A stretch of 64,000 bases of DNA from an uncultured bacterium (GTDB lineage Bacteria; Bacillota_I; Bacilli_A; RFN20; CAG-826): positions 2,170 through 66,169 of the forward strand of contig CASFCI010000005.1 in assembly GCA_949293175.1 (NCBI GenBank), read 5' to 3'. This document shows positions 1-64,000 of this stretch, piece after piece. Within the stretch, counting starts at the first letter, position 1, and each line of letters begins with the position of its first letter. The notes under the pieces were generated by a model. The model searched no databases. It was not told the origin of the DNA and saw nothing but the letters and a program-made list of their open reading frames with translations. Both the position numbers and the translations under genes were made by a program.

Positions 1-16
1 AGACAAAGGAAAATGA

Positions 17-44
17 AGCGGGCTTAAAAAGCCCGTTTTCCTTT
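17..44 (+). terminator. Intrinsic terminator of the upstream gene (gene lies outside the window)
   Basis: Hairpin GCGGGCTT-aa-AAGCCCGT followed by a T-rich run, just after a TGA at 14-16. Confidence 0.6.
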
Positions 45-92
45 TAAAGGAACGCGCTTGTAGTAGAATAATCGTAACGGAGGTAACTCTAT

Positions 93-815
93 ATGTTCAG
101 AAAAGGTCGTGGGGGCTGGCTCGCCCTCAACATCATCGAGGCGATTTTGCTTCTAACCGCCGGAATCATCTTCTGTGTATTCTCCGGCAACAAGGATTTC
201 CAGAATACCTGCATCCTGATCGTCGGCATAATGATCACCGTCGATGCCGTCATGCGTCTGGTGCTTGACGTCGTGTCGGTGGTTAGCGTTAAAGGCGAAG
301 CCATGATTGTCACAACCTATGGTCCCGCCATCACTGGGGCGCTTGAACTGGCGGCCGGCGTTGTGCTCATCTATGCTGGCACCGGCGCAAGCAACCTTTC
401 CGCCTTGTTCCAATTCGTCGCCGTATTCATCGGGACCTTGGTCATTGTCTTCGGCGCCATCCTCGACATCTATTCGATAACCTACCTAGTAAAGAAAAGC
501 GGCAAGACGAGCCGCAACGTCCTGTTTGTGATCCTCGGCATCGCCTGCATTGTGCTCGGCGCCTTGATAGTCGCCTTCATGGGCGATCAGAAGCGGTTCA
601 TCCAAGTCGTCTTCATCCTGCTTGGCATCTTCATCATCGCCGCCTCGATCCTCATGCTCTACCTGACCATTAATTACATGGTCAAGCAGAAGCAAGAGGC
701 TAAGCTTGAGGCCCATCAGGCTGAAGTCGTCGCCGAGACCGATGGCGCAGCCGAAGAGAAGAAAGAAGACGAGCCCGAGGCAGAAGAAAAGCCCGAAGGC
801 GAAGAAGAAAAGTAA
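93..815 (+). CDS. Multi-pass membrane protein (HdeD/DUF308-like) with acidic C-terminal tail
   Basis: 240 aa ORF with about 6 hydrophobic segments in repeated G-I-x-x-I-x-x-G pairs; GGAGG SD and TAGAAT -10 upstream. Confidence 0.7.
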   Translation: MFRKGRGGWLALNIIEAILLLTAGIIFCVFSGNKDFQNTCILIVGIMITVDAVMRLVLDVVSVVSVKGEAMIVTTYGPAITGALELAAGVVLIYAGTGASNLSALFQFVAVFIGTLVIVFGAILDIYSITYLVKKSGKTSRNVLFVILGIACIVLGALIVAFMGDQKRFIQVVFILLGIFIIAASILMLYLTINYMVKQKQEAKLEAHQAEVVAETDGAAEEKKEDEPEAEEKPEGEEEK

Positions 816-831
816 CTTTTGCGAGTTAATT

Positions 832-1527
832 ATGGATTTCTCTGGATGGGAAAAGCTTTCTTTAGTCGACTTTGATGACTATATAACGACTACCCTGTTT
901 TCCTCGGGATGTAACTTTCGGTGCCCTTTTTGCCATAACGGCTCGCTGGTTCTCCATCCCGAATCGGCCCCGAAGATAGATTTCGAACGCATATTGGACT
1001 ATCTCCGCAAGCGGAAAGGGGTGGTGGAAGGCGTATGCATTTCCGGCGGCGAACCGACATTAGGGGACGATCTGCTCGACAAGATGAGGGAGATCAAGGC
1101 CCTTGGCTACAAGATTAAGCTCGACAGCAATGGCTATCGGCCCGAGATAATACAGAAGGCATTGGACGAGGGACTAGTCGATTACTTCGCCATGGACATA
1201 AAGAACTCGCCAGACCTCTATGGGAAGACCTGCGGGTTGGAGGATATGGACGTATCCAGGATCAGGCAATCGATCGCCCTGATAATGGGGTCAGGCAAGG
1301 AATATGAGTTCCGCACTACGATAATAAAGGAATTCCACAGCGTCGACTCCATAGCCGAAGCCGCGAAGATGATACAGGGCGCGGACAAATACTTCCTGCA
1401 GATGTACGTCGACCGCGACGGCTGCATCGAGCATGGGTTCCATGCCGTCGATAAGGAAGAGGCGGAGGAAATGAGAAAAGCCGCCTCAAGCTTCGTCAAG
1501 GCGGCTTACCTAAGGAATTACGATTAG
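832..1527 (+). CDS. nrdG: Anaerobic ribonucleoside-triphosphate reductase activating protein (radical SAM)
   Basis: CNFRCPFC motif, ISGGEPT, KLDSNG, YFAMDIK; start moved to the ATG at 832 (MDFSGWEKLSLVDF). Confidence 0.92.
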   Translation: MDFSGWEKLSLVDFDDYITTTLFSSGCNFRCPFCHNGSLVLHPESAPKIDFERILDYLRKRKGVVEGVCISGGEPTLGDDLLDKMREIKALGYKIKLDSNGYRPEIIQKALDEGLVDYFAMDIKNSPDLYGKTCGLEDMDVSRIRQSIALIMGSGKEYEFRTTIIKEFHSVDSIAEAAKMIQGADKYFLQMYVDRDGCIEHGFHAVDKEEAEEMRKAASSFVKAAYLRNYD

Positions 1528-2432
1528 CGCAGCGAATCGATGTAGGCGGCGCTGGAAACAGCGGCTATGGCCCCATCCGAAATGGCGGTGGCCACCTGCC
1601 TGACCTTCTTGACCGTGCAATCCCCGGCGGCGAATAGCCCCGGGGTTTTCGTCTGCTTCGACTCGTCGACGACGATGAACCCCTTTTCTAGCTCGACCAA
1701 CGGAGCGAAGGCCTCGTTGCTCGGCACCTGGCCGATGGCCACGAAGGCGCCGGAGCAGGGCAAGGTGTTCTCGTTGCCACCTTTGTCCTTATACCTGACG
1801 CCGGTGAGGTCGCCATCGCCTAGGAAGGCGGTGGTGGAGACTTCCTTCACCCATTTTACGTTGCTGGCCTCCAGCATGCGCTTGGTTATGATCTGATCGG
1901 CGAAGAAATGGTCGAATAAGGTCATGATGGTCACGCTGCGGCAGATGCCAGAAAGCGATATGGCGTATTGGACGGCGGTGTTGCCATCGCCGATAACCGC
2001 CACGTCCTCGTCTTTGAAGAAGGCCCCGTCGCAGGTGGCGCAATAGCTGACGCCATGTCCGGAAAGCTCCTCCTCGCCTGGCAGCCCGAGCTTCTTATGC
2101 TCGCACCCCGTGGCGATTATGACGGACCTCGATTCGGCCGTAGAAGTGCCATATTTCACTTCGAAAACGCCATCTTCGCGCTTAACGATCGAGTCGACCT
2201 CGCCAAAGTCGAATTTGACGCCGAGCCCCATTACCTGGCTGAAGGCGTTGTCGGCCCATTCCATCCCGGAAATGGATTCGATGGCCGGATAGTTCTCGAG
2301 CCTTGGCGACTTGGCTATCTGCCCGCCGATGGCCTCCTTCTCTATCAAAAGGACGCTTTTGCCGGCACGAAGCATATATAGGCAGGCAGTCAGGCCCGCC
2401 GGCCCGCCGCCGATAACGATAAGATCAGTCAT
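1524..2432 (-). CDS. trxB: Thioredoxin reductase-like flavoprotein with atypical NADPH-binding motif
   Basis: IGGGPAG, GVSYCATCDG, GLFAAGD; the HRRxxxR motif is replaced by TLFDHFFA. Confidence 0.88.
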   Translation of the reverse strand: MTDLIVIGGGPAGLTACLYMLRAGKSVLLIEKEAIGGQIAKSPRLENYPAIESISGMEWADNAFSQVMGLGVKFDFGEVDSIVKREDGVFEVKYGTSTAESRSVIIATGCEHKKLGLPGEEELSGHGVSYCATCDGAFFKDEDVAVIGDGNTAVQYAISLSGICRSVTIMTLFDHFFADQIITKRMLEASNVKWVKEVSTTAFLGDGDLTGVRYKDKGGNENTLPCSGAFVAIGQVPSNEAFAPLVELEKGFIVVDESKQTKTPGLFAAGDCTVKKVRQVATAISDGAIAAVSSAAYIDSLR

Positions 2433-2453
2433 TTTGTTTACCTTCTATAGAGC

Positions 2454-2478
2454 AAAAGCCCCTTCGCTTGGAAGGGGC
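2454..2478 (-). terminator. Hairpin with short U-tract between nrdD and trxB
   Basis: Minus strand reads GCCCCTTC-caagc-GAAGGGGC-TTTT. Confidence 0.6.
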
Positions 2479-2486
2479 GTTCGGCT

Positions 2487-4868
2487 TTAGTTCTTGCTGG
2501 CCTCGTCGATGTATCCCTTGATGAGGGAGGCGTTCTCGTAGGTCTTGTAGGAATCTCCGTTAGGCACGATCAGGGTCGGCGCCTGCTTGACGCCATAGGC
2601 CTTGGTCATCTCCTTGTCGGAGAGGGCATCGATCTGGTGGTAGTGGATGCCCTTCTGATCCAGCATCATCTTCGCCATCTTGCAGTTGGGGCAGGTGGGC
2701 GAGGTGAACAGGAGGATCTCATCGAGCTTCGGAGCCGAATCGTTCTTCTTCTCGCCGCAGCTGCAGCAAGCACCGTCGTGGGCATGGACCTCGGAGGAGT
2801 GGTCGACGTCGTAGGTCTTCCTATCCTTGAATTCCTGGGTCTTGCCGGCGTTCCAGTTCTTGACCGGGCGGTAGTAGCCGGTGATCCTGGAGTAGACCTC
2901 GGTTTCCTTGCCGCAGATCGGGCATTTCCACTGCTCGCCGGTGATGTAGCCGTGGTCTTCGCAGACCGAGTAGGTCGGGGACATCGTGTAGTAGGGGAGC
3001 TTGTAGTTCTCGGCGATCTTCTTGACCAGCTTCATGCAGGATTGCCAGTTCGGCAGCTTCTGCCCAAGGAAGGCATGGAAGACGGTTCCGGAGGTGTATA
3101 GGGTCTGGAACTGATCCTCGATGTCGAGGGCCTCGAAGATGTCGGAGGTGAAGCCGACCGGGAGGTGGCTGGAGTTGGTGTAGTAGGGGGTCTCGCCCTC
3201 TTTGCCCGCGGTGATGATGTCCGGGTAGCGCTCCTTGTCGTGCTTGGCAAGGCGGTAGGCGGTGGACTCAGCCGGGGTGGCCTCGAGGTTGTACAGGTCG
3301 CCGTACTTCTCCTGATAGTCGGAGAGGCGGGTCCTCATGTGGTTGAGGACCTCGACGGTGAATTCCTGCGCCTGCTTGTCGGTCAGGTCCTTCCCGATCC
3401 AGCGGGCGTTGAGGCAAGCCTCGTTCATGCCGACCAATCCGATGGTGGAGAAGTGGTTGTTGAAGGTTCCGAGGTAGTGCTTGGTGTAGGGGTATAGCCC
3501 AGCCTCAAGCAGTTTGGTGATGGTGTTGCGCTTGACCTTGAGCGACCTGGCGGAGATGTCCATCAGGCGGTCGAGCCTGGCGTAGAAGTCCTTCTCGTTG
3601 GTGGCGAGGTAGGCGATGCGCGGCATGTTGATGGTCACGACGCCGACCGAGCCGGTGGATTCGCCGGATCCGAAGTATCCGCCGCTCTTCTTGCGGAGCT
3701 CGCGGAGGTCGAGGCGGAGGCGGCAGCACATGGAGCGGACGTCGCTCGGCTTCATATCGGAGTTGATGTAGTTGGAGAAGTAGGGGGTGCCGTACTTGGC
3801 GGTCATCTCGAACAGCAGACGGTTGTTCTCGGTATCCGACCAGTCGAAGTCCTTGGTGATGGAGTAGGTCGGGATCGGGTATTGGAAGCCACGGCCGTTG
3901 GCGTCGCCTTCGATCATGGTCTCGATGAAGGCCTTGTTGACCATGGCCATCTCCTTGACGCAGTCGCCATAGGTGAAGTCCATTTCCTTTCCGCCGACGA
4001 TGGCAGGGAGGTTGGCCATGTCATCGGGGACGGTCCAGTCGAGGGTTATGTTGGTAAACGGAGATTGAGTGCCCCAGCGGGACGGGGTGTTGACGCCGAA
4101 GATGAACGACTGGATGCACTGCTTGACCTCTTTGTAGGAGAGGTTGTCGACCTTGACGAACGGGGCGAGGTAGGTGTCGAAGGAAGAGAAAGCCTGAGCG
4201 CCGGCCCATTCGTTCTGCATGATGCCGAGGAAGTTGACCATCTGGTTGCAGAGGGTCATCAGGTGGCGGGCGGGCGAGGAGGTTATCTTGCCCGGGACTC
4301 CGCCGAGCCCTTCCTTGATGAGCTGCTTAAGGCTCCACCCGGCGCAATAGCCGGTGAGCATCGAAAGGTCGTGGATGTGGATGTCGGCGTTGCGGTGGGC
4401 ATCGGCGATATCCTTGTCGTAGACCTCGGAGAGCCAGTAGTTGGCGGTGACGGCGCCGGAGTTGGAAAGGATCAATCCGCCGACCGAGTAGGTGACGGTG
4501 GAGTTCTCCTTGACGCGCCAGTCGTTGACCTTCAGGTAGTTGTCGACGACGTTCTTGAAATCGAGGGTGGTGTTCTTCACCTGGCGCAAAGCCGCCCTCT
4601 TGGTGCGGTAATCCATATAGGACTTGGCCACATCGACGTATCCGGACTGGATTAGGACGATCTCGACGGCGTCCTGGATGTCCTCGACGCCGATGGTCTC
4701 GTTCTTGACCTTGTCGTTGAAGGCGCTGGTGACGCGCAGAGCGAGCAACTCAAGCACATCGGAGGGGATGGACTTGTTCTCGGCCGCGAAAGCGCGGGAC
4801 ATCGCGGATTCGATTTTCCGGAGATCGAACGGCACTAGCGCGCCGTTCCTTTTGATGACTTGTAGCAT
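2487..4868 (-). CDS. nrdD: Class III ribonucleoside-triphosphate reductase with N-terminal ATP cone and C-terminal glutaredoxin/NrdH-like domain
   Basis: ATP cone VIKRNG; RSMCCRL finger loop; Zn ribbon CEDH...CPIC; glycyl radical motif SRITGYY; C-terminal TCPNC...GVKQAPTL. Confidence 0.95.
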   Translation of the reverse strand: MLQVIKRNGALVPFDLRKIESAMSRAFAAENKSIPSDVLELLALRVTSAFNDKVKNETIGVEDIQDAVEIVLIQSGYVDVAKSYMDYRTKRAALRQVKNTTLDFKNVVDNYLKVNDWRVKENSTVTYSVGGLILSNSGAVTANYWLSEVYDKDIADAHRNADIHIHDLSMLTGYCAGWSLKQLIKEGLGGVPGKITSSPARHLMTLCNQMVNFLGIMQNEWAGAQAFSSFDTYLAPFVKVDNLSYKEVKQCIQSFIFGVNTPSRWGTQSPFTNITLDWTVPDDMANLPAIVGGKEMDFTYGDCVKEMAMVNKAFIETMIEGDANGRGFQYPIPTYSITKDFDWSDTENNRLLFEMTAKYGTPYFSNYINSDMKPSDVRSMCCRLRLDLRELRKKSGGYFGSGESTGSVGVVTINMPRIAYLATNEKDFYARLDRLMDISARSLKVKRNTITKLLEAGLYPYTKHYLGTFNNHFSTIGLVGMNEACLNARWIGKDLTDKQAQEFTVEVLNHMRTRLSDYQEKYGDLYNLEATPAESTAYRLAKHDKERYPDIITAGKEGETPYYTNSSHLPVGFTSDIFEALDIEDQFQTLYTSGTVFHAFLGQKLPNWQSCMKLVKKIAENYKLPYYTMSPTYSVCEDHGYITGEQWKCPICGKETEVYSRITGYYRPVKNWNAGKTQEFKDRKTYDVDHSSEVHAHDGACCSCGEKKNDSAPKLDEILLFTSPTCPNCKMAKMMLDQKGIHYHQIDALSDKEMTKAYGVKQAPTLIVPNGDSYKTYENASLIKGYIDEASKN

Positions 4869-4953
4869 GATGGTAACCTCTGTCGGCTTGGGGCTACTAA
4901 AGGCGCTTTTCCCTCAAGCGCTATTTAGCAAGCCTTCTGGCCGTGCGGAGCAT

Positions 4954-4981
4954 ATTGTAGGTGCGTGTCAGCAAAAATCAA
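4954..4981 (-). promoter_or_regulatory. Probable sigma-A promoter of nrdD
   Basis: Minus strand reads TTGATT-16 nt-TACAAT. Confidence 0.45.
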
Positions 4982-5214
4982 AGCCAGATGCTCAGCAAAT
5001 TTTTTCGTTCGAAATTGCCACTTGAATTATCTTAACCGGCCTCGCTTACAGAGGATTAATAGCCTATTATCGGGGTATTATTGCGATTAGAAAAAATCGT
5101 TTAGTAGTTTATTAGGAATTTATTGGACAGATTATAGCGACAAAAAGTTGTACACTGTCAAAAAATGTAAGAAAAGATTCGATTAATGCCTATGTTTACG
5201 CAAAAATGAAAATT

Positions 5215-5985
5215 CTATTTCAGGAAGGAAAGCACCGAACTATACCCCAAATCGGTCGAAATGAACCATTTTGCGATGCCGAATCCTTCCTGATTGAGTT
5301 TTGCAACATCGGCAATGTAACTTCCAAAATCCGAACCGGACGAAACGAAGAAATAGCACACCAACGATATGACCCAGCAGACGGCGAAGGCCTCGGCCAG
5401 CCCTATCAGCAAGCCAAGAAACCTGGATATGAATCCGACTTTCGAGTTGGCTTTGAAGACGTGTAGCAATATAGCCAGCAAAATACTCAGGATTATGAAA
5501 CAGGCCACGAAGGCCAAAAGGAAGGCGATGGCCGAGCAGCTGATCAAGGTCAACGAATGGGCGATTGCCGAAGCCGGGGTGAACACCCCCTCAGTCGGCA
5601 GATTGGCAACTATCAGATTGTTTAGGGTGTCTTGCACGAATTCGGGAATATTGAGCTCACTATAGACGTAGCTTAGCATCCCGTTGGCGACCCATTCGCT
5701 TTGAAACGCCGCGGCGGGGAGGGGTATTTCAGAGCCGGACACGTTTTCGAGGATGTAATTTTCCGTCGATGCGGATATTCCTTGCCCCATGCCAGATTCG
5801 GCGAGGGCTCCTCCTATTAGTTTATAAAGGGCGAACGCCAAGCCGATGGAGACGGCGATGGAGGCGACGCTTAGGACCGTCTTGAGTCCTCCCCTGATTA
5901 ACCCTATCAGGGCGAATAGGATGAAGATCACGATGTAGATAAGGCTTATCCAGTCGAATCCCGAAGATGCTAATGCGTTTACCAT
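5215..5985 (-). CDS. CvpA (colicin V production)-family membrane protein
   Basis: N-terminal D-W-I...IGLIRGGLKTV and C-terminal SRFLGLLIGLAEA are typical of CvpA; the ATG at 5985 lies 8 nt after TTGACA-17-GAAAAT. Confidence 0.7.
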   Translation of the reverse strand: MVNALASSGFDWISLIYIVIFILFALIGLIRGGLKTVLSVASIAVSIGLAFALYKLIGGALAESGMGQGISASTENYILENVSGSEIPLPAAAFQSEWVANGMLSYVYSELNIPEFVQDTLNNLIVANLPTEGVFTPASAIAHSLTLISCSAIAFLLAFVACFIILSILLAILLHVFKANSKVGFISRFLGLLIGLAEAFAVCWVISLVCYFFVSSGSDFGSYIADVAKLNQEGFGIAKWFISTDLGYSSVLSFLK

Positions 5986-6090
5986 ATGGACTGATTTTCT
6001 TTCCAACTCGATGGCATGTCAACTTACTTATATGTGCTTTTTTCGCCATCGAGGTAAGGGTATAGTCTCAATAACGGGAGCAATAACAAC

Positions 6091-6795
6091 ATGGCAAAGA
6101 AAGAGAAAAAACCAAAAGAGCCTATGGCAAAGAAAGCAAAAAATGAGAAAACCAAGAAATTCGCCAAATCCATCCTGGCGGAATTCCGCGCCTTCATCTC
6201 GAAGGGCAACATCCTAGACCTGGCAGTAGGCGTCATCATCGGCGGGGCGTTCAACGCGATCGTGAATGCCTTCACCGCCATATTGCTATCCGTCTGCACC
6301 TGGGGCGTCCCCGGCGGCCTTGCCGGATTGGTCACCGTCCTTCCCCCGGCCACCCCTTCCCAGCGTGTCCCTTCCGATATCCTCATCGGCGGCGAAACGC
6401 TAAAGCAAAGCTATACCGCTTCCGAATGGGCCACGCTGTCTCAGCAGGATGATTTCACCGCCACGATCTCTGGCATGTACACCAAGCACGGCGCCTCCTA
6501 TTTCTATAACGGGGCCGCCATCATCGACTGGGGCGCGTTCATCAACGCCATCATCTCGTTCGTCATAATCGCCTTGACCTTGTTCGTCATCGTCAAGGTG
6601 GTCAAGTACGCTGGCAAGAAGCGCAAGGAACTCGAGGAGAAAGCGAAAGAGGAATACTACAAGCGGCACCCCGAGGAGCGCCCTTTGCCTCCGGTTCAGG
6701 AACCCGCCAAGCCAACACAAGAGGAACTGCTTACCGCCATACTGGAAGAGCTTAAGAAGCAAAACGGCGCTCCTGCGGTTGAGGAGAAGAAATGA
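6091..6795 (+). CDS. mscL: Large-conductance mechanosensitive channel with enlarged extracellular loop
   Basis: EFRAFISKGNILDLAVGVIIGGAF, IDWGAFINAIISFVIIA, EELLTAILEEL. Confidence 0.92.
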   Translation: MAKKEKKPKEPMAKKAKNEKTKKFAKSILAEFRAFISKGNILDLAVGVIIGGAFNAIVNAFTAILLSVCTWGVPGGLAGLVTVLPPATPSQRVPSDILIGGETLKQSYTASEWATLSQQDDFTATISGMYTKHGASYFYNGAAIIDWGAFINAIISFVIIALTLFVIVKVVKYAGKKRKELEEKAKEEYYKRHPEERPLPPVQEPAKPTQEELLTAILEELKKQNGAPAVEEKK

Positions 6796-6801
6796 GGAAA
6801 C

Positions 6802-6827
6802 GGTCGCCTTCAAGGCGGCCTTTTTCT
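6802..6827 (+). terminator. Intrinsic terminator after mscL
   Basis: GGTCGCCT-tca-AGGCGGCC followed by a T-run. Confidence 0.75.
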
Positions 6828-6859
6828 TGAGCTTCAATCCATCTAAAATAGTCAGCATC

Positions 6860-7951
6860 ATGAGTAGACACATCAATTTAGAGAGAATTTCCAACTTCCG
6901 CGACCTCGGCGGGTACGAATGCCGCTACGGGGAAACCAGCTTTGGCGTCCTTTACCGCAGCGCCCGCATTGATTTGGCCAGCGTTGCCGACAAGCAGAAG
7001 CTAACCCAGCTTGGAATCAAGACGATAATCGACCTCCGGGACGATAAGCAGAAATCCGAGCACCCTGATTTCAGCTTGCCGGTCGAAGGGTTTAAGAACA
7101 TCTCGCTGCCGGTGAATGGCAATGGCCGGATCCCGGTTGACCACGAAGATCAGATCGATTCGTATTTGGAGATGCTTGAGGAACCCTATTCGGCCAGGAA
7201 GGTGTTCAAGGCCATCCTCAACGAGGACAAGCCGTTGCTGTTCCATTGCTCGGCTGGCAAAGACCGGACAGGCTGCTTCACGATGGTCCTGCTGCTTCTT
7301 GCTGGCGTATCGATGGATGACATCAACGCCGATTACCTTGCCTCGTTTGCCTATCTGCGCGAGCAAGCCCACGAATGCAAAGGCAAGCTGCCCGATGTCG
7401 TGATAACCCCGAACATCGACTTCATCTTCGAGGTCGTAGATAGGTTCAATGAGCGCTACGGGGACGTAAACGGCTATCTTGAGGCAATAGGGCTAAGCGA
7501 TGACGAGATCGCCGGGCTCGCCTCGATATTGGGCAAGCAGGAAAAGAGCTGCGGCGCCGTACTGTTTAAGGATGGTAAGGTTTTGGTTGAGCATATGCGG
7601 CTCGGCCATTACTCGATTCCCAAGGGTCATGTGGAAAAATCGGACAAAGACGAATTCGACACGGCATTGCGCGAAATAAGGGAGGAAGTGGGGCTGGAAG
7701 CCAAGATCATCCCTGGGTTCCGCCAGACCATTTACTATTCGCCGCGGGATGGCGTGATAAAGCAGGTTGTCTTCTTCGCCGCCGAGGCAAACGAAGGGGA
7801 TATGAGGCTTCAGGAAGAGGAGGTCGCCGACGCCTACTGGATATCGCCCGCCGATGCGATGAGGGTCCTCTCCCATGACTCCGACCGGCTCGTCGTCCGC
7901 AATGCGGCCTATTTCCAGGCCGGCGATTCAGTCAAGAAGGTTGAGGACTAG
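6860..7951 (+). CDS. Cys-dependent (tyrosine/lipid) phosphatase fused to a Nudix hydrolase
   Basis: NFRDLGG, IIDLR and HCSAGKDRTG, then EKSCGAV and the Nudix box GHVEKSDKDEFDTALREIREEVG; start placed at ATG 6860. Confidence 0.88.
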   Translation: MSRHINLERISNFRDLGGYECRYGETSFGVLYRSARIDLASVADKQKLTQLGIKTIIDLRDDKQKSEHPDFSLPVEGFKNISLPVNGNGRIPVDHEDQIDSYLEMLEEPYSARKVFKAILNEDKPLLFHCSAGKDRTGCFTMVLLLLAGVSMDDINADYLASFAYLREQAHECKGKLPDVVITPNIDFIFEVVDRFNERYGDVNGYLEAIGLSDDEIAGLASILGKQEKSCGAVLFKDGKVLVEHMRLGHYSIPKGHVEKSDKDEFDTALREIREEVGLEAKIIPGFRQTIYYSPRDGVIKQVVFFAAEANEGDMRLQEEEVADAYWISPADAMRVLSHDSDRLVVRNAAYFQAGDSVKKVED

Positions 7952-8851
7952 CCTTTCCATCTCGGCAATAAACTTTTTGGGCTGCTCGAAAGCCAGCATA
8001 TGCCCGGCGCCTTTGAATTCCACGAATCCTTTTTTCGGGGCTTTGACCTCGTTAAGGAGATAGTTTTTCGATAGCTCATACGGGGTGATGAAGTCCTCGT
8101 CCCCGGCAAAGACGTAATAGGGGATTCCATAGTTGGCGTTGTCCTCTAAGGTTAGGCCGGTTAGATTGCCATAAACCTTCGATAGGCGCTTTGTGCCTTT
8201 TTTGAAACCGCGCCGCTCAAAATACCCATATTCGCCCGATTTGTTGAACGGGATGATTTCCCTTTCCTCGTAGCTTGGGTAATCCTTCGGCTCAAAGGAT
8301 GGGTAAAGCAAAGAATAGAAAACCCCATATTGCTCAGCACTAGGCTCGCTATCCAAAGGGATGGCATGCAGAAGCTTTAGTTTCTCGCCTTTTAGCTTTT
8401 TCTCGAGCTCGCCATATTGCCAAAGGAAAGTCTTCCTCGTCGAGGCAAGCTGGCCATAGCCGACGTAGGCGCTGAAGTCGGAGGGAGACTTCTGAATTGC
8501 CTTCGATCCGAGATAGCTGCCAAACGACTCGCCGATGACGATCACCTTCTTTGCGCCATGCGATCTCTTTAGCTCCCTGGCCCAGCCTATTACGTCATCG
8601 ATTAGGTTATCGATGCTAAGATCGGCGTCTTTCATGAACGCCTTATACGATCCGCCGGTGCCTCTTTGGTCGTATGCGCATAGTAGGAAATGCTTGGAAA
8701 GGCCAAGCAGGTTGTCCCTTATCTTGTGCCGGTTGGGATTGCCTGGCCCGCCATGGAGGAAAAGCAGGGCAACCTCGTTACCCTCCCCCCAGATGTGGCC
8801 CATCTGCGGGACCCCGTTTATCTTTGCTTTGAATTTGATCCCTTCGTTCAT
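7928..8851 (-). CDS. Alpha/beta hydrolase (proline iminopeptidase-like)
   Basis: LHGGPG, YDQRGTG, GESFG nucleophile elbow, GDEDFIT, GAGH; ATGA overlap with the upstream gene. Confidence 0.85.
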   Translation of the reverse strand: MNEGIKFKAKINGVPQMGHIWGEGNEVALLFLHGGPGNPNRHKIRDNLLGLSKHFLLCAYDQRGTGGSYKAFMKDADLSIDNLIDDVIGWARELKRSHGAKKVIVIGESFGSYLGSKAIQKSPSDFSAYVGYGQLASTRKTFLWQYGELEKKLKGEKLKLLHAIPLDSEPSAEQYGVFYSLLYPSFEPKDYPSYEEREIIPFNKSGEYGYFERRGFKKGTKRLSKVYGNLTGLTLEDNANYGIPYYVFAGDEDFITPYELSKNYLLNEVKAPKKGFVEFKGAGHMLAFEQPKKFIAEMERLVLNLLD

Positions 8852-9735
8852 AATCCAAGGGTTTTGGCTATGTGGGCGCTGTAGTCTTTGGCCACGTTGT
8901 ATCCAGTCACTTCCTCTATGCCTTTTATGAAGGCGTTGGAATTGACCTCGCAAAGCACCGGTTCGCCCTGCTCGCCTATTAGCAAGTCCACCCCGCAGTA
9001 ATCGAGTTCCAATAGCTTCGCGGCTTTCTCGGCCATGTCGATGAATGTCTTTGGTATTTCCACCTTCTCGCCTTTTCCACCTCTAGCCACGTTGGAGCGG
9101 AAGTCGTCTTCGTTGACCCGCTTCATGCCGACGCAGAACCTGCCGCCGATGACGATGACTCGGTAATCAACCCCGCAAGAGGAAGATATAAATTTTTGAT
9201 AAAGTCTAGGAATTGCGTGGAATTTGCATTCAAAATCCTGCAGTTCACCATGGTTTTTGATCAGATATACCCCATTTCCCAGCGAGCCGTAGTTTGTTTT
9301 CGCGACCAACGGATAGCCAAGCTCCGTTGCAATGGCGGCAAGGCTTTCCTCGTCCATCGGATTGCCTTTGTAATCCAAGGATGGCGAAATCGTCTTCGGC
9401 ATTTTTATGCCATGGTTGGACAAAGCGACGTAGGTAAGCATCTTGTCGTCGCATAGTGCGATGGAACGGCTGGAATTGAATAGATGGTATCCAGCCCTTT
9501 CCAAGGCGTAGGAGGCGTATTTGTCTTTGTCGAGGTAGAGCACGAAATCGGCTGGCCCCAAAGCGGTGGAAACCGCTCCGTTTTCCTCAATCCTTATCTT
9601 TGCCTCGTTGGCGCTTCTTAGCTCAAGCGATACCCCCAGCGCGGACAGCTCCTCTTTCATTCTTTGATAGAGGTTTGATATCCCGCCATATAGGTGCGTC
9701 GAATTGACTATGCAGATTCCTTTTTTTGTAACCAC
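8848..9735 (-). CDS. RimK-family ATP-grasp ligase
   Basis: CDDKMLT, KTNYGSLGNGV, DYRVIVIG, FRSNVARGG, YCGVDLL, CEVNSN; GTG start at 9735 chosen, TTG at 9741 is the alternative. Confidence 0.88.
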   Translation of the reverse strand: MVTKKGICIVNSTHLYGGISNLYQRMKEELSALGVSLELRSANEAKIRIEENGAVSTALGPADFVLYLDKDKYASYALERAGYHLFNSSRSIALCDDKMLTYVALSNHGIKMPKTISPSLDYKGNPMDEESLAAIATELGYPLVAKTNYGSLGNGVYLIKNHGELQDFECKFHAIPRLYQKFISSSCGVDYRVIVIGGRFCVGMKRVNEDDFRSNVARGGKGEKVEIPKTFIDMAEKAAKLLELDYCGVDLLIGEQGEPVLCEVNSNAFIKGIEEVTGYNVAKDYSAHIAKTLGL

Positions 9736-9810
9736 GGGCAAATTATGGCTACTAACCGGATAAATTAGAATAGAAAACGCTTAATGTCATAAAAGTGTTA
9801 GAATAATGCC

Positions 9811-11919
9811 ATGAGTATCAAAATCATTCCAATCACCGCCTTGCGCGATACGCAGAAGCTAGAGGAGGAGGTCCTTTCATCCGACTCCCCGATCCATATA
9901 ACCAAGAACGGCTATTCCTCGATGGTCATCATGTCCGAGGAAGCTTATTCTGAGGGAAAGCAAGCCAATGGCCAGAACAACGTTTCCTATCCCGGCCAAA
10001 TCGATGCCGACTTAGACGATCCGCTTGGCTTCGTCAGGGTCAAAGCCGCCGCCTTTCCAATCCACCTCGCCAATCCAAAAGGCAACGTCGAGGAGATAAA
10101 GAAGCAGATTGATGAGGCCATCTCCGAGGGCGTCTCGGTCCTTTGCTTCTCCGAGCTTTGCCTGACCGGATATACCGCGGGCGACCTATTCCTGGATTCG
10201 ACTTTGCTAGATGGCGCCCTAACCGGTTTGAAGGGCCTAATCGATTATTCGTCTGACAAGAACATCGCCTTCTGCGTTGGACTGCCGCTTCGACTTGCCC
10301 ATAAGATCTACAACGTCGCGGCGCTTGTTTCTAACGGCAAGCTCGTCGGCATCGTTCCGAAGCGGTCCATACCTACCTATCAGGAATTCTATGAAGGCCG
10401 CTATTTCAAAGGATATGAGGGGGAAAACGGGTATATCGACCTGTTCGGCGAGCGCGTTCCTTTTGGCAACCAGCTGATTTTCTCCCCGTCGTCCTACCCC
10501 AGCCTAAAGATCGGCATCGAGATCTGCGAGGACCTCTGGGTGCCGAATTCCCCATCGCAGGAGCTTTCGCTGTCTGGGGCGAACTTGATATTGAACCTAT
10601 CGGCTTCCAACGAAACGGTTGGCAAGGCGAGTTATCGCCGCGATTTGGTTGGCATGCAGTCGGCCAAGCTCATCGCGGCCTACCTATATTGCGATGCCGG
10701 CGAGGGCGAATCGACCACCGATTGCGTGTATTCAGCCCACAACATCATCGCCGAAAACGGCGCAATACTCAGTGAATCGAAGCCGTTTGCGTTCCATTCG
10801 GCCATCGCCGAGATCGACGTCGATAAGCTCAATGCCGAGAAAAGGAAGACGAACAGCTTCGACGTATCTAGCTGCCCATCGGTATATTTCCCGCTTCGCC
10901 TATCGACCCCGGAAAACATAAAGAGGCATTACGCCAGGAACCCCTTCATCCCGGAGGAGAAGGAAATAAACCTGGACCGCGTCAACGAGGTCATGGACAT
11001 GCAGATCGCCGGGCTGGTCGGCAGGCTTAAGGCCATAAATTGCCACAAGGTCGTGGTGGGGCTTTCCGGCGGATTGGATTCGACGTTGGCCCTTCTTGTC
11101 GCGGTCGAGGCTTTCAAGAAAATCGGCTATAGCCTCTCCGACATCACCGCCATAACCCTGCCTTGCTTTGGAACCTCGAGAAGGACCCATGACAATGCAG
11201 AGGAGCTTTCCAAAGACCTTGGGGTGTCGTTTAAGGAGATAAGCATCGCCAACACCGTCAAAAGCCATCTAACTGATATTGGCCATCCTTTGGATAATCT
11301 CAACGTGGCCTACGAGAACGCCCAGGCCAGGGAAAGGACCCAGGTATTGATGGATGCGGCCAACGACACCGGCGCCTTGATGATCGGCACCGGCGACCTC
11401 AGCGAGCTTTGCCTCGGCTGGTGCACCTATGGCGGCGACCACATGTCGATGTATGGCGTCAACGCCTCGATACCCAAGACGCTGGTCCGCTACCTATGCC
11501 ATGGCTACGCGATCATGCACCCTGAGGCATCAAAGCCCTTATTGGACATAATCAACACCCCGATCTCGCCTGAGCTTCTCCCGACCAAAAACGGCGAGAT
11601 CGCCCAGAAGACCGAGGATACCATCGGGCCATATGAGCTCCATGATTTCTTCATCTACCACTTCCTGCGGTTCCGCTTCTCTCCCAAGAAGCTCTTCTTC
11701 ATCGCCTGCCTCGCCTACGATGGCATTTACGACAAGGCGACGATAAAGAAATGGCTCCGCAGCTTCTTCAACCGTTTCTTCCATAATCAGTTCAAGCGCA
11801 GCTGCCTGCCGGACGGGCCGAAGGTCGGCTCGGTCGCCATTTCCCCCCGCGGCGATTGGCGGATGCCGTCGGACGCCGACGTTTCCTACTATCTAAAACA
11901 GGTTGATGGGTTAGAATAG
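9811..11919 (+). CDS. nadE: Glutamine-dependent NAD+ synthetase with N-terminal Phd/YefM-type antitoxin domain
   Basis: Nitrilase triad motifs FSEL, VPK, ICEDLW; SGGLDST; ENAQARER; N-terminal IIPITALRD...PIHITKNGYSSMVIMSEEAY. Confidence 0.95.
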   Translation: MSIKIIPITALRDTQKLEEEVLSSDSPIHITKNGYSSMVIMSEEAYSEGKQANGQNNVSYPGQIDADLDDPLGFVRVKAAAFPIHLANPKGNVEEIKKQIDEAISEGVSVLCFSELCLTGYTAGDLFLDSTLLDGALTGLKGLIDYSSDKNIAFCVGLPLRLAHKIYNVAALVSNGKLVGIVPKRSIPTYQEFYEGRYFKGYEGENGYIDLFGERVPFGNQLIFSPSSYPSLKIGIEICEDLWVPNSPSQELSLSGANLILNLSASNETVGKASYRRDLVGMQSAKLIAAYLYCDAGEGESTTDCVYSAHNIIAENGAILSESKPFAFHSAIAEIDVDKLNAEKRKTNSFDVSSCPSVYFPLRLSTPENIKRHYARNPFIPEEKEINLDRVNEVMDMQIAGLVGRLKAINCHKVVVGLSGGLDSTLALLVAVEAFKKIGYSLSDITAITLPCFGTSRRTHDNAEELSKDLGVSFKEISIANTVKSHLTDIGHPLDNLNVAYENAQARERTQVLMDAANDTGALMIGTGDLSELCLGWCTYGGDHMSMYGVNASIPKTLVRYLCHGYAIMHPEASKPLLDIINTPISPELLPTKNGEIAQKTEDTIGPYELHDFFIYHFLRFRFSPKKLFFIACLAYDGIYDKATIKKWLRSFFNRFFHNQFKRSCLPDGPKVGSVAISPRGDWRMPSDADVSYYLKQVDGLE

Positions 11920-11937
11920 GGCCGAGGAGATAAATTC

Positions 11938-12177
11938 ATGGCGGACAAAAACACCAAGGTTTACCACATTTCCAAAAGGGCCAGCGATGGGAAGTGGGCC
12001 ATCAAGTTTGCCGGCGGCGAGAAAGCGATCAAGCTTTTCGATACCAAGCAGGAAGCAATGGCCTACGGCGACAGTCTGGCCGGAAACCAAAACGGAATCG
12101 TCCTGGTCCACGCCTCCAAGGGTGCCAAGGCCGGGAAGATACAGAAACAGAAAAGCGCCGGGAAGAACATAAAGTGA
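11938..12177 (+). CDS. Small DUF2188-family protein
   Basis: YHISKR...KWAIKFAGGEKAIKLFDTKQEAMAYG...VLVH pattern; GAGGAG SD. Confidence 0.8.
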   Translation: MADKNTKVYHISKRASDGKWAIKFAGGEKAIKLFDTKQEAMAYGDSLAGNQNGIVLVHASKGAKAGKIQKQKSAGKNIK

Positions 12178-12716
12178 GCAGGGGAAATAACTCGCTTCGG
12201 CTAGACCGGGCGTTTTGGCTCGAACTCATAAGGTTCCTGCTGGTCGGGGTCTATGGGACCCTCATCGATTATGTCGTCGAGGTCTGGGCGACCTCGATCT
12301 TCGCCTCCTGGATCGGGGCGACCGAAAACTACATCGCCGCCTTCTTCATCCAGTTTTTGATAATCATAATCGGCTTTATCGTCGCCACCCCATCCACCTG
12401 GTCGCTTTCGGCCATCTGGGCTTTCAAGGATACCGCCACCCAGGAGTCAAAGAGCCTTCGGGGCGCGGCTAAGTTCACCGGTTTCGCCTTCCTAGGCTTG
12501 CTAGGCGGGGCCATCATCCAGTTCCTTGGCTACATGATCTGCCTCAAATGGTCGGGATGGGGTATAAACATCCTTGACATCGACTTTTCAACTTTGTTTG
12601 GCGAAGACATCAAGGTTTTCGCCTCCTACACCGTCGTGTTCGTGCTGAAAACCGCGTTCACGACCATATTCAATTACGTAACGAGAAAATTTATCCTCTA
12701 TCGGAAGGCGAATTAG
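12174..12716 (+). CDS. GtrA-family membrane protein
   Basis: ELIRFLLVGVYGTLIDY...FNYVTRKFILY; the GTG start overlaps the upstream TGA. Confidence 0.8.
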   Translation: MSRGNNSLRLDRAFWLELIRFLLVGVYGTLIDYVVEVWATSIFASWIGATENYIAAFFIQFLIIIIGFIVATPSTWSLSAIWAFKDTATQESKSLRGAAKFTGFAFLGLLGGAIIQFLGYMICLKWSGWGINILDIDFSTLFGEDIKVFASYTVVFVLKTAFTTIFNYVTRKFILYRKAN

Positions 12717-13198
12717 TCGACGTAGATGAAATCCACCTGCGAGAAGTGGCGCTTGCATTCCTCGGATGGGTCATCGTAATGGCTTGCCATGTCGAGGATT
12801 ATGTTTTCCGGTACCCATTTGTCCTTCGGTCTCTTTTTGTTGCGGATTAGGCACTGCTTGTAATCGTGGAGCTTTAGCAGCACCAGCCAGTAAACGTCGA
12901 AGTTTGGCAGGTGGCGGCGGAAATAAAGCCGTCTCTCATCGAAAAGCATCGTGGTATCGAATATGACGGTGACGTTCTCCTGCTCGCAAAGGACGTTTGC
13001 CTGCCTGACCATCTCTTCGTAGATGATCATCATGTTATGTCCTGGCGGGAATTGGTCGTAGCCGCCATACATTTCTTTCCTGACCTCGTCGGCCGCGATG
13101 ACGTGGACATCCTCTTCCGGATGCTCAAGCCGATATTTGTTTGAGAACGTCGACTTTCCGATGGCCGCGGGCCCGCAGACGAGAATTAGTTTTTTCAC
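12713..13198 (-). CDS. AAA_33/PNK-like P-loop kinase
   Basis: GPAAIGKST, DEVRKEM, IFDTT, CLIRNKKR...VPE. Confidence 0.8.
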   Translation of the reverse strand: MKKLILVCGPAAIGKSTFSNKYRLEHPEEDVHVIAADEVRKEMYGGYDQFPPGHNMMIIYEEMVRQANVLCEQENVTVIFDTTMLFDERRLYFRRHLPNFDVYWLVLLKLHDYKQCLIRNKKRPKDKWVPENIILDMASHYDDPSEECKRHFSQVDFIYVD

Positions 13199-13305
13199 GA
13201 CCGAATTTTAATTAAATATCGATTCGGATTGTATAGCCATTTTCGTTTTTCTTATAGAATACGTTTACTTTTTGACGATCGATCCGGCCATCGGAAGCGC
13301 CTCAG

Positions 13306-13333
13306 TTGCAAAAAAGTTTAGTTATCTTACAAT
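13306..13333 (+). promoter_or_regulatory. Promoter of the DtxR/MntR regulator, possibly overlapped by its own operator
   Basis: TTGCAA-16 nt-TACAAT; the spacer AAAAGTTTAGTTATCTTAC loosely resembles DtxR-family TTAG-N-CTAA boxes. Confidence 0.45.
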
Positions 13334-13341
13334 AAGGATAT

Positions 13342-13719
13342 ATGGAACATTACACTAAAGCCCAAGAGGATTTCGTCGAAGCCCTGCTGATGCTTGAGGA
13401 AAGCAAGCAGCCTTTGGAGACCACCAAGGTTGCCAACCTTCTCCATGTCTCTAAGCCAGCGGTTCATCAAATGGGCCACGAGCTTATAAACAAGGGGCTG
13501 ATAACCAGAATCGATTACGGGGATATGGCATTGACCGCCAAAGGGCGTGAGTTGGCCGAGAAGGTCTTTAACCGCCACAAATCGATCAAAGCCTATCTGA
13601 TGGCGATCGGCGTCGAGGAAAAAACGGCTGAGCACGATTGCTGCCTCATAGAGCATTGCCTGTCGGATGAGACTTTCCAGGCATTGGTCAAAGAGTTGGA
13701 AATCAAAAAAGCCGCTTAA
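13342..13719 (+). CDS. DtxR/MntR-family metal-dependent transcriptional regulator
   Basis: QEDFVEA, VSKPAV, LTAKG, RH, AEHDCCLIEHCLS. Confidence 0.88.
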   Translation: MEHYTKAQEDFVEALLMLEESKQPLETTKVANLLHVSKPAVHQMGHELINKGLITRIDYGDMALTAKGRELAEKVFNRHKSIKAYLMAIGVEEKTAEHDCCLIEHCLSDETFQALVKELEIKKAA

Positions 13720-14228
13720 CGGTTAAGCGACTGATAATAGGCAACCGCATATCCGCGGCTGCCTTTTTCTTTGGCGTCGTATATGTCGCCGGCTAATCCA
13801 TAGGCGAGCATAGCATTGGGGTCCTCGTCTAGCAGCGGGGCGACGAGCAGCGATTTTATGACCTGCAGCTTCTTGGCGATGTCGAATTCCTTGCGATAGG
13901 GGTTGATGGCCAGGAACGCATCGGCGAGAAGCAGGCTGCAATCCTCTATCGGCATAACTAGGTCCGAGTTTCCTTCGACGAACGTTTCGCCGTTGATGAT
14001 CGAGCGGTACTCGTTTTTCGACGGGGCGGATAGGCTTATCAGGCTATCGAGGAAAACCTTTTCCTTCTCGCCATATTCGTCTTGGCTCAGCGATTTGCTA
14101 AGCTCTTCCTTCAATAGCGAGCAGGCGATCATATACGCCGCCTCCCCTTTTTGGCCGAGGGCCTCAATGTAGGCTTGCTTCAGGCCGGCAAGCAATTCAG
14201 ACAGGCTTGGGAAAGGTTCCTTGCTCAT
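13716..14228 (-). CDS. Hypothetical protein
   Basis: ORF fills the gap between neighbours; the ATG at 14228 is 8 nt after TTGATA-17-TATACT. Confidence 0.6.
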   Translation of the reverse strand: MSKEPFPSLSELLAGLKQAYIEALGQKGEAAYMIACSLLKEELSKSLSQDEYGEKEKVFLDSLISLSAPSKNEYRSIINGETFVEGNSDLVMPIEDCSLLLADAFLAINPYRKEFDIAKKLQVIKSLLVAPLLDEDPNAMLAYGLAGDIYDAKEKGSRGYAVAYYQSLNR

Positions 14229-14305
14229 GCAGGGAAAGTATATGGTCAATAGAACGGTTTATCAATCTGCTGAAAGCAGTTTCTCGTGTGCTAAACTATA
14301 AAATC

Positions 14306-15466
14306 ATGAAATCGGGCAAGAGGGTTGGCATCATCGGCGGTAGCTCATCTGCGGCCTACCTTGCGCTTATGCTGGATGGGGCGGACGTGACCATCATCGA
14401 GAAGGAGGCCACCCCGCTTCGGAAGTTCAACGCCACCGGAAACGGGCGCTGCAACCTAACCAATCGGAAGATGTCCGGGCGCTATTACAACCACCCAGAG
14501 TATCTTGACGGTTTGCAGGTGCAAGAATGCCCTCAAAAAATTATCGATTTCTTCTCCCAATATGGGATTGTCACCACGGATATCGATGGTCTGATTTACC
14601 CAGCTTCGCTATCCGCTCCGACGCTAGGGAAGCGCCTTGTGGAGATAATCCGTTCCAAAGGGGTGAGGATTGTCGCTTCCACCAAAGCCCTTTCCTATCG
14701 CCTTGCCAATAATTGCTACGAGGTTAAGACGGATCAGGGAACCATGTCATTCGATTGCTTGGTTTTCGCGATAGGCGGCATGAGCCAGCATCGTCTAGGA
14801 TCCGACGGCTCTTTGTTCGGCTGCCTGCAAACCCATGGCTACCAAATCGAGCAGCTTCGCCCCGGGCTAGCCCCGATAAAGACAAAGCAGAAGCTGCAGG
14901 ACCTCAAGGGGTGCCGGCATAAGGCGCTGGTAAGATGCGCTCTCCAAAACGGACGGTCTTTCGAGGAGGAAGGCGAGGTGCTTTTCAAAGGCGATGGCCT
15001 ATCCGGCATCGTCATCTTCAACCTCTCCTCTTTCCTAGCTAGGAGAAACGCTTCCGAAGCCAACATTTCGTTAGACCTTTTCCCGGGGCTTGGCGAAGCC
15101 GAATTGGCCAAATTGCTAAATGATTCATACAAGGCCGCGAAAAACGGCTTCTTGAAGGGGATATTGGAAGAAAAGCTCGCAATGCATATCGAAAAGCAGG
15201 CAAAACCCAAATCGATATCCGAAATTTGCGGGATTTTGAAGGACTTCCGCTTCGAATTTGCCGGATATTACGGCTTTGATGACTCGCAGGTAAGCATCGG
15301 CGGGGTGAAGCTAGACCAGCTATCATCCAATCTCGAATCGAAGAAGGAACCCGGCGTCTATTTCGCGGGCGAGTGCCTAGACGTCGATGGGTATTGCGGA
15401 GGATATAACCTAACCTGGTGCTTCCTTAGCGCACGGAAAGTGGCGGAAAGGATTAATTCCCTATGA
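14306..15466 (+). CDS. HI0933/BaiN-family flavoprotein
   Basis: KFNATGNGRCNLTN, GSDGS, GEVLF..GLSGIVIF, QVSIGGV, YFAGECLDVDGYCGGYNL. Confidence 0.88.
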   Translation: MKSGKRVGIIGGSSSAAYLALMLDGADVTIIEKEATPLRKFNATGNGRCNLTNRKMSGRYYNHPEYLDGLQVQECPQKIIDFFSQYGIVTTDIDGLIYPASLSAPTLGKRLVEIIRSKGVRIVASTKALSYRLANNCYEVKTDQGTMSFDCLVFAIGGMSQHRLGSDGSLFGCLQTHGYQIEQLRPGLAPIKTKQKLQDLKGCRHKALVRCALQNGRSFEEEGEVLFKGDGLSGIVIFNLSSFLARRNASEANISLDLFPGLGEAELAKLLNDSYKAAKNGFLKGILEEKLAMHIEKQAKPKSISEICGILKDFRFEFAGYYGFDDSQVSIGGVKLDQLSSNLESKKEPGVYFAGECLDVDGYCGGYNLTWCFLSARKVAERINSL

Positions 15467-16938
15467 GGTATTTCGTCAGGGATTTATTGATACGCTCGCT
15501 TTCCCCGGAAGCGCTGATTAACCAATTGGCCGAAAGGCTTGGGATCAGCAAGAACTCCTTCCGCTTCCAGATGCTGACGGCTGAGTGCGAGTTCGTAAAC
15601 GGGATATTGGAGTACTTCGCCGACTTCGCGGTCGATACCAGCGAGTTCATCCGCGACACGACGGTCAGCTTCTCCGACGATTCAATCGAGCCCGAGATCC
15701 CTTCCAGGAACGCAAAAGGCAATGTGGTGGTAATCGGCGACGAATTGCCTGGGCTCTATGCCGCGCTTCTTTTGGCCAAAGCCGGAGCCAAACCCATAAT
15801 CATCTCCCGCTCCAAAGGGATTGGCGAATCGATAGACGCTTCCAAGAAGTTCGGGGAGAAGGAACGGCAGGGTAAGCAAAGCGATGTTCTTTTCGGCGGC
15901 GAACTGCTTAGGCAAGGCGGCTTCGTCGATAGGAAAAGCAAAAGCCGTTATGGCAAGTTCGTGGCCGACGACATCCTTTCTCGAATTGGCAAGCCGAATT
16001 CATTCTCCCGTTATAACTTCATCAATAAGCACGATGCCGCGGTGTTGCTGCTTAGCCTAAGCAAAGAGATACTCGATAACGGGGGCAGCATCCTTTTCGA
16101 CTGCTCTTCCGTGAAGCTCAAAACCTTCCTTGGCAAAGCGAAGATGGTGGATTTCACCCAAAGCGGCAAAGCTATGTCCATCAAAACCGATTCCGTCTTG
16201 GCTTGCTCAAGGCTTCCGATATTGGGTACCCCATCCCAGTCGGGGTATTTCCAGCTATTCGTCTACTCGCGGATGAGGGACGTCGATTCTAGGCTATACC
16301 GAGGATCTAGGCTTAAGGATCCGCGTTATTTTGCCTGCCATGACCTTCCATGTGGGGCGGTGGCCTATGAGCCGTTTCCGTTTGCCGGCTCCCTCCCTAT
16401 AATCGGGGAAAGCAAATCCATCTATTCCTGCTTCAGTCTTCTTGGCGAATCGGTCCTTGGATACTACGGGATCCCTCTATATCTCAAGATCCCCGATTCG
16501 GTTGGGCATCGGTTTGCCCAAATAAAGCAGGAAGTGGGGCAGAGCAGCTATCGGGAATCGATGCCCGGCTCCTTGCCTTGCAGCCTTTACGCGGATTTCA
16601 TGCAGGGCAGCCCTTCCTATAACCTTGGTTTGGTGAGAGGCGATTGCCCGACCGGATTCCATTTGGCCGACATGCCAAAGCTTTTTCCTTCTGGATTCGC
16701 GCTGGCAAAGCGAGCCCTAGCCGAACTGAAGGAGAAGGCGCCTTATGCCATTGCCGACGGCAGTTTGGTGGTTGGTTACGGGTTTGCCGACGATGTTCCG
16801 GACTGCCTAATTTCCGATGAGCGCGGTCGGACCAGCACCAAAGGTCTTTCCTCGTGCGCCTGCTCGCCAACCGAAGACCTCGATTTGGCCAAAACATGCA
16901 GCAAGGGCATATTATCGGCTTACAGCGCCCTCCTTTAA
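15463..16938 (+). CDS. Degenerate FAD-dependent oxidoreductase homolog, of the kind often paired with HI0933 genes
   Basis: VVVIGDELPGLYAALLLAKAGAKPII Rossmann remnant, DVLFGG, GRTSTKGL; ATGA overlap with the upstream gene. Confidence 0.65.
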   Translation: MRYFVRDLLIRSLSPEALINQLAERLGISKNSFRFQMLTAECEFVNGILEYFADFAVDTSEFIRDTTVSFSDDSIEPEIPSRNAKGNVVVIGDELPGLYAALLLAKAGAKPIIISRSKGIGESIDASKKFGEKERQGKQSDVLFGGELLRQGGFVDRKSKSRYGKFVADDILSRIGKPNSFSRYNFINKHDAAVLLLSLSKEILDNGGSILFDCSSVKLKTFLGKAKMVDFTQSGKAMSIKTDSVLACSRLPILGTPSQSGYFQLFVYSRMRDVDSRLYRGSRLKDPRYFACHDLPCGAVAYEPFPFAGSLPIIGESKSIYSCFSLLGESVLGYYGIPLYLKIPDSVGHRFAQIKQEVGQSSYRESMPGSLPCSLYADFMQGSPSYNLGLVRGDCPTGFHLADMPKLFPSGFALAKRALAELKEKAPYAIADGSLVVGYGFADDVPDCLISDERGRTSTKGLSSCACSPTEDLDLAKTCSKGILSAYSALL

Positions 16939-16950
16939 GGGAAAATCGCG

Positions 16951-16979
16951 TTGACTATCTTTTAAAGATAGACTTTAAT
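16951..16979 (+). promoter_or_regulatory. Promoter with internal palindrome (candidate operator)
   Basis: TTGACT-17-TTTAAT; perfect inverted repeat CTATCTTT-t-AAAGATAG at 16955-16971. Confidence 0.5.
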
Positions 16980-17029
16980 TAGTATCGGCACTTTTCTAGC
17001 GCTCTAGAAACTCTGCTTGAGGAAATCAC

Positions 17030-18007
17030 ATGAACAATTCGAAATCATTTAGGAACTACTCGACGGCCAAATACGTCAACCTGGCCATCTACCTGGTTCT
17101 ATTCGCCGGCTTTGCCGCGCTTGCCATCTATTTTGGCTTCCTCGTGAGCCCCTATCTATGGGTCGGCTCGGCCCCGATAGATCTGCCGGAGATATCGACA
17201 GCCCTCTCGGTGATGCTCGGAGCCCTTGGGCTAGCCGGGGCATTCATCTCCGTCTACGGTCTTGTGAATTCCGTCTTGGCCATCGTCAAGAACAACGACG
17301 ACCACGTCATAAAATCGTTCGCCGGCTACATCGCGATCGGATATGTGGTCTGCATCTCGCTACTTCTTAACGCCGTCTGGCTGTATCGCCTTACCTCGAC
17401 CAACATCGGGTATAGCGAGATCGCCTTCGTCATCGTCGTCTACGTCATCGCCTTGATAATCGCCTTGATCGCCACCAACGTACCGCTGGTTAAGCTGTTT
17501 GGCGAGGACGAGCAAACCAACCGGACCATGAAGGTCTTGGTCGGATCGCTTGGCGCGGTCGACCTAAGCGTCGGCATCGTCTTCCTTGCCTGCGCCTTGG
17601 CCTTCATCAGCCGCCTTGGCGAGGTCGCCAATTCCTATCTCATCCTCACCAAGTTCTGCGTCTATGCCGCGATTCCGCTTATCGCCTTCGTCCTATTCGC
17701 CATCGCCTATGCTCTGATTGGCAAGGCCGAGAAAAAAGGCGTTGAGGATAAGGCCGGCAAAGGGCTGTTCGTTGCCTCCCTCGCCATCAATGGCGGAGCC
17801 ATCATCGTCTGCGGCGTCTTCGCGCATGTATTCCACGAGAAGAAGATTTCGTTCTTGACTCAGGGCATTCAGGGAACCGACCCCACATATCTGGAATTCG
17901 CCGTCGTCTCCTACATACTCGGCATCATAATCGTCTTGGCCGCGGTCGGACTTGTCCTATACACCGTCTTCGGTAAGAAAAAGAAGCCAATCACGACCCT
18001 TCGCTAA
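17030..18007 (+). CDS. Hypothetical polytopic membrane protein (about 8 TM segments)
   Basis: 325 aa hydrophobic ORF, GAGG SD, host-like codon usage. Confidence 0.75.
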   Translation: MNNSKSFRNYSTAKYVNLAIYLVLFAGFAALAIYFGFLVSPYLWVGSAPIDLPEISTALSVMLGALGLAGAFISVYGLVNSVLAIVKNNDDHVIKSFAGYIAIGYVVCISLLLNAVWLYRLTSTNIGYSEIAFVIVVYVIALIIALIATNVPLVKLFGEDEQTNRTMKVLVGSLGAVDLSVGIVFLACALAFISRLGEVANSYLILTKFCVYAAIPLIAFVLFAIAYALIGKAEKKGVEDKAGKGLFVASLAINGGAIIVCGVFAHVFHEKKISFLTQGIQGTDPTYLEFAVVSYILGIIIVLAAVGLVLYTVFGKKKKPITTLR

Positions 18008-18030
18008 CTAAGCGATTGCAGGTAAGCATT

Positions 18031-18056
18031 AAAGCCTCCAAGCGGAGGCTTTTTTC
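18031..18056 (+). terminator. Intrinsic terminator
   Basis: AAAGCCTCC-aagc-GGAGGCTTT followed by a T-run. Confidence 0.8.
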
Positions 18057-18470
18057 GTGGCAGAAATTCGTTATCTTTAGCGAAAACAGACTTTTCTATT
18101 TTGCGTTTTCTTAATTAATCGGATCGTCTTTTGCGGTGGTTCAGATGTTATCTTGCGGTACATTGTCATTTGCTATTTAGGCGCAATTTATTGGCTGAAT
18201 GAGCCATCGGGCAGGGAGGCGGGTGCGCTCTTGGCGCTTGGCAAAGCGAACCTGGGGTTTCAAAACCTTTGTGTTGATAGGTCGCGATTTTAAATGCCAA
18301 CCGGATGTTTGCCCTCTAGCACTGCCTTCTAGCGATGCGTAATCATTTGGAGATTAGTGTTAGGTGCCCCGCTGAATGTGCTGGTGGCCTTTTGAGACGC
18401 TTTAAGGCATTAGGCGGTAGATTGCTCAATCTCAATCAGTTTCGCGTTCAGGAAGGCCTGCTTTATTTAT

Positions 18471-18499
18471 AAAGAAAAGGCCCGGCGTGAACCGGGCCC
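18471..18499 (-). terminator. Intrinsic terminator ending the nuclease-ABC operon
   Basis: Minus strand reads GGCCCGG-ttcacg-CCGGGCC-TTTTCTTT. Confidence 0.8.
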
Positions 18500-18514
18500 C
18501 AAGGAGGACGCTTG

Positions 18515-21409
18515 TTAGGCGGCTAGGTTGATGACGATTGAAGAGATGTAGAAGGCGCCCGACACTGTTCCGTGGTTTATGCGGAAGTAGGTTGCTCCGG
18601 CTGCATCGGTGTTGCTGATGGTGACGACGGGGTTGCTCGCATCGAAGGCCACGTTGTCTATCGATAGGTCTTCTGCAATCTCGGTGGTTGCGAAGCCAAC
18701 AGATAGGCGAGCTTTGGCGTTGTTGGTCTTGTTGGTGTTGAAATGCAGCTCTATCGATTCGATGGCCGAGGGCATGGCGGTTGTGTTCCAAATGGCAGAG
18801 TTTTTGCCGTCTTTGTTACGCCACTGAATGCCATCTCCCAAATCAGCTAGTTCGTTGTAGGAGAAGTTGACTCCGGAAGCACTGGCGGTGCCGGCGGCAT
18901 AGCCGCTAAGTCCAAGAGTTTCAGCGGTGATCTCGATGCTGGTGACAGCGGCCGAAGCATCGCGAAGGGTGACGGTGACCTTGTTGACAACGGTGACGTT
19001 GAACTTGTAGGTTCCATCGGTCTCAGCGGTCAGGGTCGAGGATCCCATAGCGGTGGTCAAGGCCACTTTTTCGACGACGTAGCCTTCATCCGGGGTGACG
19101 GTGACGGTGGCTTCGGTGCCGTAAGTGGAGGCGGTGTCCGGAGTAACGGAGACGGTTCCATGCTCAACCTCGTCGACGGTGATCGAGTAGGTAGCGGTGG
19201 AGGCCTTGTGATCAGTCAAGACGGAGTAGAACTTTATTGAGCTGCTCATGCTCCAAGCGACCGGGGAGACAACCACGGTGACTTCCTCGCCGTTGTTGAC
19301 ATCGGCAAGAGTTTCAACGGCAGTCTGCGGGTTTTCGTAATCCACAGCGCCATCGACCATGGTGTAGACGTTTTCGGTGGTCATGCCGTATAGGGCAATG
19401 GACTTACCGGTGGCCGGATCGGTGACATAGGCGTTCCCATACTTGTCGGTGTGATCAAGGCCTTCGAGGATGCCGGTGACCTTATAGAGGTGAGCGGTAT
19501 CGACGTCCTTCTTGTCGGCTAGGTCGGCGATTGTCCTATCGGTAGCGGTGGCTAGGTCGACAGTGGTCGGCTCTTCCGGCTCGGGGGTTTCGAGCTTTCC
19601 CCAGGTGCAGAGGTTGGCCTTTAGGTTCTCGCTGACGTGCTTGATGTCGGAGAGGGAGAAGGTGTCGTAGCTCTTCTGCCCGCCGATGAAGTAGGTGGTT
19701 TCGTTCAAGACAGTGGTAAACGCGCTGTTGGTGGCGTCGTAGGTCCACTCATAGGCTTCGGTTCCGATGCCAATGTTGTTGTGGGTCTTCCCATCGCTGC
19801 CGGTGGAGGTGGAAGCGGTTAGATACTTGCCGGTTCCGACTTCAAGGGTCCACTTGCCGTTGGAGGCGTGCGGGGTGACGTCGGCCTGCTTGTCGAAGGT
19901 GGCCTTATCGGTGACCTTGGCGGCGCCTAGATAGAAGCCATCCATCTCACCGGTGAAGATCCAGTAGCCCTCGTTGGCTTTGCTGTCGTTGTAGGCGCCG
20001 AACTTCATGGCGACACCGTCTTCCGGAGCGGTGAAGATCGGCCCTTCGGTCATGACGACTTCTTCGGTCGGGATGTAGTAGCCGTTGTAGAGGTGGGAGA
20101 CGTAGGTGCTGTCGAGCTCGCTGATGTTGTAGGCGCCGATGGTGGCGTAGGTTCCCTGCAAGCCGATGATGGCCTGGGTCGGAGCCCCATCATAGGTGAC
20201 ATCGGCGACGAAGGTAGCAAGCTCTTCATCGAATGTGAAGCTGAACGGTTCGTCTTGATAGACGGCGTTGTAGTGGGTTCCGGAGACGCTGACCGCGATG
20301 TATTTGCCGGCGGAGGTCTGCAGGGTCCACTTGCCATCGGTCTCGGTGGCGGTCACATCGATGGCGATCTCGGGATCAGTGGTGGTGACCATGTAGTATC
20401 CGCTCATGTCGCCGGTGATGCAGCTGGCGAGGTTGGGATCGCCGGTCTTGTCGGCGCCGAACTTATAGGTCTTGCCCGATTCCGGAGCAGTTACCTTCTC
20501 ATAGCCTTCGACGAAGGTGTAGGGGAGCATGTACCAGTTGGCGGCGATGTTTTCGTCGGTGGCTTCGTAGGCATCGGCGGTGCCGTAGTTGCCATTGCCA
20601 CCGATGAAGAGATCCTTGCCATCGACGACGGCGTGGAAGATGGTCTTCTCGGCATCGTAGGTCCAAACGAACGGATCGGCCTGATAGAGGAAGTTGTCGT
20701 GGCCATCGTTCATGGCGGCGGCGACGTACTTTCCGGTGCTGGACAAGCCTTCGGTGACGACCTTCATGGTCCATCCTTCGCCCGAGGCGGCTAGTTCAAT
20801 CTTGGCGGCCTTGTCGTACTGATCGACGCCAACGCACTCACCATAGAATCCATCCATCTCGCCGGTGATGAAGGAAATCTCACCGGTCGTGCGATTCAGG
20901 AAGCCGAAGGTATAGGTTCCGGCCTTGATGTCGGTGACTACTTGCGGGCCAACGGCGGTGACGGGGCGGTTGGTGACGGTAACGTCGACGGTGTCGGTCA
21001 AGGTGGTCCCGTTGTCGTTTTTCAAAGTGACGGTGATGGTAGCGGTGCCCACGCCAACTCCGGTGACGCCAAGTCCGGTGCAGACCGCGACGGCGGGATT
21101 GGAAGAGGTGGCGGTCAGCTTGCCAGAGTTGATGAGGTTGATCTGGTTGGTAGCGGGATCGATGCTTAGATTAAGGGTCCTGCTTTCCTCGGCCTCAACG
21201 TACCAAGCGGCCTGCAGCTCGTCCTTGTTGCTGATGGACATGCTGGTGAAGTTCTGCTCTTGGGATGGCTTCGAGGACGACTCGCCAGAGGGCGAAGAAG
21301 TCCCTGGGTCGGTGCTGGATGGGGTGCTGCTATCGCTGGAATTAGTCGGCGTGCAGGCCGCTAGACCGAGTGCTAGCAACGCAGTTAAGGCAACAACGCT
21401 TTTTTTCAT
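18515..21409 (-). CDS. Large surface lipoprotein: Ig-like domain, three ~150 aa beta-rich repeats, OB-fold, C-terminal beta domains
   Basis: Lipobox LAAC and Ser/Thr linker; SSNPAVA...G.GTATITV Ig motif; three TG(E/D)M(D/S)G(F/Y)Y repeats; YKVTGI...YGNAYVTD OB-like segment. Confidence 0.85.
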   Translation of the reverse strand: MKKSVVALTALLALGLAACTPTNSSDSSTPSSTDPGTSSPSGESSSKPSQEQNFTSMSISNKDELQAAWYVEAEESRTLNLSIDPATNQINLINSGKLTATSSNPAVAVCTGLGVTGVGVGTATITVTLKNDNGTTLTDTVDVTVTNRPVTAVGPQVVTDIKAGTYTFGFLNRTTGEISFITGEMDGFYGECVGVDQYDKAAKIELAASGEGWTMKVVTEGLSSTGKYVAAAMNDGHDNFLYQADPFVWTYDAEKTIFHAVVDGKDLFIGGNGNYGTADAYEATDENIAANWYMLPYTFVEGYEKVTAPESGKTYKFGADKTGDPNLASCITGDMSGYYMVTTTDPEIAIDVTATETDGKWTLQTSAGKYIAVSVSGTHYNAVYQDEPFSFTFDEELATFVADVTYDGAPTQAIIGLQGTYATIGAYNISELDSTYVSHLYNGYYIPTEEVVMTEGPIFTAPEDGVAMKFGAYNDSKANEGYWIFTGEMDGFYLGAAKVTDKATFDKQADVTPHASNGKWTLEVGTGKYLTASTSTGSDGKTHNNIGIGTEAYEWTYDATNSAFTTVLNETTYFIGGQKSYDTFSLSDIKHVSENLKANLCTWGKLETPEPEEPTTVDLATATDRTIADLADKKDVDTAHLYKVTGILEGLDHTDKYGNAYVTDPATGKSIALYGMTTENVYTMVDGAVDYENPQTAVETLADVNNGEEVTVVVSPVAWSMSSSIKFYSVLTDHKASTATYSITVDEVEHGTVSVTPDTASTYGTEATVTVTPDEGYVVEKVALTTAMGSSTLTAETDGTYKFNVTVVNKVTVTLRDASAAVTSIEITAETLGLSGYAAGTASASGVNFSYNELADLGDGIQWRNKDGKNSAIWNTTAMPSAIESIELHFNTNKTNNAKARLSVGFATTEIAEDLSIDNVAFDASNPVVTISNTDAAGATYFRINHGTVSGAFYISSIVINLAA
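19610..20950 (-). repeat. Three tandem ~150 aa protein repeats inside the lipoprotein
   Basis: Recurring FG...TG(E/D)M.G(F/Y)Y...G.WT...GKY...N.....(F/Y).(W/F)T(Y/F)D...IG..G.Y.T; boundaries approximate. Confidence 0.8.
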
Positions 21410-21442
21410 GTTTCCTCCTTGTTTACCTTTTTTCTTCTCCCG

Positions 21443-21916
21443 TCACTGGACGAAAGTGTGGTTGTTGATATCCCTCAGAACTCCGTTGTAGGTCACCTTT
21501 TTTGATATGCCTACGATCACGAGGATGACCCCGGAGATCAGAAGAATCGAAGAGATTACGGTCAAGACTATGAACACGTAGAACTCGGCGCAGGTGGTGT
21601 CGAGCTCAAAGCCTTGAGAGGGCCGGTTGGCCAATAGGTAGAAGATCAAGCCCAAGACGAGCAGTATTGCCCCGACGGAGACGAATCCCATACCCATTGA
21701 GAAATGGTTGTTCCCGCGCTGTATCTCGGCGTGGGCGGCAGTCGACAGGGACTTCAGGTCCTTCTCATCGTGTCCAGCGTGGATCGCCTCTCCGCAGCGA
21801 GGGCAGACATACTCGATGCTGCTCTCGGCGGTGGCTCCCTCGATGTTCTCGATGGAAGGCTTCTTGGCCTCTATCGCGTGCTCATTGATACGTTTTCCGC
21901 AGTGGTAGCAATACAT
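21443..21916 (-). CDS. Zinc-ribbon membrane protein (2 TM segments)
   Basis: CYHC...CPRC followed by two hydrophobic helices; AGGAG SD. Confidence 0.8.
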   Translation of the reverse strand: MYCYHCGKRINEHAIEAKKPSIENIEGATAESSIEYVCPRCGEAIHAGHDEKDLKSLSTAAHAEIQRGNNHFSMGMGFVSVGAILLVLGLIFYLLANRPSQGFELDTTCAEFYVFIVLTVISSILLISGVILVIVGISKKVTYNGVLRDINNHTFVQ

Positions 21917-21917
21917 T

Positions 21918-23810
21918 TTATTCTCCTGTCGGGTTTAGGCAGACCAACTCATCGGCGTTGCTCGGGTTGACCTGATACGACATCCTGCCGGTGGTGGACT
22001 TATGGATGGTGAAGATGCCCTTGAGCATGAACTGCTTGCCTTTGTAGTCATCTATGTTGCTCCAGATCCAGTTCGGCTGATCCGGATCGCCGCCATAGGT
22101 GAAGCTTAGGTAGATGTCGAAGTCCAGCCCTTCGAGGTAAAGGGTTCCCTCGGCGCCGTCGATGTAGCCGCCAGAGCAGGTGACCGGGTCCTCTAGGGAG
22201 ATGTAGGTCCCGAAGTAATCGAGGTTCTTGTTGGCGGCCATGGTGGATAGTTCCGCCGCGGTGAAATCGAGCGGGACCATCTGGTGGACGTCGGTGTTCT
22301 CCTCCGCGGTCAATATGACGGACGACTCTTTGTCGGAGTAGCCGCCGACGCGCGGGAAGTAGGTGTCGGAGATCTGGAAGCCGAAGGAGGAGTCCTTGGC
22401 GATTCCCTTGACCTCGATGTAGGTGTTGAGGACGGTGAATTTGTCCGGGATGGGGCTCATGCCGACGAAGATGTTGATGGAGGCGTATTGCTTCTCTCCG
22501 GTGTCCTCGTCCTCGTAGACGTCCTGGATGTAGAGGATGTGGTTGGAGAAGCCGATGACGGTGCCCTGGACGGCGACCTTGCGGTTGTCGTAGTAGTTCT
22601 TTAGCGGCAGCGACAGCCCATCGGAAGCGCCGAGGTAATCCCAGGCGTAGTCGTGCTCATCATCCATGGAGACGAACGGATCGTGGTTCTCGTCGACGCC
22701 ATAGCCGAGGTAGAGGTTGGTTTCCTTGTTGAAGAAGGCGACGCCGCCGGTCTCAGACTTGATGTTCCAGACCGCGGCCTCGTCGCGCTTTTCGGTGGTC
22801 TCGAGGACGCCATTGGCGCATTCGCCGGTCAGATAGACGGTTTTTGCGGCGATTAGGTCGTCGTAGGCAAGCAGATAATCGGTCCCGACCGAGAGATCGG
22901 AGTATGAGGTGCCTTCAATGGCGACGCCGTTGGTGTCGCGGATGGTTACCTTGAATTCGCTTGAGGTGACCTCATCTGAGAACTTGCCGATGACCCCGTT
23001 GGTGGAGCTCACAAGCGACATGCTCTTGGTGCCGTCGTAGGCGTAATCGCCATCTAGCTGGCTGGCTAGCGAGATCTTCTGGAGGTTCTGCATATCGAGC
23101 AGGCTCGACTGGCGGAATTCCTCATCGTAGGGGTAATCCGGATCCTTCTCGTTGGAGAATACGTGCAGCTTGTAGGCGCTGGCCTGCTGCTGAGCCTTGA
23201 TGAAGGTATCGGAGAGCTCGGGGATGCTAGAGGTGTTCTTGGCCCATGAATATCCTTCCTGGACGATCATGAGGTTAAGGAGCTGCATCTCTTCCTTCGG
23301 AGCGTTCTTCTTCGTGGTGTTTACCCAGATGCAGGCGAGGTAGCGCTCGCCGGTGGAATCGTGGGTCGGCGCGCGGTATTCGCTATAATTGTCGCCGGTG
23401 ACGACTACGGTGCCGTTAGCGATCGCTTCGGTGAGTATTTCCTTGGTATATTTGCTTGCAGACTGTCCCCAAGGCTCGATGGCCCCGGTGGATTCGGGCG
23501 TGTCGATCCCGTAGAAGCGGCACTTGATCCTTTCTGAGGAGGTGGTGGTCACCATCGGATCGAAGTGGGCGGTATCGCCGTCGATCGCGTAGTAGCTCTT
23601 CATCTGGCCAACGCCGTCTTTAAAGAAATCCTTGCCCTCGTAATCGAGCTGGAGGTGGACGGTCGCGGCATAGTCTACCCAAGCCGGGAGCTCAGATCCT
23701 GAGCCCTGAGTAGTGCTCGCACCGGGAACAGAATCGGTGCTGTTTGTCGGTCCGCAGGCGGCTAGCGCGAATAGGCTGGTCGCGAGTAGAAGCAATGTGT
23801 TCTTTTTCAT
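21918..23810 (-). CDS. Thermonuclease (SNase) lipoprotein with C-terminal OB-like domains
   Basis: Lipobox LAAC; IDGDT, RFYGIDTPES, DSTGERYLA and LNLMIVQEGY match the SNase catalytic motifs. Confidence 0.9.
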   Translation of the reverse strand: MKKNTLLLLATSLFALAACGPTNSTDSVPGASTTQGSGSELPAWVDYAATVHLQLDYEGKDFFKDGVGQMKSYYAIDGDTAHFDPMVTTTSSERIKCRFYGIDTPESTGAIEPWGQSASKYTKEILTEAIANGTVVVTGDNYSEYRAPTHDSTGERYLACIWVNTTKKNAPKEEMQLLNLMIVQEGYSWAKNTSSIPELSDTFIKAQQQASAYKLHVFSNEKDPDYPYDEEFRQSSLLDMQNLQKISLASQLDGDYAYDGTKSMSLVSSTNGVIGKFSDEVTSSEFKVTIRDTNGVAIEGTSYSDLSVGTDYLLAYDDLIAAKTVYLTGECANGVLETTEKRDEAAVWNIKSETGGVAFFNKETNLYLGYGVDENHDPFVSMDDEHDYAWDYLGASDGLSLPLKNYYDNRKVAVQGTVIGFSNHILYIQDVYEDEDTGEKQYASINIFVGMSPIPDKFTVLNTYIEVKGIAKDSSFGFQISDTYFPRVGGYSDKESSVILTAEENTDVHQMVPLDFTAAELSTMAANKNLDYFGTYISLEDPVTCSGGYIDGAEGTLYLEGLDFDIYLSFTYGGDPDQPNWIWSNIDDYKGKQFMLKGIFTIHKSTTGRMSYQVNPSNADELVCLNPTGE

Positions 23811-23832
23811 CTGACTTTTTCGCTCCTATTCA

Positions 23833-25341
23833 TCAATGGAAGTAGGTCTTGGCGTTGTTGATCGCGTTGGTGAACGCCTCGGTGACCGAGATGCTCTGGG
23901 TGCAGACGGTATTGAGGATGGTGCCGACCTGGTCGCGGAGTTGGGCGGACCCGACGAACACCGGGGTGACGATGTAGTTGCCGTTGATGTCGTTCTGCAG
24001 TATGTCGGAGGTCGCAGCGATGGGATCGGTCAGATTCTGCATGAACTGCTGGTAGACGGTGGTCTCATAGGCGGAGTAGCGGACTGGGACATAGCCCTCT
24101 GAGCCGAGCACGCAGATCTTGGCGTTGACGTCGGGGTTGGTTAGGTACTTCATGAATTCCCATGAGTAGTAGGTCCTCCAGTAGCCCTCGGTCTCGTCGG
24201 TGGTGTTGTTTAGCAGCGCCAGGGTCGGCCCCTGGTTGACGTAGATTGGCTTGTTGTTTTCGTAGGGGATTTTGCAGACGCCGACGGTGAAGGCATCGGA
24301 GGTAGGGATGTTGTAGCCGGTGCCGCCGCTGGAGCCGATCGAGAAGATGGTCTTCTGCTCGGTGAAGGCGTTGGATCCATAGGTGCCCTCGAGGGCCTTG
24401 GTGGTGAAGACGCCGTCGGCGTGGGCGTCGGCTAGGTTCTGGATTATGGCCTCGGCCTTGGTGCGGTTCTCGCCGGTCTCGAACGGGATCTCGCCGACCC
24501 CGTTATCCCCGACTGCGGAGTAGGGGATGTCGTTCTGCATGAGCTTGGTTATGAACAGGTTAGAGTCGGAATCGTAGTAAATCGGGTATTCCAGCGAGGT
24601 CAGGATTTGCTGTTTGTTGTCTTTGATGTACTCGCCAAAGGCCATGAAATCGTCCCAATTGATGTTGGAGATCCATTCATCCATGGCATCGGTGGAGTCG
24701 ACGTTGACTCCTTCCGGCTGATACATCTTGCAGGCGGTGTAAAAGGCCTGCTTGTTGTAGAACATGACCTCGGATGACTTCATGAACGGCAGGGAGTACG
24801 AGCCTTCCTGCTGATACATCGAGCTCTCCTCGATGAAGGCCTCGACGAAGTCGTCTTTGCCATAGGAGAGGGACCCGGATTTGTCGCCGAGCCATTCCTG
24901 AGTGCCGAAGCCGACCTCGGGCGAGGACATCCACTGGTCGAGGTTCACTAGCACCTCCCTCCCTGATGGGGAGTTGTAGATGTAGTTGGCCACGTTGTCG
25001 GGATAGGCAACGGTGATATTGGGGTAAGACCCGGAGGCAAAACCCATGAGGATGTTGTTCTGGATGTCATCGTAGGAGCCCTTGTAGGTCGGCTCGATGG
25101 TGACGTTCACGCCGTCATGCTCCAAGACGAGGTCATGGAAGCTTTCGATCACCTGGGACAGGTAATCCTGGGTGTTCTTGCCGAAGGTGTGCCAGAAGGA
25201 AATGGTTACCGTGCTGGGCTTTTCGCCGTCGGTTGTGGATGAGGAGGATTGCCCTTGCGTCTTTTCCCCGCAAGAGACTAGGACGCCTAGGAGAGCAATG
25301 CTGCTCACTAGGCCCGTTATAGATTTGGATAGTTTCATCAT
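23833..25341 (-). CDS. ABC transporter substrate-binding lipoprotein (CUT1/UgpB-like), copy 2
   Basis: Lipobox LVSC; FWHTF, YPDNVA, SLPFMKSSEVMFYN, NQGPTL. Confidence 0.9.
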   Translation of the reverse strand: MMKLSKSITGLVSSIALLGVLVSCGEKTQGQSSSSTTDGEKPSTVTISFWHTFGKNTQDYLSQVIESFHDLVLEHDGVNVTIEPTYKGSYDDIQNNILMGFASGSYPNITVAYPDNVANYIYNSPSGREVLVNLDQWMSSPEVGFGTQEWLGDKSGSLSYGKDDFVEAFIEESSMYQQEGSYSLPFMKSSEVMFYNKQAFYTACKMYQPEGVNVDSTDAMDEWISNINWDDFMAFGEYIKDNKQQILTSLEYPIYYDSDSNLFITKLMQNDIPYSAVGDNGVGEIPFETGENRTKAEAIIQNLADAHADGVFTTKALEGTYGSNAFTEQKTIFSIGSSGGTGYNIPTSDAFTVGVCKIPYENNKPIYVNQGPTLALLNNTTDETEGYWRTYYSWEFMKYLTNPDVNAKICVLGSEGYVPVRYSAYETTVYQQFMQNLTDPIAATSDILQNDINGNYIVTPVFVGSAQLRDQVGTILNTVCTQSISVTEAFTNAINNAKTYFH

Positions 25342-25390
25342 CGCTCTCCTAAGTTTGTCATATCAAATTGAGGAAGTAGTAATGCTGAGA

Positions 25391-26938
25391 TTACTTAATC
25401 TGAGCCAAGGCTTCGTTGTAGGCGGTGTTGAAGATCGAATTGAGCTTCTCGTCGGTGATGTAGGCGGCTTCCTGCATGACCTGGGTCACGATCGAGCCGG
25501 CCTGGTTGCGGCACTCGGAGGAGCCGATGAAGACTGGGGAGGTGAACATCTCATCGGAAGCGGTCTGGTAGTGCTTCATGCCGCGGGCAATGAGGAGTTC
25601 GAGCCCGTCTTTTCCGGTCTCTGTGGCGGCGTTGGTGTAAGCGGCCGATTCATAGCAGGAATAGCGCAGCGGCATATAGCCGGTGGAGTTGAGGGCCCAC
25701 CTGGTGGAGTTCTCTTCGTTGACCATGAAGCGGTAGAAGAGCCAGCTGGCCATGATGCGGTCGGTGTCGACTGCGGAGTTGCCGCCGCCGATCGGGTGGT
25801 TGAGGATGACCATCGAGGGTCCCTGGCTAATGGCGGCCTTGGTCGGGTTCTCGATTCCGGCCTGAGGAACGCCAGCGACGCTTGGGACGAACTTAGCGGC
25901 ATCGGAGTACTGATAGGTGATGCCGCCGGTCGAGCCGATGGAGAACAGGAGTTTGCGCTCGGTGAAGAGGGTGTTGACGTAGTCGCCGGTCTTGCCCTTG
26001 GTAACGAATAGCTTATCGACGGCGGCCTTGTTGAGCATCTTCATGAGGCTCTTCATGCCGTCGTTAACGAAATCGATCTGGCCTTTGCCGGTGATCGGGT
26101 CGATGGAGGTGTAATCATACCCGTATTGTTGGGCTAAGGTGATGAAGAGGTTGTCGTCGGAATCGTAGCCGATGATGGCGGGATTCTCGTCGGTGGCGTC
26201 GTAGATCTTGGTTTCGGCCGGCTGGGCGTCGTTGTATTTCTTCAGAGCCGGGGCGAGGTGGTTAAACATCTCTTCCCAGGTGATGTTGTTGATGTAGTCC
26301 TCGGTGATGGTTCCGTTGTCGCCGATGGTCTTGTCATAGGCAGAGAGGTCAAGGCCGATGATGATCGGGTTATAGAACATAGCCTCGGTCGACTTGGAGA
26401 ACGGTACCGAATAGGTGCCTTCGGCCGAGTACTGCTGCCCTTCTTCGATGAAGGCGGGGACGATGTCCTCTAGATCCTCGGCAGACCAGCCATAGACGGG
26501 GTCATTGATGTAATCGTCGAGCTTGGCGGCCTTGCCATAATAGAGGTATTCGGCGACGTGGTCGGGGTAGCAGTAGGCGATGTCGGGGTAGGAGTCGGAG
26601 GAGAAGCCGGTGATGATCTGATTCTTTAGATCATCGTAGCTTCCGCTGATCTTGTTGTTGGTGATCTTGATCCTCGGCTCTAGTTCGTTGAACTTGGCGA
26701 TGTAGTCGTCGAGGATGGTTTGCGCGGTTTCGCCGGCAGTGGTCCAAAGAGTGATGTTAACATCCTTGTCGGTGAAATAGGGCTGATACTCGTCGGTGGC
26801 CGGGGTCGAAGTATTGGTGTCGGTCCCGGTGCTGGTCGGCACGGATGGCGTGGTGGTGGATGCTCCTCCAGAGCAGGCAGCGAGCAGCATGGCGGCCGAC
26901 ATTATCGGCAGTATGGTGCCCATGCGACTTCTTTTCAT
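25391..26938 (-). CDS. ABC transporter substrate-binding lipoprotein (CUT1/UgpB-like), copy 1
   Basis: Lipobox LAAC; YPDHVA, SVPFSKSTEAMFYN, SQGPSM; paralogous to the adjacent gene. Confidence 0.9.
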   Translation of the reverse strand: MKRSRMGTILPIMSAAMLLAACSGGASTTTPSVPTSTGTDTNTSTPATDEYQPYFTDKDVNITLWTTAGETAQTILDDYIAKFNELEPRIKITNNKISGSYDDLKNQIITGFSSDSYPDIAYCYPDHVAEYLYYGKAAKLDDYINDPVYGWSAEDLEDIVPAFIEEGQQYSAEGTYSVPFSKSTEAMFYNPIIIGLDLSAYDKTIGDNGTITEDYINNITWEEMFNHLAPALKKYNDAQPAETKIYDATDENPAIIGYDSDDNLFITLAQQYGYDYTSIDPITGKGQIDFVNDGMKSLMKMLNKAAVDKLFVTKGKTGDYVNTLFTERKLLFSIGSTGGITYQYSDAAKFVPSVAGVPQAGIENPTKAAISQGPSMVILNHPIGGGNSAVDTDRIMASWLFYRFMVNEENSTRWALNSTGYMPLRYSCYESAAYTNAATETGKDGLELLIARGMKHYQTASDEMFTSPVFIGSSECRNQAGSIVTQVMQEAAYITDEKLNSIFNTAYNEALAQIK

Positions 26939-27002
26939 TAGTTTTCCTCCTTTAATGAAGCGAGTCGGTTTTATCTAAACGCCGAAGCGTATAGACCATC
27001 GT

Positions 27003-27986
27003 TTAGCCTTTTATGCCGGCGCGGCCAACGCCCCGCATGATGTATTTGCGGAAGAAGACGAACAGCAAGAACAATGGGACGGTTACCAAGACGGTAGCAG
27101 CCATCTGATAACCATATTCTACCTGACCTCCGGCATCGTTGTTTACAAACGATGACCCGCGCAAGCCGTTGGAGATGAGCTTGTAGTCCTCGTTGAGGGT
27201 GACCAGCTGTGGCCAGACGTAGGAGTTCCAGGTTCCCATGAACTTGAGGATGGTGATCGAGATGAGAGTGGGGGCGGCGAGCGGGACCATGACCTTCCAA
27301 AGGAAGGACCAGTCGGACTTTCCGTCGACCTTGGCGGCTAGGTATAGTTCGTTGGGGATTTGCTTGAAATTCTGCCTTAACAGGTAGATGTAGAAGACCG
27401 ATACCCAGAACGGCACGATCATGGCGGCGTAGGCATCCATCAGGGTCTGACCCTCGCCGATCCAGCCGAAGCTCGCAACGGTGATGAAGTTCGAGATGAC
27501 CATCATCTCGCCCGGGATCATCATGGTCATGAGGAAGAGCATGAACAGCGGTTCGCGCCCTTTGAACTTAAGCCTCGCGAAGGCAAAAGCGGCAAAAATT
27601 GTGGTTAGCAAGGTGCCGATCGTCGAGAAGATGGCGACGACGATGGTGTTGAGCATGTAGGTCCCGAAGTCGAATACCTGGAACACGTAAACGTAGTTGC
27701 TCCACATGACGATGGTGGGGAAGAACGTCTGGGTGGTGGCGATGATTTCCGACCTCTGCTTGAGCGAGGTGATGATCATCCAGTAGAACGGGAAGATCAT
27801 GACCAAGGCCAAAAACAGGATGAAGGCGTAGGTGATGACCATCATCACGATGTGGCCTATCCGCTGGCTGCGCTTTATGGCGTCGACGGTCTTTCCAGCT
27901 TCCTGGATGGAGAGCACGACGGCCGGCTTCTCTAGCAAGGCAGGCTTGCTGGCTTTGGCGGTATTGTTCTGAATTGCTTTTTCCAT
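27003..27986 (-). CDS. CUT1 ABC permease (MalG/UgpE-like)
   Basis: PFYWMIITSLK, IPNELYLAAKVDG EAA loop, WNSYVWP; the ATG at 27986 follows a GGAGG SD. Confidence 0.92.
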   Translation of the reverse strand: MEKAIQNNTAKASKPALLEKPAVVLSIQEAGKTVDAIKRSQRIGHIVMMVITYAFILFLALVMIFPFYWMIITSLKQRSEIIATTQTFFPTIVMWSNYVYVFQVFDFGTYMLNTIVVAIFSTIGTLLTTIFAAFAFARLKFKGREPLFMLFLMTMMIPGEMMVISNFITVASFGWIGEGQTLMDAYAAMIVPFWVSVFYIYLLRQNFKQIPNELYLAAKVDGKSDWSFLWKVMVPLAAPTLISITILKFMGTWNSYVWPQLVTLNEDYKLISNGLRGSSFVNNDAGGQVEYGYQMAATVLVTVPLFLLFVFFRKYIMRGVGRAGIKG

Positions 27987-27996
27987 GGCCTTCCTC

Positions 27997-29031
27997 CTAG
28001 TAATGGACCCTCGTCTTCCCAACTGCGAACTGCAGGAAGGTGAACGCCAAGATTATGACGAACAGGAACACGGCAGCGGCCGCGGCGTATTGGGTGTTGA
28101 TCTGAAGGTTATCGTAGATGTAGTAGACGATCGTGTACATGTTCGGCTGGCCATAGGTGCCAGAGGTGCCAGGGCCGTTGAACAAAGCGACGATAGAGGT
28201 GTACTCCTTGAACGCCCCGATGAAGGAAGTGACGAGGATGTAGAGGATCTGCGGGGAAAGCAGAGGGACGGTGATGCGCCAGAGGGTCTTGGCCTTCGAG
28301 GCGGCGTCGATCTGCGCAGCTTGGTAGTATTGCTTGTCGATTCCCTGCAATCCTGACAGGAAAACGAGGATTTTGAATGGGATTGATGACCAGACTATGT
28401 AGATGCATAGCGGCACCATTGCGACCCAGCGGTCGGCGCCGTAGATCCAGGTGGTGTCTGAGCCGAAGATGTAGTTGATGACGCCTTGGTTGTCGAAGAT
28501 GACGGCGAAGACCATGCCGACCGCGATGCCGTTGGTGACGTAAGGCAGGAAGAAGACGGTCTGCAGGAACTTCTGGAACCATTTGATGGAGTTGAGGGCG
28601 ACCGAGATTATGAGCGCCAATAGCGTCGACACCGGAACCGTCATGAAGACTAGGATGAAGGTGTTCGGGATGGCGTATTGGACGAAGTTGGTCTGGGTGG
28701 CCCCGGTCGAGGTTGTGGTTAACCCGAGGATGACCCCGAAGTTGTTGATGGTGAAGCCATCGTATTCGCCGGTCGCGTACTTGTAGTTGTCGGTGAAGGC
28801 GATGAACATGGTGTTCACCAAGGGGTATAGCAGGAAGACGACGAGGAGAATCAAAACCGGAGCTAGGTAGAGCCAAGCCTTCCAGTTGTTGTTGCTGGCC
28901 ACGTCGTTGATGCCCGTGACTTGGTATTCCTTCTTCCTCTTGCGGGAAGAGACGAGGCGGATGACGGTGTCGTTCTTCTCCTCGTGGTAACCAAGCGAGG
29001 GGGCTATTTTCACGCTTGTCTGTTCGCTCAT
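27997..29031 (-). CDS. CUT1 ABC permease (MalF/UgpA-like)
   Basis: WLYLAP, FFLPYVT, LSGLQGIDKQYYQAAQID, ITVPLLSP. Confidence 0.92.
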   Translation of the reverse strand: MSEQTSVKIAPSLGYHEEKNDTVIRLVSSRKRKKEYQVTGINDVASNNNWKAWLYLAPVLILLVVFLLYPLVNTMFIAFTDNYKYATGEYDGFTINNFGVILGLTTTSTGATQTNFVQYAIPNTFILVFMTVPVSTLLALIISVALNSIKWFQKFLQTVFFLPYVTNGIAVGMVFAVIFDNQGVINYIFGSDTTWIYGADRWVAMVPLCIYIVWSSIPFKILVFLSGLQGIDKQYYQAAQIDAASKAKTLWRITVPLLSPQILYILVTSFIGAFKEYTSIVALFNGPGTSGTYGQPNMYTIVYYIYDNLQINTQYAAAAAVFLFVIILAFTFLQFAVGKTRVHY

Positions 29032-29040
29032 AACTCCCCC

Positions 29041-30966
29041 TTAGTCTAGATAGATCCTCTTTTCGGTTTCCCCGTCGAAGACGAACATCTTGTGGGGCTT
29101 GACGGCCACGCAGAGGGTTTGGGCGCCCGGGTGGTCATCGGCGGAGATGATGATCTTGAAGGTCTCCTTGGTGCAGTGGGGGTTCTTGGCGACGATGGAG
29201 ATATCGCGGCCGAGGACCTGGATCATCTCGACGTCGCAGTGCAGACCCTGGCCTTCCTTGGGCTTATCCATGGAGAAGCCTTCTGGGCGGATGGCGATGT
29301 AGACGTCCTTCTCCTCTTTGAGGGCTTTCGACTTGGAAGCGAAGACGACGTCGTCGCCGATCATGACCTTGCCGCCGCCGATATGGCCCTTGAAGACGTT
29401 GATCGGCGGGGTTCCAAGGAACATGGCGACGAATAGGTTCGATGGGTTGTTGTAGACGTTCTGCGGAGCGTCGATCTGCTGCATTTCGCCTAGCTTCATG
29501 ACGACTATCTGGTCGGAGATCGACATCGCCTCTTCCTGGTCGTGGGTGACGAAGACGGTGGTGATGCCGGTTTCCTTCTGGATGCGGCGGATCTCCTCGC
29601 GGGTCTGCAAGCGGAGGCGGGCGTCGAGGTTGGAAAGCGGCTCGTCTAGGAGCAAGACCTTTGGCTTCTTGACGAGGGCGCGGGCGATGGCGACGCGCTG
29701 CTGCTGGCCGCCGGAGAGCTGGTTGGGCTTGCGCTGCAGGTACTCATCGACTTGGACGAGCTTCGCAACCTCGTAGACGATATCGCGCCTTTCCTCTTTG
29801 GTGAGGTGGCGGTGGGCGATGGCCTGGGTGGTCTCCATTGAGACATCGGATAGGTCGAATTCCTTGGACAGGAACTGCTTGGCCTCATCGGCAGCTTTCA
29901 AGCCGATCTTGTGCAGGCGGAAGTAGACCTTAGTCTTGCCTTCTTCGTAATAAAGTTTGAAGTCGGAAATCGAGAGCTTTTGCTTGGCGAATTCCTTCTT
30001 GAACTTGCCTGATAGGGCCTTGTTGCGGACGTTGGTGATGGAATAGGTGCGGCCAAGGAAGTGCCCAGAGGCATCTAGCTCAGCCAAAATGCCATCTAGG
30101 TGGCCGCGGCGGAGCTTGGCGAAGCGGGCCATGAGCTCGTATTCGCCGTTTTGCAGACGGGAGATGATGACGCCTTCGCTGACGGCGTATTTCTTGATGA
30201 TGTCTTTTATGGTCTTGATGGTCTCGTCGATGGTCGAGGTCTGGAACTTCTTGCCTAGGTTGCCTTTGAAGATGACGTCGAGGCTCTCATCTTCCGAGCT
30301 GACGTTGACGGTGGCCCTGAAGCTGGCATCGTAAAGGGCGTCGGAAGTCATCTCCTTGGTCTCGGAGACGAGCTTGGCGTTCTCGCTGACCAGCGGGAAG
30401 TTGCTTAGGTATAGATCGTGGTTGGCCTCGGATATATCGAGCAAATCGATTCCGAGGACCAGCTTGTTGCCTTCGTGGCTTTCGATCTTGGCGGCGATGT
30501 TTCTGCCCTTCAGGCCGATGCGCTTGGCCAAAGCCAAAGCCGATTTGACGATGGCCTCGGGGATATCGCGCTCCTTCAAGGCGATCTCATATACCAAATG
30601 GAAGTGGAAGAAGGTGACCAGCGGAACCTCGACCTTTAGGTTGGTCAAAGGGAACTCGATGTTCTTGTAGATGCTCATGTGCGGGTAAAGGGCGTAGTTC
30701 TGGAAGACAAGCCCGATGCCGCGCTTCTCAGGAGCTAGGTTGGTAACTTCCTGATCGCCGAACCAAACCTCGCCGGAAGTGGGGTTCTGCAGTCCGGATA
30801 TCATGTAAAGAGTGGTGGATTTTCCGCATCCGGAAGGGCCGAGCAATCCGACCAGCTTGCCGTCTGGAACGGTGAAGTTGAGGTCTTTGACGGCCACGGT
30901 GTCGCGGATGTTCTTCTTCGCATCCCCCGGGAAGATCTTGGTTAGGTCCTTGATTCTGATTTCCAT
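29041..30966 (-). CDS. CUT1 ABC ATPase (MalK/UgpC-like) with ~270 aa insertion
   Basis: GPSGCGKST and FQNYALYPH, then a long insert, then [27 protein letters not shown]. Confidence 0.93.
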
Positions 30967-30981
30967 TTTTGTACCTTTCCT

Positions 30982-33093
30982 TTATTTGGTGCCGTCGTCG
31001 TCATTGACGTCGGAATCCAGTTTAAGCTTGATGGCTTTGCGCCTTTCCATCTCGTTCTTGATGGCCACCGCGAAGTAACGCACGTAGTAGCCGACGGAAA
31101 GTATCGCCGCGATGCCGAACGCGATGACGAAGGCGTCGGTCGGGTTGTATACGACCAAGGTATTGTCCAGGAAGCCCCAGCGCATTATGCAGAAGGTTAC
31201 GAACAGGACGATGAAGCCGACGAGGAAGAAGGCCAATATTGCGTTCTTCGCGAATAGCGACGGATTGAGGCGGCGGAACTCATCGTTCTTGAACTTTATC
31301 TTCTTGTAGAAGTAGGTGGCGACGATCGCGGCGATCATGATTACCGCGTAGATGATGGTCGTGAGGATGAGGGTCGAATCTAGGTTGTCGGTCGGGAGCT
31401 TGGAGTCGGCGTCGACCTGCTCGATGTTTAGATAGCCGAAGCGGGTCGAAACGGAAGAATGTCCGATGGCCTGATGGGTTTCGGTGTTCATTATGTCGAG
31501 CGTTATACCGAGGTTGTAGATCCCAAACCCCTTCATCTCGGAGGTCTTGAATCCCTCGCCGATCTCGGTGTTCTTAATCAGGAATCCGATGGTCTTTTCC
31601 CCGGTCATGACGAAAGAGGCGAGCGGGGTGAACACGCTGATCGAGGTTTCGACTATTTCGCCGTCTTTGAGGTAGCTGATGGCATATTCGGCGTCGTTTA
31701 GGCTGGACATGCGGAAGCGGATGTAGCAGCGGCCGGAGGCTATCGCCGATTCCTGTGATAGGTAGATCGACGGGTTGAGCCGCTGGTATACGCTGGTGTC
31801 AAGTTGGATTTTGAGCACGATTCCGGTGTACCCGGAGAAGGTGGCGAGATGGTCGAACTCTATAGAGGCGAAGTCCGACAATTCTAGTTTATTGGTATAG
31901 GCGATGCGGGCCTGCGCGTAGTAGCTGCCGGCCTCGAGGTTGGGCGCGAATTTGCCGTTGGAGTCCCTTATGGCCTCGTAGATGTTGGAGAAAACAATGC
32001 TTTCGTCATCCACCGATTGGCCTTCCTCGAGCGGTATGTCGATGTTGCGGGTCATGGTGACCTGGCCAACTGTATCGCCGGCGGCGTTGTAGAAGATGCC
32101 GTTGGTGGTAATGTTAATCGGATATAGGCGGTTAAGGGTTTCCCTGGTGCCATCGGCGTTAACAACATCGTAGCTGACGCGGAGGAGTTCCGGCTTGATG
32201 GGTGCCTTGTCTCCGGCGTCATAGCCTAGGATGAAGGAAGCCCCGGTTCCGAAGTCCTTGTTCTGGCTCGAAGCGGTTTCGGTGGTGTAGGTGATCTCGG
32301 TCCCGGTGATGATGTTCTCCGGTAGGGCGTCGGTCCAGCCTTCCTCAAAGGTTTCGGGAACCTCATCGGCCTCGAGGTAGATCTTGCAGGTGGCGCTTAG
32401 CCCGACAAGGGCATCGGCGGCCGCCGAGACAATTTCCTCGGGTATCCAAATTTCGGTGATGGAAGCGGCGCTTTCGGGATTGATGGCGTTGGCGTAGATA
32501 TTGGTTATATCCACGATGTAGTAGCCGTTTTTGGTGAGTTGCGCAGGAATCTCAATTACGGTATCGCCGCTCGACGGGCCGCCCGAGGCGATTTCGATCT
32601 GGTAGACAGAACCGGTGTATTCGGGTAGGGTGACCTCTCCGGTTTCCGGGTCGGTCGGGGCTTGGATGTCGCCGGCGAACGACGGATCGTCGACCGTGAC
32701 GTAGGCTTGGCGGTAGCGGTTGGCGATGGTGGAGATTCGGGATGAGAACGTAACCGAATAAGATTGCATGTTCGGAGTCGAGGTGGAGGAAGTAAGCGAG
32801 GCTATTAGGTTGTTCTCAACGTCGTGCGCCTCTTGCGGTATGCCGGTTCCGGGTTCGGCCGCGCTGACCTCCGACACCTGGTCACCAACGATTGGTCCGC
32901 TGGTTGTTGAGGTGCTTTCGGATGAGGACGTTGATTGCTCTTGCGAGCTTGATGCGGCTTCCTCGGCAAGGCCCTCAATGGCGCTTGTCTTGCTGGCGGC
33001 TGCAGCAACCCCCAAAAGGGCAAAGGCAGAAAAAGATGCTAAAAGCCACCTCCTGATCTTGGAGGGCTTTCCGGAACTGAATCGGTTGTCCAT
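30982..33093 (-). CDS. Large extracellular membrane-anchored protein (signal peptide, short BspA/LRR-like segment, 3 C-terminal TM segments)
   Basis: 703 aa ORF; IEIPAQ..ITNIYANAI..ITEIWIPEEI LRR_5-like pattern; ends 15 nt upstream of the ATPase start. Confidence 0.75.
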   Translation of the reverse strand: MDNRFSSGKPSKIRRWLLASFSAFALLGVAAAASKTSAIEGLAEEAASSSQEQSTSSSESTSTTSGPIVGDQVSEVSAAEPGTGIPQEAHDVENNLIASLTSSTSTPNMQSYSVTFSSRISTIANRYRQAYVTVDDPSFAGDIQAPTDPETGEVTLPEYTGSVYQIEIASGGPSSGDTVIEIPAQLTKNGYYIVDITNIYANAINPESAASITEIWIPEEIVSAAADALVGLSATCKIYLEADEVPETFEEGWTDALPENIITGTEITYTTETASSQNKDFGTGASFILGYDAGDKAPIKPELLRVSYDVVNADGTRETLNRLYPINITTNGIFYNAAGDTVGQVTMTRNIDIPLEEGQSVDDESIVFSNIYEAIRDSNGKFAPNLEAGSYYAQARIAYTNKLELSDFASIEFDHLATFSGYTGIVLKIQLDTSVYQRLNPSIYLSQESAIASGRCYIRFRMSSLNDAEYAISYLKDGEIVETSISVFTPLASFVMTGEKTIGFLIKNTEIGEGFKTSEMKGFGIYNLGITLDIMNTETHQAIGHSSVSTRFGYLNIEQVDADSKLPTDNLDSTLILTTIIYAVIMIAAIVATYFYKKIKFKNDEFRRLNPSLFAKNAILAFFLVGFIVLFVTFCIMRWGFLDNTLVVYNPTDAFVIAFGIAAILSVGYYVRYFAVAIKNEMERRKAIKLKLDSDVNDDDGTK

Positions 33094-33101
33094 ACGCGTT
33101 A

Positions 33102-33130
33102 ATTATATACAGGGATTTACCGAATTGCAC
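33102..33130 (-). promoter_or_regulatory. Leaderless-type promoter heading the nuclease-ABC operon
   Basis: Minus strand reads GTGCAA-17-TATAAT-8 nt-ATG, with no SD. Confidence 0.6.
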
Positions 33131-33188
33131 ACCAGTGATTTTTGCTTCCGACGGGGTAGCGCTTTCATAAATTTTCAATCGACGTTTT

Positions 33189-34199
33189 TCATTCGCGGCG
33201 GACCGATTCGAAGCTTATTGGGCGACGATGCGTTTCCGCTCCCGAAACCTGGGCTTCCGAAAGCGAATAGAAGATTTGCATATTCGTGGTATCAACTTCC
33301 TGCAAATCAAGCAAATAGTCGGCAAAACCTTGCCGCTTTTTGCTAAATCCCATCAAAGTAACGGATATTATTGCGGGGATTGCGAAGCTGAAGACCGAGA
33401 AAATTAGTATCGCGAAATAGAATATCGCGAACCTTGCCAAAGACCTTTTCCAGGTAGGGTTGAGCATTCTTCCATCGACAGTGCCGATCCTATATAGGGC
33501 TTTGCCGAAGGTCTTTCTCCCGCGGCGGAAAATCCAAGTCGGGACATAGTAGGTTAAGATGCCCGAGAGGCAATAGGAAATCGGGACTTCGACGAATAAA
33601 AGGATATTAGAAATGTACTTTGTCAGATCCAAATATGGGGTGATTCTTGTTGTTAGGTAGCCTTGGCAATGCTCGTTTATGAACGGAGTGTAAACATTCT
33701 CGAAATACTGTTTCTTCGAGGCAATGCATTCGGGGTTTTCAACAAGTTTGCCGCCTTCCATTATGAAATATGGTTCTTCAAGAAGGTATTTATCGAGGAA
33801 GAAGTCATGGTAATCGTTTGTGATTTCGTTAGATACCTCCTCTCCTTCGACCCGGTAGGCGTAATCGATGAAGTCCTCAATCGCCTGCTTGGCCTTGCTG
33901 ACCTTGTCGGCGGCGGTGAACTCGCTTGAGGCGCTTAGGTAGCCTGCGACGTCGAGTATCTGGCCTTCGTCATCGACGTAAAGGGCGCTGTCGAGCTTCA
34001 TTTGGGTCAGCGCGGCTTCCTTCTCAATGTAGTCTGGAGTTGTGCAATAGATCGCCCTGACAGCCAAAAAGCAGCATATCCCCAATAAAGCGAAGATGAG
34101 CAAATCGACTAGGTTGGCGAAAAGCCTCCTGATGAACTTGGCCCTGGTATAGACAATCTCGATCGGGCCATCGTTTTTCTTATTCTCTTCGTCTATCAT
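33189..34199 (-). CDS. RDD-family membrane protein
   Basis: RRLFANLVD, GRKTFGK, RQGFADYL. Confidence 0.8.
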   Translation of the reverse strand: MIDEENKKNDGPIEIVYTRAKFIRRLFANLVDLLIFALLGICCFLAVRAIYCTTPDYIEKEAALTQMKLDSALYVDDEGQILDVAGYLSASSEFTAADKVSKAKQAIEDFIDYAYRVEGEEVSNEITNDYHDFFLDKYLLEEPYFIMEGGKLVENPECIASKKQYFENVYTPFINEHCQGYLTTRITPYLDLTKYISNILLFVEVPISYCLSGILTYYVPTWIFRRGRKTFGKALYRIGTVDGRMLNPTWKRSLARFAIFYFAILIFSVFSFAIPAIISVTLMGFSKKRQGFADYLLDLQEVDTTNMQIFYSLSEAQVSGAETHRRPISFESVRRE

Positions 34200-35335
34200 A
34201 TGTAATGGCCCTTCGCCTTGTATATCTCATCTAGGCTTTCCTCTTTTAGGCATACCGAGTGGGTGAAAAGCTCGGTCATGCCGCGGTTGTACTTATCCGC
34301 AAGGACCACGATCATATCGGCCAATAGCAGCACCGCCCCGGTAATGAATAAGCCGAATAGGGGAGCGATCGAGAAAACATAGTTGACCGATACCGTCGGG
34401 ATAGGCAGGAAAAGCAGCATCGGTATTGAGAAGACCGACTGATATATGCCGATGAGCACCCTCACCCAACGTTTCATTATGGTGAACGACGACTTATCTA
34501 CCCTGTCCACCCGCAGCATGGATTGGCTAGGTGTACGGCCGGTTTTGTTAACCTGAGGATAGACGAAGTAGATGAGAATGCAGGCGATCGAGAACGACAC
34601 GGAAGAGGCGATGATGGCCATGTTCTGCTTATATTGGTCGAACCCATCGATAAGCGAAGTCAGATCATCATAGCTCCTCGACGGGGTCCCATCAGGCGAG
34701 ACCAGGTCGTTGGCCTTCACGTCATCGATCATGGTGTAGAACATCGAGAGGAAGAAATGGGGGAAGATATCGTCGTAGTAACCCTTGCCGGTCTCGCTCA
34801 TCTCGTCTTTCGGGTCGAAATAAGGGGCGAGCTGTTCCTTGAACTCGGCTTTGAGTGCTGGCAGCCCATTCGCATCCAAGCTTTCGAAGTCGAACATGTG
34901 GAGGTTATCGTAACGTTCGTAGAGCTCGATTAATGTCTGATCGTCCTTGTTGGGGTAAACGGAGTAGTAGGTGTGGAATATCTCATCGCCAATTGGCCCG
35001 TCGACCACGTAATAGGACAAGAAACGGTCGAAGGTATAGCTTAGGTTCTCCTCGATGTTGTTCTTGGTCTCGGCGGATTCGTAGAACAGCAAGTCGTTAT
35101 CGTAAAGAATCTGGAAACGGTCCTGCTGATGGGAGACGTCGTTCGACTCTTTTACATCGTATCCGGTGGTCGACTTAATTATCGGGTAAACCGCGATGTT
35201 GGATAGGAATATCGCGGCGATGAAGACGATGAAGAAATCGCCCAGAAACAAGAGGATTCTTCTCCATTTCCCAAGGGGCAATACATCGACTGTAGTGCCC
35301 CGATTTGTCTTGGCGTTTTCCTCCATTTCGCTCAT
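34196..35335 (-). CDS. RDD-family membrane protein
   Basis: RRILLFLGD, GRTPSQ, NRGMTELF; ATGA overlap with the next gene; start approximate. Confidence 0.75.
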   Translation of the reverse strand: MSEMEENAKTNRGTTVDVLPLGKWRRILLFLGDFFIVFIAAIFLSNIAVYPIIKSTTGYDVKESNDVSHQQDRFQILYDNDLLFYESAETKNNIEENLSYTFDRFLSYYVVDGPIGDEIFHTYYSVYPNKDDQTLIELYERYDNLHMFDFESLDANGLPALKAEFKEQLAPYFDPKDEMSETGKGYYDDIFPHFFLSMFYTMIDDVKANDLVSPDGTPSRSYDDLTSLIDGFDQYKQNMAIIASSVSFSIACILIYFVYPQVNKTGRTPSQSMLRVDRVDKSSFTIMKRWVRVLIGIYQSVFSIPMLLFLPIPTVSVNYVFSIAPLFGLFITGAVLLLADMIVVLADKYNRGMTELFTHSVCLKEESLDEIYKAKGHYI

Positions 35336-35365
35336 TTTAACCGCAAAAGCCTTTCGCAAGTTTAA

Positions 35366-35863
35366 TTATTTTGCCCTTCGCAGAGCCTCGCATACGAAGT
35401 CGGGCCCGACGCGAACCACTTCGTCGAATGCTTTTTCGGTTTCTTCGTCTAGCGGCTCAAACTGCGATTCGAGCCTCTTCATGGCCTCCAAGGGAAGCCT
35501 TCTATCGCCGGTGCGCTGATCGTTGAGCAATTCGCAAACCGAAGCGGGTATATCGAACATGACCAGGACGTGGTGATCGTATTCTGGGGTGGAGTCAACG
35601 TAGTATCTGCGATAGTGGTTGTTGAGGTTGGTGGAATCGGCTATGACGATCGCCCCTTCCTGTTTCCCGAATCGCTTGAGCCTATCCAAGAAGGTGGACC
35701 AAACGCGAGCTTCGTCGGAGAAGTTCGCGGTCGTGCCGAAGAACTCCTTCCTAATCTCGTCGCTCGAGACTATCTTCGCCGAGGGATGCAGCCGTTTGTA
35801 TTGCCTTGACCAAGTCGATTTCCCGCTTCCTGGCAAGCCCGATAAAAGCAGCAGAGTCCGCAT
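35366..35863 (-). CDS. AAA_33/PNK-like P-loop kinase
   Basis: GLPGSGKST, SSDEIR, DSTNL. Confidence 0.85.
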   Translation of the reverse strand: MRTLLLLSGLPGSGKSTWSRQYKRLHPSAKIVSSDEIRKEFFGTTANFSDEARVWSTFLDRLKRFGKQEGAIVIADSTNLNNHYRRYYVDSTPEYDHHVLVMFDIPASVCELLNDQRTGDRRLPLEAMKRLESQFEPLDEETEKAFDEVVRVGPDFVCEALRRAK

Positions 35864-35976
35864 ACGGGGCTATTTTAAACGCGGCAGGCCGATAATTCAC
35901 CCCTTTCTTTGGGCTTGCAATGCAGGCAAATATGTTTAAAAAAATCGAAAAATAACCCTAGCATAAAATTAAACGC

Positions 35977-36007
35977 AGTTTATATTGATATAAACTTTGT
36001 CTATAAT
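35977..36007 (+). promoter_or_regulatory. Promoter of the kinase-like/prs operon, with palindromic operator candidate
   Basis: Perfect inverted repeat AGTTTATAT-tg-ATATAAACT (35977-35996), then TATAAT at 36002-36007. Confidence 0.55.
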
Positions 36008-36031
36008 TTAGCCGCAAGCGTTAGGAGTTTT

Positions 36032-36622
36032 ATGGACAAAGGCGACATAATACAGCTGAAGAACAGGAAATTCGTTGTAGAGAGCGTGAAGGCGGTTCAC
36101 GAAGACCACACCACGTTCATCTGCACTTGGGCGGGGCGGACCTATTGCGTTCGCACCTACAATACGGACTATCAGAAGGCTCTAGACGATTATAAGCAGC
36201 TGAAGCACGCCGGCATCAACATGGCCAAGATGTGCTACCACGACGACGATGCCAAGGTCATCGCCTTCGATTATTTCCCGGAGCGCAATTGCCTCGAGGT
36301 CCTATCAAAAAACGAACTCACCGATGCCTACTTCACCGCTTTGTTCGATCTCTATCGCTTTTGCCGCTATTCGAAGGTTGCCCTCGATTGGGAACCACAG
36401 AACTTCATGCTGCGTGGCAGCCAGATGTTCTATCTGCCGACCAAATGGGAGCCTCTTACCGACAAGAACCATCTAGAGAAGGGAAAACTCCGCACCTGGT
36501 TCTTGGGAGAAGAAGGGCATGAGCTGCTCAAGAAGAAAGGCTATGACACCGCAGGCCTCCCCATGCTGAAAGAGGAGGAAGTCAATAAGGCGGTCGTCCT
36601 AACCACCGTCAAAAACTGGTAA
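36032..36622 (+). CDS. Hypothetical protein, possibly a degenerate protein-kinase-like fold
   Basis: AGGAG SD; DWEPQNF resembles a kinase D-x4-N catalytic loop; TAATG overlap with prs. Confidence 0.7.
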   Translation: MDKGDIIQLKNRKFVVESVKAVHEDHTTFICTWAGRTYCVRTYNTDYQKALDDYKQLKHAGINMAKMCYHDDDAKVIAFDYFPERNCLEVLSKNELTDAYFTALFDLYRFCRYSKVALDWEPQNFMLRGSQMFYLPTKWEPLTDKNHLEKGKLRTWFLGEEGHELLKKKGYDTAGLPMLKEEEVNKAVVLTTVKNW

Positions 36623-37581
36623 TGCTAGATTCAGTAAAAGTATTCTCCCTCACCGCCAACAAGTCCCTTTCGGAAGAAGTGTGCCGCCTTTTGGGCATTG
36701 AGGAAGGCCGTTCGGAGATAACGCATTTCTCCGATGGCGAGGTTATGGCCCGTTCCCCGGACTCGGTCCGCGAGAAGACCGTCTATATAATTCAATCCAC
36801 CGCGACCCCGGCGGCCGAAAGGCTCATGGAGCTATTGGTGTTCATCGACGGCATAAGGAACGCCAAGGCCAAGGAAATCAACCTGGTAATCCCGTACTAT
36901 GGATTCTGCCGTCAGGACCGGGTCGCTAGGCCGGGCGAGCCCATCACCGCCAAGTTGGTGGCCGATCTGCTCGACACAGTAGGGGTGAACCGGATAATCA
37001 CCATGGACCTGCACACCCCGCAGACCCAGGGCTTCTTCTCCTGCCCGGTCGATGATTTGTCGTCGATCCCGCTATTCGGCGAATATTTCCGCAACGAATT
37101 CAAGCGCCTTGGTATCAAGACCGAGGATGTTGTTGTCGTTTCTCCAGACCACGGCTCGATCCACAGGGCCCGCGACTTGGCTTCCGAACTCCCGAACTCT
37201 GAGCTCGCCATCATCGACAAAAGGCGCCCGGCCCCCAATGTGGCCGAGGTCATGAACATCGTCGGCGAGGTCAAGGGCAAGCACTGCCTGATCGTCGATG
37301 ACATAATCGACACCGCCGGCACCGTCTACGCCTGCTCGACCGCCATCAAGGCCCGCGGGGCAATCGATGTCCGCGTTGCGGGCACCCATGCCGTCTTCTC
37401 CCCCGGTTCGGAGGAGCTGCTCAAGAAGTCGGACATCGTCGATATGGTCGTGACCAACTCCATCGAGCATAAGCCGATCCCCGGGGTCACCGTCCTCTCC
37501 ATCGCCCCGATGATCGCCGGAATCATCAAAGCCAGCGTCGAAGGGACCGCGGTTCCCGACTCCTGGATGAGTTTCTATTGA
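36622..37581 (+). CDS. prs: Ribose-phosphate pyrophosphokinase
   Basis: FSDGE, PYYGFCRQDR, DLH, SPDHG, IVDDIIDTAGT. Confidence 0.95.
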   Translation: MLDSVKVFSLTANKSLSEEVCRLLGIEEGRSEITHFSDGEVMARSPDSVREKTVYIIQSTATPAAERLMELLVFIDGIRNAKAKEINLVIPYYGFCRQDRVARPGEPITAKLVADLLDTVGVNRIITMDLHTPQTQGFFSCPVDDLSSIPLFGEYFRNEFKRLGIKTEDVVVVSPDHGSIHRARDLASELPNSELAIIDKRRPAPNVAEVMNIVGEVKGKHCLIVDDIIDTAGTVYACSTAIKARGAIDVRVAGTHAVFSPGSEELLKKSDIVDMVVTNSIEHKPIPGVTVLSIAPMIAGIIKASVEGTAVPDSWMSFY

Positions 37582-37612
37582 TTTTATCGGCCTTAAAGAT
37601 AAGAATTAAGCC

Positions 37613-37654
37613 ACGCTGTTAGTCCTCGGCACCCAGCGTTAAAAAATCAGGAGG
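37613..37654 (+). ncRNA. preQ1-I-like riboswitch (variant)
   Basis: P1 stem ACGCTG/CAGCGT, 15-nt loop containing TCCT, A-rich tail TAAAAAATC, then the AGGAGG SD that can pair with the loop; directly upstream of queT. Confidence 0.7.
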
Positions 37655-37662
37655 CACCGAAA

Positions 37663-38175
37663 GTGTCAGATAAATTGATCCGAAAAATCGCCCAAAACGG
37701 TATCGTTGCGGCGATTTATTTTTTGCTTTGCCTGCTTCTTCCGTTCCTTAGTTACGGAACATTGCAGATTAGAATTGCGGAGCTTTTGAATCTTCTTTGC
37801 TTTTTCCGCCCCGATTTCATAGTCGGGGTTACGCTGGGCTGCTTCTTGGCAAACCTGATGAGTACCCTTGGCTGGCCCGATATCCTAGTCGGCACCGGGG
37901 CGACTCTACTAAGCTGCATCCTGATAGCCTATGCGTCGAGATATCTCTTCATCGCGGCGCTTTACCCAATCGCGGTAAACGCGTTCGTTGTCGGGGCCGA
38001 GCTTTGCTGGCTGCTCGAGATACCTTGGTCGGAATATTGGTATCAGGCTGGCATGGTGGCGGCGGGGGAAGCCATCGCGATGGCGGTCGGCTACCTAATC
38101 TTCTTCCTTGCTAGGAAGAACAAGACTTTCTTCGGCGCGATAGCCCCCAGCCGCCATTACCCCTTTAAGTGCTGA
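37663..38175 (+). CDS. queT: QueT-family queuosine precursor transporter
   Basis: IVAAIY, SYGTLQIRIAELL, GVTLGCFLANL, DILVGT, VAAGE. Confidence 0.9.
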   Translation: MSDKLIRKIAQNGIVAAIYFLLCLLLPFLSYGTLQIRIAELLNLLCFFRPDFIVGVTLGCFLANLMSTLGWPDILVGTGATLLSCILIAYASRYLFIAALYPIAVNAFVVGAELCWLLEIPWSEYWYQAGMVAAGEAIAMAVGYLIFFLARKNKTFFGAIAPSRHYPFKC

Positions 38176-38189
38176 GCCCTAAAAAGTAG

Positions 38190-39329
<1,140 letters not shown>

Positions 39330-40391
39330 ATGGATATTGAATTGTTTGATTTCGACCTTCCCGAAGAGCTCATCGCCCAGTCGCCTATGAAGCAGCGCGA
39401 CATGTCGCGCCTGATGGTCATCGACCGCGAGCATAAGACATACGAGCATCGTCTTTTCAAGGACATCGTCGATTATCTTCGACCTGGCGATGTATTGGTG
39501 AGGAACAACACCAAGGTCATCCCCGCCAGGCTTATCGGCACCAAGGTAGAGACCGGTGGTCACTGTGAGGTTCTTTTGCTGAAACAACTTCCTTTGGTTG
39601 ACACTTGGGAGTGCCTAGTTGGCAACGCCCATTCCGTCAGGGAAGGAACCAATATAACCTTCGGCGATGGCTCTTTGACCTGCACCTGCGTCAAGGTGCT
39701 GGATGAAGGCATCCGCCACATGCAGTTCCATTACCAGGGGATCTTCCTTGAGGTGCTGGAGAGGCTTGGCAAGATGCCTCTTCCGCCTTACATCAAGAAG
39801 CAGATCGACGACAACGACGACTACCAGACCGTCTATGCCAAGGTCCCGGGCTCGGCCGCGGCCCCGACCGCCGGATTTCACTTCACTCCGGAGCTTTTCG
39901 AAAAGATTCAAAAGGTGGGAGTAGAAGTGGTCGACATCACCTTGAACATCGGTCTAGGAACCTTTAGGCCGGTGAAGGTCAAGGACACCAAAGACCACCA
40001 TATGCACACCGAGCTATGCGAGATGAGCGAGGAGGCGGCCGAGCGGCTCAACAAAGCCAAGGCCGAGCATCGCCGCATCATCGCCGTCGGCACGACATCG
40101 GTGAGGACGCTGGAGACCATATACGGCAAATACGGCACGTTTAAGGCCACCAGGGAGAACACCTCGATATTCATCTCCCCGGGATACGAATACAAAGCCG
40201 TCGATTGCCTGATAACCAATTTCCACCTGCCGAAGTCCACTTTGGTGATGCTCGTTTCGGCCTTCATGGGGCGCAAGTTCACCTTGGAATGCTATGCCGA
40301 GGCGGTGAAGCAGAGGTATCGCTTCTTCTCATTCGGGGACTCGATGTTCATCTATGGGAATTACGATTACCAGAAAGAAAAGGGAGAATGA
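39330..40391 (+). CDS. queA: S-adenosylmethionine:tRNA ribosyltransferase-isomerase
   Basis: [45 protein letters not shown]. Confidence 0.97.
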
Positions 40392-41077
40392 ACCTCAAGA
40401 AGAGCCGTTTCTACGACTACTCGGTAAAGGAGATTGAGTCCCTTGGCGGGGAGAGGAAGCGCCTTTTGCTCCATGCCTGCTGCGGGCCGTGCTCTTGCTT
40501 CCCTTTGCTTTTCCTCTGCCCCCATTTCGACGTCACGATCTACTACGTCAACCCGAACATCTACCCCGAGCAGGAGTATAAGCGGAGGCTCGAGGAGCTG
40601 GTAAAGCTCCTTGGCTACGTCAAGCGCGACTACGGATACGACGTTTCTCTGGTCATCCCGCCGTATGAGCCTGAGCGATACCAGGAGCACATGAAACCCT
40701 ACGAAGGCATGAAGGAAGGCAGCGCCCGGTGCCTTGAATGCTACCGTTACCGAATGGAGCTGGCCTACCAGTACGCCGAGGACAACGACTTCGACTATTT
40801 CACGACCGTAATGACGATATCGCGCCAAAAAAGCTCTGAGGCCCTGAATGCAATAGGGCGAGAGCTTTCCGCGAAGCACCCGAAGGTCAAATACCTATAT
40901 TCGGATTTCAAACACAACAATGGCATCGACATCGGCAGGGAAATGAGAATCCACTATGGGCTCTACAACCAGCTTTACTGCGGCTGCCGGTCCAGTTTGT
41001 TAGAGGCCGAGCAAAGGCAGCGGAATTCCTGCTCGGAATCGCCGGCAGAAAAAGAAAATTTAGCCAATAAAAAATAA
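40388..41077 (+). CDS. queH: Epoxyqueuosine reductase QueH
   Basis: [27 protein letters not shown]; ATGA overlap with queA. Confidence 0.92.
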
Positions 41078-41106
41078 ATAATTTGTGCACGACGCACAAC
41101 AAATTG

Positions 41107-41137
41107 AAAATGGTTCGATGGCATCGGACCATTTTTT
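41107..41137 (+). terminator. Intrinsic terminator after queH
   Basis: AAAATGGTTCGATG-g-CATCGGACCATTTT followed by further Ts. Confidence 0.7.
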
Positions 41138-41199
41138 GACCATTTGGCTCCGATTTGCCAAAAATTCAGATTTGATGGAAATATTTTTCGATTTTCGTG

Positions 41200-41228
41200 T
41201 TGACCTCTCATGCCCTCGCGCGTATTCT
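41200..41228 (+). promoter_or_regulatory. S10 operon promoter
   Basis: TTGACC-17-TATTCT. Confidence 0.7.
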
Positions 41229-41239
41229 TGTACACGCTG

Positions 41240-41325
41240 GCGCTTGCGACGAAGGACGAGGTTGCCGACACACCTACAGGCGTTGTCATGATTGGGTGGT
41301 CGGGGAATTCGCCTAGAGCAGACGC
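41240..41325 (+). ncRNA. Conserved rpsJ (S10 operon) leader RNA
   Basis: GCGACGAAG...GAGGTTGCCGACACACC...GGGTGGTCGG...GAGC resembles the structured Bacillota rpsJ leader as recalled from memory. Confidence 0.6.
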
Positions 41326-41359
41326 TCAGAAGCCTGAAAAAGTCATAGGAGGAACATTC

Positions 41360-41671
41360 ATGGCAAAAGAAAAAGCGATCCGTGTTCGCTTGCTCGCCTA
41401 CGATCACAAGCTCCTCGACCTCTGCGTTGAGAAGATCCTGAACGTTGCCGAGAAAACCGGAGCCGGCGTTAAGGGCCCAATCCCCTTGCCGACCGAGAAG
41501 CAGGTCTACACCATCTTGCGCGCTACCTTCAAATACAAGGATTCGCGTGAGCAGTTCGAGATCCGCACCCACAAGAGGCTGATCTACATCACCCACCCGC
41601 AGAAAGGGACCATCGATGCGCTAAGGAACCTCGATCTCCCCAGCGGCGTCGAGATTGACATCAAGTTATAA
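41360..41671 (+). CDS. rpsJ: 30S ribosomal protein S10
   Basis: [23 protein letters not shown]. Confidence 0.97.
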
Positions 41672-41685
41672 GGAGGACCTGATCA

Positions 41686-42369
41686 ATGAAATCCATAATC
41701 GGAAGGAAAATGGGCATGACCGAGGTCTTCGCCGCCGACGGGACCATGTACCCGGTCACCGTCGTGGAAGTCCTTCCAAACGTCGTGGTCGCCAAGAAGA
41801 CCATCGAGAAGGACGGATACGAAGCCATCCAGGTCGGCTATGAGGACAAGGCCGAGCGCCGCCTCAACAAGGCCGAGAAGGGCATCTACAAGAAGGCCGG
41901 CGTCGCCACCAAGGAACACCTATATGAGCTAAAGGGCGACGAGATCTACTCCAAGAACGTTGGAGAGACCATCACCTGCGACATCTTCAAGACCGGCGAG
42001 GTCTGCGATGTCATCGGCCACAACAAGGGCCACGGATACTCCGGCACCATCAAGAAGTACCACCACCACATCGGCCCGAAGGGACACGGCTCCGGCTATC
42101 ACCGCCAGATCGGCTCCCTCGCCAACAACGGACGTGACAACAACCGCGTCATCCCGGGCAAGAAGATGTCCGGCCACTGGGGACCCGAGCAGTGCACCGT
42201 TCAGAACTGCACCATCATCGAGTCCAACCCGGAGAAGGGCTACATCCTAGTCAAGGGCGGCCTCCCCGGACCGAAGAAGGCGATCGTCATGCTCCGCTCG
42301 CCCATCCGGAAGCAGTTCAAAACCCCCGAGGTCAAGCCGCTGGTTAGCCTCGAGAAGAAAGGAGAATAA
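41686..42369 (+). CDS. rplC: 50S ribosomal protein L3
   Basis: GRKMGMT, PVTVV, DGYEAIQVG, GKKMSG. Confidence 0.97.
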   Translation: MKSIIGRKMGMTEVFAADGTMYPVTVVEVLPNVVVAKKTIEKDGYEAIQVGYEDKAERRLNKAEKGIYKKAGVATKEHLYELKGDEIYSKNVGETITCDIFKTGEVCDVIGHNKGHGYSGTIKKYHHHIGPKGHGSGYHRQIGSLANNGRDNNRVIPGKKMSGHWGPEQCTVQNCTIIESNPEKGYILVKGGLPGPKKAIVMLRSPIRKQFKTPEVKPLVSLEKKGE

Positions 42370-42372
42370 ACC

Positions 42373-43008
42373 ATGGCTGAAAAGAAACTCAGCTTGAAGG
42401 TGGTCAATCTCAAAGGCGAGGACGCCGGCGAGATCGAAGTCTCCGCCTCGGTGTTCGCCGTCAAGAGCAACCCTCAGGTCATCAAGGACGCCGTCACCGT
42501 CTACCAGGCCAACCTTCGCCAAGCCACCGCGAAGACCAAGAAGCGCCATGAGGTCCATGGCACCAACAAGAAGCCCTGGCGCCAGAAGGGCACCGGCCGC
42601 GCCCGCGCCGGTGACTGCAAGTCGCCGATCTGGGTCGGAGGCGGAACCGTCTTCGGACCCGATGGGATGCAGAACTACAAGCTATCCCAGAACAAGAAAG
42701 CTCACAGCCTCGCCCTCCGCGGCGTGCTGTCTGAGAAAGTGGGGCACGGCCTGATCGTCGTCGACTCCCTTGCTCTAGACAAGGCTTCCACCAAGGACTT
42801 CGCCACCGCCCTTCAGGCCATCAAGGCCGAGGGCAAGACCCTAGTCGTCGTCGGGGAAGGCAACGACAACCTCGTCCTCTCCGCCCGGAACATCGCCTCG
42901 GTCGAGTTGGCCGAGACCTGGAACATCTCCGTCTATGACGTCTTGAATTGCGACAACCTCGTCGTTTCCAAAGACGACATCAAGAAAATCGAGGAGGCAC
43001 TGAAGTAA
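42373..43008 (+). CDS. rplD: 50S ribosomal protein L4
   Basis: [20 protein letters not shown]. Confidence 0.97.
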
Positions 43009-43009
43009 T

Positions 43010-43357
43010 ATGGCAGACGAAAAGATCAAAGCCGAGAAGCCGGAAGCGAAGAAGTTCGCCGCCCCGACCCATCACGACTACGAAGTCATCGACGCCCCCC
43101 ACATCACCGAGAAGACCATGGCCTTGATGCAGAACGCCAACAAGGTCACCGTCAAGGTTGCCGATGGCGCCAACAAGATCGAGATCAAGGATGCCTTCCA
43201 GCGCATCTTCAAGGTCAAGGTCACCGACGTCAAGGTCATCAACCAGAGGGCTAAGACCACCACCCGCGGCTCCCGCTACAAAGGCACCATCTCCGGCTAC
43301 AAGAAAGCCGTTGTGACCATCGCCGAAGGGGAAGCCATCGACCTGTTCAAGGAGTAG
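43010..43357 (+). CDS. rplW: 50S ribosomal protein L23
   Basis: PHITEK, ANKIEIK, YKKAVVT. Confidence 0.96.
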   Translation: MADEKIKAEKPEAKKFAAPTHHDYEVIDAPHITEKTMALMQNANKVTVKVADGANKIEIKDAFQRIFKVKVTDVKVINQRAKTTTRGSRYKGTISGYKKAVVTIAEGEAIDLFKE

Positions 43358-43417
43358 GAAACCACCACCTATATAAATAAAGATATATAGGGAAGAGTCC
43401 AATATAGGAGAAAAGAA

Positions 43418-44254
43418 ATGGCTATCAGAACCTATCGTCCTTATACCAAGAGCCGTCGTTCCATGACGAACTCGACCTTCGAGGACATCACCAAATCTGC
43501 TCCTGAAAAATCGTTGCTCGCCCCCAAGAAGCACACCGGCGGGCGCAACAATCAGGGCAAGATCACCTGCCGCCACATCGGCGGTGGGAACAAGAACCGT
43601 TACCGCATCATCGACTTCCGCCGCCGCAAGGACGACATCCCCGCGACCGTGAAGGCGATCGAGTACGATCCCAACCGCAACGCCAACATCGCGCTCATCT
43701 GCTACGCTGATGGAGTCAAGAGCTACATCATCGAGCCGAAGGGCCTGAAGGTCGGCGACCAGGTCGTCTCCGGGGCCGCCACCGACATCAAGGTCGGCAA
43801 CTGCTGCGAACTGCAGAACATCCCCGAAGGTACCTTCGTCCACAACCTCGAGCTGCAGCCGGGCAAAGGCGCTCAGATGTGCCGCGCCGCCGGCACCTCC
43901 GCTCAGGTGCTCGGCCTCGATGGCAACTACGTCATCGTCCGCCTCGCCTCGACCGAGATGAGGAAGCTCCTCAAGAACTGCCGCGCCACCATCGGCGTCG
44001 TCGGCAACGAGGACTTCAACCTAATCAACATGGGCAAAGCCGGCAAGTCCCGCTGGAAGGGCGTTCGCCCGACCGTCCGCGGCTCGGCCATGAACCCGAA
44101 CGACCACCCGCACGGCGGCGGCGAGGGCAAATGCCCCGTCGGACGCGATGCGCCGCGCTCCCCGTGGGGCAAGCGCACCCAAGGCGTCAAGACCCGCCAC
44201 GTCAAGAAGAACTCGACCCGCCTCATCATCAGGCGCAAGTCGGATAAGAAGTAA
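43418..44254 (+). CDS. rplB: 50S ribosomal protein L2
   Basis: [28 protein letters not shown]. Confidence 0.98.
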
Positions 44255-44268
44255 GGAGGAGATAGAAC

Positions 44269-44556
44269 ATGTCTCGTTCGCTTAAGAAAGCCCCGTTCGT
44301 GGATGAGTACCTTCTCAAGAAGGTCGAAGCTCTCCGCGCTTCCGGGAAGAAAGAGATCATCAAGACTTGGTCTCGCCGCTCGACAATCTATCCCGCCTTC
44401 GTCGAGCAGACCTTCGCCGTCTACAACGGCCACGAGCACATCACCGTGTACGTGACTGAGGATATGGTCGGCCACAAGCTAGGCGAGTTCGCCCCGACCC
44501 GGACCTTCCCGGGCCACCATGGCAACAACGCCGGCGACCAGGCCGCTAAGAAATAA
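44269..44556 (+). CDS. rpsS: 30S ribosomal protein S19
   Basis: [21 protein letters not shown]. Confidence 0.98.
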
Positions 44557-44569
44557 GGAGTCCTAGAAC

Positions 44570-45190
44570 ATGGCTAACGAAGAAAAGAAGACCGTGAAGA
44601 AGGCCCCCGCGAAGAAAACCGCGACCAAGACCGCAGCCAAGTCCACCAAGACCGCTGCGAAGAAGACCACCAAGGCCAGCAAGCCCGAGGTCAAGGAAGA
44701 GGTGAAGGCCGAAGAGGTCGCCACCCCCGCCGCCCCGGCCACCAAGAAGGAAGCCAAAGCCGCCGCCAAGGCCGCCAAGGCTGAGGCCAAGGTTGCCAAG
44801 AAAGCCGCCAAAGAGGCCGCGAAAGCCGAGCCGGTTGAGCAGAAAGCCAAACCGACCAGCGCCCGCTGCTTCGTCCGCGACATCCGCATCACCCCGCGCA
44901 AGGTCAGGCTCGTCGCCGACCTCGTCAGGGGCAAGTCGGTCTCCGATGCCCTCGGCATCCTAGCCCGCACCAACCGCGTCGCCGCGACCCCGGTGGCCAA
45001 GGCCATCAAGAGCGCCGCTGCCAACGCGACCAACAACTTCGAGATGGAAGCCAGCTTGCTCTACGTCGCCGAGATCCAGGTCTCGGATGGCCTCAAGATC
45101 AAGCGGTTCATCCCGCGGGCCAAAGGCTCTGCCTCGCCCATCATCAAGCGCAACGCCAACCTAACCGTGGTCGTTGCCGAAAGGAAGTAA
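44570..45190 (+). CDS. rplV: 50S ribosomal protein L22 with ~95 aa Lys/Ala-rich N-terminal extension
   Basis: RITPRKVRLVADLVRG, SAAANATNN, PRAKG; AAGGAG SD before 44570. Confidence 0.95.
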   Translation: MANEEKKTVKKAPAKKTATKTAAKSTKTAAKKTTKASKPEVKEEVKAEEVATPAAPATKKEAKAAAKAAKAEAKVAKKAAKEAAKAEPVEQKAKPTSARCFVRDIRITPRKVRLVADLVRGKSVSDALGILARTNRVAATPVAKAIKSAAANATNNFEMEASLLYVAEIQVSDGLKIKRFIPRAKGSASPIIKRNANLTVVVAERK

Positions 45191-45195
45191 GGAAC

Positions 45196-45963
45196 ATGGG
45201 ACACAAAGTCAATGCAGTCGGAATGCGCATCGGCGTCAACCGCGACTGGAATTCCAAATGGTTCGCTTCCAAGGCGGATTTCTCCTCCTTCCTCATCGAG
45301 GACATCAAGATCCGCCGCTACCTCGACAAGGAACTGAAGACCGCCGCCCTCTCCCACATCGTCATCGGCCGCGTCAAGACCGATAAGGGCCACAACATCA
45401 CCGTCAAGGTCTATGTTGCCCGCCCGGGCGAGGTGCTAGGGCAAGATGGCACCAACGTCGCCCGCCTCCGCGGCGAGCTGACCAAGCTCCTCAACGTCGA
45501 CACCGAGAAGGACAAGCTCTCGCTCAACGTCGTCGAGGTCCTTAACCCCGACCTAGATGCCACCCTCATCGCGAAGTGGGTCGCCGGCGAGCTAGAGAAC
45601 CGCGCCGCCTTCCGCTCCACCATGAAGAAGGCCATCCAGCGCATGAGGAAAGCCGGCGCCAAGGGATGCAAGATCCAGTGCTCCGGCCGTCTCGGAGGCG
45701 CTGAGATCGCCAGGACCGAAGGCTACAAGGAGGGCGTCGTCCCCCTGCACACCATCCGCGCCGACATCGACTTCGCCCACGTCGACGCCGCCACCACCTA
45801 CGGCCGCATCGGCGTCAAGGTGTGGATCTGCCGCTCCCTATCGAAGATCGGCACCGAAGAAGTCAACGAGCCCGCCCCGCGCGATTCCCGTCCTAGCCAC
45901 GGCGATCGCCGTCGCCCGGCCCCCAAAGGAGGCATGAACAATGCTGCAACCAAAGCGCGTTAA
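45196..45963 (+). CDS. rpsC: 30S ribosomal protein S3
   Basis: [31 protein letters not shown]. Confidence 0.98.
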
Positions 45964-46507
45964 ATACCGTCGCCCCCACGGGCTTAAGTACGAGGGCCGC
46001 GCCAAGGCCGGAACCTCCGTCGAATTCGGAGAGTACGGACTAGCCGCCCTAGAGGGCAACTACATCACCGACCACCAGATCGAGGCCGCCCGTATCGTGC
46101 TCGCACGCTACACCGACCGCGCTGGCAAGGTCTGGATCAGGATCTTCCCGCATCTAGCCAAGACCAAGAAGCCCGCCGAAGTCCGAATGGGTTCCGGCAA
46201 AGGCTCCCCCGAAGGCTGGGTGGCCGTCGTCAAGAAGGGAATGGTCATGTTCGAGATCGGCGGAATCGACCCCGCCAAGGCGCAGCGCGCCCTTCAGCTT
46301 GCCGGATACAAACTCCCGGTCAAGACCAAAGTCGTCAAGCGCACCAAGGCCCTCTCCAATGAGGAACTCCTCAAGATGGAAGAGGCCCACGAGTCCTCGC
46401 TAGAGGCCATTGAGGCCGAGGACCAGATCAAGGTCGAGACCGTGGCTGACACCGGCAACGATGCCGCTGCCACCCCGGATGCAGCCGAGACCAAGGAGGC
46501 CAAGTAA
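45941..46507 (+). CDS. rplP: 50S ribosomal protein L16 with acidic C-terminal extension
   Basis: [19 protein letters not shown]. Confidence 0.97.
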
Positions 46508-46707
46508 TGGAAGCCAAAGAATTCCGCGAACTTACCTCGGAAGAGCTCGACAGGAAGATATACGAGCTCAAGGAAGAGCTCTTCGAGCTTCGCCGCAAGA
46601 AGGCGGTGGGGCAACTAGAGCATGGCGAGCAGGTCCGCCTAGTCAGGAAGGACCTCGCCAAAGCCGAGACCGTCAAGCGTCAGAAGGCGCTTGGCATCGC
46701 CAAGTAG
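46507..46707 (+). CDS. rpmC: 50S ribosomal protein L29
   Basis: [18 protein letters not shown]. Confidence 0.95.
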
Positions 46708-46723
46708 AGAAGGAGAACAGGAT

Positions 46724-47074
46724 ATGGAAAGAAATCATCGGACCACTGTCCAGGGCGTCGTCACATCCGTGAAGATGAGCAAGACGATCGTCGTCACCGT
46801 CTCCACCGAGCGCAATGACCCCATCTATCAGAAGCGCGTTGGCTACTCTAAGAAGTACTACGCCCATGATGAGAACAACGAGGCCGCCGTCGGCGACACC
46901 GTCACCATCATGGCCTGCCGCCCGCTTTCCAAGCTGAAGAGGTACCGCCTCGTCAGCGTCGACAAGCACGCCACTCTAGCCCAGACCGCCGCGGAAGCGG
47001 AGGAAGCGCTGGAGGCCAGCGAGGGTTCGGCCGCCGAGGTCGCCCCTGAAGCGGAAGCCAAGGAGGGCGAATAA
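46724..47074 (+). CDS. rpsQ: 30S ribosomal protein S17 with acidic C-terminal extension
   Basis: [26 protein letters not shown]. Confidence 0.96.
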
Positions 47075-47442
47075 TGATCCACAACGAAACCAACCTTGTG
47101 GTCGCCGACAACTCCGGCGCCCGCTCCGTCAGGGTCTTCCGCCTCTATGGCGGATCCCACCGCAAGACCTCTTCCATCGGCGACGTCGTGCTATGCGCCG
47201 TCAAGGATGCCATCCCCAACGGGAAGGTCAAGAAGAGCGACGTCGTCAAGGGCGTCATCGTCCGCGTCAAGCACCCCGTGCAGCGCAAGGACGGCTCGAC
47301 CATCGCCTTCGACGACAATGCCATCGTCTTGATCGACAACGACGGCAACCCCATCGGGACCCGCGTCTTCGGGCCTGTCGCCCGTGAGCTCCGCGACCGC
47401 GGATACATGAAGATCATCTCGCTCGCCATCGAGGTGCTATAA
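47074..47442 (+). CDS. rplN: 50S ribosomal protein L14
   Basis: [20 protein letters not shown]. Confidence 0.98.
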
Positions 47443-47453
47443 GGAGAAGGGAT

Positions 47454-47762
47454 ATGAACATCAAAAAAGGTGATAAAGTCATCGTCATCTCCGGCGCCGA
47501 CAAAGGCAAGGAGGGGACCGTTCAGAGGGTCTACCCGAAGCTGAACAAAGTCGTCGTTGAGGGAGTCAACGTCCACAAGAAGCACAAGAAGCCGACTCAG
47601 GCCGTCCCCGAGGGATCGGTCGTCGAGGTCTATGTGCCCTTCGATGCGTCCAACGTCGCCCTCATCGATCCCAAGACCAAGAAGCCGACCCGCGTCCACA
47701 TGGGCGTGGTCAACGGCAAGAAGGTTCGCCTGGCCAAGTCCGGCGAGCCGCTAGATAAGTAA
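47454..47762 (+). CDS. rplX: 50S ribosomal protein L24
   Basis: IKKGDKV, VVVEGVN, SNVAL. Confidence 0.97.
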
Positions 47763-47775
47763 GGAGGAAGCCAAA

Positions 47776-48378
47776 ATGGCAGAAACTAAGAAAAAAGCCG
47801 TCAAGGCGGCCCCCGAAGCTGCCTCCGAAGGCAAGTACGTCAACCGCCTCCAGGCCAAGTACAAGGACGAGATCGTCCCCGCCTTGGTCAAGGAGTTCGG
47901 CTACACGACCATCATGCAGGCCCCGCGCCTTGAGAAGATCGTCATCAACATCGGCGTCGGCGACGCAACCGCCAACGCCAAGGCCCTAGATGACGCGGTC
48001 AACGACCTCACCATCATCTCCGGACAGAAGCCGGTCGTCACCAAGGCCAAGAAGTCCATCGCGACCTTCAAGGTCCGCGAGGGCCAGGCCATCGGGTGCA
48101 AGGTCACCCTCCGCGGCGTCAGGATGTATGAGTTCCTCGACAAGCTCGTCTCGATCGCCCTCCCCCGCGTCCGCGACTTCCGCGGCGTGAGCCGGAACGC
48201 CTTCGACGGGCACGGAAACTACACCCTCGGCGTCAAGGAGCAGCTGATCTTCCCGGAGATCGACTACGATAAGATCGCCAAGGTCCGCGGCATGGACGTC
48301 GTCATCGTCACCACCGCCCGCACCGACAAGGAGGCGGCATCCCTGCTCGAGAAGCTCGGCATGCCCTTCAGGAAATAA
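47776..48378 (+). CDS. rplE: 50S ribosomal protein L5
   Basis: [26 protein letters not shown]. Confidence 0.98.
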
Positions 48379-48390
48379 GGAGCTTCAACA

Positions 48391-48576
48391 ATGGCTAAGA
48401 AAAGCTTGATCATAAAAGAGCAGCGGACCCCGAAGTTCTCTACCCGCGCCTACACCCGTTGCAAGCGCTGCGGCCGTCCCCACGGCGTCATCCGCCGCTT
48501 CGGGCTATGCCGCATCTGCCTCCGCGAGCTCGCCTACAAGGGCGAGATCCCGGGCATGAAGAAGGCCAGCTGGTAA
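48391..48576 (+). CDS. rpsN: 30S ribosomal protein S14 (zinc-binding type Z)
   Basis: RCKRCGR...CRICLRE...KASW. Confidence 0.97.
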
Positions 48577-48593
48577 AGGAAAGGAGAGAGAAA

Positions 48594-48989
48594 ATGAACG
48601 CAGATCCAATCGCTGATATGCTCACTCGCATCCGCAACGCGAACAAGTTGCGCTACGAGGCGGTCTCCCTCCCCTCTTCCAAAATGAAGGAAGGGATCGC
48701 CGAGATCCTCAAGAAGGAAGGATTCATCGAATCGTTCCAAGTCGAGGACAATTCCGGCAAGAAGACGCTCACCATCGCCCTCAAGTACTCCTCCACCGGG
48801 GAGCGCGTCATCACTGGGCTGAAGCGCGTCTCCAAGCCTGGCCTCCGCAGGTACGCCGAGGCCGACAAGATCCCAAGCGTCCTCAAGGGCCTTGGAATCG
48901 CCATCGTATCCACCCCCAACGGACTGCTCACCGACAAGGAGGCCCGCAAGGCCCACGTCGGCGGGGAAGTCCTCTGCTACATCTGGTAA
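48594..48989 (+). CDS. rpsH: 30S ribosomal protein S8
   Basis: [28 protein letters not shown]. Confidence 0.98.
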
Positions 48990-49004
48990 TAAGGAGGAAA
49001 GAAA

Positions 49005-49556
49005 ATGTCACGTATCGGATTCAAACCCGTAGTCCTTCCTTCTGGCGTCTCCGTTGAAGTCAAAGACGGGGAAGTCGTCGTCAAAGGAGCCAAAGGCGAA
49101 TTAAGCGTTGCCATCCCGGCCAACGTCAGCGTCGAGGTCAAAGACGGCGAGTTGCTCTGCCACCGCGCTGGAGAGGAACAGAAAGACCTCGAGATGCACG
49201 GAACCACCAGGGCAAACCTGCACAATGCCGTCGTCGGGGTCTCCGAGGGCTTCAAGAAGGAGCTCGAGATCTCCGGCATCGGCTACCGCTGCGCCATGCG
49301 CGGCACCGACCTGGTCCTCAACGTCGGGTTCTCCCACGAAGTCGTCCTGCACCCCCTCGAGGGCGTCAAGGTGACCACTCCGGACGAGACCCACATCGTC
49401 GTCGAGGGCATCGACAAGCAGAAGGTCGGCCAGACCGCCGCCCTCATCCATGACACCAAGCGTCCTGAGCCGTATGGCGGAAAGGGCATCAAGTACAAGG
49501 GTGAGGTCATAATCCGCAAGGAAGGCAAGCGCGCCTCCGCCGGCGGCAAGAAGTAA
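49005..49556 (+). CDS. rplF: 50S ribosomal protein L6
   Basis: MSRIG, HGTTRA, PEPYGGKGIKY. Confidence 0.98.
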   Translation: MSRIGFKPVVLPSGVSVEVKDGEVVVKGAKGELSVAIPANVSVEVKDGELLCHRAGEEQKDLEMHGTTRANLHNAVVGVSEGFKKELEISGIGYRCAMRGTDLVLNVGFSHEVVLHPLEGVKVTTPDETHIVVEGIDKQKVGQTAALIHDTKRPEPYGGKGIKYKGEVIIRKEGKRASAGGKK

Positions 49557-49571
49557 AGGAGCGTGTAAGTC

Positions 49572-49928
49572 ATGATCGCAAAAGAAAGCAGAAACAGCGT
49601 CCGCGTCCGTCGCCACCTCCGTGTGCGCGAGAAGGTCCACGGCACTTCATCCAAGCCACGTCTATGCGTCTTCCGCTCCAACAAGCACATCGAAGCGCAG
49701 ATAATAGACGACGAGAAGGGAATCACCCTAGCCTCGTCCTCGTCCACCCAGCTGAAGCTCGCCAACGGCGGCAACTGCGAAGCGGCTGCCAAAGTCGGCG
49801 AAGACCTCGCCAAGAAAGCCCTCGCCAAAGGCATTGAGGAAGTCGTGTTCGACCGCGGCGGTTACATCTACCACGGCCGCGTGGCTGCCCTCGCCGAAGC
49901 GGCCAGGGAGAACGGGCTCAAGTTCTAA
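49572..49928 (+). CDS. rplR: 50S ribosomal protein L18
   Basis: [24 protein letters not shown]. Confidence 0.98.
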
Positions 49929-49939
49929 GGAGACAGAAA

Positions 49940-64000: not shown

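What the first reader, a model, noticed from the sequence alone, without database searches (positions are those of the whole stretch)
9765..11919. Phd/YefM antitoxin DNA-binding domain fused to NAD synthetase, with no toxin partner
Seen: residues ~1-50 (IIPITALRD...PIHITKNGYSSMVIMSEEAY) match the Phd/YefM antitoxin signature and run through a ~25 aa linker into a complete Gln-dependent NadE. No RelE/Doc/VapC gene is adjacent. The promoter carries repeated motifs: AATG(T/C)CAT at 9783 and 9805, and TTAGAATA at 9765 and 9798. Known: Phd domains dimerise and repress their own promoter, and NadE is oligomeric. Inference: a domesticated antitoxin turning NadE into an autoregulating enzyme-repressor of NAD synthesis, a regulator type I do not recognise as described. 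Alternatively it tethers a trans-encoded toxin to NAD status.
Basis: partly seen in the sequence, partly recalled or inferred. Interest (0 to 1): 0.75.

Follow-up and report, generated by a model that had tools for sequence, protein, structure and literature searches.

The report
Antitoxin-type DNA-binding domain fused to NadE
The only NAD synthetase of this small-genome bacterium carries at its front end a DNA-binding domain borrowed from a toxin-antitoxin system, and a conserved palindrome on its own promoter suggests that the enzyme switches off its own gene.

Summary
ORF 9811-11919 (702 aa) has three parts. Residues 1-52 are a Phd/YefM-fold domain: Pfam E 2e-6 to 6e-5, below the curated cut-off, and every listed structural match is a Phd/YefM-type antitoxin. 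Residues 53-72 are an unconserved linker. The rest is a complete glutamine-dependent NadE (NCBIfam 793 bits), the only NAD synthase found in the genome.

No ParE or YoeB toxin was found in the genome, and this is its only Phd-like sequence. The fusion is not a one-off: 62 of 201 genomes sampled from the order have it, and the fused enzymes form one clade.

A palindrome, CATAATTATG, directly abuts an extended -10 box upstream of the fused genes. It is exact in 23 of 59 loci and within one mismatch in 41 of 59. It is exact in 0 of 20 unfused nadE genes of the same order. It also precedes some stand-alone Phd-ParE relatives.

The window's own copy (9788-9797, CATAAAAGTG) is degenerate, yet it ranks second of 2.8 million genome positions against the family matrix.

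Best reading (about 0.6): a domesticated antitoxin DNA-binding domain makes NadE repress its own, probably leaderless, promoter. No wider NAD regulon and no toxin tethering were seen. DNA binding is untested.

The parts
9781..9804 (+). 24-nt block TTAATGTCATAAAAGTGTTAGAAT, which corresponds to the family motif aTTTgtACATAATTATGcTATAAT (operator plus -10 box)
   Evidence: An unsupervised Gibbs search over 59 upstream regions placed the window's site here, at 14.2 bits. With a matrix built without the window's own genus, the site ranks 2nd of 2,822,972 positions in the window's genome.
9788..9797 (.). Degenerate copy (CATAAAAGTG) of the conserved palindrome CATAATTATG; proposed operator core
   Evidence: It has 3 mismatches to the 10-mer. 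It fits CAYWWWWRTG, and CAYWWWWRTG followed by nTAnnnT occurs only once in the 1.41-Mb genome, here. That pattern was written after seeing this site. No inverted repeat of 7 nt or more was found in 9700-9850.
9796..9804 (+). Extended -10 promoter element TGtTAGAAT
   Evidence: Read directly from the sequence. The same position holds TGnTAnAAT in the relatives. The consensus scan, which requires a -35 box, found no promoter.
9811..9813 (+). ATG start codon, 6 nt after the -10 box and with no Shine-Dalgarno sequence: probably a leaderless mRNA
   Evidence: In 12 of 51 scored relatives the start codon lies 6 or 9 nt after the -10 box. The transcription start has not been mapped.
9811..9966 (+). 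Phd/YefM-fold DNA-binding and dimerisation domain (residues 1-52)
   Evidence: Pfam. AlphaFold model with pLDDT 82. Every row listed by Foldseek is a type II antitoxin, nearly all of them named Phd, YefM or a mycobacterial RelB-type partner. Predicted homodimer. P7, I8, L11, R12, K32, N33 and G34 are invariant.
9967..10026 (+). Unconserved flexible linker (residues 53-72)
   Evidence: Mean pairwise identity is 16%, against 47% for the domain and 59% for the core. Its length varies between relatives. pLDDT is low.
10027..11919 (+). Glutamine-dependent NAD+ synthetase core: CN-hydrolase glutaminase about 10066-10830, PP-loop synthetase from about 11014; the stop codon is included
   Evidence: NCBIfam NF002730 at 793 bits against a cut-off of 473. 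Pfam. E115 and K184 are invariant, C239 is nearly invariant, and S419-G-G-L-D-S424 is invariant. It is the only PF02540 match in the genome.
8848..9741 (-). Divergent RimK-like ATP-grasp gene that shares the 69-bp intergenic region, so it might be co-regulated
   Evidence: Pfam RimK, 3.4e-33. The same neighbour is present in 5 of 30 loci (L083 = the window, L087, L088, L092, L105).

Best explanation
The gene encodes the cell's only NAD+ synthetase (glutamine-dependent NadE). It carries at its N-terminus the DNA-binding and dimerisation half of a Phd/YefM-type antitoxin.

Shown here:
- The domain has the Phd/YefM fold and is under purifying selection.
- It has lost the toxin-binding tail and has no toxin partner.
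- The fusion is inherited across an order of small-genome Bacilli.
- The fused genes, and some stand-alone Phd-ParE relatives, carry a palindrome of the CATAATTATG type directly abutting an extended -10 box. Unfused nadE genes of the same order do not.

Inferred:
- The domain dimerises and binds this palindrome, which blocks RNA polymerase, so NadE represses its own transcription. The promoter and operator probably came in together with the antitoxin gene.
- The multimeric enzyme body would link several DNA-binding dimers, which is the role the toxin plays in a toxin-antitoxin operon.

In this window the mRNA is probably leaderless. The operator is a weakened variant (CATAAAAGTG), so repression may be weaker here than in the relatives.
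For: Domain identity:
- Pfam E is 2e-6 to 6e-5, and 23 of 24 N-terminal pieces match PF02604 at E <= 0.01.
- A profile of the domain against PDB sequences finds Rv2865 at 4.4e-4.
- Every row listed by Foldseek is a type II antitoxin, nearly all named Phd, YefM or a mycobacterial RelB-type partner, with probability 0.84-1.00 and TM 0.52-0.77.
- hhalign places K32 on YefM R31. R31 and R10 are essential for YefM DNA binding according to PMC4803016 (passages read).
- Homodimer prediction: score 0.46, best of 3 controls 0.00. That mark was reached by 20 of 30 proteins solved as pairs of one chain and by 1 of 23 solved as single chains. The runs share at least 87% of contacts and partner pLDDT is at least 68.

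Conservation:
- 119 of the 120 listed homologues start with the domain.
- 62 of 201 genomes of the order have a fused frame of 600 aa or more (counted by hand).
- Mean pairwise identity is 47% in the domain against 16% in the linker.

Operator:
- The exact 10-mer is present in 23 of 59 upstream regions, and within 1 mismatch in 41 of 59. Shuffles give 0.04% and 1.6%. Other windows of the same loci give 0 and 1.4% of 1080.
- An unsupervised motif search returned the palindrome plus the -10 box.
- Among 20 unfused nadE genes of the same order, 0 have the exact 10-mer and the highest matrix score is 7.5 bits. 51 of 59 fused loci score 14 bits or more.
- Of 22 exact 17-mer matches in 201 genomes, 13 lie at fused nadE genes and 2 at stand-alone Phd relatives. 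The reversed control pattern has 0 matches.
- The window's site ranks 2nd of 2.82 million positions.

Origin:
- The stand-alone relatives L144 and L151 are followed by ParE toxin genes.
- The window's domain is 48% identical to the L144 antitoxin.
- All 57 fused cores fall in one clade with support 99. Two unfused sequences lie inside that clade, and the one with DNA in hand (L157) lacks the motif.

No competitor:
- The NadE domain is the only PF02604 match in the genome.
Against: - No binding or expression data exist. No RNA run was listed.
- The Pfam score is below the curated cut-off.
- The window's own site has 3 mismatches in the 10-mer and is not an inverted repeat.
- 8 of 59 fused loci score under 14 bits against the 24-nt matrix, although two of them (L084, L092) hold an exact 10-mer that the matrix misses.
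- 7 of the 22 exact 17-mers lie elsewhere. 5 of those are in genomes with no detected Phd relative, so the sequence can also occur as an ordinary AT-rich promoter.
- The motif was defined on the same loci in which it was then counted, and related genomes are not independent samples.
- The dimer prediction may pass from memory of solved Phd and YefM dimers.
- hhalign did not cover R12, so its equivalence to YefM R10 is inferred.
- The tree is FastTree only, and the fused rows were chosen as the best hits to the query.
Confidence: 0.6

Rival explanations
1. The domain serves the enzyme itself, as an extra dimerisation or assembly module or as a stabiliser, and does not bind DNA. The conserved upstream block would then be a strong promoter, or the site of another factor.
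For: The predicted interface is a dimer interface. 7 of the 22 exact 17-mers lie away from Phd-type genes, 5 of them in genomes without a Phd relative. The block contains two -10-like hexamers.
Against: The palindrome travels with the domain. It is present at stand-alone Phd genes (L144, L145, L217) and absent from 20 unfused nadE genes of the same order. K32 lines up with YefM R31, a residue essential for DNA binding, and is invariant; R12, inferred to match R10, is invariant too. Spacer sequence upstream of a -10 box is not normally conserved (general knowledge).
Confidence: 0.17
2. The domain makes NadE a protease substrate, as antitoxins are, so that the enzyme level is set by regulated degradation.
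For: Antitoxins of this family are labile (general knowledge). The linker is disordered.
Against: Nothing tested here bears on stability. It does not explain the conserved operator. The part of an antitoxin that is usually labile, the C-terminal tail, is missing here.
Confidence: 0.06
3. The domain still works as an antitoxin or tether for a toxin encoded elsewhere.
For: Close stand-alone relatives pair with ParE toxins.
Against: The Pfam match stops at profile position 45 of 74, and the tail is replaced by an unconserved linker. In the 97%-complete genome there is no ParE match and no significant YoeB match (E 0.34). The only Fic match is a 423-aa frame, not a small Doc-sized protein.
Confidence: 0.03
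4. The domain is a neutral remnant of a toxin-antitoxin insertion upstream of nadE.
For: The window's operator is degenerate.
Against: Seven residues are invariant across 57 sequences whose cores are only 59% identical on average. The adjoining linker is at 16% identity and varies in length. The fusion is retained in 62 of 201 genomes.
Confidence: 0.03

Closest known systems
Phd (phage P1) and YefM (E. coli) type II antitoxins, N-terminal domain
   Same: The same fold and the same predicted dimer through a shared beta-sheet. A basic residue sits at the YefM R31 position. The palindromic operator overlaps the -10 region, and the TGTACA core reported for YefM operators is present in 14 of 51 sites here (PMC4803016, passages read).
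   Different: There is no C-terminal toxin-binding segment, no toxin gene, and no toxin-antitoxin operon. The domain is covalently joined to an essential enzyme. The operator core is CATAATTATG.
Stand-alone Phd-ParE pairs of the same order (L144, L151)
   Same: 48% identity to the window's domain over 46 aa. L144 has a palindrome of the same type at its promoter.
   Different: These are 85-90 aa proteins with a C-terminal tail, each followed by a ParE toxin gene (PF05016, 37-39 bits).
Enzyme-repressors ('trigger enzymes'): PutA, BirA, NadR (recalled) and archaeal RbkR (PMC5397151, search listing only)
   Same: A small DNA-binding domain is fused to an active metabolic enzyme, and the protein acts on the promoter of its own pathway.
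   Different: The DNA-binding fold differs (RHH, wHTH or HTH in those proteins). No effector is known here. The apparent target is only the gene itself, not a pathway regulon.
Known NAD regulators NiaR, NrtR, NadR (recalled; NrtR in PMC2330246, search listing only)
   Same: Transcriptional control of NAD biosynthesis genes.
   Different: The DNA-binding domains and operators are unrelated. Those proteins are dedicated regulators or salvage enzymes, and none of them is NadE.
Canonical glutamine-dependent NadE (NCBIfam PRK02628 type)
   Same: Full-length match, with the catalytic motifs conserved.
   Different: About 71 extra N-terminal residues. Unfused forms of 625-680 aa coexist in the same order.

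Membership tests
Phd/YefM antitoxin domain (PF02604) | Sequence match at Pfam's curated cut-off | tested here: inconclusive
   The window scores 23.2-27.8 bits against a cut-off of 29.8, with E from 2e-6 to 6e-5. Only profile positions 2-45 of 74 exist in this protein. 23 of 24 relatives' N-terminal pieces match at E <= 0.01, and 20 of the 120 listed homologues carry the precomputed PF02604 label.
Phd/YefM antitoxin domain (PF02604) | Beta-alpha-alpha-beta-beta-alpha fold | tested here: met
   AlphaFold model with pLDDT 82. Every row listed by Foldseek is a type II antitoxin, nearly all named Phd, YefM or a mycobacterial RelB-type partner, with TM 0.52-0.77. E-values are only about 1e-2 because the domain is short.
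Phd/YefM antitoxin domain (PF02604) | Homodimer | tested here: met
   This is a prediction only. Score 0.46 against a best control of 0.00. The mark was reached by 20 of 30 solved homomers and 1 of 23 solved single chains. At least 87% of contacts are shared between runs and pLDDT is at least 68. The pass may reflect memory of solved Phd and YefM dimers.
Type II toxin-antitoxin system (Phd-Doc, YefM-YoeB, Phd-ParE) | C-terminal toxin-binding segment of the antitoxin | tested here: not met
   The Pfam match ends at profile position 45 of 74. Residues 53-72 are an unconserved linker leading into NadE.
Type II toxin-antitoxin system (Phd-Doc, YefM-YoeB, Phd-ParE) | Cognate toxin gene, adjacent or elsewhere in the genome | tested here: not met
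   No toxin gene is adjacent. In the genome there is no ParE match, YoeB reaches only E 0.34, and the one Fic match is a 423-aa frame. The genome is 97% complete.
Type II toxin-antitoxin system (Phd-Doc, YefM-YoeB, Phd-ParE) | Palindromic operator at its own promoter | tested here: met
   Met at the sequence level only, across the relatives. The window's own copy is degenerate. Binding cannot be tested with these tools.
Glutamine-dependent NAD+ synthetase (NadE, NF002730) | Full-length match above the curated cut-off | tested here: met
   793 bits against a cut-off of 473, covering residues 72-699.
Glutamine-dependent NAD+ synthetase (NadE, NF002730) | Glutaminase Glu-Lys-Cys triad and the PP-loop SGGxDS motif | tested here: met
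   E115 and K184 are invariant, C239 is at least 90% conserved, and S419-G-G-L-D-S424 is invariant in 57 sequences. Assigning these residues to the catalytic triad rests on recalled knowledge of the family.
Glutamine-dependent NAD+ synthetase (NadE, NF002730) | Enzymatic activity | not testable with these tools
   It is the only PF02540 match in the genome, so activity is expected.
Enzyme-repressor (trigger enzyme) | DNA-binding domain and an intact enzyme in one polypeptide | tested here: met
Enzyme-repressor (trigger enzyme) | DNA binding that responds to the enzyme's ligands | not testable with these tools
   No data.

The most novel reading that the evidence does not exclude
NadE here is a metabolite-gated trigger enzyme built from toxin-antitoxin parts. 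The multimeric synthetase takes over the toxin's role as the bridge between Phd dimers on tandem operator sites. Substrate or product occupancy (NaAD, ATP, glutamine, NAD) changes that geometry. [quoted passage not shown]
Probability: 0.2. Interest if true: 0.8.

Novelty: new variant of a known kind. Interest (0 to 1): 0.62.

Why it matters
This would be a clear case of a toxin-antitoxin module being taken apart and reused. The antitoxin's DNA-binding half, together with its operator, would have been turned into a self-regulating switch on an essential housekeeping enzyme.

It would add a fourth, unrelated solution to the control of NAD synthesis, besides NadR, NiaR and NrtR. It would also add a new DNA-binding fold to the enzyme-repressors.

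The hypothesis can be tested directly with a 60-aa domain and a 10-bp palindrome. The lineage is uncultured, with small genomes that hold few recognisable regulators.

Four searches of the held library found no paper describing this fusion. Databases label these proteins simply as 'NAD(+) synthase'.

Tried and rejected
- **Wider regulon, own genome.** The other top matrix hits in the window's genome lie next to lipoprotein and unrelated genes.
- **Wider regulon, five relatives.** The exact 10-mer occurs 3-4 times per genome. The copies away from nadE are mostly inside coding regions or overlap start codons.
- **NAD kinase as a second target.** 14 of 18 upstream regions scanned, out of 19 NAD-kinase loci, score under 8 bits. 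Only one genus has a similar site.
- **The search for related loci in genome contigs.** It returned almost only unfused NadE genes, mostly labelled as Clostridia, because its search patterns came from the enzyme core. These loci served only as an outgroup.
- **Rfam.** No RNA family matches 9500-10100 at E <= 1.
- **Promoter scan.** The consensus scan found no -35/-10 promoter. The proposed promoter is of the extended -10 type, which that scan does not model.
- **Earlier findings of this scan.** Nothing came back for this sequence.
- **P0122.** The top hit of the representative search, with six matched stretches, is an unrelated tandem-repeat protein and a false positive.
- **Trimming by a GF[VI]R motif.** It failed for many rows and was replaced by an HMM envelope.
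- **My first regular expression for the domain.** It was mis-specified and found nothing; it was corrected.
Full report
**1. What is in the window.**
ORF 9811..11919 (+) encodes 702 aa. Pfam finds CN_hydrolase (residues 86-340, 1.5e-17) and NAD_synthase (402-568, 6e-26). It also finds PhdYeFM_antitox on residues 4-46, aligned to profile positions 2-45 of 74. For that match E is 5.8e-5 for the whole protein, 4.3e-6 for the first 80 aa and 2.1e-6 for the first 62 aa. The scores of 23-28 bits are below the curated 29.8 bits. NCBIfam's NAD(+) synthase equivalog NF002730 scores 793 bits against a cut-off of 473 and begins at residue 72. So about 71 residues are added to a complete glutamine-dependent NadE. 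There is no in-frame ATG, GTG or TTG between codons 41 and 132. A start 'near 10020' is therefore impossible, and the enzyme cannot be made whole without translating the extra domain.

**2. The extra domain has the Phd/YefM fold.**
- A 24-row alignment of N-terminal pieces (A2) has P7, I8, L11, R12, K32, N33 and G34 invariant. The same residues are invariant in 57 full-length homologues (A1).
- 23 of the 24 pieces match PF02604 at E <= 0.01, the best at 3.2e-8.
- The A2 profile finds Rv2865, the antitoxin chain of the M. tuberculosis RelBE2 complex, among PDB sequences at 4.4e-4. Phd follows at 0.23.
- The AlphaFold model (pLDDT 82.3) is beta-alpha-alpha-beta-beta-alpha.
- Every row that Foldseek lists is a type II antitoxin, nearly all of them named Phd, YefM or a mycobacterial RelB-type partner. 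Phd and YoeB-YefM bound to operator DNA are among them. Probability is 0.84-1.00, TM 0.52-0.77 and rmsd 1.5-3.3 A. E-values are only about 1e-2, as expected for about 50 residues.
- hhalign of A2 against E. coli YefM aligns residues 24-51 with YefM 23-50, which puts K32 on YefM R31. R10 and R31 are reported as essential for YefM DNA binding (PMC4803016, passages read). That R12 matches R10 is my inference; the alignment did not reach it.
- Two copies of the domain are predicted to pair through strand 36-43. The score is 0.46 against a best control of 0.00. That mark was reached by 20 of 30 solved homomers and 1 of 23 solved single chains. The runs share at least 87% of contacts and pLDDT is at least 68. 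Solved Phd and YefM dimers exist, so this shows likeness and is not independent proof.

**3. It is not an antitoxin any more.**
- The toxin-binding C-terminal part is absent. Residues 53-72 are a linker with 16% mean pairwise identity, against 47% for the domain and 59% for the core. The linker also varies in length: the distance from KNG to GFVR is 35-77 residues. It has low pLDDT in the full-length model.
- The neighbours are a divergent RimK-like ATP-grasp gene and a DUF2188 gene.
- The genome is 1.41 Mb and 97% complete. The only PF02604 match is this gene. There is no ParE match and no significant YoeB match (E 0.34). The only Fic match is a 423-aa frame.
- This is also the only PF02540 match in the genome, so it is the housekeeping NadE.
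- E115, K184, C239 and the SGGLDS loop are conserved.

**4. The fusion is old and conserved.**
- 119 of the 120 listed homologues (50-95% identical, about 700-740 aa) begin with the domain. The exception is P0107. Only 20 of the 120 carry a precomputed PF02604 label, and sources name them 'NAD(+) synthase' from Bacilli or Erysipelotrichaceae MAGs.
- I searched 201 genomes sampled from the window's order with the A2 profile. 76 have a match, and 62 have it at the head of an open frame of 600 aa or more (my count from the table). Of the other 14 genomes, 12 have only short frames of 77-126 aa. One, G074, has a frame cut by a contig end. One, G104, has an in-frame stop.
- The same order also holds short ammonia-type NadE genes (about 250 aa) and unfused long NadE genes (about 625-680 aa).
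- I built a FastTree of the enzyme core with the domain and linker removed. It has 101 rows: 57 fused, 18 unfused loci of the order plus P0107, and 25 from other taxa. One partial row (O_L062) and one low-coverage locus (L205) were left out.
- All 57 fused rows fall in one clade with support 99. Two unfused rows lie inside it, namely L192 (genome G126) and P0107. That makes 3 changes, which fits one gain and two losses.
- Caveats: the fused rows were picked as the best hits to the query, there is no bootstrap, and the root is at the midpoint.

**5. A conserved palindrome sits on the promoter.**
- Upstream regions of the fused genes are otherwise unalignable, yet they share one block. An unsupervised Gibbs search of 59 distinct 100-nt upstream regions returned aTTTgtACATAATTATGcTATAAT. 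These came from 62 loci; a stand-alone locus, a duplicate and a contig-edge locus were dropped.
- The block is the 10-bp perfect palindrome CATAATTATG, whose last two bases are the TG of an extended -10 box, followed by TATAAT.
- The exact 10-mer is present in 23 of 59 regions, and within one mismatch in 41 of 59. Shuffled upstream regions give 0.04% and 1.6%. The 1080 other 100-nt windows of the same loci give 0 and 1.4%.
- 51 of 59 sites score 14 bits or more. 14 of those 51 carry TGTACA, the core of YefM operators, just to the left. 22 of the 51 continue with AATG after the -10 box, which gives a second, half-matching site 11 bp downstream.
- As a control I examined 20 of the roughly 40 unfused long nadE genes of the same order that one search lists. 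None has the exact 10-mer and 2 have one mismatch. The highest matrix score is 7.5 bits. One of the 20 (L156) has a masked start.
- The unfused gene that nests inside the fused clade (L157, genome G126) has no site: 5 mismatches and -10.9 bits.
- Across all 201 genomes the 17-mer CATAATTATGNTANAAT occurs 22 times in 20 genomes. The reversed control pattern occurs 0 times. 13 matches lie at fused nadE promoters and 2 at promoters of stand-alone Phd relatives.
- The other 7 matches lie before a TetR-like gene, an NAD kinase gene, a lipoprotein gene and a Tex-like gene, inside two coding regions, and at one place with no ORF. 5 of these 7 are in genomes with no detected Phd relative. The association with Phd-type genes is therefore very strong but not exclusive.

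**6. Where the domain came from.**
- Stand-alone 85-90 aa relatives in the same order match the A2 profile at about 1e-23 down to 1e-15.
- Two of the eight I looked at (L144, L151) are followed by overlapping ParE toxin genes (PF05016, 37-39 bits). The others are orphans.
- The window's domain is 48% identical to the L144 antitoxin over 46 aa.
- L144, L145 and L217 carry the same type of palindrome at their promoters.
- The simplest history is that the front half of a Phd-ParE antitoxin gene, with its self-repressed promoter, became joined to nadE, and the toxin was lost.

**7. The window's own promoter.**
- The homologous block is 9781-9804, TTAATGTCATAAAAGTGTTAGAAT. The core CATAAAAGTG (9788-9797) has 3 mismatches, and no inverted repeat is detected. 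TGtTAGAAT (9796-9804) is the extended -10 box.
- The ATG follows 6 nt later with no Shine-Dalgarno sequence. 12 of the 51 scored relatives have the start codon 6 or 9 nt after the -10 box. This looks like a leaderless mRNA, but it is not shown.
- With a matrix built from 56 sites that excludes the window's genus, this site ranks 2nd of 2,822,972 positions in the genome.
- A same-genus genome (L130) has the similar variant GTCATTATAGTG, and another (L092) has two tandem near-perfect sites.
- The loosened pattern CAYWWWWRTG followed by nTAnnnT occurs once in the genome, here. I wrote that pattern after seeing the site.
TTAGAATA at 9798 is the -10 box. AATGTCAT at 9783 covers the left half-site. 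AATGCCAT at 9805 is the stretch from the -10 box to the start codon. TTAGAATA at 9765 has no counterpart in the conserved upstream block of the relatives.

**8. Scope of regulation.**
- I found no NAD regulon. The other best matrix hits in the genome lie beside lipoprotein and unrelated genes.
- In five relatives the 10-mer occurs 3-4 times per genome, and away from nadE mostly inside genes.
- NAD kinase promoters lack the site in 14 of the 18 upstream regions scanned. One genus has a similar palindrome plus -10 box in 4 of 4 genomes.
- The design therefore resembles antitoxin-style self-repression and not a pathway regulator.

**9. Reading and standing.**
The most likely mechanism (about 0.6) is autorepression of nadE by its own N-terminal Phd-fold domain. 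The enzyme's multimeric body would supply the bridging that a toxin supplies in toxin-antitoxin operons. That last step, and any ligand control, are inference.

Four literature searches found no description of this fusion in the held library. Subscription journals are mostly missing from it. The general idea of an enzyme that represses its own gene is known (BirA, PutA and NadR recalled; RbkR seen in a listing only). I therefore class this as a new variant of a known kind.

Noticed in passing
window 6779-7951 (+): One ORF joins a Y_phosphatase3 tyrosine-phosphatase-like domain (E 1e-49) to a C-terminal NUDIX domain (E 4e-13). There is also a weak match to 'PTP fused to NAD kinase'. It may bear on nucleotide or NAD-derivative turnover.
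   Followed up: no
L241 (G110:C74), L240, L235, L236: In one genus of the order, all four genomes examined have a similar palindrome plus -10 box (GTCATAATTATGATACAAT, or 1-2 mismatches from it) 20-35 nt upstream of the NAD kinase gene. The 14 NAD kinase upstream regions scanned in other genera lack it.
   Followed up: partly
P0238 (174 aa): The same subfamily of N-terminal domain is fused to an MNT-type nucleotidyltransferase domain (Polbeta/NTP_transf_2). This is another fusion of this DNA-binding module.
   Followed up: partly
L147 (G013:C3) and L109 (G049:C136): A stand-alone protein of about 60 aa consists of the N-domain only. It has no tail, no toxin gene and no nadE gene beside it. These genomes have the short ammonia-type NadE.
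   Followed up: partly
G000 contig C4, about 92830: The best matrix hit in the window's genome is a perfect 16-bp palindrome, TTACATATATATGTAA. It lies between two lipoprotein-like genes, just after a terminator-like hairpin. Its role is unknown.
   Followed up: partly
L186 (G147:C12) and L225 (G025:C1): The exact 10-mer or 17-mer lies just upstream of a Tex-like (S1-domain) gene in two genomes of different families. One of them has no Phd relative.
   Followed up: no
window 8848-9741 (-): A RimK-like ATP-grasp gene lies divergent from nadE with only 69 bp between them. This pairing is kept in 5 of 30 loci, the window included. The palindromic site could act on both genes.
   Followed up: partly
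window 11911-11918: A third copy of TTAGAATA overlaps the nadE stop codon, 20 nt before the DUF2188 gene at 11938. It may be the -10 box of that gene.
   Followed up: no

Follow-up and report, generated by a model that had tools for sequence, protein, structure and literature searches.

Published passages on mycoplasmas describe clusters of a staphylococcal-type nuclease (SNase) and an ABC importer as 'putative nucleotide transporter' operons, with representatives in Mycoplasma agalactiae (MAG_5030-5070), M. bovis (MBOVPG45_0307-0311), M. gallisepticum (MslA with MGA_0676), M. hyopneumoniae (mhp379), and M. genitalium (MG185-189), and propose them as importers of nucleic-acid precursors. In M. 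agalactiae, according to the relevant sections of one report, the SNase gene is co-transcribed with the ABC genes and P80 (PMC3585158). In the 'DNA-degradation loci' of the Izemoplasmatales, extracellular nucleases are encoded together with an ABC importer and a large surface protein that binds nucleic acids; in the sections concerned, relatives of the binding subunit adjoin nucleases, OB/Ig-type nucleic-acid-binding lipoproteins are published beside such loci, and in a cultured strain the cluster is induced by DNA, which also promotes growth (Wasmund et al. 2021, PMC8289736; Zheng et al. 2021, PMC8397711). Among CUT1 binding proteins, the UgpB clade includes, in the portion of PMC12718374 considered here, a GPC binder of M. 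tuberculosis and a dinucleotide binder of Thermus thermophilus, the latter mentioned there without a PDB code. The basic nuclease/ABC system is already proposed for mycoplasmas and Izemoplasmatales; new in the locus reported here are its extra membrane parts.

The locus lies in a window of 64,000 nucleotides (the whole stretch of DNA analysed; CASFCI010000005.1:2170-66169 of GCA_949293175.1) from a small-genome chicken-gut bacterium. It consists of nine ORFs, g1 to g9, all on the minus strand and separated, from g1 to g9, by spacers of 15, 9, -26, 64, 49, 22, 1, and 33 nt, none exceeding 64 nt. The first-pass annotation had read them as nine genes with short spacers, among them an ATPase with an insertion, a pair of permeases, a pair of paralogous lipoproteins for substrate binding, an SNase lipoprotein whose catalytic motifs are intact, and a Zn-ribbon membrane protein; all of this is borne out, with every ORF at its original coordinates. 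Its description of the whole as an enlarged form of the mycoplasma SNase/ABC locus, in an organism using table 11, is supported by the gene content common to both (a surface SNase lipoprotein, a large binding lipoprotein, a CUT1-type ATPase, and two permeases). The binding proteins match the mycoplasma model lipo_P68 (12 of 14 family members, best 6.7e-16), but far under the model cut-off. The window differs from the mycoplasma operons in gene order (ATPase-permeases-two binding proteins-SNase, against lipoprotein-SNase-ATPase-permeases in the passages describing them), in having two binding proteins instead of one and a nuclease with two OB-like domains, in its extra components (g1, g8, g9, an RDD pair, and a 274-residue ATPase insert), and in its table-11 genome of 54-57% GC. 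The Izemoplasmatales loci, as described in the passages cited, contain as many as five nucleases along with phosphohydrolases and a phosphate transporter, whereas the window cluster has one nuclease, and no phosphohydrolase or Pst gene was found among the cluster and the flanking ORFs scanned. The ATPase insert, g1, and g8 receive no mention in those passages (PMC8289736, PMC8397711).

The ATPase g2 (29041..30966, minus strand, 641 aa) is of the UgpC/MalK type, with a MalK-like regulatory domain at its C-terminus; its Pfam match to ABC_tran (1.8e-35) is split in two stretches, and its best NCBIfam match is UgpC at 346 bits, under the cut-off of 432. All NCBIfam matches of the ABC parts and the binding proteins likewise fall below the curated cut-offs. 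Alignment with insert-free relatives and with E. coli UgpC, which has 4 residues at this place, puts the 274-residue insert (residues ~114-387; 29806..30627, minus strand) inside the helical subdomain. No Pfam or NCBIfam family matches the insert and no source names it, so that it too holds as undescribed. Within the window's family, 10 of the 40 genomes sampled carry it, as does the window's own; outside the family there was one marginal match among 359 scored genomes. Both permeases are of CUT1 type and carry BPD_transp_1: g3 (27997..29031, minus strand; 1.1e-19) is UgpA/MalF-like with UgpA as top NCBIfam match, and g4 (27003..28022, minus strand; 6.3e-17) is UgpE/MalG-like (UgpE, 3.8e-29).

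The binding lipoproteins g5 (25391..26938, minus strand, 515 aa) and g6 (23833..25341, minus strand, 502 aa) are paralogues of 31% identity. Their lipobox cysteines, Cys22 and Cys24, were read directly from the translations, as were Cys19 of g7 and Cys19 of g9; across the family alignments these cysteines vary little or not at all. Pfam assigns the binding proteins to the general SBP_bac_8 (g6, 1.5e-18) and SBP_bac_1 families, with a weak match to Lipoprotein_X under its cut-off (0.0079). In NCBIfam, lipo_P68 matches g5 (1.1e-09, 37 bits) and g6 (6.7e-16, 58 bits) against a cut-off of 200, and the UgpB model matches g6 (1e-12, 47.4 bits against 411) and not g5; across 14 family members UgpB and lipo_P68 are each matched by 12, and carbohydrate-binder models are touched by 7, 5, and 3. 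Searched against the PDB, the family profile hits the 7c0f series at 2e-39 and UgpB (6x84, 9lff, 4aq4) at ~1e-37, with sugar binders at 1e-18 or weaker, which supports phosphate-ester binders, not sugar binders, as the nearest solved relatives. The 7c0f series, labelled only 'sugar-binding protein' in the PDB table, we take to be the Thermus dinucleotide (U3G) binder, reportedly the T. thermophilus protein of Chandravanshi et al. 2021. Four of the positions changed by mutation in the 7c0 variants correspond in the alignment to the nearly invariant Y124, D126, Y320, and S336. In 15 aligned sequences including g5 and g6, the positions of E. coli UgpB Y65, S144, S270, and Y346 are nearly invariant and R397 is invariant (Y101, S183, S336, Y421, and R477 in g5); the ligand roles are those given in the available part of PMC12718374, from whose numbering we infer that of E. 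coli UgpB. The Tyr/Ser/Ser/Tyr phosphate ligands and the Arg are common to the UgpB clade and the window proteins, which differ in being lipoproteins, in being ~100 residues longer, in scoring under the UgpB cut-off (47 against 411 bits), and in the lack of the Trp clamp: the glycerol-clamping W-x-x-W is not kept, the aligned positions being Asp/Ser/Ala/Glu and Phe/Leu/Tyr/Ile in the family.

The nuclease g7 (21918..23810, minus strand, 630 aa) exceeds the Pfam cut-off for the SNase domain (34.6 bits against 21), and in 69 sequences its residues D79, R98, T104, E106, and R156 are invariant and D103 nearly so. Its predicted structure (pLDDT 85.4) aligns with staphylococcal nuclease (1sta) at a VIA Z of 17.1 and an rmsd of 1.9 over 133 residues, and the Foldseek list is filled by staphylococcal nuclease variants. 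The SNase domain (54-219) is followed by a lineage-specific middle part (~256-400) and two OB-like beta domains (~405-505 and ~511-626), these C-terminal domains giving VIA Z values of 8-10 against the OB folds of tRNA synthetases, MCM, and RPA. A Pfam search at E<=1 with the g7 C-terminus and g9 fragments gave no relevant family and a single chance-level match, Mg_chelatase_C (E 0.075). Bacillus subtilis YhcR is said to be a comparable surface-anchored protein that carries OB-fold domains and an SNase domain and yields 3'-nucleotides; unlike the window's nuclease, it is reportedly wall-anchored, fused to a 5'-nucleotidase, and without an ABC importer encoded alongside. A six-frame PF00565 search of the window's own genome missed g7, though hmmscan on the protein passes the cut-off; a blank from a six-frame search is therefore weak for short domains.

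A synteny survey had been named beforehand as the check on whether the nuclease is conserved with the ABC genes, and it is. The 72 loci were chosen by the binding-protein profile alone, not by the nuclease, and 65 of them had at least 1500 nt past the last binding-protein gene. An SNase gene was present there in 61/65, the exceptions being two orphan binding proteins and two ABC loci without a nuclease. Twenty loci came from 10 other families; 19 of these were ABC-linked, with the nuclease directly after the binding protein in 11, elsewhere on the same strand in 5, and absent in 3 (16/19 linked). The CUT1-type ATPase and the two permeases share their cluster with the nuclease in the window as at these loci, at least 11 families of the class keep the linkage, and by the synteny counts the nine-gene arrangement goes far past what chance would give. 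Of 41 related genomes, 33 contain an SNase lipoprotein match, and the system is single-copy in the window's genome. At 1e-10 the binding-protein profile gave no match in three families of at least 20 genomes each (f14 0/49, f18 0/23, f28 0/21; shown sizes ~0.8-1.3 Mb).

What is new is the lineage-restricted expanded form, in which the insert is always accompanied by g1 and usually by the zinc-ribbon protein, the RDD pair, and OB domains. Where there is room, g1 is present in 36/36 insert-bearing loci, against 0/27 loci without the insert, and g8 in 27/27 insert loci. A gene for an RDD-family membrane protein (RDD 9.6e-12; 33189..34199, minus strand), outside the range first annotated, has counterparts in 34/37 insert loci against 11/27 without the insert; a gene for a 387-aa protein of similar architecture, which overlaps it by 4 nt (34196..35359, minus strand), has them in 32/37 against 0/27. 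In some genomes this pair is located after g9 instead. The co-occurrence of insert and g1 may go back to one ancestral event in one clade, and for that reason is weak evidence for contact between them.

The model of g1 (30982..33093, minus strand, 703 aa; pLDDT 81.8) predicts an N-terminal TM helix, a disordered linker, a beta-rich ectodomain, and three TM helices towards the C-terminus, a region whose cytoplasmic loop and tail are conserved; D604, E605, F606, R638, N650, D653, G668, D700, G701, and T702 are invariant in 42 sequences. The family comprises at least 150 near-full-length 50%-identity clusters (465 at E<=1e-30), and a word-based homologue search returned 7 proteins, none named. 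The earlier label 'LRR-like' fits the structural comparison of residues 119-266, whose five best VIA-align matches are BspA-type (LRR_5-type) LRR proteins (Z 8.2-9.7), but not by family models: the window's own protein has no Pfam or NCBIfam match, and LRR_5 is matched by 2 of its 42 relatives. Foldseek with the g1 model gave tandem beta-sandwich matches only, at TM below 0.2. The small protein g8 (21443..21916, minus strand, 157 aa) keeps C3, C6, C38, and C41 in 58/58 sequences, the mark of an N-terminal four-Cys zinc ribbon, and has two hydrophobic/TM segments (78-96 and 116-134). The lipoprotein g9 (18515..21409, minus strand, 964 aa) has an Ig-like N-terminal domain, a central region in which the motif G-[ED]-M-x-G-[FY]-Y can be read three times in the translation (self-BLAST finds no significant repeat), an OB-like domain (640-712), an InlB-B-repeat-like domain, and a conserved C-terminal domain. 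Its designation as an OB-fold protein has indirect support: tRNA_anti-codon is matched by 14/43 syntenic counterparts (Big_2 by 23/43), and the profile of residues 640-712 aligns with a Pfam-OB-seeded profile at 96.9% in hhalign, with 11/46 segments common to both profiles. In g9 itself and its fragment Pfam gives 0 matches, and BLASTP between the fragment and a single OB segment annotated by Pfam gave no significant match. The claim that the three accessory genes are undescribed applies to g1 and g8, for which there is neither a Pfam or NCBIfam family nor a name in the sources, and less so to g9, in view of the OB/Ig-type lipoproteins published for Izemoplasmatales. Atlas look-ups gave leads under 0.9 only.

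The host appears to lack its own synthesis of DNA and RNA building blocks: searches of the 97% complete genome detected the controls but none of purH, purD, pyrF, pyrD, OTCace_N, Bmp, and dNK. PNP_UDP_1 occurs three times, and there are one nucleobase permease, through which bases could be salvaged without the operon, and four DHH proteins, two of them in frames 338 and 323 aa long. The suggested correlation with loss of pur genes fits this host but is not strict, since 7 of the 16 nuclease-linked loci of other families lie in purH-positive genomes. The binding-protein family is present also in families with purH in all sampled members, and the operon is not confined to auxotrophs but occurs in purine prototrophs. 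A literature search yielded no paper on the RF39 lineage together with nuclease or nucleotide biosynthesis.

We consider it reasonably probable, from sequence comparisons, that the operon encodes a cell-surface machine for scavenging nucleic acids. It is the best reading because the nuclease is linked in 61/65 loci, the binding proteins are related to phosphate-ester binders and lack the glycerol clamp, and the markers of de novo synthesis were not found. Extracellular DNA or RNA would be held at the membrane by the OB-like domains of g9 and g7 and cut by the SNase domain of g7; nucleases of the staphylococcal type release 3'-phosphorylated mono-, di-, and short oligonucleotides. These phosphate-ester products would be taken up by g5 and g6, with their phosphate site of the UgpB/dinucleotide-binder type, and passed to the CUT1 importer g3/g4/g2. 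In the cytoplasm, salvage would then be supplied through the action of NrnA-sized DHH enzymes, nucleoside phosphorylases, and PRPP synthetase. More speculatively, g1, g8, and the upstream RDD pair may be accessory membrane subunits of the expanded variant, with the cytoplasmic loop and tail of g1 docking on the ATPase insert and so coupling or regulating transport. Complex prediction for g2 with g1 residues 565-703, run without controls, scored 0.00 and speaks neither for nor against binding. The further proposal that the expanded form is a new class of accessory-subunit ABC importers, in which the insert is a docking platform for the g1 loop and tail, perhaps also for the g8 zinc ribbon and the RDD pair, and the g1 ectodomain, by sensing or holding nucleic acid outside, gates or drives the motor, possibly for longer oligonucleotides than a plain CUT1 importer takes, is on balance doubtful.

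A UgpB-type phosphate site would fit glycerophosphodiesters too, and the system could be a Ugp-like importer of these or other small organophosphates, without nucleotide transport, its nuclease serving mainly phosphate acquisition or some other role. UgpC, UgpA, UgpE, and UgpB are indeed the top NCBIfam matches of the four transporter parts, the phosphate ligands are common to UgpB and the M. tuberculosis GPC binder (in the passages of PMC12718374), growth on glycerol is poor in an MPN133 mutant of M. pneumoniae (PMC4766277, in a passage citing Grosshennig 2013), and the operon is found in purine prototrophs as well. We nevertheless regard such an importer as unlikely: the Trp pair that clamps glycerol in UgpB is not kept, neither a glycerophosphodiesterase nor a glycerol gene was found in the cluster or the scanned flanks, the tight and wide linkage is with a nuclease and OB-fold proteins, and MslA, a related mycoplasma lipoprotein, binds ss and dsDNA, as stated in the sections at hand of PMC4045577.

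The general SBP_bac_8 and SBP_bac_1 assignments, the carbohydrate-binder models touched by 7, 5, and 3 of the 14 members, and the sugar-transporter annotation carried by the mycoplasma homologues (in the relevant sections of PMC3585158) would suit an ordinary CUT1 importer of sugars or oligosaccharides that merely lies beside a nuclease for host interaction or for clearing extracellular DNA (biofilm matrix, host traps). This is improbable, given that solved sugar binders score ~20 orders of magnitude worse than phosphate-ester binders and that nuclease linkage is kept across so many families; moreover, the absence of glycosidases and sugar regulators claimed at first pass was confirmed over the ORFs scanned, from 9.8 to 40.4 kb of the window, which also show no sugar kinase nearby. 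A DNA-uptake or surface-display apparatus for long nucleic acid (e.g. for gene transfer or signalling), with the ABC importer secondary, could account for the several OB-like domains and for the membrane proteins that reach into the cytoplasm (g1, g8, and the RDD pair), which are unusually numerous here. It is the reading to which we give least credence, since long DNA would not survive beside an active non-specific nuclease of the same unit, the importer is of type I with binding proteins sized for small ligands, and no competence-type genes were seen in the cluster among the scanned ORFs.

Nucleic-acid scavenging by this operon would give a concrete prediction for the cargo of mycoplasma-type nuclease-linked ABC importers, namely phosphate esters such as 3'-nucleotides or dinucleotides, the two binding proteins presumably differing in specificity, and it is relevant to the use of extracellular nucleic acids as food by gut bacteria with reduced genomes. 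The expanded variant is also a rare case of a type I importer with a large module inserted in its ATPase; as the insert always occurs with a dedicated membrane protein family (g1), it could reveal how capture at the surface is linked to transport through accessory subunits.

The claim of a single promoter was not confirmed: a promoter scan found no sigma-70-like site in the 95-nt gap 5' of g1, where a TATAAT 8 nt ahead of the g1 ATG is the sole promoter-like element visible. Three further co-directional genes lie upstream (33189-35863) and are syntenic in relatives, so that the operon may extend further, and the two RDD-type genes probably belong to the module. An upstream P-loop kinase, polynucleotide 5'-kinase-like, adjoins the operon in few loci only and was not counted as part of it. 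The expression data comprised 20 runs of 9 studies, none listed as RNA; in four runs guessed to be RNA, contigs of a relative (mostly 90-95% alike) bridge the gene junctions, although contigs cannot show transcripts, starts, or levels. The listed start of g4 is a TTG that overlaps g3 by 26 nt; relatives align only from residue ~13-35 on, and translation more probably begins at an in-frame ATG located 36 nt further downstream. At the other end, the single terminator proposed earlier corresponds to a strong, intrinsic-terminator-like hairpin (18477..18500, minus strand) of 10 pairs, 7 of them GC, followed by a T-run and situated 15 nt past the g9 stop.

Between 33093 and 18515 the minus strand of the window carries nine open reading frames in tandem, separated by 15, 9, -26, 64, 49, 22, 1 and 33 nt; a 10-pair GC-rich hairpin with a T-run stands 15 nt past the stop codon of the last gene, g9. 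By Pfam and NCBIfam, g2 is a UgpC/MalK-type ATPase, with its ABC_tran match in two pieces; g3 and g4 are CUT1 permeases (top matches UgpA and UgpE); g5 and g6 are solute-binding proteins (mycoplasma lipo_P68 for both, SBP_bac_8 and UgpB for g6); and g7 is an SNase-domain protein. The zinc-ribbon-type matches of g8 were all weak, these two collections matched no family in g1 or g9, and every NCBIfam match of the operon proteins lies under its curated cut-off. Lipoprotein signal peptides are present at the N-termini of g5, g6, g7 and g9. The nine-gene operon described in the first-pass annotation is confirmed, but not its promoter or how far the unit extends upstream. The sole promoter-like element before g1 (33094-33188) is a TATAAT whose end lies 8 nt short of the ATG; no Shine-Dalgarno sequence is visible, and the arrangement would imply a leaderless or a read-through transcript. 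The system is single-copy in the source genome, which spans 1.41 Mb over 16 contigs and is 97% complete. The named genomes closest to it at this locus are uncultured Bacilli MAGs, Ca. Enterosoma and Ca. Alectryobacillus among them; DNA near-identical or related to the window is found in chicken-gut and bird metagenome runs.

The linkage between nuclease and transporter was followed through several sets of loci. In a first set of 20, centred on SNase matches in relatives, the nuclease has the ATPase, the two permeases and either one or two binding proteins beside it in 19, and the remaining contig ends early. To avoid conditioning on the nuclease, a second set was built with a profile made from 14 binding proteins and run against named genome contigs; it comprises 72 loci from the best 80 of 627 confirmed stretches, represents closer relatives, and repeats a few genomes of the first set. 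Where at least 1500 nt were available after the last binding-protein gene (65 loci), an SNase gene follows in 61; of the other four, two are orphan paralogues of the binding proteins that lack ABC genes, and two are ABC loci that lack a nuclease. Loci L032 and L052 hold orphan g5 paralogues (57% identity) that lack ABC genes within 10 kb, and the full operon is found elsewhere in the same genomes. The same profile matches 254 of 400 genomes drawn from across the class (E<=1e-10). Among its best-scoring loci, 20 were taken from ten other families (GC 0.25-0.38), and ABC genes are linked in 19 of them; 16 of these 19 also have the nuclease, 11 directly after the binding protein and 5 elsewhere on the same strand (two of these ahead of the ATPase, as in mycoplasmas), while 3 have none. 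These synteny counts speak against a nuclease that is not conserved with the ABC genes, an outcome that the first-pass annotation had named as refuting its reading of the operon as a nucleic-acid scavenging system.

Comparable arrangements have been described. Mycoplasmas carry SNase lipoproteins beside CUT1-type ABC genes and a large binding lipoprotein, co-transcribed in M. agalactiae (PMC3585158); the gene set of M. bovis was termed a putative nucleotide transporter operon, and DNA is bound by MslA (PMC4045577). A 2025 review restates this nuclease/ABC model (PMC12115388). The surface SNase lipoprotein, the CUT1-type ABC genes and the large binding lipoprotein are common to these loci and the window. 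In the 'DNA-degradation loci' of Izemoplasmatales, DNA-responsive in culture, nucleases occur together with an ABC importer and a large protein that binds DNA (PMC8289736, PMC8397711); these loci share with the window the clustering of nuclease and importer. Given these precedents, the basic nuclease/ABC system is already known, and its cargo is putative everywhere.

Across an alignment of 69 SNase lipoproteins, residues D77, G78, D79, T80, R98, T104, P105, E106 and R156 of the nuclease g7 are invariant, with D103 nearly invariant; we take the conserved residues to correspond to D21, R35, D40, T41, E43 and R87 of the S. aureus nuclease. Pfam finds SNase in all 69 proteins and no other family. 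In the AlphaFold model (pLDDT 85.4), residues 54-219 superpose on staphylococcal nuclease with Z 17.1 and an rmsd of 1.9 over 133 residues. A middle domain (residues ca. 256-400) is modelled with lower confidence and is confined to the closest relatives. The stretch ending near residue 505 matches a series of nucleic-acid-binding OB folds (tRNA-synthetase anticodon domains, MCM, RPA, Ten1 and a 'nucleic acid-binding lipoprotein') at Z 8-10, values that barely exceed the background of the structure-comparison tool, and residues 511-626 match the OB domains of CST and RecJ at Z about 8. We read both C-terminal domains as OB-like because the matches are consistent, not because Z is high.

The ligand was approached through the family of g5 and g6. 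Against solved structures its 14-sequence profile matches the 7c0f/7c0x series best (2e-39), followed by UgpB of three organisms (about 1e-37) and M. tuberculosis-type UgpB/UspB (1e-22), true sugar binders appearing only from 1e-18. The PDB table labels the 7c0 series a sugar-binding protein; we take it to be the uridylyl-3'-5'-phosphoguanosine (U3G) binder of Thermus thermophilus. UgpB has close relatives in the GPC binder and the U3G binder; in all three the phosphate is held by two Tyr and two Ser, and the glycerol-clamping Trp pair is peculiar to UgpB (PMC12718374). When E. coli UgpB (from the K-12 record) is aligned with the family, its Y65, S144, S270 and Y346 are nearly invariant and its R397 is invariant, g5 and g6 included. 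The W-x-x-W pair is not kept, the aligned positions being Asp/Ser/Ala/Glu and Phe/Leu/Tyr/Ile. The 7c0 variants, which are presumably mutants engineered in the binding site, differ at four positions, and these align with the nearly invariant g5 residues Y124, D126, Y320 and S336. NCBIfam models hit among the 14 members are UgpB (12), lipo_P68 (12) and carbohydrate models (7, 5, 3 and 1). Since the UgpB-type phosphate residues are kept, the Trp clamp is replaced and the nearest structures are phosphate-ester binders, the family ligand is most likely a phosphate ester other than G3P. Such a ligand would fit the products of the SNase; glycerophosphodiesters are a less likely alternative. This residue-level case for a phosphate-ester, non-G3P ligand is new.

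The loci occur in two forms. Form A, that of the window, has g1, an insert-bearing ATPase, two binding proteins, the nuclease (with a C-terminal OB pair detectable by BLAST), g8 and a g9-type lipoprotein; in form B, g1 and the insert are missing. By alignment, the insert of ca. 274 residues separates the helix that follows the Q-loop from the next one, at a site that holds 4 residues in E. coli UgpC and about 25 in form B. In the 72-locus set 37 loci are insert-bearing and 27 insert-free. The g1 gene lies upstream in 36 of the 37 (the 37th contig begins at the ATPase) against 0 of the 27, the upstream 387-aa gene (34196-35359 in the window) in 32 against 0, and the RDD gene (33189-34199) in 34 against 11; g8 is present in 27/27 insert-bearing loci with room for it and, as a diverged form, in 11/17 insert-free ones. 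The first locus set concurs (10 loci with insert and g1, 9 with neither), and both are absent from all 19 other-family loci. Searched alone, the insert was found in the source genome and in 10 of the 40 genomes sampled from the window's family, with only one marginal match outside it (399 genomes of the class scored in all); form A is present in one 'same order' genome of another family. Among the species of one genus examined, each has either form A or form B, never both. A divergent relative, L166 (G407:C10, 10885-14077), is an intermediate form: its 548-aa ATPase has a shorter insert, the RDD pair and g8 are present, and a 507-aa g1-like protein aligns in the membrane module only, its tail lacking the D-D-G-T-K ending. 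In many insert-free loci (L021, L022, L026, L076, L079, L082) the nuclease is followed by a lipoprotein that shares only the C-terminal domain of g9, and then by another, shorter SNase protein together with a diverged zinc-ribbon membrane protein. New here is the recognition of the insert, g1, g8 and the RDD pair as a single conserved module that surrounds the nuclease operon and is lineage-restricted.

In the g1 model (pLDDT 81.8), an N-terminal TM helix leads through a disordered linker into a beta-rich ectodomain, followed by three C-terminal TM helices. BspA-type LRR proteins are the five best structural matches of residues 119-266 (Z 8.2-9.7), and conservation peaks not in the ectodomain but in a loop predicted to be cytoplasmic (D604, E605, F606) and in the C-terminal tail (D700, G701, T702). 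The membrane module of g1 might conceivably dock on the ATPase insert, a weak proposal because their co-occurrence may stem from a single clade. A profile search of 1.84 billion representatives gave 465 g1 relatives at E<=1e-30, at least 150 of them near full length, weaker matches deriving from the repeat region; the word-based homologue search returned neither a Pfam family nor a source name for the relatives. In g8, which has two TM segments, four Cys are kept in 58/58 sequences. Pfam does not match g9 itself; among proteins at its position it finds Big_2 in 23/43 and tRNA_anti-codon OB in 14/43. The profile of g9 640-712 aligned at 96.9% with that of the Pfam-annotated OB segments, 11 of 46 segments being common to both profiles.

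Six-frame family searches of the source genome, with 14 genomes as controls, gave no match for purH, purD, OMP decarboxylase, dihydroorotate dehydrogenase or a carbamoyltransferase domain, each matched in 12-14 of the controls, nor for a Bmp-type nucleoside binding protein or a dNK kinase. They did find three PNP_UDP_1 phosphorylases and one xanthine/uracil permease; the genome also has four DHH proteins, two in NrnA-sized frames. Within the window's order the binding-protein family occurs in 45/49 sampled genomes and purH in 2/49. The correlation of the operon with loss of pur genes, suggested at first pass, nevertheless proved weak: of the 16 loci from other families that have a linked nuclease, 7 are in purH-positive genomes, and families with purH in all sampled members still have the binding proteins (f15 4/4, f21 8/10, f33 10/11). 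The system therefore looks like general nucleic-acid foraging, important and perhaps essential in auxotrophs, rather than an auxotroph-only device; its occurrence beyond auxotrophs is new. Nucleic-acid scavenging is the best available explanation of the operon, albeit one that our analysis supports only in part.

Directly upstream of the RDD pair lies a stand-alone P-loop kinase of 165 aa (35366-35863, minus strand), with a paralogue at 12713-13198 (minus strand). Among solved structures it comes closest to the polynucleotide 5'-kinase domains of C. thermocellum Pnkp and T4 PNK, and to PSTK. It is tempting to tie this kinase functionally to the products of the SNase, which carry 5'-OH ends; it adjoins the operon in few relatives only. 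A PRPP synthetase gene is found 3.5 kb upstream of the operon on the other strand, in a stretch (36622-40391, plus strand) that also encodes QueT, tRNA-guanine transglycosylase and QueA. Farther off, at 2487-4868 (minus strand), is the gene for an anaerobic ribonucleotide reductase to which a glutaredoxin-like tail is fused. Between 56000 and 62000 the GC content is 0.41-0.47, against 0.60 in the preceding 14 kb, and two long ABC_tran reading frames are located there, one of which also matches FtsX.
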